A DNA stretch of 38,814 nt from an uncultured Phycisphaeraceae bacterium. Its GTDB lineage: Bacteria; Planctomycetota; Phycisphaerae; Phycisphaerales; UBA1924. This document shows positions 1 through 38,814 of this stretch, piece after piece; the first letter of the stretch is position 1, and each line of letters begins with the position of its first letter. A program made the position numbers and the translations under genes. The notes beneath the pieces are model-generated. The model saw nothing but the letters and a program-made list of their open reading frames with translations, was not told the origin of the DNA and made no database searches. The DNA lies in NCBI GenBank assembly GCA_964652945.1, contig CAZZDW010000024.1, forward strand, positions 1 through 38,814. The letters are read 5' to 3'.

Positions 1-1
1 C

Positions 2-53
2 TCATCTTGACCCACAACCACACGACGACAAGATGCGCTTCACGTACCGCTCA
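2..53. repeat. 52-bp direct repeat, copy 1 (tcatcttgacccacaacc..gcgcttcacgtaccgctcac)
   Basis: Near-identical to 1968-2020 (2 mismatches over 52 nt) in the same orientation. The flanks diverge immediately on both sides. Copy 1 abuts the window edge, so the repeat could be longer to the left. Confidence 0.8.
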
Positions 54-215
54 CCGGCCGGCATGCTCGTTGCCGACGAAGAGGCTGTTTTTCCGGTTGA
101 GCACGACCCGCTTCATCTCACGCTCGGACGCATTGTTGTCGATCGGCACGCACCCCACATGTTCGTGCTGGCGTGCGAAGACCGTCAGCGTCTGCCACTG
201 GTTGAGCGTGTAGCA
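54..215 (-). pseudogene. IS66-family transposase (TnpC) C-terminal fragment
   Basis: The minus-strand translation ...ARYCYTLNQWQTLTVF..VPIDNNASEREMKRVVLNRKNSLFVGNEHAGR* matches the conserved IS66 TnpC C-terminal block (..NQWxxLxxF..IDNNxxERxxRxxxxxRKNxLFxGS..). It is cut at its 5' side by the IS481-like element and stops 9 aa after RKNSLF, so it is also truncated at its 3' side. Confidence 0.6.
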
Positions 216-1905
216 GTAGCGGGCGAGCGAAGGATGTAGGCGAATAATGCCTCCGCTCATCATGCTGCAAGCGGAAGTATGAATAAATCAGGATGTCGCC
301 ACGGTTTTCGGGGTTCGCACGCCCAAGGCCGCCATATGCAGGTGGGCCAGGAGATTGTGCGCTCTCTTTACGCGGCTTCTCGGCGTTCTCGAACGTGGAT
401 GACCGGATAGCAGAGCCGTCGGTCGTTGCTCACGTGCCGCCGCTCGAGTTGGATCACCGGTTCGACACCTCCTTTCTGCCTATAGCTCACAGCCTCGGTC
501 TTCAAAGTTCCCGCTTCAACTTCGAGCGGCGTCAGTGTATCATGGGCCGCATGCGGTCGGAAGCGGTTGTGCCATTCCCGGTAGGCGTCGAGTTGCTGTT
601 GCACAACCGCGACGTTGGTGGACAATACCGACTTCGCCGCCCAGGCTTTGATATCGCGGAAGACCCGCTCGACCTTGGCGTTGAGTTGCCAGGTGTGCAC
701 CTGGCAACGAACATGCGTCACACCCATCTTGCTGACGGCGTTACGGAACTCGCGTCGGAACTGGCTGCCGTGGTCGGTCACGATAAACCGCGGCGTTGCA
801 CCACTCTCTTGAATAGCGGCCTCGATCATCGCAGGCAGATCGGCCGTCTTCACTCGTCCTTTGAAAGCTTTCAATGCAACGAGCTTTCGGCTAAATCCGT
901 CGAGCAAGGCCGCGATCTCGACATTCCACCACAAGAGCTTGACCGTGGTGATATCCAGGTGCCACACCTTGTTGGGCTCTTCTGGATGTTGCACATGATC
1001 CGGCGCCTGCGTAACGGCTCGCTCAGGGTGCTTCTTGGTTGGATTTGTCGGGTGTTCCTGAAGGATCCGCCGCACGCTGGTCCTGCTCAGCTTGATACCG
1101 GCACGCGCGATGTGACGAGCGATCGTCCGGCTGCCGAACTCCGGCTCCGGGAACATGCACCGCATCTCGCGGACCAACCAGCGAACGGACTCGTGCGCCT
1201 TGTTCCACGGCGGCCCGCCGAGCAGGTTCTTCGCTCGGAGTTTGTCATCCACGGCGTTCATCCAGTTGCGGATGGTGTTGGGATGCACGCCGAACCGCTC
1301 GGCGGTCTTCTTCGGCGACCACCCGCGCAAACGCATCACCTGCAGAATCTCGGCACGTTCCTCCGGCACGAAGTGCGGCCGCTCCTTCGGTTCTTTGCGG
1401 AGCCGCTGGGATCGGAAGATCGCGAGTTCGCGCTCAAGCAACGCGTTCTCGGCATAGAGCCGGTCCCGCTCGTTCATCAACCGAACGAAGGACGAAGAAT
1501 GGTCGAGCATCCGAGTCCGCGCATCGACGGCGGCACACATGAACAGCGTCGTGATCCGCTCGGCTGCGCGCCATATAGAAGGTTGGGCCACGGTGAAGTC
1601 CCTCAAGCCGCTGAAGCCGTGTCCACGCTGGCTCCGCTCGGCAGGGCCAACCGTATGTTGCAGCATCGCGGCACGAAACGAGCTATCGGACTTTCTCGGC
1701 CGCATTGGACGCCTCCAACGGGGCGCACAAACTCGCTGGCCCACCTGCAAACGGGGCCTGGAGTAGGGAAGAGGCCCCAAAGTCACACCGAGAGGTTCGT
1801 ATCCCGAATCTCTCCCGAGATTCATCCTTGATACGAACCCGGTGAGGTGAATTCGCCGAACGGCGGCCGCGGAGACCATTGCCCGTATCGACGCTCGCCC
1901 TCCGC
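215..1905 (-). mobile_element. IS481/IS3-superfamily insertion sequence, copy A (inverted relative to copy B)
   Basis: About 1.7 kb is alignable end-to-end with the reverse complement of 7462-9185 (~90-95% identical by eye). It contains one long DDE/rve transposase ORF. The boundaries were estimated from where the two copies stop aligning. Confidence 0.75.
368..1540 (-). CDS. DDE transposase (HTH + integrase-core/rve domain), IS481-like
   Basis: HTH segment (WSPKKTAERFGVHPNTIRNWM). DDE core segments are WHLDITTV.., ..FIVTDHGSQFR.., ..QLNAKVERVFRDIK... A single ORF of ~390 aa fits IS481 rather than the two-ORF IS3 arrangement. The start is uncertain: the ORF stays open upstream to 1990, and Met151 (MCAAV, 1540) was chosen here. 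Confidence 0.75.
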   Translation of the reverse strand: MCAAVDARTRMLDHSSSFVRLMNERDRLYAENALLERELAIFRSQRLRKEPKERPHFVPEERAEILQVMRLRGWSPKKTAERFGVHPNTIRNWMNAVDDKLRAKNLLGGPPWNKAHESVRWLVREMRCMFPEPEFGSRTIARHIARAGIKLSRTSVRRILQEHPTNPTKKHPERAVTQAPDHVQHPEEPNKVWHLDITTVKLLWWNVEIAALLDGFSRKLVALKAFKGRVKTADLPAMIEAAIQESGATPRFIVTDHGSQFRREFRNAVSKMGVTHVRCQVHTWQLNAKVERVFRDIKAWAAKSVLSTNVAVVQQQLDAYREWHNRFRPHAAHDTLTPLEVEAGTLKTEAVSYRQKGGVEPVIQLERRHVSNDRRLCYPVIHVRERREAA

Positions 1906-1967
1906 TCCCGCTGCTCACGCAGCAGACGCGACCACCCAGCCGCCGATAACGCCTTCTTGACCATCCA

Positions 1968-2020
1968 TTCATCTTGACCCACAACCTCACGCCGACAAGA
2001 TGCGCTTCACGTACCGCTCA
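1968..2020. repeat. 52-bp direct repeat, copy 2
   Basis: Matches 2-53. Together the two copies bracket the IS481-like copy A, the IS66 tnpC fragment and 63 bp of other sequence. Confidence 0.8.
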
Positions 2021-2274
2021 CTTGCCTTCGCCTCAATTGTGGCTGTTGTCGGTCGGTCGATGGCGGTCGCTTCATCGGTCGATGCTCTTGCGTGCGATTG
2101 ACCGCCAACGCCCAGAATGGTAACCAAAGCCATGCGGCAACAGCCGGCGGCACGGGTTCTATTCATGAGTAGTCTTTCTTGACCGATATCCTTACGCTCG
2201 CCCGCCACTACTCATCAATCACCGTGACCAAGACCGTAGAATTCCCGGCGATGTTCCGATACTTCAGCGGCCTG

Positions 2275-3324
2275 CTATGGCTGCCCCGAATCAATCTCTT
2301 TTCCTCCGAGATCGATCCCACGCAAGCCTCCACGGGTGTAACGGTAATACCCAAATACAGAATCGGTCTCGTGTCCGCTTGCCGTCGGCGGCTCCCACGT
2401 ATCCGGTTTATATGCATACTGGAATCCGATCGGACTCTTCGGATTCCACGGATCCCACCCGCGATTCGTGTCCTTGGTCTGCTTGTACGAGACCGAGCCG
2501 TCGAACATGAGGACGTTCACCTTCGCGTTCGGGATCGCGTAGTAGGTCTCCCGCTTCTCGTGCCGTGCGTGCCCCTCATGCAGGAACACCTTCTGCGATG
2601 GAAAGCCCACCGTGTTCAGCGTTTGCTGAGAGAGCTTCCACTGGACTGTGTTGAACACAAAGTGATCGCCGGTGGAGTTTCGCATGCGTTTATTGTCAGC
2701 AGTCAGAATATTCTTGCTCTGTGAGCCGTCGAGCGCACTGACGGTTACTTCGTACGTCGAAGAAAACGCCCAACGGATGCCCGGGTTTCCTGGCGAGATC
2801 GGGGTTGTCACTGCTGCGAGAGACTTCGCCGGATACGGCGGAGCGCCTCCCGCCATAAAGTTGTTGATATCCCGGGCCCATGTCAGGCGTATTTGATCAG
2901 ACGGACAGGTGTACACCGGCTCGGGCAGACGCGCCGCAAGGTAATCAAAGAGCACGAAATGTCCATACAGGATCTGCGGCAAGAGCATCACATCCTTGTT
3001 CATCGGCAATGACGTCAAACGTCGGAATATGTCCGTAAACTGGGACTGCTGTGCACTCATATCAGAGGACGCGCTTCGAAGGTCTGCAAAGCTGGACTTT
3101 ATCACATCATGCTGTTTCCACGAGTAGTTCCAGATGAAGTCCTTGTGGTCGATGCCGTAACTTGCCGTGGACACGCCGAGCTGCTGCATCTGCGTCATGC
3201 ACAGCGTCGTCCGCGCCACTCTTCGTGCGGAAGCCAGCGCCGGCAGCAGCATCGCGACGAGCAGCCCGATGATGGCGATAACGACCAGCAACTCGATCAG
3301 CGTGAACGCCTTTTTGCCAACCAT
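2275..3324 (-). CDS. DUF1559 / H-X9-DG prepilin-type N-terminal cleavage-methylation domain protein (planctomycete pseudopilin-like)
   Basis: N-terminus MVGKKAFTLIELLVVIAIIGLLVAMLLPA is a class III (prepilin) signal with the invariant Glu. The C-terminal ..HEGHARHEK..NVLMFDGSV.. fits the H-X9-DG motif. ATG start with SD (ggagatt). Sits downstream of the 852-aa gene on the same strand. Confidence 0.85.
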   Translation of the reverse strand: MVGKKAFTLIELLVVIAIIGLLVAMLLPALASARRVARTTLCMTQMQQLGVSTASYGIDHKDFIWNYSWKQHDVIKSSFADLRSASSDMSAQQSQFTDIFRRLTSLPMNKDVMLLPQILYGHFVLFDYLAARLPEPVYTCPSDQIRLTWARDINNFMAGGAPPYPAKSLAAVTTPISPGNPGIRWAFSSTYEVTVSALDGSQSKNILTADNKRMRNSTGDHFVFNTVQWKLSQQTLNTVGFPSQKVFLHEGHARHEKRETYYAIPNAKVNVLMFDGSVSYKQTKDTNRGWDPWNPKSPIGFQYAYKPDTWEPPTASGHETDSVFGYYRYTRGGLRGIDLGGKEIDSGQP

Positions 3325-3344
3325 ACGGAATCTCCAGAACAGTG

Positions 3345-3376
3345 CTCGCGCAATGGAAAGACGTGGGATCTCCCCA
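3345..3376 (-). promoter_or_regulatory. 13-bp-stem intergenic hairpin (ggaaagacgtggg-atctc-cccacgtctttcc)
   Basis: A perfect 13-bp inverted repeat with a 5-nt loop between the stop of the 852-aa gene (3400) and the start of the DUF1559 gene (3324). There is no U-tract after it, so it is more likely an mRNA stabiliser or processing element than an intrinsic terminator. Confidence 0.5.
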
Positions 3377-3399
3377 CGTCTTTCCGAGAAGAGGAAGAA

Positions 3400-5958
3400 T
3401 CAGCAGCCGGCCAGCCACGCGGTGAGGAAGTCGAAGATGTCCTGAACAGTGACGCCGTTGACGCCGTTGAAGTCAGCCGAGGCGTTCCCGGCCAGCCACG
3501 CGGTGAGGAAGTCGAAGATGTCCTGGACGGTCACGCCGTTCACACCGTTGAAGTCCGCCGGGCAGCAGCTGATGTTGCCGCCCTGCTTCAGACGCAGGGT
3601 CCAGGAGTTGACCGCGCCGCCGCCGGATGCCGCGTCACCCGTGGCCACGAGCGTCCAGACGCCCGCGGCGGATTTGCCGTGGAAGTTGGCGCGCAGTCCA
3701 TTGTTGACATTGGCCGATCCCGCGGGGCGGTAGACGCCCGCCGGGATCGGATCGACCCCGAGGTTCGCCGCGTCAAAGAGCGTGGTCGCGCCCGCATCGT
3801 TGAAGGTGTAGACGCCGGCAAGGTCGAGTCCCGCATTGCCCGCCGGGGAGAAGCCGTACCGGCCGCGGTGCGTCAGCGGGACATACATGCCGTCCTTGAC
3901 GAGAGCGAGGCGAACATCGCCCTGCGAACTGTGGCCGATGTCCACTTCCACTTCAACATCTTCCACGGTGAAGGTGTCGGCGATCGTGACGCTCCCGCTG
4001 GTGTAGGGGACAAAGCTGTTGCCGATCTGGTTGTTGCCAAACATGGCGATGGAGCCGCCCGCGTAGCTCGATGTGGTGCTGTTGTGAGAAACGCAGACAC
4101 TGCCGTCGCCGCCGTAGGCGCCGCCGCGTGCCGCACAGTCCTGCTGCGAGGTCAGCAGGCACCCGTCCTGGGTGCAGCAACGACCATTGGCCGAGGGCTC
4201 GACGAGCAGTTCCATCTCCGCGAACCCGTAGTCGCCGTTGTTAGAGGACTGAGCCTGTCGCGAGGCGAACTGGAAGTAGTAGGTCGTGCCGGCGACGACG
4301 TTCCACGTGTCGATGCCGTTGGTGGCTGCCGCACCGTCCGGGATGCCCGATATGGGAGTGATTTGCCCCATGTTCACGCACCGCACCAGTGACGAGGCGC
4401 TGGTGGGACAAACGCCGGGCGCCGATTCGGGGAAGATCGCCAAGCGGCTCCCCAGCGCCACGGGGAAGCTGCGGTTCATGATGGAGGCCTTTCCCGAGAC
4501 CGGGGCGACCCACTTGTACCAGGAATCCAGCGCCATCGGCGAGGTCGCGAAGAACGGGTCCGCCCCGCACCGAAGTGAGGTGAATGGTGCGACCGGCGCG
4601 GTAGCCCGCACATTGTGGAATGTGAACACGCCCGTGCCGCTGATGGGCGTAGCGGTCGCGCAGTCGTCGCCGACGCTGGGCAGGAGCGAGAACTTCACAT
4701 CCATCGGAGTGGGGGGAGACGACGTCGCCGAATCGACATGGACATTGATGAAGTACGTGGTGTTCGCCAGGGTCGGGAAACCAAACCGCTGAATGCCTAG
4801 GAACCCGTAAAATCCGCAGAATGTCGCCGTCGCCGATTCCGGACAGCTGCCGGAGGCCCACACGCCCACCGCCACGGTCTGGGTGCTGAACTCCTCGATA
4901 AGCATGACGCCGGGCTCCGAACCCGAGTCGTAGCGGAACCAGACGCCGTAGTTGGAGCCCGCCGCAACATCGCAGAACCCGCCGTCGATATCATGATTGG
5001 CGCCGGAGTTGTCTACCTGAAACCGTGCGGGCATTGAGGAGATGACAAGGGCGTCGGAACAATCATCGTTGGCCGGCGGCGTGACGTAGTAAAAAATGAT
5101 GTTCATCGGCACCGTGGGAACCGTCGCGGCGTTGTTCTGCACTAGGAAGTAGTAGGTTTTTCCGCTCGTGATGGGAACATTGAACCCGGTGGTGGTGTGA
5201 CAGAAGGTCGGTGATGTGCCGGGGGCAGGACAAGCGGCCGACCCGGTGTCCATCTCCCAGATGCCAACCGCGGTATTCTGTGGCGTACTCTCGCTGACCT
5301 TAAGAAGGCCCGTCAGGGTGCAGTCATACTTGAACCAGACGCCGCATGTGCCGACCCCGCGTGAGGTGGTGGCGCATCCAATATTATGAAGATCGTCTCC
5401 CGCCGTGGTGTTGTCCACGACGTATTCCGTCTCCAGATCAATCACCTGCGCGTCGGCGCATTGGTCGTTTGCCGGGGGCACAACCTGGTAGAACACGATG
5501 ACCATCGGCACAGTCGGAGCCGTCGCCGTATCGGAGAAGACCAGAAAGTAATAGGTCTTCCCGCTCTGCACATTGATGTGAAAAGTATCCGTGGCGGCGC
5601 AGAACGTCGAAGGCCCCCCGGCAGGGCAGGTCGCGCCGACCGTATCCATTTCCCAGATGCCCGCGGCGATGTTCTGTGTAGAGGCTTCCTCGACACGAAG
5701 AACGCCGGTGAAGATCGAGTCGTAGCGAAACCACACCCCCGCCCTCATGCTCGTTTGCGACGCGAGGTTGCAGGCCCCAACGTCAAACGGCTCGTTGGCG
5801 GCCGTTGTATTGTCGACATTGTAAATGTCGCCAAGCGTCACGTTCTGCGCAGTTGCACAGTCGTCGTTCCCAGGCATGGCAAAGACGCCCAGCGGCAACG
5901 CCAATAACCCGAGTAACGTGAGTGCAAAGCAACATTTCTGAGTCAACCAAGAGCTCAT
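3400..5958 (-). CDS. Large secreted multidomain protein: signal peptide, 4x ~135-aa PPC-like domains (P-x-N-D-x-C-x-x-A motif), P-domain-like beta module, 2x dockerin/EF-hand-like repeats at the C-terminus
   Basis: N-terminal signal MSSWLTQKCCFALTLLGLLALPLGVFA. Four internal repeats each begin PANDDCATAQ / PANDQCADAQ / PANDDCSDAL / VGDDCATATP and each contains ..GxWxxYD / WEMDT..GKTYYF... The segment ..DVEVEVDIGHSSQGDVRLALV..AAGVWTLVATGDAASGGGAVNSWTLRL resembles a proprotein-convertase P-domain. The C-terminal DFNGVNGVTVQDIFDFL x2 fits the D-x-N-x-D-G dockerin/EF-hand pattern. No subtilisin catalytic motifs were seen. Confidence 0.6.
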   Translation of the reverse strand: MSSWLTQKCCFALTLLGLLALPLGVFAMPGNDDCATAQNVTLGDIYNVDNTTAANEPFDVGACNLASQTSMRAGVWFRYDSIFTGVLRVEEASTQNIAAGIWEMDTVGATCPAGGPSTFCAATDTFHINVQSGKTYYFLVFSDTATAPTVPMVIVFYQVVPPANDQCADAQVIDLETEYVVDNTTAGDDLHNIGCATTSRGVGTCGVWFKYDCTLTGLLKVSESTPQNTAVGIWEMDTGSAACPAPGTSPTFCHTTTGFNVPITSGKTYYFLVQNNAATVPTVPMNIIFYYVTPPANDDCSDALVISSMPARFQVDNSGANHDIDGGFCDVAAGSNYGVWFRYDSGSEPGVMLIEEFSTQTVAVGVWASGSCPESATATFCGFYGFLGIQRFGFPTLANTTYFINVHVDSATSSPPTPMDVKFSLLPSVGDDCATATPISGTGVFTFHNVRATAPVAPFTSLRCGADPFFATSPMALDSWYKWVAPVSGKASIMNRSFPVALGSRLAIFPESAPGVCPTSASSLVRCVNMGQITPISGIPDGAAATNGIDTWNVVAGTTYYFQFASRQAQSSNNGDYGFAEMELLVEPSANGRCCTQDGCLLTSQQDCAARGGAYGGDGSVCVSHNSTTSSYAGGSIAMFGNNQIGNSFVPYTSGSVTIADTFTVEDVEVEVDIGHSSQGDVRLALVKDGMYVPLTHRGRYGFSPAGNAGLDLAGVYTFNDAGATTLFDAANLGVDPIPAGVYRPAGSANVNNGLRANFHGKSAAGVWTLVATGDAASGGGAVNSWTLRLKQGGNISCCPADFNGVNGVTVQDIFDFLTAWLAGNASADFNGVNGVTVQDIFDFLTAWLAGC
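3411..3572. repeat. Tandem duplication of an 81-bp (27-codon) unit
   Basis: 3411-3491 and 3492-3572 are ~90% identical. They encode the two C-terminal ADFNGVNGVTVQDIFDFLTAWLAG modules of the 852-aa protein. Confidence 0.85.
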
Positions 5959-6083
5959 CGTGGCCTTCCTTTCGTGTTGTGAACGGACTCGGGCTGCGGT
6001 TACGCCTCAAGAACACGGCATCACCCGACCGCTAGAACCAAAGCCTACACCGTCCCTGCCGCTCGCACAAGATATCTGTGAAA

Positions 6084-6099
6084 AAATCCTGTAGGATTT
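6084..6099. promoter_or_regulatory. Inverted repeat aaatcc-tgta-ggattt (operator-like) in a divergent intergenic region
   Basis: 6-bp perfect arms with a 4-nt spacer, about 40 bp upstream of the 6135 start codon and between divergent genes. A TACAAT-like -10 element lies at ~6122-6127. Confidence 0.35.
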
Positions 6100-6134
6100 A
6101 TCGACGGCGTGTAAATTGAGATTACAATAGGTGT

Positions 6135-7376
6135 ATGAGCAAGATGGCCCTTACAGAAACGGTCGGCGCCTTGGGTTATCGAGACTCAAACAAATTGCGT
6201 ACGTCCATATCGAACAGCGCCGACGGCCACGCCGATCAAGCGACGCAGGCGATGGCGAGGTTGTGCAGCGCGCTCGGCGCCCTGCTGGAGAGTCTGCCTT
6301 CGCATCCCACCAGGGCGACGGACGTTGCGAGCGCGATCGGCGTGAATCCTCAGTTGGCGTGGCAGGTTTTTCGAATGGCCGGGGCCGCGAACGCGCTCGC
6401 CGCCGTGCAGTTTCTGCCCACGAGCAACCAGCTCGCACGGGTGATCGAGGCGGCCCGCGCTTCAGGCGCAAAGCCCGGCGTCGTCAAGCGCGCCAAGGAG
6501 GCAAGCGATGCGATCGACGCCTTCCTCATCGAGCACGAGATGGATCGACGCGAGTTCGAATCGCTGATCGGCTCGCTGGCGGCAGGTGGCGCCGAGCAGG
6601 TGGACATCAAGCACCGGCGGGCGTTGCACCGCAGCCACGCGCACTACTACGGGATACAGTCAAAAACCGTCTATTCCTGCTCCATCTTGCACCCCGGCGG
6701 GGAGGGAGAGAGCTACCGCCAGGTCTCTCTGCTCGGGTATGTCAACTTGCACGCGCTCAGGCCCAACGTGTCGATGACACTCTTCCAGACGGCGGCCGCG
6801 TGCGACCCGGATGGTGCTCGGGTGCCCACGGCGAGCACTCCCTGCTTGCTTGAGGGATTCGATGCTGGTCGGAGTGTGGAACTCGTGCATGAAGGGGAGG
6901 AAGACGGCCGCGTGTTCACCCGTATTGTCTTTCCCGGCATCGGACGCGGGGCGGCGGTTTCGTTCCTGACCATGCAGACCCATAAGGATGGGAACACTGC
7001 GCAAGATCCTCATCCGTGGATAACCGTCCAGCTCACGGTGCCCGCCGAGGCGATCGTGTTGGACATCCTCGTGCCGACGGCGTGGGGAACATCCGGGCAG
7101 GCCGTTGTCAGAACCTATGCCCGACGCGCCCAGCCGATGAAGGTTCTCGAATGCCGATCCGTGGACATCGTCCCGTGCAATGAACAAGCCACCTGCACGC
7201 GCGAGGTAACAGAACTTTCGCCAACCGCCGATGCGCCCGGCGTTCGCGAGGCCATCGGTCGCATGCTTCGAAAAAAGGGATGGGGGCAAACCAAGTTTGA
7301 CCTTTACCGCTGCCGCGTGGCATTTCCGGTGCTCTACTCGGCGATTCATTTGAGAGTGTTGCCGCAGGAAGGATAA
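6135..7376 (+). CDS. Hypothetical protein (413 aa), no recognisable domain
   Basis: ATG start with SD (aggtg). A long ORF with ordinary codon composition and an alpha-rich N-terminus. No motif was recognised. Confidence 0.5.
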   Translation: MSKMALTETVGALGYRDSNKLRTSISNSADGHADQATQAMARLCSALGALLESLPSHPTRATDVASAIGVNPQLAWQVFRMAGAANALAAVQFLPTSNQLARVIEAARASGAKPGVVKRAKEASDAIDAFLIEHEMDRREFESLIGSLAAGGAEQVDIKHRRALHRSHAHYYGIQSKTVYSCSILHPGGEGESYRQVSLLGYVNLHALRPNVSMTLFQTAAACDPDGARVPTASTPCLLEGFDAGRSVELVHEGEEDGRVFTRIVFPGIGRGAAVSFLTMQTHKDGNTAQDPHPWITVQLTVPAEAIVLDILVPTAWGTSGQAVVRTYARRAQPMKVLECRSVDIVPCNEQATCTREVTELSPTADAPGVREAIGRMLRKKGWGQTKFDLYRCRVAFPVLYSAIHLRVLPQEG

Positions 7377-7461
7377 CCGGATGCGTGAGGGCATGGTATG
7401 TAAGGGAATCTGCTGTAACCGGCCAGCTCCGAATTTCTGTGAAAAACAGCAACTGTGTCAT

Positions 7462-9185
7462 GGAGCGGAGGGCGAGCGTCGATACGGGTATTGGTCTCCG
7501 CGGCCGCGTTTCGGCCGATTCACCTCATCGTGTTCGTATCAAGGATGACACTCGGGAGAGATTCGGGATACGAACCCCTCGGTGTGACTTTGGGGCATCT
7601 CCCCCCACTCCCGGCCCCGTTTGCAGGTGGGCTAGCGAGTTTGTGCGCCCCTTTGGCGGTGTCCAATGCGGCCGAGAAGGTCCGATAGCTCGTTTCGTGC
7701 CGCGATGCTGCAACATACGGTTGGCCCTGCCGAGCGAAGCCAGCGTCGACACGGCTTCCGCGGCTTGAGGGACTTCACCGTGGCCAAACCTTCTATATGG
7801 CGCGCAGCCGAGCGGATTACGACGCTGTTCATGTGTGCCGCTGTGGATGCGCGGGCTCGGATGCTCGACCACTCCTCGGCCTTCGTTCGGTTGATGAACG
7901 AACGCGACCGGCTCTACGCCGAGAATGCGTTGCTGGAGCGGGAACTCGCGATCTATCGCTCCCAGCGCTTGCGCAAGGAGCCGAAGCAGCGTCCGCACTT
8001 TGTGCCGGAGGAACGTGCCGAGATTTTGCAGGTGATGCGTTTGCGCGGCTGGTCGCCGAAGAAAACCGCGGAGCGCTTTGTCGTTCACGCCAAGACCATC
8101 CGCAACTGGATGAACGCCGTTGACGACAAACTTCGAGCCAAGAACCTGCTCGGCGGGCCGCCGTGGAATAAGGCGCACGAGTCCGTCCGCTGGTTGGTGC
8201 GCGAGATGAGAACCATGTTCCCGGAACCGGAGTTCGGCAGCCGGACGATCGCTCGCCACATCGCACGAGCCGGCATCAAGCTGAGTCGAACAAGTGTGCG
8301 ACGTATGCTGCAAGAAGAACCGCCGAGCCCAACGAAGAAGCACCCTGAGCGGGCCGTGACACAGGCACCCAATCATGTGCGTCATCCAGAAGAGCCCAAC
8401 AAGGTGTGGCACTTGGATATCACCACGGTCAAGCTCTTGTGGTGGAATATCGAGATCGCGGCTCTGCTCGATGGATTCACCCGGAAGATCGTCGCGTTGA
8501 AGGCTTTCAAAGGACGAGTGAAGACGGCCGACCTGACCGCGATGATCGATGCGGCTGTTCGCGAGAGCGGTGGGAGGGGGGCGCCACGGTTCATCGTGAC
8601 CGACCACGGCAGTCAGTTCCGACGTGAGTTCCGCAGCGCTGTCAGCAAGATGGGTGTGACGCATGTCCGCTGCCAGGTGCACACCTGGCAACTCAACGCG
8701 AAGGTCGAGCGAGTATTCCGCGACATAAAAACTTGGGCGGCCAAGTCGGTACTGTCCACCAACGTCGCGGTTGTGCAAAAACAACTCGACGCCTACCGGG
8801 AATGGCATAACCGATTCCGACCGCATGCCGCCCATGATACACTGACGCCGCTGGAAGCAGAAGCGAGAACTTCGAAGATCGAGACAGTCAGCTACACGCA
8901 GAAAGGAGGTGTTGAACCAGTCATCAAACTCGAGCGGCGGCACGTGGGAGACGACCTGCGGCTCTGCTACCCGGTCATCCACGTGCAAGAACGCCGCCGA
9001 GAAGCCGCATAAAGGGAGCGCACAAACTCCTGGCCCACCTGCATATGGCGGCCTTGAGCGTGCGAATCCCGAAAAGCGCGGCGACATCTTGATTGATTCT
9101 CCTTCCGCTTGCAGCCATGATGAGCGGAAGGCATCATTCGTCTACACCCTTCGCTCGCCCGCTACTCCCGCTACTCGCCACTCTC
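7462..9185 (+). mobile_element. IS481/IS3-superfamily insertion sequence, copy B
   Basis: Aligns with the reverse complement of copy A. Its outer end (9135-9185) supplies the last 17 codons and the stop of the 9134-10030 gene. Confidence 0.75.
7831..9012 (+). CDS. DDE transposase, IS481-like (intact paralogue of 368-1540)
   Basis: About 93-95% aa identity to the copy A transposase, with the same HTH and rve motifs. Differences include FVVHAKTIRNW vs FGVHPNTIRNW and ESGGRGAPRF vs ESGATPRF. Start chosen at the equivalent Met (MCAAV). The ORF is open upstream to 7666. Confidence 0.75.
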   Translation: MCAAVDARARMLDHSSAFVRLMNERDRLYAENALLERELAIYRSQRLRKEPKQRPHFVPEERAEILQVMRLRGWSPKKTAERFVVHAKTIRNWMNAVDDKLRAKNLLGGPPWNKAHESVRWLVREMRTMFPEPEFGSRTIARHIARAGIKLSRTSVRRMLQEEPPSPTKKHPERAVTQAPNHVRHPEEPNKVWHLDITTVKLLWWNIEIAALLDGFTRKIVALKAFKGRVKTADLTAMIDAAVRESGGRGAPRFIVTDHGSQFRREFRSAVSKMGVTHVRCQVHTWQLNAKVERVFRDIKTWAAKSVLSTNVAVVQKQLDAYREWHNRFRPHAAHDTLTPLEAEARTSKIETVSYTQKGGVEPVIKLERRHVGDDLRLCYPVIHVQERRREAA

Positions 9186-10030
9186 GCTATTCGGCCATTT
9201 TCTATACTGCGGTATGTAAGCCACATACATGACGCCGAAAGAGCAAAAACCAAATTAATCGCCGCTGTTTGACCCAGATCCCCACCTGGCGATAGCGGGG
9301 CTGTTGCATTCAAACTTATTATTAGATCAGAAAAGAATGGCGCGAAAGCAAAAAAAACTGAAATAAGCACGAGACATGACACAAACTTGCGATACTTCAT
9401 CATAGCTTGCGGCCCATGAGAAATCACACAAATAAAGGTTCGCCATGAAGAAATTGAATGAACTATAAGCACTAAACCAACTGCTCCGGTCAAGAGCGGT
9501 GCAAGTTTAGTAGATATTCGACTATGCAACCCAAATTCGCGAACTGCTACCCATGACCATAAAACAATTCCGGTTAGCGTAAAAAATATTAACCATCCCT
9601 TTATTCGTTTAGATTCGCCATGACAGATAGTCCAAATGCGACTAAGCAATCGACTTCCATTTGCTAAATATACGACCAGCACAGCAAGGTAAACGCCTAC
9701 AGCAACAAATCCTATGGATGCTACATCTTGTAGCCGTGTCCACAACTCTTGCGGTCTGGAAAAACCATTGTGATCTAAGACGAGAGTTACAATATGAATG
9801 CAAAGCGCGATAAAAGCAAAACTAATAGGAGCCACACCAGCGAAAAACACAATTAACGCAAGTCGACGGATTGCACTCGCTTGCTCTTGATTAATAGTAT
9901 CTTCTAATGGCGGCATGACTACACACCGCCATCCACCTTCGTGTCCGCATTCTGGACAAGCCGTTGTTGGTGGCAATCCTGTAAGATCATAACCACATTG
10001 ACGACAAAGATATACTGATGCCGGTTTCAT
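9134..10030 (-). CDS. Zinc-ribbon + polytopic membrane protein in a low-GC islet; candidate RHS immunity protein with its 3' end replaced by IS sequence
   Basis: The N-terminus C-R-Q-C-G-Y-D-L-T-G..C-P-E-C-G is a double CxxC zinc ribbon, followed by about 6 hydrophobic helices. GC is ~42% vs ~65% background. The ATG lies 8 nt after the RHS stop codon. The last 17 aa (..RVASSGSSGRAKGVDE*) are encoded by the terminal repeat of IS copy B. Confidence 0.6.
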   Translation of the reverse strand: MKPASVYLCRQCGYDLTGLPPTTACPECGHEGGWRCVVMPPLEDTINQEQASAIRRLALIVFFAGVAPISFAFIALCIHIVTLVLDHNGFSRPQELWTRLQDVASIGFVAVGVYLAVLVVYLANGSRLLSRIWTICHGESKRIKGWLIFFTLTGIVLWSWVAVREFGLHSRISTKLAPLLTGAVGLVLIVHSISSWRTFICVISHGPQAMMKYRKFVSCLVLISVFFAFAPFFSDLIISLNATAPLSPGGDLGQTAAINLVFALSASCMWLTYRSIENGRIARVASSGSSGRAKGVDE

Positions 10031-10038
10031 GCTTTATT

Positions 10039-13000
10039 CTACTCAGAACATGTGGACGAAGACGGCGTTGGCGTGGCCGGTTGGGACGGTGCGGCCGGTG
10101 GAAAGATTCCTGGGACGATCGTTCTCCATCCTGGCGGACACGCTTTACCAAAGACCATGTATTGATGTTGAGCATGACAACTCGCCTTGCATTGAGCTAT
10201 GGTGATTCCTGCTCTAACTTGTTGCAATCGATAGTCAGCTTCACAAATGGCAGTTGCTGAAGTATACCCAATGCTACAAAGGAGACGGCATGCGCTCGCT
10301 CCCGTTTTGCCTGGAGCCGGGCAAATAGCTATGCAAGCACTCCGCGTGAAGGCTGCAGCCGCATTACATGCGGCATATCGAGCATCGATTGCAGCATTGA
10401 CTGTTACAGGACAAGCTGCTATGCACTTCTGTGCCTCAACTGTATCTTCGCACAGACTATGTGCTGGATACAACATTGGACTACCGCCCGGTACTCTGGG
10501 CGCGATCGTGCCAGGTGCCGGAATTGGCGTGAAAGGTGGAGTCGGTGGAGTCGCGGGAACAATATACCCAGGACCTGTCGGACTTACTGGTGGCCATGGA
10601 CTAGCGAGACCGGTCGAATCAGTCGCAGCTAATGGGTTTGATCTCAAATACGCATACAAGCTCATCCCATCCACATATCCTAGCGGGTCTCTTCTGAGCC
10701 AACTTCCGAGGCGGTCGTGGTAGACGCGGTTTCGGCAGTGCCACAGCCACGTGAGCTGCATCGACGGCGTGATGTACGCCACGGCGTCCGACTCGTACCC
10801 GGCGTAGCCCTTGCGGTTGTTCACCGTGTCGTCGGTCAGGAAGCCCCAGCCCTTGGGCCGATGCGTGCTCTGCGCGTCGGCGTACACGATCGACCAATCG
10901 CTGAACTCGACCGTGCCGTCGAGGTCGATGTCGCCGCGGACGTCGTAGAACGACGTGTCGAACCACTCGCGGACGATGATCGGGTCGGAGCTGGGATCGT
11001 TCAGGCCCGTCGCGTTCACGTCGCCCAGCGGGATGCAGTACGGCGTGCCGTACGCCGAGTACCGGATCTGCTCCACCTGCCCACCCACGCTGCTCAACAG
11101 CGCCACCACGTCCGCACGCCAGTTCTGGCAGTAGTACCGGCGTTCTTCTAATGTCCCGTCGGCCGCCGAGAGCCACCCCGAGTTCGCGTCACGGTCGCGC
11201 AGGATCGCCAGGTCGATGTAGCTGCCCGATCCACCCATGCCCGCGTGGTGGTACGCGAACAGCTCCTTGGGGTCCGTGTCGGCATTGCGGAAGCTCGCCA
11301 CCATACGCCACCGGTCATCGTAGGCGAAGTAGTACCACGGGTCCGAGCCGTCCGTGTCGGCGTCGTAATCCGCGTCGTAGTGCCACGCGATCCGGTGGCC
11401 CAGGCCGTTGTACCGGTACTCGATCACCACGTTGCCCGTCCCCTCGTGCAGCACGCGGCACAGACGACCGAACGCGTCATTGATATACAGGTGCCGGACG
11501 CCGTCGAAGAACATGTCGCCGCGCTTGTTGTGGCTCGGAGTCCCCGCACCGATCGCCGTCATCTCGTTCGCGTTGTTGTGCGACCGCGAGCGGCTGTGCT
11601 CCGGGTTGATGAACACCGTGTCGATGAAGTCCCCGTCGCCGTTGATATCCAGCCGCTCGAAAGCCCAGTTGCCCGTCTGCGTGAGCGCGGGGTTGCCGGA
11701 GGCGTCCATCCAGCGATGGTCGCGGGCGCGGGTGGCGATGCTCCCGCCGGAGATCTCGCCCTGGTCGTCGCGGAGGAGCCGATCCAGATCGTCGATCGTG
11801 TACAGCGCGTCGAACACGTGCGGGCCGTGGACCGACGTGGTGGACTTGCGCTGGATGTTGTCGATCGTGTGCGTGATGTTCGAGTTGCGGTCGTAGCTGA
11901 TATCCGTATGGTAGAAGTCGACGTCGGTCGCGAGGTCCTTGGTCCACCGGCTGGAGATCGTGCGGTTGAACCCGTCGAGCCGGTTGTAGACGCCGGCAGC
12001 GGCGCCCGCCGCGTACAAGCTGGTGTAGATATCCGCCTCGGGCAGGTCGGTCCGTGCGGCCCAGTCGACGCCCGCGTATGTGTACTCACTGACAATCACC
12101 GGCGACCCGGTACCAATACGGACCTGGCTCACGCGGCTGGCGGCGTCGTCGTAGAGATGACCGGCCGAAGAAAGATACTGGTAATCCAGGACCTGCTTGG
12201 CCGTGCCGCTGGAGATGTGGTAGAAGTTCTGACCGGTTCGGCGGACCGCCTGGACACCCGTCGCGGGGGCCGACTTGGCGTAGGTAAACTCGACCTTGTA
12301 ATCGTCGGGCGTGCCCGCGCCGACCGCCGAGTTCACGTCCTGGCGGAAGGTCTCGGTGTTCCCCCAGTCGTCGTAGGTGTACGCGACCTCGTCGGTGATA
12401 GAGCCCGACCCGACGGTCGCGTTATCCCACTGGGTGACCTTCTGCACAAAGCCGCGGCTGTCATAGGTGGTGCTGATCCGCTTCACGGCGGCGTTAAAGC
12501 TGTCATAGCCGCTTGACGGGATCGTCGTCGCCCGGCGATGGGTGAGCCGGCCCGCCTTGTCGTAATCCTGCGCGATGACCACGCCGGACTGGTCGGTCTT
12601 GATGATCTCCTGGCCGAGCGTGTTGTAACCGAAGAGCACGTCGCGGTCCGTGTCCGCCTGCATGGCCGTCTGCGGCGGGTAGACCACGCGCGAGAGCATC
12701 CGGTTCGAGTTGAGCTTCGAGCCGTTGCTCGTCGTGGCCGCGTGCTCGTACGTGGTGACCTGGTCGTCGCTGTCCTCGGTCCCATCGCCGTCGATGTCGA
12801 CCCATTCTTTGGACTTCAGGCCGTTGGTGTATTCGTAGCGCGTGTAAATATCATGGTCGCGGTTCGCGGTAGCCAGCGAGCCGTTCTCGTAGTTGGCGAT
12901 TTGGGTGATGGTTCGAAGCGCCCGGTCGTGCGCGACACGCGTCTTTGCGCCCGCCGTCCCGGTCGGATCAGACCCCTTCGTCGGCAACTCGGTCTCGATG

Positions 13001-16000
13001 GGTACGCCGTAGTCGCTATACGTCGTCGACGTGACAATCACGCTGCCCGTGGACCGGTCCAACGGCGTGGATGGACGCGTGAACGCGGTGCTCGAAGTCG
13101 TGCCGTCGCCAACGATCCCGAAGGTGCCGTACTGCACCGTTATCTCCGGGCGATCGAGTTCGTCGTAGTACATCGCAGTAATTTGTACACGGCCGTTGAC
13201 ATCGGTTGCGGTCAGCGTGGTCGGGTCGCCAGCACCCATGCTCTCGCTGTCGGCGTCCAGCTCGCCTGTTGTGGATTCATCGCCCGCGTGCCGCTGGATG
13301 CTGACGGTGAAGAGCGCGTTGCCGGTCTCGCTCTCGTAGATCGTTTGATTTTCGGCGAGCACGATATCGCCGCTCACGTCGGTTTGACCGCTGGCGTACA
13401 CCTCGCCATACGTGTCCTCGTTGTCGTCGGTCTTCGCGAGCACAAACTGGTGCGTCGGCCGCCCCAGGCTGTCGTACCGCGTCTTGGTGAGCTGCTGCCC
13501 TTGCGTCTTGATCACACGGCCAACCGGGTCGTACCAGTTCTGCGAGACAAGCGTATCGTCATCCGAGCCATCTGAGTCATCGATCTTGTGGGCGACGTTC
13601 TTCCAGGCTCTGCCCCGTTCGTCGTAGGACGTCTCTGAAAGGCTGAGCCTGTTCGTCGCGACCGAACTCGGATCACTCGATGCGCTCAATCCCGCAGCGC
13701 TGGAGTACGTTCCCATGACCGTCATGCGGTTCATGTTGTCGTACTTGCTGAGCACATGAGGTATCGCAGGCGACACCCCGTCCGTCGGGTTCGTCTGCAG
13801 GATCATCCGACCACGGTAGTCATAGGCGTAAGTCGTTTCTCGCTGGTCCGTGCTCATGCCGTCCCATGCGCCGTCCGGATCGGTCATGACACTGGTGAGA
13901 TGGCTGTTCTTCCCCGAGACCAGCGTCGTCGTCGATTGCGACTGCCCGTCGTACCGGCGACGCTCGACACGCACCATGTCGCCCCCCATCCCATTGATTC
14001 CCTCGCCGTTCGCCTCGCTCCAGGCGGTATCGTCCGTGCCCGTCCATAGCTCCGAAATCCTGCCGATCGCGTCGTACACCGTCCGGTCAATGGTCCCTGT
14101 CGGATCCTCAACGCGAACTACGCGACCCATACCATCATGATCGTAGCTCGTCACGTCGCAGACGACCGAGGGGCTTCCCCCGCCGTTGTCCTGCCAGTTG
14201 CCGCTCGTGCGGATCGTGTGATACGAGCGGGTTTCAAGGAGACGAGTCCCGGAACTGTCATAGATCGACACCTTCGGTCGATAGACCAGTTCTCGGTTCG
14301 TACCCCTGAACGCCACGTCAAGGGCGTCAATCGGGTCGGACAAGTTATGATCAATCCAATCCGCTTTGGCAAGCGTGCCTGTTGAAATCCCCGCATCCGG
14401 GATCGCCAACGTAGCGCTGAACTCAATCTTTCCAGCTGGATTGATAACCTGATACGAAACGGGTCCATAGTACGTCGTGCCGTCTACCCGGGGAAAGTGC
14501 AACCGGACCGCCATGTGCGCTTGATCAAAGAAGGACAGAATGCTATAAAAATTTTCTGTAACGCGGCCATTGGGCAGCGTGGTCTTGGTTAGCCGCCCTT
14601 GTGAGTCGTACATGTATTCGGTTACCAGGTGTTGCCCACCGTTGGCGGATGGACTACCGAGAAATGTTGAGACCTCACCCGAGGCGAAGTCGCCAGAATA
14701 AGATGCGGGATCGGCGTCATCAATACGCTTGATCAACAGGCGGTTGGCGTCGTAGAGTGTATACGTGATAACGCCCTCTTCGCTGATGGAGAAAGCAACG
14801 GTCCCATCTTGACGATAGTGATTGAATCGAGAAGTTGCCGAGTCGGGACCATTATTTCCCGCCGAGACTTCCGCGTTAATCGTTTCGATCGTCTTGGGCA
14901 CTATCGAGAGCGGCAACGATCCTCCCCAGAAATCTCGATCATATGCTGTAACGTAATATTTTGAGGTATCGTAGTACAAGTGCGACTCAGCATGAAATAA
15001 CCGGTCTTCCACTGCGAGGGGTATGTACACAAAGGTGCTTCCAATATTAAGTATTGGCTCCTCGTACTCCGTATCCGTGAGATAATTCAGATCGGGCGAA
15101 TCCGGATATGGCGACTTATCGCCACTTGCAATCCGTGGACCATATATGAGTCCACCGCCTACGTCCGGGTACACGGCGAAACCACTCGACCCGCTCGTGA
15201 CAACACCTGTGGAATGGTTGTAGCCGGTATTGACTTCTGGGCTGTGCTTTTCGACAACCGCACCATACAAACTCTCACGTTCGACATATTCTACCCATCG
15301 CGTTGAAACACTTGTGGCTGGATCTGTCGTCGTTGTCACCTTCGAAAGCGACTGACCTGCCTCGTCAAAGTACTGCGTGATCCACAACCCATCAGGACGC
15401 TGCATTATCGTCCGGAACTTCGCCTCGGTGTCATAGAAACCGCTGCTATTGGAGTACCCCGGCGCTCCCTCGTACCTAAATGCAAATGTCCCATTCGCCC
15501 CTCCCCCCGTGCAACCGCACTGACCATTAAAGAGTCCTGTCGCCACCTTCTTCGGGTCGGCGGCGCCGGAGTCATAGGTCAGAAACGCCGCCGTGTACGG
15601 CTTCAGGTCTGTATCACTGACAGTATCGAGCGATGTCGAGTCTATTGCATCGCTGAATCCATACTGATGCGTTCCGCCCGGCTCGACGACTGCTTTGAGC
15701 TGCCCGGCGTACCCGCTCCCGGATGCATAATACCTGTAGTAGGTCTTTCTCCATTCAAGTTGTGTATCATTTGTGACAAGGAACGCAGTCGCCATCTTGA
15801 GTTGTCCGGGTAATCCGTCATCGTCATCATCTACTAACACGGACGATTGGTAATACCAATACAAAACGGCCGCAACAGTGGCGACGCCGGTTGGCGGATC
15901 AGATGGATTATGCCAATCTCCTCCGGTCTTGTTACTTGCCACCACGCCAACCAGCCGTTGTACACCGTCGATGCTTGAGTAAGTATATTCGTAGTACCTT

Positions 16001-16854
16001 TCAGCGGCGTCGTAGACTCGAAGAACCCTTCCCGCCGTGTCGTAGCCGTCGTTGATGGCATCATCAATATCTGTTGGATGACCCACGTACATCGTGTTAC
16101 CCGCGGCGTCTGAACTTTTCCAGAGCTGCCACGCGGCACGAGTGTCCGTACCATTGTCGCCTATGAAGATAGTCTTCCCGCCCCGAGTATCGTGCAGGGT
16201 GTACAGATCGGGGTCGCCGCCGGTACCAGGAGCAATCTCGAAAATTCCACCCGCCCCATTCACCGGTCCGAAGACCGTGTCGCTCCCGTATTGTTGACGG
16301 TATTCTGAGAATATCCCAGCGCCGGTGATCAAGTAGATCACATCATCGTAGTCGCCGCCGTTCACGCATACCCGGATTTCCGGCTGCGAGTTCTGGAACC
16401 AGTTCTTGCCCTGCGGGCCATCGGATGTCGAGGCCTGCATCTGGTTGTAGCTTCGACCGACGACCACCTGAGGTCCGATCGTAGGAAGCGCGATGTCTAC
16501 GACACTCTCGTCGTAATTGCCAGTAAGCAGGTTGACATGACCAACCATTATGTCACAGCACGGCTCGTGCGACCCGAAGCCCGCCAAGCCCGTAGCTGGA
16601 AAAGACCAAATTGAGCTGAATCCTGACGCCGCGGCACAACTCCGCACGTTGCTGTTGAGTGCAGTTCCACGGTAAAGCAACCCAGGAGCAGCTCCCTGGA
16701 CCCGTGTGGGATCTGCACAATATGAGTCAATCAACTCCCCATCTTTGGGCACGCCCGTGCCGAAGACGATGCTCGAACCCAAGAGCATGCTCATCGCTGC
16801 CCCAGCGCACGGCAGGACACGTTGAAATACACGACGACGCAATGTGCTGGACAT
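10039..16854 (-). CDS. RHS/YD-repeat family polymorphic toxin (~2270 aa) with signal peptide and a C-terminal Pro-rich linker + Cys-rich domain
   Basis: Dozens of YD repeats (YDxxGR..: YMYDSQGRLTKTT, YDAIGRISELW, YDYRGRMILQ, YDERGRAWKNV, YDSLGRPTHQF ...). The core ends with the canonical ..YHDRLGSWLRRDPLGYVDGMSLYAYLRSNPLAATDSTGL (RHS DPxGL cap). About 190 aa follow: a P-rich stretch, then 16 Cys in ~120 aa. DNA GC drops to ~52% from ~10700 to the stop. The start was taken at MSSTLRRRVF..(ATG 16854) where an N-terminal signal-like segment begins. The ORF is open upstream to 16995. Confidence 0.9.
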   Translation of the reverse strand: MSSTLRRRVFQRVLPCAGAAMSMLLGSSIVFGTGVPKDGELIDSYCADPTRVQGAAPGLLYRGTALNSNVRSCAAASGFSSIWSFPATGLAGFGSHEPCCDIMVGHVNLLTGNYDESVVDIALPTIGPQVVVGRSYNQMQASTSDGPQGKNWFQNSQPEIRVCVNGGDYDDVIYLITGAGIFSEYRQQYGSDTVFGPVNGAGGIFEIAPGTGGDPDLYTLHDTRGGKTIFIGDNGTDTRAAWQLWKSSDAAGNTMYVGHPTDIDDAINDGYDTAGRVLRVYDAAERYYEYTYSSIDGVQRLVGVVASNKTGGDWHNPSDPPTGVATVAAVLYWYYQSSVLVDDDDDGLPGQLKMATAFLVTNDTQLEWRKTYYRYYASGSGYAGQLKAVVEPGGTHQYGFSDAIDSTSLDTVSDTDLKPYTAAFLTYDSGAADPKKVATGLFNGQCGCTGGGANGTFAFRYEGAPGYSNSSGFYDTEAKFRTIMQRPDGLWITQYFDEAGQSLSKVTTTTDPATSVSTRWVEYVERESLYGAVVEKHSPEVNTGYNHSTGVVTSGSSGFAVYPDVGGGLIYGPRIASGDKSPYPDSPDLNYLTDTEYEEPILNIGSTFVYIPLAVEDRLFHAESHLYYDTSKYYVTAYDRDFWGGSLPLSIVPKTIETINAEVSAGNNGPDSATSRFNHYRQDGTVAFSISEEGVITYTLYDANRLLIKRIDDADPASYSGDFASGEVSTFLGSPSANGGQHLVTEYMYDSQGRLTKTTLPNGRVTENFYSILSFFDQAHMAVRLHFPRVDGTTYYGPVSYQVINPAGKIEFSATLAIPDAGISTGTLAKADWIDHNLSDPIDALDVAFRGTNRELVYRPKVSIYDSSGTRLLETRSYHTIRTSGNWQDNGGGSPSVVCDVTSYDHDGMGRVVRVEDPTGTIDRTVYDAIGRISELWTGTDDTAWSEANGEGINGMGGDMVRVERRRYDGQSQSTTTLVSGKNSHLTSVMTDPDGAWDGMSTDQRETTYAYDYRGRMILQTNPTDGVSPAIPHVLSKYDNMNRMTVMGTYSSAAGLSASSDPSSVATNRLSLSETSYDERGRAWKNVAHKIDDSDGSDDDTLVSQNWYDPVGRVIKTQGQQLTKTRYDSLGRPTHQFVLAKTDDNEDTYGEVYASGQTDVSGDIVLAENQTIYESETGNALFTVSIQRHAGDESTTGELDADSESMGAGDPTTLTATDVNGRVQITAMYYDELDRPEITVQYGTFGIVGDGTTSSTAFTRPSTPLDRSTGSVIVTSTTYSDYGVPIETELPTKGSDPTGTAGAKTRVAHDRALRTITQIANYENGSLATANRDHDIYTRYEYTNGLKSKEWVDIDGDGTEDSDDQVTTYEHAATTSNGSKLNSNRMLSRVVYPPQTAMQADTDRDVLFGYNTLGQEIIKTDQSGVVIAQDYDKAGRLTHRRATTIPSSGYDSFNAAVKRISTTYDSRGFVQKVTQWDNATVGSGSITDEVAYTYDDWGNTETFRQDVNSAVGAGTPDDYKVEFTYAKSAPATGVQAVRRTGQNFYHISSGTAKQVLDYQYLSSAGHLYDDAASRVSQVRIGTGSPVIVSEYTYAGVDWAARTDLPEADIYTSLYAAGAAAGVYNRLDGFNRTISSRWTKDLATDVDFYHTDISYDRNSNITHTIDNIQRKSTTSVHGPHVFDALYTIDDLDRLLRDDQGEISGGSIATRARDHRWMDASGNPALTQTGNWAFERLDINGDGDFIDTVFINPEHSRSRSHNNANEMTAIGAGTPSHNKRGDMFFDGVRHLYINDAFGRLCRVLHEGTGNVVIEYRYNGLGHRIAWHYDADYDADTDGSDPWYYFAYDDRWRMVASFRNADTDPKELFAYHHAGMGGSGSYIDLAILRDRDANSGWLSAADGTLEERRYYCQNWRADVVALLSSVGGQVEQIRYSAYGTPYCIPLGDVNATGLNDPSSDPIIVREWFDTSFYDVRGDIDLDGTVEFSDWSIVYADAQSTHRPKGWGFLTDDTVNNRKGYAGYESDAVAYITPSMQLTWLWHCRNRVYHDRLGSWLRRDPLGYVDGMSLYAYLRSNPLAATDSTGLASPWPPVSPTGPGYIVPATPPTPPFTPIPAPGTIAPRVPGGSPMLYPAHSLCEDTVEAQKCIAACPVTVNAAIDARYAACNAAAAFTRSACIAICPAPGKTGASACRLLCSIGYTSATAICEADYRLQQVRAGITIAQCKASCHAQHQYMVFGKACPPGWRTIVPGIFPPAAPSQPATPTPSSSTCSE

Positions 16855-17160
16855 GCTTGTTTCTCGCAGAATGAAGGAATTCTGCTTCAATCGACTTTCT
16901 TCAATCGACGCACACGTGAATACTTGCAGAGAAGCGACGCTACCTATCGCGTACAACGAGGGGCAACCTGCGCATCCTCTCATCAGGTCCATCATATGTC
17001 AAATGTTCATTGCAGTTAGTGGATAAATTGTGCAGAATTTATTTTATATGCGATACTTGCAATCCCCATCAAAGCACGGTATACAAGGGGTGATACGTAA
17101 GATGAGTTTGCTCGCATAATGTCGTATTGATCCTGAATATACCTTTTTCAAGGGGTTTTC

Positions 17161-18024
17161 ATGGTGCGTAACACAGATTTACCTTCAACCATGTCCTCGC
17201 GTCAATCGCAAAATAGGGATTTTCCCTTGGTCAACGTGCGGCCTTTGCACAATACTGGCTATGCCAAACCGGCTCGGCGTCTCCTCCGCGGCGGCCATGC
17301 ACTTCTCGTCGGGATCTTGGCCTTCACCGGCGTCGGCGTCGCCTCGGTGTACATGACCACGGTGATGCAGACTCCACCTTCTGCCGAGACCGGGCCCATG
17401 TCGTCCCACGAGCTGCGGACGATGCTGGTCCGGGCGCAGTTGCTCCCCGACTCGCTCGCCGCGGCCGGCGTTGAGCCAAGCCAAGTTGGTGTTCTGATCA
17501 CCGCTGCCCGCAGCGAGCTGGACGAGCAGCTCCAGACGCTTCGCCGTGTCGATGCGCTCCGGCAGCAGCATCAGAGCGCTGTTACCATGTACCGCCAGCT
17601 CGTCGGAGCCGAGAACCCCACCCCGCAGGACCGCCAACTGCTCGCGCAGGCCGAGACCGATCTGAAGACGGCGACCCAACAGGCCGAGTCGGTAATCTCA
17701 GCTATCCGCGCCGCAGCTGAAGCTACGCTGACGACTGACCAAGTCCAGGCACTCGCCGCGATTCGAACGAATAAGGGCCGAGAAGTGCCGATCGAATACA
17801 TCGTTGTTGAACGTACCGATCAAGAATGGGTTGAACTCCGCGAGGCGCTCGCCAATGTGCGTATCGCCGCCAAGCACGGTGTTGCACCTGCGGAGGAAGC
17901 CCTCGCCCGTGTTGCACGTGCGGATGCCGATCCAACGGTCACGATCGCGAGAGCCGACCTGGACAGCCGGACCACCGCTATCCAGCAGGCATGGGACGCC
18001 GCGGTTGCAGTTGTCGAAGAGTAA
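17161..18024 (+). CDS. Hypothetical bitopic/coiled-coil protein (287 aa)
   Basis: ATG with SD (aagggg). One TM segment (ALLVGILAFTGVGVASVYMTTV), then an Ala/Gln/Glu-rich helical region. An AT-rich promoter region separates it from the divergent RHS gene. Confidence 0.5.
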   Translation: MVRNTDLPSTMSSRQSQNRDFPLVNVRPLHNTGYAKPARRLLRGGHALLVGILAFTGVGVASVYMTTVMQTPPSAETGPMSSHELRTMLVRAQLLPDSLAAAGVEPSQVGVLITAARSELDEQLQTLRRVDALRQQHQSAVTMYRQLVGAENPTPQDRQLLAQAETDLKTATQQAESVISAIRAAAEATLTTDQVQALAAIRTNKGREVPIEYIVVERTDQEWVELREALANVRIAAKHGVAPAEEALARVARADADPTVTIARADLDSRTTAIQQAWDAAVAVVEE

Positions 18025-18056
18025 TCTCCAGTATTTGTGATTGTTTTTTCTTATCA

Positions 18057-18083
18057 CACCGGCCACGTCGCCGGTGTTTTTTA
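18057..18083 (+). terminator. Rho-independent terminator (caccggc-cacgtc-gccggtg + TTTTTT)
   Basis: A 7-bp GC-rich stem with a 6-nt loop followed by a T6 run, 33 nt after the TAA of the 287-aa gene. Confidence 0.7.
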
Positions 18084-18278
18084 TCGCATCCCTCCACTTG
18101 AATCCACCACGAAGGAACATGCCGTTTTACTTGACCAAGAAGGCGTGTGAAAGCATCCGCCAAATCGAATATCTGCTTCTTTGCCTGTGTTTTTCTGGTA
18201 TGCTGCTCGTTCGGCTGGGGGGGTCGTCATGTGAGCGAGGCTGGTCGCGGCAGGTTACACAGCGGAGCGGGCGGCAGT

Positions 18279-20890
18279 ATGCGTGCAACACGAATGATCC
18301 TCGGCTTCGTCGGTATCGGGCTCATCACCGTGAACGCATGGGGGCAATCGGTAACTCAGCCGGTTCAATCTCGTGCGCACGAGCGCGGCGGTACTGGGGC
18401 AGCCGCTCAGCCGGAACCGGGGGGAGGGGGGGTGGGTTGGGGAGTGGTGATCGAGCTGGCCTCGCCGATCGAGCTTAAACGGCTGGTCGATCTGGCAGCC
18501 GAGCGGTCGGGGGTGCGGATCGAGTACGACCCCGGCGTGCTCAGCGGCAACGTCACGCTCCGCATGAGCGGCGGCCCGTCGGCCAACGCGGGTGAAGCGG
18601 GGCAGGCGGGATGGGGGGGGCAGCGCGGGTTGCGAGCCGACGAACTCTGGCCGGTGGTGAACCAGCTCCTCGCGGCGAGAGGGTTCACGGTTGTGCAGGC
18701 GCCGGACCGCGACGCGGCCGCGAGCGATATTAATAAGGAGGAAAACGCCGCACCTCATGTCGCGAGCCGGCAACCTCTCTATAGAGTCGTCCGCGTGGCC
18801 GAAGCGGCGGCGGGTGCGCGGCTCGAGCCGGGGGAGGGAGCGGCCGCGGTGGCGAGCGTGCCGCCCGCGGCCGGGTTCGCGTCGGTGCTCGTCAGACTTA
18901 GGTATGCATCGGCCCGCGACGCGGCCGAAGCGGCCAAGGCGGTGCTGAGCAAGCAGGGCTCGCAGGTCTCGACGATCGGTGAAACCGGTCTGCTGCTCCT
19001 CTCGGACATCGCGCCGCGGTTGCAGGAGGCGATGCGGGTCATCGAGCAGATCGACGTCGCCGGCGAGCCGGTGACGGTCGAGACGTACGAGTCGACCGGG
19101 CTCGGCGCGGGCAAGCTCACCACGCTCGTGGCCCAGGTGCTGGCCAAACGCGACGCACTCGCCGGCGGGAAGAAGCCGACAACCACTACTGGAAGCACAA
19201 CCGCTCGCAATGATTCGGACCAACTTGATGTCGGCGCCGGCGTGTTGCTCGGTCAGGATCTGCGCGGCGACGTGCTGGCGACGCCGGACAACCGCGGCGT
19301 GCTCGTCATCGCGCCGCGCTCGACGCAGCCCGCGTGGCGATCCTTATTAGAAACCCTCGACCGGCGCGAGGCCGTGGTGACGAAGACGTACGTGCCGCGG
19401 CGGTTCACGCCGGACCAGGTCGCCACGCTCATCGAGCAGACGGTCGACACGCAGGGCGACGAGCGGTTCAAGCTCTATATCAATAAACTTACGTCGGCGT
19501 TGATCATCACGGCGACGGAGCCGCAGCAGGGCGAGATCGCGGGGTTGCTTGCGCGGCTCGAAGAAGTCCCGCCGCCGTCGGCGCAGCCGGTACGGCGGAT
19601 CGCGGTGCGGAACCGCAGCGTCAGCGAGGTATTGCCGCTGTTAGAGAGGCTTCTCGCGACACGTTTCCCGGATCAAGGCCCGGCCTCGCCGATCGTGTCG
19701 ACGCGCGAACAGCGCGAAGGCTGGTCGAGCGGGACAGGCGGCGCTCGTACAAGCGAGAACGCAGGTTCGAATACCGGTTCATCGGTGCGCACAGGTCCGG
19801 CCGTGGACACGCCCGCGGCCGCGCCGACCGTCGACACGCCGCCTTCACCGAGTGTGACGGGCGCACGCGATGCGGCGCTGGGAAGACCGCCCTCGGACAA
19901 TGGACCACGCGAGCTGTCCGTCGGCGATTTTTCGACGGACGATCTGACGCTCGCGTCGGACGAGCCGACGAACACGATCATCGCGTCGGGCTCACCGGCG
20001 GCGCTGGATCGCGTCGCGGCGCTGGTGGCGGAGCTCGATATCCGCCAGCCGCAGGTGATGATCGAGGTCTTGCTGCTGAACATCTCCGACAGCGACTCGT
20101 TCGACTTCGGCGTCGAGCTCGAACGCCTCGAACGCACCGGCGGCACGGCGATCAAGCTCTCCAGCCTCTTCGGGCTCTCGAGCCCCGGCGGCTTGCAGAA
20201 CGCGGGGCCGCTGGGCATCGGCCGCGCGGTCTCGGGGACGGCCAGCGGCTTCACCGGGCTGGTGCTCGACCCCGGCGAGTTCAGCGTTGTCGTGCGAGCG
20301 CTCGAGACGCTCAACGAGGGGCGCACGCTGACGATCCCGAAAGTCCTCGTGTCGAACAACGAGCAGGCCGAGTTCGACTCCGTGGTGGAGCAGCCGGTCT
20401 TGAGCGTGAACGCGTCGGACACGGTGTCGACGACGAGCTTCGGCGGCTTCCAGCAGGCGGGCACGACGATCTCGGTGACGCCGCGGATCTCGCCGGCGGA
20501 CCACCTCGGGCTCGAATATAACTTGACGCGCGGCGCGTTCATCGGCGAGTCGAGCGATCCGGGCCTGCCGCCGCCGCGGCAGCAGACGACGACGTCGAGC
20601 GTCGTGACGATCCCCGACGGGTTCACGATCGTCGTCGGCGGCTTCGAAGAAACGCAGGAGGGCAACGCCAAGGACCAGGTGCCGTTCATCGGCCGCGTGC
20701 CGCTCATCGGCGAGCTCTTCAAGAACCGGAGCCAATCGTCGAGCCGTTCGAAGTTCTACGTGTTTATCCGCGCGACGATCTTGCGGGATGATCGCATGAC
20801 GGCGCTCAAACATCTCAGCGGCCGCGACATGCGCGGCCTCGATCCACGCATCGACGACGGCTGGCCCGAGGTCGAGCCGAGGATCATCCG

Positions 20891-20894
<4 letters not shown>
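18279..20894 (+). CDS. gspD: Type II secretion system secretin GspD
   Basis: C-terminal secretin domain (..VTPRISPADHLGLEYNLTRGAF.., ..VPFIGRVPLIGELFKNRSQ...KFYVFIRATIL). N0/N1-type N-domains and a signal-like N-terminus MRATRMILGFVGIGLITVNAWGQ. The ORF is open upstream to 18147 with alternative starts. Confidence 0.9.
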
Positions 20895-22587
<1,693 letters not shown>

Positions 22588-22591
<4 letters not shown>

Positions 22592-23139
22592 CCCGCGGCT
22601 CTTCACGCGCGGCGATTCTTCTCGGAACGCTCGCGCTCGGTGCGTGCGCGTGGTGGGCGTTCAAGCCGCTGCCGGATATCGCGTCGAGCGTTCCAGCGCT
22701 CGATCTTGAGTCTGCAACTGACAAGCCCGCCGATGTTCGTGTTGCGTCGCTCGATTTAGAACCATTCCGTGCGCCGCTGTGGGTCGCCCCCCCACCCCCG
22801 CCGCCTCCTCCGCCAACACCGGAGCCGGAACGCCCCCCGCCGCCCCCCCCACCGATCAAGTACCAGTTGCTCGCGGTGCTCGGACTGGAGGATCGTGATG
22901 CGCAACCAGCCGATCTTCGTGCGGCTCTGTACGACCCCGACGCCGATTGCATCCTGATCGTCCGCGTCGGCGAGCCGATCGAGGCGCAGGCGTCGGCTGA
23001 ACAGCATGCTCGTCGGCGATCCGCGTCGCGCACGTCGCCGATCCTCGAAGAGGTGAGCGCCGAGGGCGTGGTGATCCGCGACTCGGCCGGCAACCGCCGG
23101 ACGCTCTCGCTCCGCACCGACGAAGGAGCGAAGCGATGA
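22588..23139 (+). CDS. Small bitopic T2SS-associated protein (GspC/GspN/PilP-like), TM + poly-Pro linker + beta domain
   Basis: The ATG overlaps the gspE stop. N-terminal TM (AAILLGTLALGACAWWAF), then PPPPPPPPPTPEPERPPPPPPP, then a ~80-aa C-terminal domain. The assignment rests on context and architecture only. Confidence 0.4.
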
Positions 23140-24074
23140 GCACGACAACCATTCCATCGGTGCAGGGTGACACAAGTGAGACTGTCACGTGGCCGGCCGA
23201 TCGGTTCTACTGGTCGCTGCTGAATGCGCCGATGGGCCGCGCTCTCTCATCGCAGCGTGCGGCGCCGCTGCCGCCGGGCCTCTGTGCGGCGATGCAGGAC
23301 GACGTGCCCACGCCGATGGAAGACCTGCATGCGGTGGGCATACGTCTCGATGCGACAAACAACGGCTCTAATAAGGTGCTCGCGGTCGCCGTGCGTCGCG
23401 AGGCGCTGGCCGAACTCTCATCGGCCACGCGCACACTGAGCCCAGCCTCGATCCCGCCTCTTGACGAGCGGCTCGAGCAGTTAGAGCCGATGCGGCTGAA
23501 CGTGCTGGTTGGAATGTTCGAACCTCGCGCCATCCGCCGTGCTCGTGCGCTGCGCCACCTGCTCGGCATGGCGGCGGTGCTCGCGGCGGCGGGGCTTCTT
23601 AGCGCCGGGCTGCATCGGCGGGCCGAGCACGCCGCGTCGCTCGCCGACGCGGTCGATGCGCAGTCCGCTTCGCTCCTCTCCCACGCGGCCGAGAGCGGCG
23701 TCACCGACCAGCGAACGCTCGAGCGTGAGCTCGCGCAGGCCCGGGCGCTGCGCACTGCGATGCGCGATCCCCAAGCTACGGCCGACGCGATCCCGGCGCT
23801 GCTCAGCGTGCTCCGGTCGTGGCCGACTTCGGCGTCCGCTACGCCGCAGACGCTCGGCGTCTCGGGCGCAAACGGCGGCGAGGCGACGCTCTCGGTCTCC
23901 GTCGAGGGCGATCCGGCGGAGTTCCTTCGCCAGCTCACGCCGCCCGACGGCTGGACGCTCGACGAGCCGCGGCTGAACGCCTCGGGCTCCGTCACGCGCG
24001 TCGTGCTCACGCTCCGCCGCGCCAAAGAGAACTCATTGCACAATACCGGTAGTAATAAGGAGACTGCGCGATGA
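23136..24074 (+). CDS. GspL-like T2SS assembly protein (cytoplasmic domain - TM - periplasmic domain)
   Basis: Start overlaps the upstream stop (ATGA). A central TM (LLGMAAVLAAAGLLSAGL) with flanking domains of GspL-like size. No sequence motif was recognised, so this is an architectural call. Confidence 0.4.
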   Translation: MSTTTIPSVQGDTSETVTWPADRFYWSLLNAPMGRALSSQRAAPLPPGLCAAMQDDVPTPMEDLHAVGIRLDATNNGSNKVLAVAVRREALAELSSATRTLSPASIPPLDERLEQLEPMRLNVLVGMFEPRAIRRARALRHLLGMAAVLAAAGLLSAGLHRRAEHAASLADAVDAQSASLLSHAAESGVTDQRTLERELAQARALRTAMRDPQATADAIPALLSVLRSWPTSASATPQTLGVSGANGGEATLSVSVEGDPAEFLRQLTPPDGWTLDEPRLNASGSVTRVVLTLRRAKENSLHNTGSNKETAR

Positions 24075-24646
24075 ACGCCGGCCTCGTCACACTCTGGTGC
24101 GCGACCATCGGGCTCGCGGGCTCGGCGCTCGTCTACAACGCCGACCGCTATGTCGCCGCACGCTCGGCATCGCAAGACAAAGTCCACGAATGCCGCGTGA
24201 TCGCTGGCGGCCTCCGCGAGTTGCAGGCGCTCAAGCACGCAGGCGGCCCGCTCGCATCACCGGCATCAACCGACGAAGGGCTCGCCGAAGCCGTCAGCCA
24301 GACGCTCGCCGAAGTAGGCTTGCCCTCCACCACGCTCGAAAGCCTCGTGCCGGACCTCGGCGCGACGGGAAGCAGCGGGTCACCGATTCTGACTGCTGAC
24401 GGTCAGCGCACCGACGCCATGCTCCGCTGCGCGCGGGCCTCCCTCGTGCTGCAGGATCTCACGCTCCCGCGGCTGGGCGCGTTCATCGACGCCTTCGCCC
24501 GCCGCCGGCCAGGCTGGCGGCTGACCACGATCGACATCGCCCGCGACCGCGACGCCAAGGTCACGCCCGGCGAGGACCTGCCCATCAGGGCCGTGCTCTC
24601 ACTCGAAACACTCGCGATCACCACGCCCGGAGAACAACGCCGATGA
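24071..24646 (+). CDS. GspM/PilO-like bitopic protein
   Basis: Start overlaps the upstream stop. N-terminal TM (LVTLWCATIGLAGSALVY) followed by a ~160-aa periplasmic domain. Confidence 0.4.
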   Translation: MNAGLVTLWCATIGLAGSALVYNADRYVAARSASQDKVHECRVIAGGLRELQALKHAGGPLASPASTDEGLAEAVSQTLAEVGLPSTTLESLVPDLGATGSSGSPILTADGQRTDAMLRCARASLVLQDLTLPRLGAFIDAFARRRPGWRLTTIDIARDRDAKVTPGEDLPIRAVLSLETLAITTPGEQRR

Positions 24647-25353
24647 ACCGTTTTTATGCAGTGTATCTTGTGTTCACATCTCGTAGAGTGATCGCTTCAG
24701 CGGCCTGCGTCGTGCTCATGTTCTCCGCGATCAACGCCGGCTGTTCGTCGTCGAGTTCGCACACGCGCAGCCCGTACGAGCGCGACGCGAACGTCGCACG
24801 CGACCCGGCCGAAGCGCAGCGGCTCACGCTCGAAGCCGCCGACCTGATGAACACCAAGCCCGGCGAGGCCGAAGAGCTGCTGATCCGCGCGCTCATCGCC
24901 GATCTGTACCACGGCCCCGCGCACAACAACCTCGGCGTGATCTATCTCCAGCAGGACAAGCTGTACGAAGCCGCGGGCGAGTTCGAGTGGGCCCGCCGGC
25001 TCATGCCCGGCCACCCCGACCCGCGGATGAACCTCGCGCTCACCCTCGAACGCGCCGGCCGCGTGGAGGACGCGCTCGCCGAATACGCAACTGCTTTGGA
25101 GGTCTATCCCGGCCACATACCGACGATGCAGGCGCTCGCCCGGCTCCGCCTCCGCGAAACACGCGGCGGCGTCTCGCCGCTCGACTCAACAAGCGGCTCA
25201 ATGAGTTCCGCACGCGGGTCATCGCTCGATACCGCCAGCATCGGCGACGCGACGCCGTCGACCCGCGAGCTGCTCCGCGAGATCGCCCTCCGCGGCGAAA
25301 CCCAACGCTGGCGAGACTGGGCCCAGCTCCAGCTCGCACAGCACGACTGGTGA
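24643..25353 (+). CDS. TPR-repeat lipoprotein (candidate secretin pilotin, PilF/PilW-like)
   Basis: Start overlaps the upstream stop. Signal peptide with lipobox-like ..AINAGCSSSS. It has 3-4 TPR-like helix pairs (..LIRALIADLYHGPAHNNLGVIYLQQDKLYEAAGEFEWARRLMPGHPDPRMNLALTLERAGRVEDALAEYATALEVYPGH..). It is the last gene of the gspD operon. Confidence 0.5.
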   Translation: MNRFYAVYLVFTSRRVIASAACVVLMFSAINAGCSSSSSHTRSPYERDANVARDPAEAQRLTLEAADLMNTKPGEAEELLIRALIADLYHGPAHNNLGVIYLQQDKLYEAAGEFEWARRLMPGHPDPRMNLALTLERAGRVEDALAEYATALEVYPGHIPTMQALARLRLRETRGGVSPLDSTSGSMSSARGSSLDTASIGDATPSTRELLREIALRGETQRWRDWAQLQLAQHDW

Positions 25354-25422
25354 TCGACTTGTTCTCATCGAAACCGATATCCGGCGTCGCCGCCTGCACA
25401 GCGCTGCGCGGACGTAAACTGC

Positions 25423-27096
25423 TCATCGGGAGACCTGTTCCCAGGTCAGCCCGAAGCGTGCGAGGTATTTGCGGAGCCGGTCGGCGTCGTTGCCGCTGGA
25501 CTTGCGGGTGCGGGAGACGGCAAAGAGCGTGCGGCCGGCCTCGGAGAGCGTTCGGCTCTCGCGGCAGACGCGGAGCACCTCGGCGAGCTGGGCGTGATCG
25601 AAGCGGTCGAGCTGAGCCGTAGCGTTTGAGCCGAGCAGTGATGCGCACGGATCGTCATCGCCCGTTCCAGTTGATGCACCCGGCTCTCGACGGGCGGCCG
25701 AGGCCGCGGACAAAGTAGGCAATGGTGCGCTCCACGCGTTGCGAAGCCGCCGGATCTCGGTGTCCACGGTGTGCTCGTTGATCCTGCCGCCGGGCGCGAG
25801 CGTCGCCATGCGCGTCACGCTCGCCGAGAGGTCGCGGAAGTTGCCCGGCCACACGCCCTCGTCGGAGGTCGCGAACGTGAGATACGCCGTGCGGGCCTCG
25901 GTGTTGAACCGCACGGTGCGTCCCGTGCGTTTGGCGAACTGCTCGAGTTCGTACTCCAGATTCGGCGCGATGTCCTCGCGGCGTTCACGCAACGCCGGCA
26001 GGCAGAACGTCCACAGGTTGATCCGCGCCAGCAGGTCGTCGCGGAACTTCCCCTCGGCGACGCGTCCTTGCAGGTCGCGGTTGGTGCCGGCGATGAGCTG
26101 GAAGTCGCTCCGCACTTCAACATCCGCGCCGACCGGCAGGAAACGCTTCTCTTCGAGCGCCCGCAGCAGCATCGCCTGCTCGTCGAGGCCGAGTTCGCCG
26201 ATCTCGTCGAGGAAGAGCACGCCCTTGTCCGCCGCACGCAGCAGCCCCGCGCGTTCGCCGGCCGCGCCGGTGTAGGCGCCCTTGGTGTGCCCGAAGAGCG
26301 TGGACATCGCCATGTCGCCGCGGAGCGTGGCGCAGTTGACCTCGACGAAGCTCCCCTGCACGCTGCGGCGGTGCTTGCGGAGTTCATAAATACGGCGAGC
26401 CAGTTGGCTCTTGCCCGCGCCGGTCGGCCCTACAAGGAGGATCGGGTCGACGGCGTGAACCGCGACGTGCTCGATCTCTTCGATCAACCGGTTGAACGCG
26501 GCGTTGCGCGTGGCGATCCCCGACTTCAGCCCGGCGATGTTGTCCGTCAGCTCTCGCTCGAACCGGGCGGCGATCGAGTCGTACTTCGACAAGTCCAGAT
26601 CGATCACCTTGTAATCGCCGACCGGGTCGGCCGTGCGGTACTTCGGGCTCGTCTGCACGAGCTTGGCCGGGAACCGCCGTGTCTCGGTGAGGAGGAAGAG
26701 GCAGATCTGCGCGACGTGGGTGCCGGTGGTGATGTGGACGAGGTACTCTTCATTGTCAGTATCAAATGGATACGCCGCGGCGAAGTCGTGCAGCGCGGCG
26801 TAGACCTCCTCGAAGTCCCACGGGTCGCGCGGGTCGACGAGGTGCAGGTTCACCTCCGTCTCCGGCGAGACCTGGCGGATGTCCTCGGCGAGCTGGTCGG
26901 CGGTCTTCATGCCGTTGCGCGGGTAGAGGAGCTCCATGCGGCTGATGAGCAGGTCGTCCTGCTGGCAGAGCGAGAGCGTCGGCCGCCAGCGCTCCCAGCG
27001 CTTGGCGGTGATGCCGGCGTCGAGGTTGGTGCCGACGAATCCGATCACGACACAGCGAGGAGGCTCTTTGCGAGACATAGACAGAAGTATACTCAA
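25423..27096 (-). CDS. rtcR: RtcR: sigma-54-dependent transcriptional activator with N-terminal CARF domain
   Basis: N-terminus ..CVVIGFVGTNLDAG..KRWERWRPTLSLCQQDDLLISRMELLY is the RtcR signature. Central AAA+ module (LLVGPTGAGKSQLARRIY.., GVLFLDEIGELGLDEQAMLLRALEE, GTNRDL). A C-terminal HTH region. Start is either TTG 27096 or ATG 27078. It is divergent from rtcBA. Confidence 0.85.
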   Translation of the reverse strand: MSILLSMSRKEPPRCVVIGFVGTNLDAGITAKRWERWRPTLSLCQQDDLLISRMELLYPRNGMKTADQLAEDIRQVSPETEVNLHLVDPRDPWDFEEVYAALHDFAAAYPFDTDNEEYLVHITTGTHVAQICLFLLTETRRFPAKLVQTSPKYRTADPVGDYKVIDLDLSKYDSIAARFERELTDNIAGLKSGIATRNAAFNRLIEEIEHVAVHAVDPILLVGPTGAGKSQLARRIYELRKHRRSVQGSFVEVNCATLRGDMAMSTLFGHTKGAYTGAAGERAGLLRAADKGVLFLDEIGELGLDEQAMLLRALEEKRFLPVGADVEVRSDFQLIAGTNRDLQGRVAEGKFRDDLLARINLWTFCLPALRERREDIAPNLEYELEQFAKRTGRTVRFNTEARTAYLTFATSDEGVWPGNFRDLSASVTRMATLAPGGRINEHTVDTEIRRLRNAWSAPLPTLSAASAARREPGASTGTGDDDPCASLLGSNATAQLDRFDHAQLAEVLRVCRESRTLSEAGRTLFAVSRTRKSSGNDADRLRKYLARFGLTWEQVSR

Positions 27097-27173
27097 TTAT
27101 CCTGTAAGATAAAATCCGGCTTTGCCGCCCGATCCAACCCTCTTCCTGATCGCTTTGCACGGGTCGTCTCAAC

Positions 27174-27189
27174 TGGCATGCCGTCTGCA
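27174..27189 (+). promoter_or_regulatory. Sigma-54 (-24/-12) promoter TGGCAT-N5-CTGCA for rtcBA
   Basis: tggcatgccgtctgca matches the TGGCAC-N5-TTGCA consensus at 10 of 11 defined positions. It lies ~50 bp upstream of the rtcB ATG, in the rtcR-rtcB divergent intergenic region. Confidence 0.7.
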
Positions 27190-27239
27190 TACAGGGCTTG
27201 TGCGGACGAAGGACACGATTCCGCTTTGGAGCATTCATC

Positions 27240-28748
27240 ATGGCCGAGCAGACCACGCAACCGACCCAGCAGTTCATCGAGACCGGCGAGGCGACGGCGA
27301 TCCTGCCGCTCCCCAACGATCAGAAGCCGGTCACCGTTATCGGGACCGAGGCGATCCGTCGGACGTTCGACGAGGGGTGCCTCCGGCAGACCATCAACTC
27401 GGCGACCGCGCCGGGCGTCTCGCACCTCGTGCTCAACCCCGACGCGCACGTCGGCTACGGCACGCCGGTCGGCTGCGTCATGGCGAGCCCGACGCACATC
27501 TACCCGGGGCCGGTCGGCGTCGACATCAAGTGCAGCATGAGCCTGCTCCAGCTCGACCTGCGTGAGGGCGCGGTGAGCGACAAGCGGACGCGGCGCGAGC
27601 TGATCGACGCGATCGGCGAGCGCACGCCGACGGGCGCAGGCCGTGGGCAGCGGCACGCACGCAAGGGCCGCTACGTCGACGCGACGCTCGGCAGGAAGAT
27701 CGTCACCGAGGGAGCGTCCGAAGCCGTCTGCAAGGAACTCGGCATCCCGCCGGAGTGGGCGCAGCGCTGCGAGGACTCGTTCCACGTCGGGCACGACGAC
27801 ACGGCCGACGCGCTCCGCGAACGGCTGGAAGTTCTTCTGCGCGATGCCCGCACCTTCGAGCGCTTCCCGACCAAGATGCGCCAGCTCGGCTCGTACGGCG
27901 GCGGGAACCACTTCGGCGAGTGCGAGATCGTCCGCGTCGGCGAGTCCGATCGGGCGAGGCAGGCCGCGGAAGTGTTCGGGCTCGAAGACGGCAAGGTCGC
28001 CTTCCTCTCGCACTGCGGCTCACGCGGCTTCGGTCACGACCTGGCCGCGGGACAGTTCCGTGCATTGGAAACGCACTTTGCCAAGTGGAACATCGCGCTG
28101 CCCGGCGGCGATCGCCAGCTCGTCCACGCGCCCCTCGGCACGCCCGAGGCCGACGCGTACCTCGACGACATGGCCCTCGGCGCCAACTTCGCGACCGTCA
28201 ACCACCTGCTCATCAACGCGCTCATCCTCGAAGCCTTCCAGGAGGTCTTCCCCAACATCACGGGCCGCCTCGTCTACTTCATCAGCCACAACATCGCACG
28301 TCCCGAGCCGATCAACGGGAAGACCGAATGGGTGCACCGCAAGGGCGCGACGCGCGCCTTCCCCGCTGGGCACCCGGGCCTTGTCGGCACGCCGTTCGAG
28401 TCGACCGGGCACCCGATCCTTCTGCCGGGCAACCCGCAGGCGGGCTCGGCCGTGATGGTCGCCGACGAGGGCGCGTCGCTCTCGTGCTTTAGCGTGAACC
28501 ATGGCGCGGGACGTCGCCTCGGGCGCAAGGCCGCGGAACGGACGCTCGATCAACGGCGTGTCAACGAGTCGTTCGAGCAGCGCGACATCCTGACCAACTG
28601 CCGCAACTACCCGGTCGACGAGGCGCCAGACGCGTACAAGGACTTCGATGAGGTGCTGGCGAGCGTGAAGAAGGCCGGCCTCGCGAGCGAGGTCGCACGG
28701 CTCGACGCACGCTTCGTCATCAAGGACGGCGACAAGGCCGACGACTGA
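27240..28748 (+). CDS. rtcB: RtcB RNA 3'-phosphate ligase
   Basis: Motifs ..LSHCGSRGFGHDLA.., ..FSVNHGAGRR.. and ..HNIARPE.. are characteristic of RtcB. ATG at 27240 with GGAG 10 nt upstream. The ORF is open from TTG 27198. Confidence 0.9.
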   Translation: MAEQTTQPTQQFIETGEATAILPLPNDQKPVTVIGTEAIRRTFDEGCLRQTINSATAPGVSHLVLNPDAHVGYGTPVGCVMASPTHIYPGPVGVDIKCSMSLLQLDLREGAVSDKRTRRELIDAIGERTPTGAGRGQRHARKGRYVDATLGRKIVTEGASEAVCKELGIPPEWAQRCEDSFHVGHDDTADALRERLEVLLRDARTFERFPTKMRQLGSYGGGNHFGECEIVRVGESDRARQAAEVFGLEDGKVAFLSHCGSRGFGHDLAAGQFRALETHFAKWNIALPGGDRQLVHAPLGTPEADAYLDDMALGANFATVNHLLINALILEAFQEVFPNITGRLVYFISHNIARPEPINGKTEWVHRKGATRAFPAGHPGLVGTPFESTGHPILLPGNPQAGSAVMVADEGASLSCFSVNHGAGRRLGRKAAERTLDQRRVNESFEQRDILTNCRNYPVDEAPDAYKDFDEVLASVKKAGLASEVARLDARFVIKDGDKADD

Positions 28749-28757
28749 GTGCTCCCA

Positions 28758-29807
28758 ATGGAAAGCGGCTCAACCACATCCTTTGTCCGTCTCGACGGGT
28801 CGATCGGTGAAGGCGGCGGCCAGATCCTCCGCAGCGCCCTGGCGCTGTCGATGGCGACCGGCAAGCCGTTCCGGATCGAGAAGATCCGCGCAAGCCGCGC
28901 ACGCCCGGGGCTGATGCGTCAGCACCTGGCGTGCGTGCTCGCGGCGGCGCAGATCTGCAAGGCGAGTGTCAAGGGCGCACAGCTCGGCTCCGATCGGCTC
29001 GCGTTCTCACCGGGGCGTGTCCGCTCGGGCGAATACGCGTTCACGATCGGCACCGCGGGGAGCACCACGCTGGTGCTCCAGGCGATCATGCCGGCGTTGC
29101 TCATCGCCGATGGACCGTCGCGCGTCATCGTCGAGGGGGGCACGCACAACAAGGCCGCACCGTGCTTCGAGTTTCTGACGCACACGCTCGTGCCGATTAT
29201 GCAGCGGACCGGCGTGAAGATCAATCTCATGCTCGAACGCCACGGCTTCTACCCAGCCGGCGGCGGACGCGTCGTGGTCGAGATCGAGCCGGTTCACCGG
29301 AACCGCGCCCTTCTGCTCGAACTCATGGAGCGAGGCGCAGCCATCTCGTGTCGCGCGGTCGCGTTGGTCTCGGCGCTGCACGAGAGCATCGGCGAGCGCG
29401 AGGCCGCGGTCCTGCGCGATCGGCTCGGGCTCAGGCGCGACGAGGTACGGGTCTTCATGGTGCCCTCGCCGGTTGGGCCGGGCAACGCGGCGTACGTCAA
29501 GCTCGAGTTCGCGCACATCACCGAGGTCGTCACCGGCTTCGGCGAACGCGGCAAGTCTGCCGAACAGGTCGCCCACGCGCTCGCCGAAGAGGCGCTGGCG
29601 TACCTCGACTCGACCGCCCCCGTCGGCGAGCACCTGGCCGATCAGTTGATGGTGCCGCTGGCGCTGCTCGCGGGCGGGCGGTACGCCGCGGCGTCGATCA
29701 GCGAGCACACGCGGACCAATCTGGAGGTCCTGCGCGCCTTCGGCGTTGACGCCGTGATTGCCAGCGACGGCGTCGTGAGCGTCGCGCCGATTCCAGGAAC
29801 GCTGTAA
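28758..29807 (+). CDS. rtcA: RtcA RNA 3'-terminal phosphate cyclase
   Basis: ..LDGSIGEGGGQILRSALALSMATGKPFRIEKIRASRARPGLMRQHL.., ..FYPAGGGRVVVEIEPV.. and ..AVGEHLADQLMVPLALLAGG.. are collinear with E. coli RtcA. GTG 28749 overlaps the rtcB stop, and ATG 28758 is the alternative. Confidence 0.9.
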   Translation: MESGSTTSFVRLDGSIGEGGGQILRSALALSMATGKPFRIEKIRASRARPGLMRQHLACVLAAAQICKASVKGAQLGSDRLAFSPGRVRSGEYAFTIGTAGSTTLVLQAIMPALLIADGPSRVIVEGGTHNKAAPCFEFLTHTLVPIMQRTGVKINLMLERHGFYPAGGGRVVVEIEPVHRNRALLLELMERGAAISCRAVALVSALHESIGEREAAVLRDRLGLRRDEVRVFMVPSPVGPGNAAYVKLEFAHITEVVTGFGERGKSAEQVAHALAEEALAYLDSTAPVGEHLADQLMVPLALLAGGRYAAASISEHTRTNLEVLRAFGVDAVIASDGVVSVAPIPGTL

Positions 29808-29823
29808 GCAGCATCAAATCAAG

Positions 29824-29906
29824 GGTGAACGGAGGGACTCGAACCCTCAGCCCCCCCCTCCCCCGGACTCACATTCCGGTGCTCCACCGATTGAGCTACG
29901 TCCACC
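29824..29906 (-). tRNA. tRNA-His (anticodon GUG) with atypical 14-nt G-rich variable region
   Basis: Reverse complement GGTGGACGTAGCTCAATCGGTGGAGCA CCGGA-aTGTGAg-TCCGG GGGAGGGGGGGGCT GAGGG-TTCGAGT-CCCTC CGTTCAC C. It has G-1 and a C73 discriminator, which are His identity elements, with 7-bp acceptor, D, anticodon and T arms. The variable region is 14 nt (G3-A-G8-CT) where His normally has 4-5. Confidence 0.6.
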
Positions 29907-29998
29907 ATCAAGCGTCCCCGCCCCCCTTCCACCCCGTCTGAGCGACAAGGCCACCTACGTTCGAATGCGTCCCGCCCGTTTTCACGAACGGGAACGCT

Positions 29999-31126
29999 TT
30001 ACACCTTCGCGCGATCCTGACGGATCAAGCTCCCGATCTGCTCGCTCAAGTCGCCCGAGCCGAGCACGAAGGTCGCGTCGACGCCCTTGAGGATCTCCTG
30101 CAGGGCCTCGAGTTCCTTCATGCGGGCGAGCACCGGGTTCTCCGCGAGAACCTTCGCGGTGTTCGCCTGGCTGCGGGCCGCCGCGGTCTCCTCACGACGG
30201 CGGATGAGGTTGGCCTCGGCCTGCTTCTGCGCGACGATCACCTCGTTGAGGATCATCTTCATGTCCCCGGGGAGGATGATGTCGCGCAGGCCGACGCCCG
30301 AGACCGCGACGCCGAACGCCGCCGCACGCGGCGAGAGACGGTTCTTGATCTCGTTGCCCACCTCGTCCTTGTCGGCGAGCAGCTTGTCCAGGCTCCGCCC
30401 GCCGATCGCGGCACGCAGCTCGAGCTGCGCCTCGCGGTACAGAGCCTGCGCCCAGTCCGCGACCTCGGTAACCGCCTTCGCCGGATCGGCGACGCGGTGC
30501 GTGACGACGAGGTTGATGCGCAGCGTGACCTTGTCGGCCGTCATGATCTCCTGGCCCTGGATGTCGGCGACCTGCTCGCGCAGATCGACCGCCTTCCACG
30601 TCACCTTCGGCCCGCCCCTCCAGAAGATGAAGTGGCCTGGGCCGAGCTGCTCGATGAGCTTGCCGTCTCGGAAGAGCATGACGCGCTCGTGCGACTCGGC
30701 GCGGACGCCGTCGAAGTACCTCACGCCGCCGGGGAAGTTGAGGATCGACTCGATGCGAGGGTGCTCGAAGCGGACGTCGTTGACGTTGTACCGCTCGACC
30801 ACGATCTTCGCCGGGGCGCTCCAGTAGGCGTACGTGCCTGGGCCGAGGATGGCGTTCAGCCGTCCGTCGGCCCACACGAGCGCACGCTCCTCGTCGTTGA
30901 GGTCAACGACGGTGAGACGCTCGGCGAGCAGCTTGTCGCGCACGAGCGCATCGAGACGCTCGTGCTCGAAGCGCGGCTGCAGCGTGTCCACGACCTCGAC
31001 GGCGTGACCGCCGCGGAACGGGATGTTCCACACGGCGTGGACGCCGGGCTCGAGGACGCGGACAAGGTCGCCGTGGCGGAACCACAGGCCGAGTTCGTGC
31101 TTACGGATACGGACGGTCTTCCTCAT
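29999..31126 (-). CDS. SPFH/band-7 (stomatin/prohibitin-like) domain protein with triplicated N-terminal repeat
   Basis: C-terminal ~190 aa (..DKVTLRINLVVTHRVADPAKAV..LRAAIGGRSLDKLLADKDEVGNEIKNRL..AFGVAVSGVGLRDIILPGDMKMILNEVIVAQKQAEANLIRRREETAAARSQAN..) is a typical SPFH domain with a coiled-coil tail. The N-terminal 180 aa hold three ~50-aa repeats (L..DG.L...L.PG....W). ATG 31126 with AAGGAG SD. No N-terminal TM was detected. Confidence 0.8.
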   Translation of the reverse strand: MRKTVRIRKHELGLWFRHGDLVRVLEPGVHAVWNIPFRGGHAVEVVDTLQPRFEHERLDALVRDKLLAERLTVVDLNDEERALVWADGRLNAILGPGTYAYWSAPAKIVVERYNVNDVRFEHPRIESILNFPGGVRYFDGVRAESHERVMLFRDGKLIEQLGPGHFIFWRGGPKVTWKAVDLREQVADIQGQEIMTADKVTLRINLVVTHRVADPAKAVTEVADWAQALYREAQLELRAAIGGRSLDKLLADKDEVGNEIKNRLSPRAAAFGVAVSGVGLRDIILPGDMKMILNEVIVAQKQAEANLIRRREETAAARSQANTAKVLAENPVLARMKELEALQEILKGVDATFVLGSGDLSEQIGSLIRQDRAKV

Positions 31127-31486
31127 GGCTGAGCTCCTTTCGTTGGTGCATGAGGCGCAAACTGGAACAATCACTGTCAATGCGAGCCGAGAGCTTCCGC
31201 GCGGCACGTCCGCCCGGCTGTGCAACGGGGGCCGGTTTGAGCCGTCTCTTGCGCCGCCGGGCCGCTCGCGGTCGTCTGCTTCTCAGAACACGGCGGAGCC
31301 GAGTCCAAGAGAACAGCCCTCATGCGAAGACGCAGCGACGTTCGAGGCGGCGGTATCCGCCGACCCGCAGGCTGCACCGCCGTTGCCTTCCCGCTGCGAT
31401 CCGGCGCGGAGCGCTGAATCGTTTCGGGGTCGGCCGCCGACGTGCGGTTAGTGAGCCCTCGACTCACCGGTGAATCAACCAGACCT

Positions 31487-31527
31487 TGAGTCTGACGGGG
31501 ATTCGAACCCCGGGCCTTCCGGCCTAC
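31487..31527 (-). other. tRNA 3'-half fragment (variable hairpin + T-arm CGGGG-TTCGAAT-CCCCG + acceptor 3' strand)
   Basis: Reverse complement GGTAGGCCGGAAGGCC CGGGGTTCGAATCCCCG TCAGACTC. It has a canonical T-arm and TΨC loop but no 5' partner, and sits 4 nt downstream of the tRNA-Met-like gene. Confidence 0.45.
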
Positions 31528-31531
31528 CTTG

Positions 31532-31605
31532 GTGTGCGTGCCGGAGTCGAACCGGCGACCGCCGAGTGATGAGCTCGGTGCTCTAACCACATGAGCTAAC
31601 GCAAC
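31532..31605 (-). tRNA. tRNA-Met/Ile2-like (anticodon CAU) with two acceptor-stem mismatches (possible pseudogene)
   Basis: Reverse complement GTTGCGT TA GCTC-ATGTGGTT-AGAGC A CCGAG-CTCATCA-CTCGG CGGTC GCCGG-TTCGACT-CCGGC ACGCACA C. The D, anticodon and T arms are canonical and close to elongator Met. Acceptor pairs 1:72 (G·A) and 2:71 (U·C) are mismatched. Confidence 0.45.
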
Positions 31606-31992
31606 ACGTCATGACCCGCCGGCAGAACCCGCGGTAGCGAAACGCGCGGCGTCCACGGACGACGCGTCGCCGGACGGCGAGCCATAACGAATGGATGCAC
31701 GAAGACGCTGACCTCCGCGCAGCCGAACGGAAACTTATATGTGTTCAACCAGCGATCAGCCCTATACGCGAGATGGATCTCACGTAGGCTCAGGCGACGG
31801 CGTGATGTATACAGACTGGTGCGTGCCATCGTGCGTCTCCTTTCGTTGATGACGATGAGTGCTCTTGCGAAAGCCATGCCAACTCGCCGAGTCGCGTTCC
31901 GAGGTTCTTCCATGCGTCATTGGCTTTTGGGGTTACGAAGTACGGTCAATTTTTATATTTTTGGATAAAACACGTATCTTTAGGTATCGAAA

Positions 31993-32085
31993 TAGATCGG
32001 GCAGGATTCGAACCTGCAGTGGGCACCCCGTGAAGGGGTCACCGGGTTATGGCCGGCGTGCCTGCATCCACTTGTATGCCGATCT
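31993..32085 (-). ncRNA. 93-nt class-II-like tRNA-like element with non-canonical anticodon loop
   Basis: Reverse complement: AGATCGG (perfect 7-bp acceptor with CCGATCT) ... GCCGG-CCATAAC-CCGGT hairpin ... CCCC-TTCAC-GGGG variable hairpin ... GCAGG-TTCGAAT-CCTGC T-arm. It lacks a canonical D-stem and has C at the U33 position, so a functional tRNA is doubtful. Confidence 0.35.
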
Positions 32086-32690
32086 GTTGGTCTCGTATTG
32101 CTTATCGCTCATTGCCGCGCGCAGCAATCGCGCCCGGCTTGCTTCCGGCTCGCACACACTTGCACCTACGTGCTAGCGCACGGCTACCGCCGACGTTCAA
32201 GCGGAACAAGACGACGCGCGACTCATGGGAGGCGATGATGCATCGGCTTGCGAGACCCGCTGCCGACGCCGGGCGACTTCAGGCCCAATCGTTCAGCATC
32301 CGGTGCGGCGGATAATCAACACCTATATCAAGCCGGTCCGCAGTGGGATTCCAACTCGCATGGCGTTGGCCGCTCGACAGGATGGCGAACTCGTGCCGTT
32401 TCATCGTGGGGCAAGTTTGTCACGACAACCTATGAAAGTCAAGCATGCCGCGGAAAAACTTTGATCCGCGAAGGTTTCGTGAGCAACGACCGCCGGCGAG
32501 CTCTGGCACCGTGCCGATGCATGCATCCCACGTCATCCCTTAAGTCTCATCAAGCATCGGCGAGGCCCTGCCTGATCCGCTCGCCCAGCACGACTGGTAA
32601 CCGCCATTACTCACGAAACACTCGGCGGCGATCTCGAAAATCGCGTGCATGAGGCGCATGCTCGATCCGCATCAGGTGCGGGCATGCATG

Positions 32691-34577
32691 TTATCCTGCG
32701 GCATCCTTGATCTTCCGTTCCAGTTCTTCCCAGCGTGCATACAAGGCCGCGACATCCGCATGCGCGGCTTCCAGCGCTCGGCACGCCGCGGCCATCTTCT
32801 GATGATCGCCGGCCACGTCCGGCTCGGCGAGCGCGGCTTCGGCGTCGGCCGCCGCCGCTTCGGCCGACAGGATCTTCGACTCCATTGCATCGTATTCGCG
32901 CTGCTCGAGATAGCTCAGCTTCTTCCTGGACGCCTTCGTCCGGCCGCCGTTTCCGTCCGCCCCGGTCGATGCGGTTGAGTGCGCGGGAGAAGGCGCCGCC
33001 GCGTCCACGGTCGTCTGCGCCACGCGCTGCGCGGCCAGCGCTTGATCAACGCTCGCCACCAGGCGCGCCCCGCCGCGGCCGTCGATCGAGAGCACCCGCG
33101 TCGCGAGCCGTTCGAGCATCGCGCGGTCATGCGTCACCAGGACCAGCGCCCCGGGAAAATCGTCCAGCGATTCTTCCATGACTTCGAGCGTGGGGATGTC
33201 CAGGTCGTTGGTGGGCTCGTCGAGCACGAGCACGTCGGCCGGCTCGAGCATGATGCGGGCGATGTGCACGCGCGCCAGTTCGCCGCCGCTGAGGGAGCCG
33301 ATCGGCTGCTCGAGCTGTGCATCGCGGAAGAGGAACCGCCGCGACCACGCGGTGATGTGCATCGCCTCGCCGCGGAACCGCACCTGGTCGCCCCGCTCGC
33401 AGAGCGCCCCGCGCAGCAGCGTGCCGGGCGCAAACTCGCGCCGGTGCTGACTGAACACCACCACACGCGGCGACGGATCCGACAGCTTCACCGTCCCCGC
33501 GTCGGGCCGGATCTCGCCGGTGAGCACGCGGATCAGCGTGGTCTTGCCGCTGCCGTTCGGCCCGAGCAGCCCGAGGCAATCGCCCGCGCCGAGCTCGAGG
33601 TCCAGGTCCTTGAAGAGCGTGCGCGCCGGACCGCCGAAGCCTTTGGTGATCCCGATCGCCTCGATGAACTTGCGCGTCTTCCGGCCCGTCGCGTTGAAAT
33701 CGACACGCGCCCTTGCGGCCGTCGCCGCGGCGTTGCGGGTCTTCAGTTCGCTCAGATCCGCGATCCGCTCGTGGCTGGCGTTGATGCGGCCCTTCGCCTT
33801 GGTCCCTCTTCCCTGCGGCCCGCGCGACAGCCACGCCAGGTCACGCCGCACCTGGTTCGCCAGCGCCTGCTCCGCTTTGGCCTGAGCGGACAGAACCTCC
33901 CCACGCCGCCTGAGAAACTCGCCGTACCCGCCGTCGACATCGAGCGTCCCCTGCGGGTACGCACTGCCCAGCTCGACGACGCGCGTCGCGATGTTCTCGA
34001 GGAACGCGCGGTCGTGCGTCACGACGACCACGCTGAGCGCGCCCCGCCGAACGGACGGCTTGAGCAACTCTTCGAGGCCGCGGATACCTTCGAGGTCGAG
34101 ATGATTGGTCGGCTCGTCGAGCAGCAGCAGGTCGGGCTCGCCGCCGCAGCTTGCGAGAGCGCGGACGAAGGCGAGCCGCTTGCGCCAGCCCCCCGAGAGG
34201 CCGTCCGCCCGCGCACCGGCGTGCCGCTCGTCAAAGCCGAGGCGATCCAGAAGAACGCCCGCGAGCGTCTCGGCCTCGTGCTCATCGTGCACGCCGCTCG
34301 CGTCCATCGCCACACGCACGGCGATCTGACGCGCGGTGAGCCCTTCATCAAAGACGTCCTGCTGCGACACGTAGACGATCTGCGCACCCTTCCTGGACAT
34401 GACGCCGCCGCTGTCGGGCGTTTCTTCGCCGGCGAGGATCTTGAGGAGCGTGCTCTTGCCGGAGCCGTTTGCGCCGATGAGGCCGACGCGCTCGCCCTCG
34501 GCGATGCTGAGCGAGACATCAGCGAACAGCAGCCGCACGCCGTGGGTCTTCGAGATGTTCTGGGCTGAAAGCAGCAT
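32691..34577 (-). CDS. ABC-F family ATPase (Uup/EttA-like, tandem ABC domains + C-terminal coiled-coil)
   Basis: Two Walker A sites (GANGSGKST, GPNGSGKTT), two LSGG signatures (LSGGWRKRL, LSGGELARV) and Walker B LLLDEPTNHLD / LVLDEPTNDLD, with no TM domains. The C-terminal charged helical extension resembles Uup. ATG start. Confidence 0.85.
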   Translation of the reverse strand: MLLSAQNISKTHGVRLLFADVSLSIAEGERVGLIGANGSGKSTLLKILAGEETPDSGGVMSRKGAQIVYVSQQDVFDEGLTARQIAVRVAMDASGVHDEHEAETLAGVLLDRLGFDERHAGARADGLSGGWRKRLAFVRALASCGGEPDLLLLDEPTNHLDLEGIRGLEELLKPSVRRGALSVVVVTHDRAFLENIATRVVELGSAYPQGTLDVDGGYGEFLRRRGEVLSAQAKAEQALANQVRRDLAWLSRGPQGRGTKAKGRINASHERIADLSELKTRNAAATAARARVDFNATGRKTRKFIEAIGITKGFGGPARTLFKDLDLELGAGDCLGLLGPNGSGKTTLIRVLTGEIRPDAGTVKLSDPSPRVVVFSQHRREFAPGTLLRGALCERGDQVRFRGEAMHITAWSRRFLFRDAQLEQPIGSLSGGELARVHIARIMLEPADVLVLDEPTNDLDIPTLEVMEESLDDFPGALVLVTHDRAMLERLATRVLSIDGRGGARLVASVDQALAAQRVAQTTVDAAAPSPAHSTASTGADGNGGRTKASRKKLSYLEQREYDAMESKILSAEAAAADAEAALAEPDVAGDHQKMAAACRALEAAHADVAALYARWEELERKIKDAAG

Positions 34578-35069
34578 GATGCCCCCTCCCTCGCTCGTGC
34601 CACCTTTGCGGCAAAGCCGGGATTGTACCTCTCATGCTGCCACGGCCAGAGAACGACATGAGTTCGTGAGTCCGCTACGCCGCGGCCAACTGGACGACAT
34701 GGCGATTGGCGCCGCTGACTTTTCGTGATGTGACTCGGCCGGTCATGATCAGGTTGCGGAGCGCGTTGCCGACCTGGAACGCGTGCCCTTGCTCTTGAGC
34801 GAATCGAGGTACGCGGCCACAAACTCCACATCGTCTTGACGCAGCCGCATAGCCAGCAGGTCTTCGATATCCTGGTCCCGGCTGGCGAGCACCTTCAGCT
34901 AACACGTTGACCGCCTCGCAATAAACGCTTGGATATCGATGCCCCTAACACCGTTGCGTGTGGCGTAGAAGTATTGCCGCCAGGCGGTGGTGTTGGTGTC
35001 GCTGGGTTTGGCCGGATTCTATGGCGATGCGAAGTACACCAGGTGGAGCAGGAATGACCAAGCTACTCG

Positions 35070-37505
35070 TTATTCCCGCCGCCACACGCCCATCTCGCCC
35101 CGCGGCGTCGGCTCCACCGTCGTATCGTACCGCACGCCTTCGGGGACCGGCACGCCGACGTTGACGCTGGTCCCGAATCTGCCGGCGGTCGCTGTCGCCG
35201 AATCCACCGCAACAAACGCCGTGTACGCCGACATGAGCCCATAGCGGAGCGCCACGTCGCGGACGTCCTGGGCCAGGTGCGCCCATCCGGGCAGGATCGA
35301 CCACTCGTTCATCGCGAGGATCTTCTGGCGCGCCCAGATTTTCTGCATCACCGAGGCCGCCAGCGCATCACTCACACGGCTCACGGGCACATCGATGACG
35401 CGCTCGCTGCCGCCGATCCGGGCGCGGACCCGCACGCTCTCCGGCAGCGACGAGACCATCCCCTCGAAGCGCCCGCTGAGTACGACGGGCCGTCCGACAA
35501 AGAGATCGGCGACGACCGAACCTACATCGAATCGCCCGACGCGCTCGACGTCGCCCACCGCGACGGGCCCGGTGCCGGGGAACACCTCGCAGGCGGCCAT
35601 CGCGCCCCAGTCGATCGAGATATCGGTGAGCGCGGGATGGCGGGCGGCGGTGAAGAAACGGCGCATCACCTCGCCGCCGTCGTCATGGAGGCCGAGGTAC
35701 GCGACCGAGCCGCGGCCGATCTTGGCCATGCGGTCCAGCAGGAAACGGTTGGGCGAGCTGCCGACGCCGAACGAAAAGACCCGTGAGTTGCCGATGAGGC
35801 GGTGCACCTCGCCCAGGATGTCGGCCTCGTTGCCGATGAACCCATCGGTGAGAAAGACGACAAAGCGGAGCCGCTCGGGATCGGGGCGTGTGTTGAGAGC
35901 CGCGCGGACGCCCTCGATCATCTCGGTGCCGCCGCCGTCGGCCAGCGAGCCGACGTACCGCTTGCCGCGGCGGACGTTCTCGGCGGTCGCGGGTAGCGAA
36001 CTCGCGCCCATCGCCGAGGCGGACTCCGAGAACCGGATGATCTGGAAGGCGTCGCGCTCGTCCATCATGTCGAGGGCCTCGCAGACCGCCGCCTTGGCCT
36101 GATCGAGCGGCCCGCCCGACATGCTGCCGGAACAGTCCAGCACAAAGACCAGCTCCATCGGCACGCGGGCGAGTCGCGTCATCTCACGCGGCGGGACGAG
36201 CATGAGCGTGAAGTACCCGCCGCTCGCGCCCTGTGCGCCCGTGTCCGCCTGCGCCAGCAGCGCTGAGCGGACCTCTGAACCGGCGACGCGGTAGCGGAGG
36301 ACAAAGTCCTTGTTGGGGATCGTGTCGCCGCGGGCGATCGAGACGCTGGCGCGGCTCCGCGTGTTGCGTGTGCGCCGCAGGCCGCGGTCGATGTCGACGC
36401 GATGGCTGGGGCATGCGATCTCGTCGATCTCTACGCCGGCGTCGATATCGAGCGTGAGCGAGATGTCGTGCCCGCTGCGCTCATTGGGCGCGAGGTACCG
36501 GACCTCGGCGCCCGTGCCGCTCGCGTCGGCAGTGGTATGCCCGACCGCTCCGACGCCGTCCGCCGTGCCGGCCGGGTTGTAGCGCGGGCCGACCACCATG
36601 GGGAAGACGAACTCGTACCAGCCGTCGCGGTAGGCGAGCGTGTGGAAGTAGGTGATGTTCACGTCAACAGCCCTGCCCGGCTCGATGTTGGCGACGCTCT
36701 GCGTGAAGATGTTGGGGCGTTCCTGCGTCAGCAGGCTGGCGGTGCGCCCCGCGGCACGCGCGTTCGCGTAGATCCGTGCAGCCTCTTCACGCTCACGGAT
36801 GATGCCGCGGATGCGCCGATCGCCGATGGTCATGACAAAGCCGCTGACGGCCGCGTCGTCGGGGAGCGGGAAGACGTACACCGCCTCGATCTTGCTCGAG
36901 TAGGGGTTGCGGAACCGCTGCTCGACGTCGACGGCCGCGATGTTGGCGACGATCGACCCGCGCACCTCCGTGTGCTCCAGCGGCATCGGCACATAATCGT
37001 CGTCGATCGTCGTGACCAGGCAACCGGTACGGGGAAGGACGACCCTGCGGAGAGACGGCGGCACGATCTCCGCTTCGTTGTCGAGCGTGAGCGCTGTCCA
37101 TTGCTTGCGAAAAAGCCACGGACTTGGTGAAGACGGCGCAGACGCCGACGCTGCCCTCGTCCCACGCGGGATGATCCAGAGTTCTTCTTTCTCTGAATCG
37201 AAGCCATTGAGACCTTCGCGAGAATATCTATAAAAATCTCCCTCGGCAAGACTATCCGTCAGCCCGAGCGAGTTGTGCCCAGTGCCAACGGGTGAATGTC
37301 CCCGCGGCACGTTATTGCCGGCGATGCCGGGTTCCAGGGCCGGGTCAAAGCCGATCGCTCTTTCGCTCATCACCGGCCTGGGATCGCTCGATTGGTAATC
37401 CGTGCCGGGGTACCCCGCGTGCCGGTTCTCGCACCCGACAAACGCGAGCGCACCCGCAACCACGAACACCGCAACGCCCACAACCCACGCGCACTTGTAT
37501 CTCAC
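35070..37505 (-). CDS. VIT + von Willebrand factor A domain lipoprotein
   Basis: GTG start. Lipoprotein-like signal ..VVAGALAFVGC. A VIT-like N-terminal region is followed by a vWA domain with MIDAS (LVFVLDCSGSMSG..). It is the third gene of a translationally coupled minus-strand operon. Confidence 0.7.
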   Translation of the reverse strand: MRYKCAWVVGVAVFVVAGALAFVGCENRHAGYPGTDYQSSDPRPVMSERAIGFDPALEPGIAGNNVPRGHSPVGTGHNSLGLTDSLAEGDFYRYSREGLNGFDSEKEELWIIPRGTRAASASAPSSPSPWLFRKQWTALTLDNEAEIVPPSLRRVVLPRTGCLVTTIDDDYVPMPLEHTEVRGSIVANIAAVDVEQRFRNPYSSKIEAVYVFPLPDDAAVSGFVMTIGDRRIRGIIREREEAARIYANARAAGRTASLLTQERPNIFTQSVANIEPGRAVDVNITYFHTLAYRDGWYEFVFPMVVGPRYNPAGTADGVGAVGHTTADASGTGAEVRYLAPNERSGHDISLTLDIDAGVEIDEIACPSHRVDIDRGLRRTRNTRSRASVSIARGDTIPNKDFVLRYRVAGSEVRSALLAQADTGAQGASGGYFTLMLVPPREMTRLARVPMELVFVLDCSGSMSGGPLDQAKAAVCEALDMMDERDAFQIIRFSESASAMGASSLPATAENVRRGKRYVGSLADGGGTEMIEGVRAALNTRPDPERLRFVVFLTDGFIGNEADILGEVHRLIGNSRVFSFGVGSSPNRFLLDRMAKIGRGSVAYLGLHDDGGEVMRRFFTAARHPALTDISIDWGAMAACEVFPGTGPVAVGDVERVGRFDVGSVVADLFVGRPVVLSGRFEGMVSSLPESVRVRARIGGSERVIDVPVSRVSDALAASVMQKIWARQKILAMNEWSILPGWAHLAQDVRDVALRYGLMSAYTAFVAVDSATATAGRFGTSVNVGVPVPEGVRYDTTVEPTPRGEMGVWRRE

Positions 37506-38131
37506 GGCGTGTCTCCTTGATCCGCTTGATCGGCTCTGTTCCCGTTCCCATCGCTACGGCCGACGCTTATGGCCTCAATCGCAACGCGCGCGCCGCCGAT
37601 CCGCTCGCCGCGCTCGTCCCCCGCGGCTTGCAGCTCGGCACACAGCAACGCCGCCGCGTCACCATCCGCGTCGATCGCGGCTTCTTCCAGCATGTAGTGC
37701 ACGCGCGCCACGCGGACACGGCCGCTCGGCAGCTCGCCCTTGGCCCGCGTGCTCAGCGCGGCGATGACGACGCGCTCCCGCATCATCGCCGCCGGGTCGT
37801 AAAACGGCGGCTCGGCGTACGCCGCCGAGCCACCGTCGTGCGTGGGATCGCTGCCCTCGACACCCACGACCTTCAGGCTCGCGTGCGCGTCCGCCGCCGG
37901 CTCGATGAGCACCTGGTACGCACCCAGCGCCGATGCCCCGGCCTCGATGTACACGTCGACGGCGAAGAACACCGCCCCCCCCACCTCCGCCACCGCTTCC
38001 TCTGTCGAAGCAACCGCGGCTCGTTCCGGCGCGTCCGCGTCGGCCGGCGCTCTGCCCGCGCCGAGGAGCACCGCCACAAGGCCGATCACGACCGAGATCA
38101 CCGCACACAGCGTGCAGGCCTTGGTGTTCAT
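37502..38131 (-). CDS. Hypothetical secreted/anchored protein (209 aa)
   Basis: Its ATG overlaps the upstream stop (ATGA). N-terminal hydrophobic segment CAVISVVIGLVAVLLGAG. Ala/Asp-rich. No motif was recognised. Confidence 0.45.
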   Translation of the reverse strand: MNTKACTLCAVISVVIGLVAVLLGAGRAPADADAPERAAVASTEEAVAEVGGAVFFAVDVYIEAGASALGAYQVLIEPAADAHASLKVVGVEGSDPTHDGGSAAYAEPPFYDPAAMMRERVVIAALSTRAKGELPSGRVRVARVHYMLEEAAIDADGDAAALLCAELQAAGDERGERIGGARVAIEAISVGRSDGNGNRADQADQGDTP

Positions 38132-38661
38132 AACGCGTCCCCCAGCCGACCACCGCCGCGTGGCGAGCCGGCGTTATCGAGCCGGACAACCCGCCCCGCC
38201 AGCGCGTCGACGTCCAGCCGATCGATCGTTCCGTCGGCGTTCACGTCGCAAACGGCCGCCGGTGGATACGAGCGATCGACGGCCTTGGCCAAGGCGTAGA
38301 CGTCGAGGATGTCGACCACCCCGTCGGCGTTCAGATCGGCCGGATCCCGCGCGAGCCGCTGTCCTGGAGGCGTGCTCCCGCCGGGCCAGGCGACGACCAC
38401 GACCAGCGCGAGCCCCGCGATCGCGGCCACGGCGCCGGCCCGCCTCCCCCACGCGTGGGTCATCCGGCGCCGACGGCGTGCCGCAAACTCGTCCCGCACC
38501 GCCGAAAGGACCGCCTCGTCGAGCTGTGACCGCTCGTGCGCGCCCAGCTGCGGCCCCGAGAGCTCGCTCAGGGCCCGAGCCAACCCGTCCGGCACGGACG
38601 CCCGGCTCTCGCTACCGGGTGCCCCCGGCGTGTTCGTGTTGTCATGGCCATCGCTCTGCAT
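38128..38661 (-). CDS. Anti-sigma-factor-like bitopic protein with C-terminal dockerin-type repeats
   Basis: About 90-aa cytoplasmic N-domain, then a TM (AVAAIAGLALVVVVAW), then two D-x-N-x-D-G-x-x-D repeats (DLNADGVVDILDVYALAKAV and DVNADGTIDRLDVDALAGRV), which are classic dockerin type-I / EF-hand-like Ca sites. The gene order suggests an ECF sigma factor upstream beyond the window. Confidence 0.55.
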   Translation of the reverse strand: MQSDGHDNTNTPGAPGSESRASVPDGLARALSELSGPQLGAHERSQLDEAVLSAVRDEFAARRRRRMTHAWGRRAGAVAAIAGLALVVVVAWPGGSTPPGQRLARDPADLNADGVVDILDVYALAKAVDRSYPPAAVCDVNADGTIDRLDVDALAGRVVRLDNAGSPRGGGRLGDAL

Positions 38662-38814
38662 GAATCGTCTCGCTCCGTGAAGTGCGCCAATCCGGCCGGC
38701 GGTTCAACGCCGGTTCATAATTTTGGAGATTTTGTATCACACCGGGGGTGAGCGGTACATGAAGCGCAGGTCAGGGTGTTGGCGGCGGGGGATCGTTGCG
38801 TTTCCAGCGATCTG

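What the first reader, a model, noticed from the sequence alone, without database searches (positions are those of the whole stretch)
215..9185. Composite-transposon-like arrangement: two diverged inverted IS481-like copies bracketing a 5.5-kb secretion-related cargo
Copies A (215-1905, minus) and B (7462-9185, plus) are the same IS (~1.7 kb, single HTH+rve transposase) in inverted orientation. Between them lie a DUF1559 pseudopilin-like gene, an 852-aa multi-PPC/dockerin secreted protein and a 413-aa hypothetical gene.

Both transposase ORFs are intact. The copies differ by several percent, so this is not a fresh duplication. The unit may still move as a composite transposon or mediate inversion of the cargo. 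The two outer ends sit in an IS66 remnant and in the RHS immunity gene, i.e. in a region that is already accessory.
Basis: seen in the sequence. Interest (0 to 1): 0.55.

Follow-up and report, generated by a model that had tools for sequence, protein, structure and literature searches.

The report
Two diverged insertion sequences, not a transposon
Two old, roughly 11%-diverged copies of a Phycisphaerae-specific insertion sequence sit in inverted orientation around a native gene cluster, and nothing shows that the 9-kb block ever moved as one transposon, so this is ordinary mobile-element clutter.

Summary
Copy A (215-1908, transposase on the minus strand) and copy B (7462-9166, plus strand) are inverted copies of one kind of 1.7-kb insertion sequence (IS). 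Both have open transposase ORFs, intact DD(35)E residues and identical terminal tips.

They are 89.2% identical, not "several percent" apart. dS is 0.44 and dN/dS is 0.105, so these are two long-separated lineages.

The composite-transposon reading is not supported:
- No target-site duplication exists in any pairing: A alone, B alone, outer-outer, or inversion-swapped.
- The two outer flanks are unrelated DNA: an IS66 transposase fragment and the 3' end of an ORFan next to an RHS gene.
- The core of the "cargo" (852-aa secreted protein and 413-aa protein, divergently transcribed) is conserved in four relatives' contigs with no transposase and no IS ends.
- Copy A sits between two non-adjacent, colinear parts of an IS66 element, which points to an adjacent deletion.

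"IS481-like" is too specific. The transposase scores below NCBIfam cut-offs for both IS3 and IS481. It belongs to an uncurated rve-DDE lineage found almost only in Phycisphaerae genomes assembled from metagenomes (MAGs).

Side observations: relatives often lie at the 3' end of RHS or polymorphic-toxin loci, and copies cluster in direct orientation.

The parts
2..59 (-). Terminal segment of a second IS66-like element, which runs off the contig start. It is a 93% direct repeat of 1969-2026 and cuts the IS66 transposase fragment next to it.
   Evidence: Direct repeat D2. It abuts the IS66 TnpC fragment at model position 356/387. Calling it an IS66 end is inference.
54..212 (-). C-terminal fragment of an IS66-family transposase (TnpC). 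This is the outer left flank of IS copy A.
   Evidence: Pfam DDE_Tnp_IS66 positions 235-282/284, E 2.5e-12. NCBIfam transpos_IS66 positions 309-356/387.
215..1908 (-). IS copy A, 1694 nt. The IRR tip is at 215 (outer end) and the IRL tip at 1908 (inner end). The transposase ORF is 368-1705 (445 aa), or 368-1591 if it starts at GTG codon 39.
   Evidence: DD(35)E residues D251, D311, E346 and K353 are invariant in alignment A4.
1909..2026 (-). 5' end of the IS66-like element: the terminal repeat plus the first ~19 codons of its first ORF. This is the inner flank of copy A. It is colinear with 54-212, but the IS66 interior is missing.
   Evidence: Direct repeat D2. Sequence read. The junction with the pilin side was confirmed in Logan contigs L008/L009. 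Assignment as an IS66 end is inferred.
2027..2166 (-). N-terminal fragment (signal-peptide-like, MNRTRAAGCCRMALVTILGVGG...) of a gene cut by the IS66-like end.
   Evidence: Translation. Sequence.
2186..2211 (-). Solo IRR-like sequence (AGTAGTGGCGGGCGAGCGTAAGGATA) with no IS body attached.
   Evidence: 3 mismatches, 0.02 expected by chance. Present unchanged in Logan contigs L008/L009.
2275..3324 (-). Prepilin-type N-terminal methylation-domain protein, 349 aa.
   Evidence: Pfam N_methyl 26.8 bits; TIGR02532; the DUF1559 hit is sub-threshold.
3400..5958 (-). 852-aa secreted multi-domain protein with a GC-type dockerin. It is native: orthologues of 54-59% identity occur in relatives.
6135..7376 (+). 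413-aa protein of unknown family, transcribed divergently from the 852-aa gene. The pair is conserved in four relatives' contigs without any IS.
7462..9166 (+). IS copy B, 1705 nt. The IRL tip is at 7462 (inner end) and the IRR tip at 9166 (outer end). The transposase ORF is 7666-9012 (448 aa), or 7780-9012 if it starts at GTG codon 39.
   Evidence: The inner junction is identical in five independent Logan assemblies.
9134..10030 (-). 298-aa ORFan with low GC (0.44), in the position of an RHS immunity gene. Its last 11 codons and stop codon lie inside IS B.
   Evidence: GC 0.44, GC3 0.33. (no homologue among 5.8 billion proteins). Coordinates.
10039..16995 (-). RHS-repeat protein, 2318 aa, convergent with the IS B transposase.
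   Evidence: Pfam RHS_repeat and DUF6531.

Best explanation
The block is two independent insertions of two long-diverged lineages of one insertion-sequence type. The IS is 1.69-1.70 kb and encodes a single rve DD(35)E transposase. Its terminal repeats are GGAGCGGAGGGCGAGCG (left) and AGTAGCGGGCGAGCG (right).

The insertions lie on either side of a native chromosomal gene cluster, in the IS-rich accessory end of a Phycisphaerae MAG contig. Copy A landed in an IS66-like element, and the interior of that IS66 was then lost next to it. Adjacent deletion, or recombination between IS copies, is inferred. Copy B sits at the 3' end of the small ORF downstream of an RHS toxin gene, a position that relatives of this IS occupy repeatedly.

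Shown: the copies, their tips, their divergence, the absence of TSDs, the conservation of the cargo elsewhere, and the identity of the flanks.

Inferred: the order of events, and that each copy is or recently was transposition-competent by the copy-out/paste-in route typical of IS3/IS481-type DDE enzymes.
For: Divergence:
- The copies are 89.2% identical. dS is 0.44, dN is 0.046 and dN/dS is 0.105. The split is therefore old and both lineages stayed under selection for transposase function.
- The non-coding first 300 nt are 92% identical, while synonymous sites differ by 33%. This suggests the cis-acting ends are also constrained.

No shared insertion history:
- No direct repeat of 4 nt or more at consistent offsets was found for A alone, B alone, outer-outer or inversion-swapped pairings.
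- The outer flanks are unrelated. The left flank is IS66 TnpC model positions 309-356. The right flank is a low-GC ORFan.
- Copy A's two flanks are colinear pieces of an IS66-like element with the interior missing.

Cargo is native:
- The 852-aa/413-aa divergent pair recurs at 54-64% aa identity in L006, L007, L089 and L090. These contigs have no transposase and no IS-end motif, and the pair has different neighbours in each, for example ilvD-ilvC-ilvB.

The IS is a real family:
- 59 loci were found, nearly all in Phycisphaerae MAGs.
- Elements are 1.62-1.67 kb with conserved tips.

Assembly support:
- The inner junctions are reproduced in independent Logan assemblies.
Against: - TSDs could not be found in 16 relatives either. 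Their absence here is therefore weak evidence by itself; the family's TSD length is unknown and old copies may have lost them.
- The outer tips of both copies are intact and identical over 19 nt, and both transposases are intact. Mobilisation of the whole block is not biochemically excluded.
- The relatives with the IS-free cargo pair are distant (about 60% aa). They show the pair is native to the clade, not what this exact locus looked like before insertion.
- The pseudopilin gene is only N-terminally similar to its counterpart in L006.
- The outer junctions rest on the MAG contig alone.
Confidence: 0.8

Rival explanations
1. It is, or once was, a true composite transposon. The two IS copies and the 5.5-kb cargo moved here as one unit using the two outer IRR tips.
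For: The geometry is right: inverted copies, intact and identical 19-nt outer tips, and two intact transposases.
Against: - No outer TSD.
- The outer flanks are unrelated sequences.
- The cargo pair is native and IS-free in four relatives' contigs.
- dS of 0.44 between the arms is far more than in known composite transposons (own knowledge: the IS arms of Tn5 and Tn10 differ by a few percent at most).
- Copy A's own flanks are both IS66 pieces, so A inserted into IS66 on its own.
Confidence: 0.04
2. The present orientation results from an inversion of the 1909-7461 segment by recombination between the two IS copies. The segment may still flip, which would explain why neither copy has matching flanks.
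For: - Inverted repeats of 1.7 kb contain 16 identical runs of 25 nt or more, the longest 57 nt.
- Neither copy has its own TSD.
- In eight other contigs with two or more family copies, neighbouring copies are always in direct orientation, so the window is the odd one out.
Against: - The inversion-swapped TSD test is also negative.
- Copy A's two flanks are colinear IS66 pieces on the same strand, which a simple inversion through A would have separated.
- 11% divergence strongly depresses homologous recombination (established knowledge).
- No alternative junction was seen, although short unitigs could not reveal one.
Confidence: 0.1
3. The arrangement is an assembly artefact of a metagenome-assembled contig, with a chimeric join through repeated IS sequence.
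For: The window is a whole 38,814-nt MAG contig that starts inside a repeat. The outer junctions were not independently confirmed.
Against: - Both inner junctions are identical in independent Logan assemblies of several runs.
- The longest identical run between A and B is 57 nt, shorter than typical final assembly k-mers.
- The copies keep distinct, copy-specific substitutions along their full length.
Confidence: 0.04

Closest known systems
IS3 family insertion sequences (e.g. IS3, IS911, IS150)
   Same: - rve-type DD(35)E transposase: D251, D311 and E346 with spacing 60/35, and K353 seven residues after E.
- A coiled-coil-like stretch and an HTH lie upstream of the catalytic core.
- Length of about 1.7 kb.
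- Best NCBIfam hit: NF033516, 135.6/130.9 bits.
   Different: - Below the NF033516 cut-off of 160.
- One continuous ORF with no -1 frameshift between orfA and orfB.
- Tips are GGAGCGG / AGTAGCGG rather than TG...CA.
- No 3-5-bp TSD detected.
IS481 family (e.g. IS481; ISRe46 in TnRErm46, PMC6794481)
   Same: - Single-ORF rve transposase.
- NF033577 aligns over nearly its full length, positions 2-282/284.
- Some IS481 members carry cargo inside one pair of IRs as unit transposons (PMC6794481).
   Different: - Scores of 131/117 bits against a cut-off of 224.
- The element is about 0.4-0.7 kb longer than typical members, and its tips do not start with TGT (own recollection of ISfinder's description).
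- Here the cargo lies between two separate IS copies, not inside one element.
Classical composite transposons (Tn5, Tn10, Tn9)
   Same: Two copies of one IS type, in inverted orientation, flank a few kb of non-IS genes. The outer ends are intact.
   Different: - No TSD around the unit.
- The arms are 11% diverged, with dS 0.44.
- The cargo is a native, conserved gene pair.
- The outer flanks are unrelated.
H-rpt (ISAs1-family) elements downstream of E. coli Rhs cores (own knowledge, not checked here)
   Same: An IS sits just beyond the variable 3' end or small downstream ORF of an RHS gene. This is seen for copy B and for relatives L032, L034 and L080-L087.
   Different: The transposase family is unrelated (rve here). 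The association holds for only about 4-5 of about 27 lineages examined; 20 other loci have unrelated neighbours.

Membership tests
Composite (compound) transposon | Two copies of the same IS flank the cargo | tested here: met
   Inverted copies at 215-1908 and 7462-9166, 89.2% identical.
Composite (compound) transposon | Intact terminal repeats at both outer extremities and at least one functional-looking transposase | tested here: met
   Outer IRR tips are identical over 19 nt. Both ORFs are open with DDE residues intact.
Composite (compound) transposon | One target-site duplication brackets the whole unit | tested here: not met
   No direct repeat of 4 nt or more within +-10 nt of 214/215 and 9166/9167.
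Composite (compound) transposon | The outer flanks are two halves of one target; the unit is absent or located elsewhere in relatives | tested here: not met
   The left flank is an IS66 TnpC fragment and the right flank is a low-GC ORFan next to RHS. The cargo pair is found without any IS in L006, L007, L089 and L090.
IS481 family | Transposase reaches the NCBIfam NF033577 equivalog cut-off (224 bits) | tested here: not met
   131.2 bits (A) and 116.9 bits (B).
IS481 family | Single transposase ORF with an rve DDE domain and no frameshift | tested here: met
   One open frame of 445/448 aa with rve + rve_3.
IS481 family | Length of about 1-1.3 kb, IRs starting 5'-TGT, TSD of 4-15 bp (ISfinder description, recalled from memory) | tested here: not met
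   Length is 1694/1705 nt. Tips are GGAGCGG / AGTAGCGG. No TSD.
IS3 family | Transposase reaches the NCBIfam NF033516 cut-off (160 bits) | tested here: not met
   135.6 and 130.9 bits.
IS3 family | orfA/orfB joined by a programmed -1 frameshift | tested here: not met
   A single uninterrupted ORF in both copies and in most relatives.
IS3 family | DD(35)E catalytic triad with K/R seven residues after E | tested here: met
   D251, D311, E346 and K353 are invariant in a 12-sequence alignment.
IS3 family | 5'-TG...CA-3' termini and a 3-5-bp TSD | tested here: inconclusive
   A and B lack TG tips. One relative lineage (L013/L020) starts with TGCAA. No consistent TSD in 16 relatives.
ISfinder-named IS (any family) | BLAST match to a curated ISfinder entry | not testable with these tools
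   ISfinder is not available here. NCBI names relatives only 'DDE-type integrase/transposase/recombinase'.

The most novel reading that the evidence does not exclude
This Phycisphaerae IS lineage preferentially colonises the 3' end of RHS / polymorphic-toxin loci and takes part in turnover of toxin-immunity cassettes. It can even supply a promoter, leader and start codon to orphan toxin modules.

Support:
- Copy B and relatives in three other lineages abut the small ORF downstream of an RHS gene, in the same convergent orientation.
- In L094/L091 a solo left end plus a 236-nt leader, the ATG and three codons are fused in frame to a PT-HINT toxin C-terminus with a small downstream ORF. A full IS copy follows.

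Against: 20 other loci have unrelated neighbours. The pattern may only reflect tolerance of insertions in accessory DNA.
Probability: 0.15. Interest if true: 0.45.

Novelty: new member of a known kind. Interest (0 to 1): 0.17.

Why it matters
It matters little for the question asked. The block is not a new mobile unit carrying secretion genes. It is a native gene cluster that happens to lie between two old IS insertions in an IS- and RHS-rich accessory zone.

The useful by-products are descriptive:
- The ends, size and host range of an uncurated rve-DDE IS lineage of Phycisphaerae that current IS3 and IS481 models do not capture.
- A pointer that this lineage recurs next to polymorphic-toxin loci and clusters in direct orientation. 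Both would be worth a proper survey in complete genomes.

Tried and rejected
- **TSD search in the window:** all four pairings, offsets +-10 nt, lengths 4-12, with one mismatch allowed from 8 nt. Only trivial 4-mers at inconsistent offsets turned up.
- **TSD search in 16 relatives,** anchored on the conserved tips. There was no consistent offset or length. A 6-nt match in L045 and a 6/7 match in L018 are within chance.
- **Exact scan of JGI metagenomes** for the 27-nt IRL found no hit. A degenerate family pattern gave 10 loci and no younger copies useful for TSDs.
- **Exact-protein look-ups** of the 413-aa (own start codon), 445-aa and 298-aa products were not on record. The 410-aa version and the pilin were found.
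- **Source genome:** it is not among the GTDB species representatives. The best transposase hit there is 63% identical, so other copies in the same genome could not be examined.
- **Long antisense ORFs** across both transposases (293-1831 plus, 7525-9087 minus) were rejected as genes. They lie in the in-register antisense frame. They have no Pfam or NCBIfam hit. Their translations are only 75% identical, against 90% for the sense protein. The one oddity is zero TTA/CTA/TCA codons where about 4.2 were expected.
- **Rfam scan** of 1-10200 at E<=1 found nothing.
- **Homologues of the 298-aa ORF:** none, so whether IS B truncates it cannot be decided.
- **General RHS association:** the largest downstream ORFs of 20 other loci are unrelated (glycosidases, kinases, efflux proteins, sulfatase and others).
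Full report
**Observation.** The window is a complete 38,814-nt NCBI MAG contig (P0001, the copy A transposase, is 100% identical and its longest contig is 38,814 nt). The repeat finder reports four contiguous inverted-repeat blocks that join 215-1908 to 7462-9166. A global alignment gives 1511 matches, 182 mismatches and 13 gap columns, or 89.2% identity. Homology stops sharply at 1908 and 7462 and at 215 and 9166.

Both transposase frames are open: 368-1705 on the minus strand (445 aa) and 7666-9012 on the plus strand (448 aa). They are 90% identical. Both carry rve + rve_3. HTH_23 and HTH_32 pass the Pfam cut-offs only in copy A; in B, HTH_23 is sub-threshold and HTH_32 is not reported. The catalytic residues D251, D311 and E346, plus K353, are invariant in a 12-member alignment.

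The true start may be the GTG at codon 39. Three results point that way:
- Codon-periodic conservation across 18 copies begins only around IS position 300-350.
- Relatives are mostly 404-411 aa long.
- tblastn matches start at residue ~43.

However, in L094 an ATG at the equivalent of the upstream start is used in a fusion. The start codon therefore stays uncertain.

**Ends.** The inner ends of both copies carry the identical 27-mer GGAGCGGAGGGCGAGCGTCGATACGGG (IRL). The outer ends carry the identical 19-mer AGTAGCGGGCGAGCGAAGG (IRR). Neither is expected by chance. The two tips are imperfect inverted repeats of each other, sharing AGCGG..GCGAGCG. A third, solo IRR-like sequence lies at 2186-2211.

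**What kind of IS.** NCBIfam gives IS3 at 135.6/130.9 bits (cut-off 160) and IS481 at 131.2/116.9 bits (cut-off 224). Neither family model is met.

The nearest proteins outside this contig are only 64% identical. They come from Phycisphaerales/Planctomycetota MAGs, where NCBI names them just "DDE-type integrase/transposase/recombinase". A scan of GTDB species representatives found 59 loci, almost all in Phycisphaerae.

Pairwise BLAST among these loci defines elements of 1.62-1.67 kb with sharp boundaries. Their tips are conserved: RAGCGG(W)GGGCGA on the left and AGTAGCGGRCGAGC on the right. This is a genuine but uncurated IS lineage of the IS3/IS481 (rve DDE) superfamily. "IS481-like" is acceptable only as a loose description.

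**Age of the two copies.** Nei-Gojobori estimates give dS = 0.44, dN = 0.046 and dN/dS = 0.105 over 445 codons. The first 300 non-coding nucleotides are 92% identical, although a third of synonymous sites differ. The two copies are therefore long-separated lineages, and both the transposase and the cis-acting ends stayed under constraint. This does not fit two arms that have sat together at one locus since a single duplication. By ISfinder's naming rules as I recall them, the copies would count as different ISs.

**Tests of the composite-transposon idea.**
1. **Target-site duplications.** A search of +-10 nt around every boundary found nothing beyond trivial 4-mers at inconsistent offsets. It covered lengths of 4-12 nt and the pairings A alone, B alone, outer-outer, inner-inner and both inversion-swapped pairings.
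2. **Flanks.** The sequence left of A (54-212, minus strand) is the C-terminal part of an IS66 transposase: Pfam DDE_Tnp_IS66 positions 235-282/284 and NF033517 positions 309-356/387. The sequence right of B is a 298-aa, GC 0.44 ORFan followed by a 2318-aa RHS protein. These are not two halves of one target.
3. **Copy A's own flanks.** The inner flank (1909-2026) is the end of a repeated element. Its last 58 nt recur at 2-59, and it begins an ORF on the minus strand. It is colinear with the IS66 fragment at 54-212, but the IS66 interior is missing. The simplest reading is that A inserted into an IS66-like element and an adjacent deletion, or recombination between IS copies, removed the interior. 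This is an inference. A second IS66-like end (2-59) cuts the TnpC fragment and coincides with the contig end. That IS66-like element had itself cut a signal-peptide gene (2027-2166).
4. **Cargo.** The 413-aa protein has homologues of 62-67% identity. On their contigs (L006 of 65.9 kb, L007, L089, L090) it is again divergently paired with the orthologue of the 852-aa secreted protein (54-59% identity). In L006 an N-methyl (prepilin-type) gene lies downstream of the secreted-protein gene. None of these contigs has a transposase hit or an IS-end motif. The neighbours differ between contigs: ilvD-ilvC-ilvB-ilvN-ilvE in L006/L007 and a response regulator in L089. The core of the "cargo" is thus a native, vertically conserved gene pair.
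5. **Composition.** The cargo genes have GC 0.56-0.63. This is a little below the 0.66-0.69 of genes beyond 18 kb, but far from the 0.44 of the ORFan.

**Assembly check.** Five Logan assemblies from different runs reproduce the 413-aa-gene to IS B junction exactly. Two others reproduce the stretch from the pilin gene through the solo IRR-like sequence and the gene fragment to the IS66 end. The longest identical run between A and B is 57 nt, so a chimeric join is unlikely. The outer junctions were not independently confirmed.

**Mechanism.** The enzyme is an rve DD(35)E transposase. By analogy with IS3/IS481-type elements, each copy would move by copy-out/paste-in through an IRL-IRR junction. 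This is established knowledge for those families and is only inferred here. The whole block would have to use two IRR tips. That is not excluded, because the tips are identical, but nothing indicates it has happened. Homeologous recombination between the arms could invert the 5.5-kb segment: 16 identical runs of 25 nt or more exist. The swapped-TSD test is negative, however, and 11% divergence makes such recombination rare.

**Side observations.**
1. **Toxin-locus association.** Copy B's IRR abuts the small ORF downstream of an RHS gene, convergent with it. The same layout occurs for relatives in three other lineages: L032, L034 and the L080-L087 group. In L032 the IS ends at 3198, the minus-strand ORF stops at 3204, and the RHS core matches at E = 3.6e-66. 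In L094/L091 a solo IRL with a 236-nt leader, the ATG and three codons is fused in frame to a PT-HINT toxin C-terminus plus a small ORF, followed by a full IS. Twenty other loci have unrelated neighbours, so this is an enrichment and not a rule.
2. **Clustering.** In eight contigs with two or more family copies, the copies lie 2-110 kb apart and always in direct orientation. The window's inverted pair is the exception.
3. **Tip duplications.** Partial duplications of an IS tip lie just outside the end in winA, winB, L012, L019 and L024. This hints at insertion next to end-like sequences.
4. **Antisense ORFs.** The 512/520-aa antisense ORFs are shadow ORFs.

**Verdict.** The repeat observation is confirmed. 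The composite-transposon interpretation is not supported, and the IS481 assignment is not met. What is there is ordinary: two independent, old insertions of an uncurated Phycisphaerae IS lineage around native genes, in an IS66- and RHS-containing accessory region.

Noticed in passing
window 7462-16995; L032:1548-6017; L034:3385-7851; L080-L087: Relatives of this IS (48-55% aa identity) repeatedly sit with their IRR end against the small ORF downstream of an RHS gene, convergent with it, exactly as copy B does. This holds for 4 of about 27 lineages examined; 20 other loci have unrelated neighbours.
   Followed up: partly
L094:8945-12100 (same in L091): A solo left end, a 236-nt IS leader, the transposase ATG and three codons are fused in frame to a PT-HINT pretoxin domain with a toxin C-terminus. 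A 141-aa ORF and then a complete IS copy follow. The IS appears to supply the expression signals for an orphan toxin module.
   Followed up: partly
Loci: JAVJSB010000001.1, JAUILU010000001.1, JBCDIT010000012.1, OZ244206.1, RHLH01000001.1, JAJDDO010000024.1, JBGSIX010000266.1, JBCBNT010000033.1: Diverged copies of the family cluster within 2-110 kb of each other, even on 3.3-3.4-Mb chromosomes. In every one of these eight contigs the copies are in direct orientation. The window's inverted pair is the only exception seen.
   Followed up: no
window 206-214, 9167-9176, 1909-1917; L012, L019, L024 flanks: Short partial duplicates of an IS tip lie immediately outside the end, for example GAGTAGCGGG|AGTAGCGGG at B and GTGTAGC|AGTAGCGG at A. 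This suggests insertion next to end-like sequences, or remnants of earlier copies.
   Followed up: partly
window 2186-2211 (minus strand): A solo IRR-like 26-mer (AGTAGTGGCGGGCGAGCGTAAGGATA) lies between the pilin gene and the truncated signal-peptide gene, with no IS body. It is present unchanged in independent Logan contigs.
   Followed up: partly
window 293-1831 (+) and 7525-9087 (-): Antisense ORFs of 512 and 520 aa span both transposase genes, and similar open frames occur in most relatives. They are in the in-register antisense frame. The sense genes have zero TTA/CTA/TCA codons (4.2 expected). The antisense translations are only 75% identical and match no family, so these are most likely shadow ORFs.
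   Followed up: yes
window 1-214 and 1909-2026: There is a nest of IS66-like elements. One cut a signal-peptide gene. Copy A replaced its interior. A second IS66-like end (2-59) cuts its TnpC fragment at model position 356/387 and coincides with the contig start.
   Followed up: partly
window 9134-10030 (minus strand): The 298-aa ORF in the RHS-immunity position has GC 0.44 (GC3 0.33) in a roughly 0.6-0.7 GC contig. It has no homologue among 5.8 billion clustered proteins. Its stop codon lies inside IS B.
   Followed up: yes
window 7561/7562; L001-L005 ends: All five Logan contigs from different runs stop at exactly the same base, 100 nt inside IS B. The run shared with copy A there is only about 26 nt. 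This may indicate a population polymorphism or a further B-like copy in those samples.
   Followed up: no
window 3407-3560: A tandem 81-nt repeat (92% identical) encodes the duplicated GC-type dockerin motif at the C-terminus of the 852-aa protein. The Logan contigs break there.
   Followed up: no

Follow-up and report, generated by a model that had tools for sequence, protein, structure and literature searches.

What does the variable 3′ end of this RHS/YD-repeat gene encode, and where would its products act? The gene ends in a cysteine-rich tip and is followed by a membrane-protein gene that runs into an insertion sequence (IS), all within a 38.8-kb window (the whole stretch of DNA analysed, 38,814 nt). 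We consider it fairly probable that the two make up a variable cassette at the 3′ end of a polymorphic-toxin locus for a Sec-exported RHS protein, probably in a Phycisphaerales-type Planctomycetota genome, with an envelope-acting tip and a membrane protein as its candidate immunity partner.

The RHS gene lies on the minus strand, with its longest open reading frame (ORF) at positions 10039–16995. Counted from MSSTLRRR (start at 16854), it encodes a protein of 2271 aa (10039–16854); the database copy, P0002, starts at 16794 and is 2251 aa long. RHS repeats are present (Pfam RHS_repeat, E 1e-10; NCBIfam YD_repeat_2x, 54.2 bits, cutoff 15.8), as is the RHS-associated core (NCBIfam Rhs_assc_core, TIGR03696, 39.1 bits, cutoff 32.5). 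P0002 is collinear with a second RHS protein, P0003, over ∼2300 aa at 36% identity. The N-terminal sequence MSSTLRRRVFQRVLPCAGAAMSMLLGSSIVFG resembles a Sec signal peptide. Pfam detected neither PAAR nor any other T6SS family in the RHS protein and its neighbours in the window, and these scans, like the Sec-like N-terminus, do not point to a T6SS-delivered Rhs effector. Within the RHS protein, Pfam likewise found no NHL or FN domain, and the PDB chains of teneurin-like proteins (TLPs), 9pt5_A and 9ifo_A, match it only at the core end (E 0.09–0.2).

Alignment with the core ends of YenC2 and TccC3 places the end of the RHS-associated core at 10606–10695 (minus strand). This segment, RRDPLGYVDGMSLYAYLRSNPLAATDSTGL, reads ...RRDPLGY...TDSTGL and keeps both conserved aspartates of the autoprotease motif. 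The solved core fragments 4igl_B, 6l7i_G, 4o9x_A, 8qjd_A, and 8cp6_B all terminate at the position that corresponds to this GL in the alignment (GL/GM), and we predict that the autoprotease cuts after the final L of DSTGL. A sequence-only reading of this DNA had ended the core at a DPxGL cap with about 190 aa to follow, and had proposed that the tip is exchanged at that boundary; a tip conserved among RHS orthologues would have spoken against it. The measured length is exactly 188 aa. In comparisons with 77 related RHS loci, the query loses similarity at its residue ∼375–377, which is the DSTGL boundary, and the tails beyond GL are variable: just 11 of 2080 tail pairs are homologous and the rest are unrelated.

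Base composition breaks at the same place. GC content is ∼0.655 at positions 10700–10899, 0.49–0.56 at 10000–10699, and 0.40–0.43 at 9200–9899, and GC3 falls from 0.74 in the core to 0.39 in the tip and 0.32 in the downstream gene (neighbouring genes, 0.83–0.86). The stepwise drop from core to tip to next gene that had been described thus holds by both measures. The low-GC pattern of a toxin/immunity-style cassette, also proposed earlier, recurs in the related loci, where GC lies below that of the core in 61 of 62 tips and 60 of 62 downstream genes.

The tip consists of three parts, all on the minus strand. A Pro-rich linker (ASPWPPVSPTGPGYIVP...MLYPA; 10462–10605), in which WPPxxPxGPxY is conserved within the tip family, leads into a helical Cys-rich domain (HSLCED...CPPGWRTIVPGI; 10105–10461) with 12 cysteines and four CX3C motifs. 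A Pro/Ser-rich tail ending ...SSSTCSE (10042–10104) closes the protein, and its terminal cysteine is conserved in P0003 and P0004. The cysteine richness reported earlier is real, though the count is 13 (12 in the domain and one near the C-terminus) instead of 16. A single-sequence AF2 model folds the domain into four helices (pLDDT 63). The tip matches nothing in Pfam, even at E ≤ 10, and nothing in NCBIfam or among PDB sequences, in line with the earlier impression that it is unlike the usual toxin tips.

From this model we propose that the domain is held by nested disulfides C5–C109, C14–C96, C18–C92, C33–C74, C44–C63, and C48–C59, a map that draws on a medium-confidence model and five sequences, with an uncertain alignment of L013. 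The relatives lose cysteines in a pattern that fits such a six-disulfide helical hairpin. P0005 lacks exactly C33 with C74 and C48 with C59, both predicted pairs (chance 0.03 for the P0005 pattern alone), and L013 lacks C14 with C96, again a predicted pair. Paired loss favours disulfides over metal sites, and a six-disulfide hairpin would imply folding and action outside the cytoplasm. Helices crosslinked through CX3C motifs are found in plant α-hairpinins and small Tim proteins, with two disulfides in 30–70 aa. The modelled tip resembles these twin-CX3C hairpins in its antiparallel helices crosslinked into a rigid helix-loop-helix, a structural likeness for which we claim no homology; it differs in its four CX3C motifs plus four single cysteines, its six proposed nested pairs, and its length of ∼115 aa.

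Relatives of the tip are few. Run exhaustively against 1.84 billion representatives, phmmer returned P0002 itself and only three other proteins: P0003, a 2285-aa RHS protein whose tip is 45% identical (E 8e-25), P0004 (E 9e-16), and P0005 (E 4e-9). All three matches are on RHS C-termini or orphan RHS fragments; besides these three clear homologues there is one distant one. By these searches, the tip domain is rare and uncatalogued, yet not an orphan. Every clear homologue is directly followed by a low-GC multi-TM gene, two of the three with the same zinc ribbon as the gene described below. The partner at L080 has an N-terminal zinc ribbon and five TM segments, that at L078 has two TM segments and a C-terminal ribbon, and that at L079 has five TM segments without a ribbon; L079 and L080 also carry orphan arrays of tip and TM genes. 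The same features extend across the related loci. Cysteine makes up a median 7.9% of tails versus 0.67% of cores, at least eight cysteines occur in 71 of 83 tails, and 53 of 62 first downstream ORFs contain at least one TM segment. Although both modules had been called unusual, Cys-rich tips with membrane partners, with or without a ribbon, are thus the norm in this clade.

The partner gene in the window (9134–10030, minus strand; GC 0.44) encodes a 298-aa membrane protein. As first described, it begins 8 nt (AATAAAGC) past the RHS stop, and in its product an N-terminal CxxC...CxxC ribbon precedes six TM-like helices. The putative zinc-ribbon motif, CRQCGYDLTGLPPTTACPEC (9947–10006, minus strand; aa 9–28), has the form CRQC-x13-CPEC; residues 11–30 reach a pLDDT of 74–76 in the AF2 model, and Pfam matches are sub-threshold (RUBY_RBDX and DUF7129 here, Zn_ribbon_3 and DZR in relatives). 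Lysines and arginines number 11 on the proposed cytoplasmic side versus 4 outside, a bias that puts both ribbon and C-terminal tail in the cytoplasm and gives a predicted N-in/C-in topology. Among 5.8 billion proteins the only match to the membrane protein was itself. Its ribbon motif is linked to RHS genes: of 37 zinc-ribbon motifs in the related loci, 34 fall within the 1.5 kb that follow an RHS stop on the same strand, and such stretches amount to 8% of six-frame space (P = 7e-34). The ribbon is N-terminal in nine partners and C-terminal in 27, and is common to partners of unrelated tips.

The 188-aa tip would be enclosed by the RHS shell and probably released after GL by the aspartyl autoprotease at ...RRDPLG...TDSTGL. 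It would then comprise the conserved Pro-rich linker and a ∼115-aa antiparallel helical hairpin, probably held by its six nested disulfides, and such a hairpin would fold and act in an oxidising compartment. The tip may act in the periplasm, on the membrane's outer face, or at the surface of a target cell, and action at the membrane or envelope is plausible; the tip more likely binds or modifies an envelope or membrane component than forms a pore. From its position, we infer that the six-TM protein with its cytoplasmic ribbon is the candidate immunity protein, which would intercept a toxic tip at the producer's own membrane. Tip and partner would move jointly as a low-GC module, swapped at the GL boundary.

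Four alternatives, each of low probability, bear on this reading. In the first, the tip is a Lipocone-type enzyme directed at lipid head groups or lipid carriers, which cuts lipid II-like or other lipid-linked intermediates on the membrane's outer face, with membrane-bound immunity. Known Lipocone tips (Min-Wnt, CapCone, prok-TelC) are 4–5-helix domains on polymorphic toxins including RHS proteins, and the immunity proteins predicted for them are without exception TM proteins or lipoproteins, with a 4-TM core in one class (PMC12419801). The tip here is likewise small and helical, with a membrane-bound partner and predicted periplasmic or membrane action, and H2, S3, D7, Y30, R60, and Y102 are invariant polar residues across its three closest members. 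It gives no sequence or profile match to the Lipocone tips, and its proposed nested disulfide ladder and conserved Pro-rich linker are not Lipocone traits. We regard an enzyme of this type as unlikely.

It is similarly improbable that the locus encodes no toxin–immunity pair at all, the tip being a binding or signalling module shown or released by the shell and the ribbon TM protein a generic RHS accessory (for instance a receptor in the membrane, a transducer of the anti-sigma kind, or a factor for export or release). The partner's predicted layout, in which TM helices carry a zinc-binding domain on the cytoplasmic side, is reminiscent of zinc-binding anti-sigma factors. The ribbon accompanies unrelated tips at either terminus of their partners, which suggests that its role may be generic (regulation, anchoring, or assembly) and not neutralisation. 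Moreover, the partners of homologous tips differ in architecture (six TM helices with an N-terminal ribbon here versus two with a C-terminal ribbon beside the P0003 tip). Similarity between their TM parts does not exceed that of shuffled controls (z ≤ 1.5) and only the ribbon is in common, which is not the pattern of a strictly cognate immunity family. Against an accessory role, the extreme tip diversity, the GC break at GL, and the orphan arrays are hallmarks of conflict cassettes, and the TM parts vary as much as the tips do, unlike conserved machinery. In addition, the closest tail pairs have homologous partners, and downstream homology occurs in two of 11 homologous tail pairs versus four of 2069 others (Fisher P = 4e-4). 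Partner divergence beside homologous tips is usual in the clade, where the downstream proteins of nine of the 11 homologous tail pairs lack detectable homology.

Nor do we give much credence to a pore-former, an option raised in the sequence-only reading, or an ionophore, whose hairpin would insert in the target cytoplasmic membrane and be blocked within the bilayer by the polytopic partner, as with the immunity proteins of colicins A and E1 or CdiI of EC93. Integral-membrane immunity proteins for pore-formers are well established, the partner is polytopic, and the tip is all-helical, Ala-rich (22%), and of net charge +4. The known pairs likewise encode an integral membrane protein beside the toxin (two TM segments in Imm-CdiI); they have no sequence relation to the pair here, and only the latter has a zinc ribbon. 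However, a Kyte-Doolittle scan of the tip found no hydrophobic membrane-spanning hairpin (maximum 19-residue mean 1.21, domain mean 0.29), six probable disulfides would resist the unfolding needed for insertion, and the ∼115-aa domain is far smaller than colicin pore domains. Finally, a toxin that acts in the cytoplasm, as most characterised Rhs tips do, with cysteines that bind metal (Cys-rich sequences can bind zinc) or are reduced on entry and a membrane protein unrelated to neutralisation, is very improbable given the Sec-type signal peptide without a PAAR or T6SS marker, the paired cysteine loss, and the lack of a gene for a soluble cytoplasmic immunity protein, since from the RHS stop to the IS the membrane protein is the sole gene.

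An envelope-acting cassette can be set beside two described groups. The locus shares with RHS/YD-repeat polymorphic toxins (Rhs, WapA, TcC; Zhang et al. 2012, PMC3482391) its YD repeats, a core that terminates in a DPxG...GL autoprotease motif, hypervariability of the tip past that boundary, a small gene directly downstream, the low GC of tip and partner, and orphan tip/partner arrays in relatives. Unlike those toxins, it has a Sec signal without PAAR, VgrG, or a T6SS marker, a tip that is predicted to be disulfide-rich and lies outside the catalogued toxin domains, and a polytopic partner with a predicted cytoplasmic zinc ribbon in place of a soluble Imm family. The bacterial teneurin-like protein BiTLP, as described in passages of PMC13018210, is a Sec-signal YD-shell protein with a diverse downstream gene and a small polymorphic C-terminal domain that is cut at the RHS core site. 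That domain is toxic only in the periplasm, harms membrane integrity, and perturbs membranes from the periplasmic side, the last of which would also suit a pore-former. The FN-plug and NHL propeller of TLPs are undetected here by Pfam, and Planctomycetota are absent from the TLP phyla listed in those passages.

A broader generalisation is tentative and, in our view, somewhat doubtful. In Phycisphaerales and other Planctomycetota, RHS proteins exported through Sec may constitute a polymorphic-toxin branch of their own in which all tips are disulfide-rich and envelope-acting and the partners are undescribed, fast-evolving membrane proteins with a cytoplasmic CxxCGY...CPECG ribbon; the tip here would found a new toxin fold, a six-disulfide helical hairpin. 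If so, the ribbon might link toxin interception at the membrane with some function in the cytoplasm, or serve the partners as a common module or a handle for recombination.

The 3′ end of the partner gene belongs to IS copy B (7462–9168, plus strand), which has 17-bp terminal inverted repeats matching at 14 of 17 positions. The final codons, (G)SSGRAKGVDE plus the stop (9134–9168, minus strand), are read from its terminal repeat. That this IS clips the gene had been recognised; the 17 codons then assigned to it fall within an uncertain range, since the inverted repeat ends the IS at 9168, giving 11 codons, and similarity between the two IS copies is ambiguous out to ∼9178–9195, giving up to ∼19. 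The junction comes after the last of the six TM helices. Judged from the predicted topology, the insertion at the extreme end of the gene would have cost the partner no more than a tail in the cytoplasm, so it probably still functions. No target-site duplication was seen at copy B. Its transposase ORF (7666–9012) carries an rve domain (E 4e-15) and scores below the NCBIfam cutoffs for IS3 (130.9 bits, cutoff 160) and IS481 (116.9 bits, cutoff 224). The second copy, A (213–1908, minus strand), shares 89% identity with B and has the opposite orientation.

The longest ORF at 10039..16995 (minus strand) encodes a protein of RHS/YD repeats with an RHS-associated core (TIGR03696 in NCBIfam, 39.1 bits against a cutoff of 32.5) and a weak match to DUF6531. 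Counting from MSSTLRRRVFQRVLPCAGAAMSMLLGSSIVFG, the protein is 2271 aa long, and its public database copy (P0002) has 2251 aa. The N-terminus MSSTLRRRVFQRVLPCAGAAMSMLLGSSIVFG looks like a Sec signal peptide. In TcC and Rhs proteins, two Asp residues (in DPxG and DxxGL) catalyse self-cleavage after the aligned GL residue. The core end of the window's RHS protein, RRDPLGYVDGMSLYAYLRSNPLAATDSTGL (10606-10695, minus strand), aligns to the autoprotease region at the C-terminus of YenC2 and TccC3 and keeps both Asp residues. Moreover, the solved core fragments 4igl_B, 6l7i_G, 4o9x_A, 8qjd_A, and 8cp6_B all have as their last residue the one aligned with GL here. From this alignment we infer that the RHS protein would cleave itself after GL. 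Exactly 188 aa, the tip, follow the core end. A search of the window for further RHS fragments returned none.

Scanning genomes with the C-terminal 563 aa of the RHS protein returned 77 related loci, mostly from Phycisphaerales and other Planctomycetota MAGs, with core ends 33-52% identical to the query; 87 tails were extracted. Across the 77 loci, similarity ends at query residue ∼375-377, which is the GL boundary, and the tails beyond it are rarely homologous (11 of 2080 pairs), so the C-terminal region is variable, as the sequence-only reading had expected. Cys makes up a median 7.9% of the tails versus 0.67% of the core before them, and at least eight Cys occur in 71 of 83 tails; the tip of the window, with 6.9% Cys, is ordinary for the clade. 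GC content is below that of the core in the tip at 61 of 62 loci and in the downstream gene at 60 of 62. Within the window, GC falls from ∼0.655 just inside the core to 0.49-0.56 in the tip and 0.40-0.43 in the gene that follows it, and GC3 from 0.74 to 0.39 and then 0.32, versus 0.83-0.86 in the neighbouring secretin and ATPase genes. Both steps of the GC drop described earlier are thus borne out by measurement. Separately, 15 of the 87 tails contain HExxH, often as (L)xHELxH followed by Cys and in Cys-rich contexts (L001, L008, L014, L025, L027, L028, L029, L041, L050, L052, L056, L059, L067, and L068). These are probably disulfide-rich metallopeptidase tips, and several are followed by membrane genes with a zinc-ribbon motif.

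The tip has no match in Pfam or NCBIfam, nor in Pfam at E ≤ 10, and a profile of it matched no PDB sequence. When 1.84 billion cluster representatives were searched exhaustively with phmmer, three relatives emerged: P0003, a 2285-aa RHS protein 45% identical over the tip (E 8e-25); P0004, of 147 aa (E 9e-16); and P0005, a 236-aa fragment of an RHS end (E 4e-9). P0006, the fifth match, is a repeat protein and was set aside as a false positive. With the query itself, the family has four clear members among these representatives; on these matches, the tip is not an orphan, and its family is rare and uncatalogued. A word-indexed protein search with the Cys domain returned no match, not even the query itself, and a five-sequence profile run against the word-indexed database recovered P0004 alone. 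A scan of JGI metagenomes for the tip yielded no confirmed relative. The family conserves a linker motif (WPPxxPxGPxY) and a C-terminal ...CPxxWxT(I/V)VP, and P0003 and P0004 retain all 12 domain Cys. A further RHS tail, from the Planctomycetota isolate PNC22 (L013), aligns significantly over just its last 26 aa (pairwise E 4e-5) and is a possible distant relative. P0002 and P0003, full-length RHS proteins sharing the tip, are 36% identical overall versus 45% in the tip, so between these two the tip has diverged less than the shell. Unrelated tips are found at loci whose core ends are more similar (46-52%).

The tip consists of a Pro-rich linker (10462-10605, minus strand), a Cys-rich domain (10105-10461, minus strand), and a closing Pro/Ser-rich tail (...SSSTCSE). 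It contains 13 Cys, 12 of them within the domain, rather than the 16 counted previously. Four CX3C motifs (C14/C18, C44/C48, C59/C63, and C92/C96) and four single Cys (C5, C33, C74, and C109) make up the domain set. A single-sequence AF2 model of the tip (pLDDT 63, core blocks 67-83) places two long helices on either side of two short ones. The predicted disulfides form a nested ladder on antiparallel helices: C5-C109, C14-C96, C18-C92, C33-C74, C44-C63, and C48-C59. This map was drawn from Cys spacing first and checked against relatives afterwards. P0005 lacks exactly C33, C48, C59, and C74, thus both members of two predicted pairs (chance 0.03 for a fixed map), and the L013 tail lacks C14 and C96, a third predicted pair. 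Although indirect, this absence of Cys in predicted pairs is genuine evidence and argues for disulfides over metal sites. Since disulfides imply folding and action in an oxidising compartment, the predicted six-disulfide helical hairpin points to action outside the cytoplasm. A pore-forming tip, as suggested earlier, is disfavoured: the highest 19-residue KD mean in the domain is 1.21, insufficient to span a membrane.

The candidate immunity gene (9134..10030, minus strand) starts 8 nt (AATAAAGC) past the RHS stop. Its 298-aa product, the partner, carries a double-CxxC zinc-ribbon motif, CRQCGYDLTGLPPTTACPEC, at residues 9-28 and, C-terminal to it, six TM-like helices, the same arrangement that had been read from the sequence alone. 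The proposed cytoplasmic side holds 11 K+R and the outside 4, consistent with an N-in/C-in topology in which ribbon and C-terminal tail are both cytoplasmic. A protein database search with the partner returned itself as the sole entry, with no contig recorded and in a cluster of one member, and its single-sequence AF2 model has a pLDDT of 54.

Homologous tips elsewhere are likewise followed by membrane genes. In L078, the full-length RHS protein P0003 precedes a 167-aa protein with two TM helices and a C-terminal CTHCGYDLRGICGTKSCPEC ribbon (GC 0.48 in a locus of 0.65). L080 has an RHS end fragment with the tip, then a 259-aa protein with an N-terminal ribbon and five TM helices (GC 0.47 versus 0.67 for the locus), and another RHS fragment comes next. 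The TARA ocean contig L079 carries the tip in an array of RHS end fragments alternating with TM proteins, and the partner there has five TM helices and no ribbon. The tip thus always travels with a low-GC membrane gene in these cases. Smith-Waterman alignment with shuffled controls gave no sign of homology among the TM parts of the four partners (z ≤ 1.5); the ribbon is the sole part that they have in common. Such divergence is usual, as 9 of the 11 homologous tail pairs across the clade have partners without detectable similarity. Nonetheless, partners are homologous in 2 of these 11 pairs versus 4 of the 2069 others (Fisher P = 4e-4).

The first downstream ORF encodes at least one TM segment in 53 of 62 related loci and at least two in 33 of 62. 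Across all six frames of the related loci, the ribbon motif C..C.[YFHW]x4-22C[PSA][ED]C occurs 37 times. Of these occurrences, 34 lie on the RHS strand within 1.5 kb past an RHS stop; this zone accounts for 8% of the space searched (binomial P = 7e-34). Among the other three, one lies downstream of an RHS end on the minus strand. Nine ORFs have the ribbon at the N-terminus and 27 at the C-terminus, and 36 of the 37 have a TM segment. The proposed linkage of the membrane gene to RHS tips is therefore supported within these loci. Ten ribbon proteins searched against Pfam matched no family and gave sub-threshold zinc-ribbon matches only. Because it accompanies unrelated tips, and at either protein end, the ribbon probably has a generic role. 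This short motif marks RHS-linked membrane genes with high specificity and could serve as a search handle for cassettes in Planctomycetota metagenomes.

Tandem arrays of two to four RHS end fragments occur in five loci (L017, L068, L072, L079, and L080). Every fragment has a Cys-rich tip and a downstream TM gene of its own; these are classic orphan cassette arrays. At L079:786-1890, an RHS core-end fragment (786-1496) overlaps the tip ORF P0004 (1447-1890) in a different frame, and the linker motif VWPPVNSPGPGYILP lies in the upstream frame. This stretch reads as either a frameshifted orphan cassette or an assembly error.

On the best-supported interpretation, the locus is the variable cassette of an RHS polymorphic toxin exported by Sec. 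Its helical, disulfide-stapled tip would act either on the envelope or on the membrane's outer face, and the polytopic, ribbon-tagged partner would be a candidate immunity protein. Apart from two corrected numbers, the sequence-only observation is largely right, and the comparison of loci supports its reading as a horizontally exchanged, putative toxin/immunity cassette. The claim that both modules are unusual is not supported, since Cys-rich tips and membrane partners are typical of the clade; by itself, the locus is one more RHS tip/partner cassette. Its main interest lies in the predicted six-disulfide fold and the clade-wide pattern. Given that clade tips are nearly all Cys-rich and their partners mostly membrane proteins, RHS systems that depend on Sec and lack an injection machine may be limited to targets in the envelope.

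Two systems offer functional precedents only. One report describes a bacterial teneurin-like YD-shell protein whose small C-terminal domain is toxic only when directed to the periplasm and compromises membrane integrity there; the genes immediately downstream of such proteins encode diverse immunity proteins (PMC13018210). Lipocone toxin tips, also small helical domains, have membrane-bound immunity proteins, and their predicted targets are lipid head groups (PMC12419801). A limited literature search found no description of the partner class or of planctomycete RHS cassettes, and this absence is not proof of novelty.

The 3′ end of the partner gene adjoins an insertion sequence with an rve-transposase. 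Copy B (7462-9168) has a 17-bp terminal inverted repeat with its outer end at 9168, so the last 11 codons and stop of the partner ORF are IS-derived. Copy A (213-1908) is inverted relative to B and 89% identical to it. Similarity between the two fades ambiguously over the next 10-25 nt beyond 9168, and the IS-derived codons may thus number up to ∼19. Since the six TM helices are all encoded upstream of the junction, no more than the putative cytoplasmic tail was replaced. No target-site duplication was seen around copy B, so the junction may be the product of a rearrangement instead of a simple insertion. Further IS copies were found in none of the related loci retrieved, and scanning JGI metagenomes for the IS end gave no match.

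The inverted copies bracket a 5.5-kb segment with an N_methyl (pilin-like) gene (2275-3324, minus strand), an 852-aa GBD_T9SS_assoc/P_proprotein gene (3400-5958, minus strand), and a 413-aa ORF (6135-7376, plus strand). The segment may have been inverted or may form a composite element. Within the 852-aa ORF, a 73-nt segment recurs at 81-nt spacing with 92% identity (3407-3560). Copy A has a longer imperfect inverted repeat past its 17-bp ends and is flanked by a 58-nt direct repeat (2-59 and 1969-2026, 93% identical). This repeat holds an ATG and an apparent signal-peptide ORF start (MRFTYRS...), its left copy adjoins the window edge, and the two may be duplicated gene starts.

An operon diverging from the RHS gene (17161-25353) encodes a secretin (18147-20894), a T2SS/T4P-type ATPase (20891-22591), a 287-aa ORF without a family, unassigned membrane-like ORFs, and a TPR protein. 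This operon was a candidate export route, but the P0003 locus lacks such neighbours, and we claim no linkage of the secretin/T2SS ATPase operon to RHS export. Beyond it lie a complete RtcR (sigma-54 activator)/RtcB/RtcA RNA-repair cluster (25423-29807) and, at 35070-38661, a VIT+VWA protein (35070-37505) and, after it, two small ORFs, of which one (38128-38661) has a dockerin domain.
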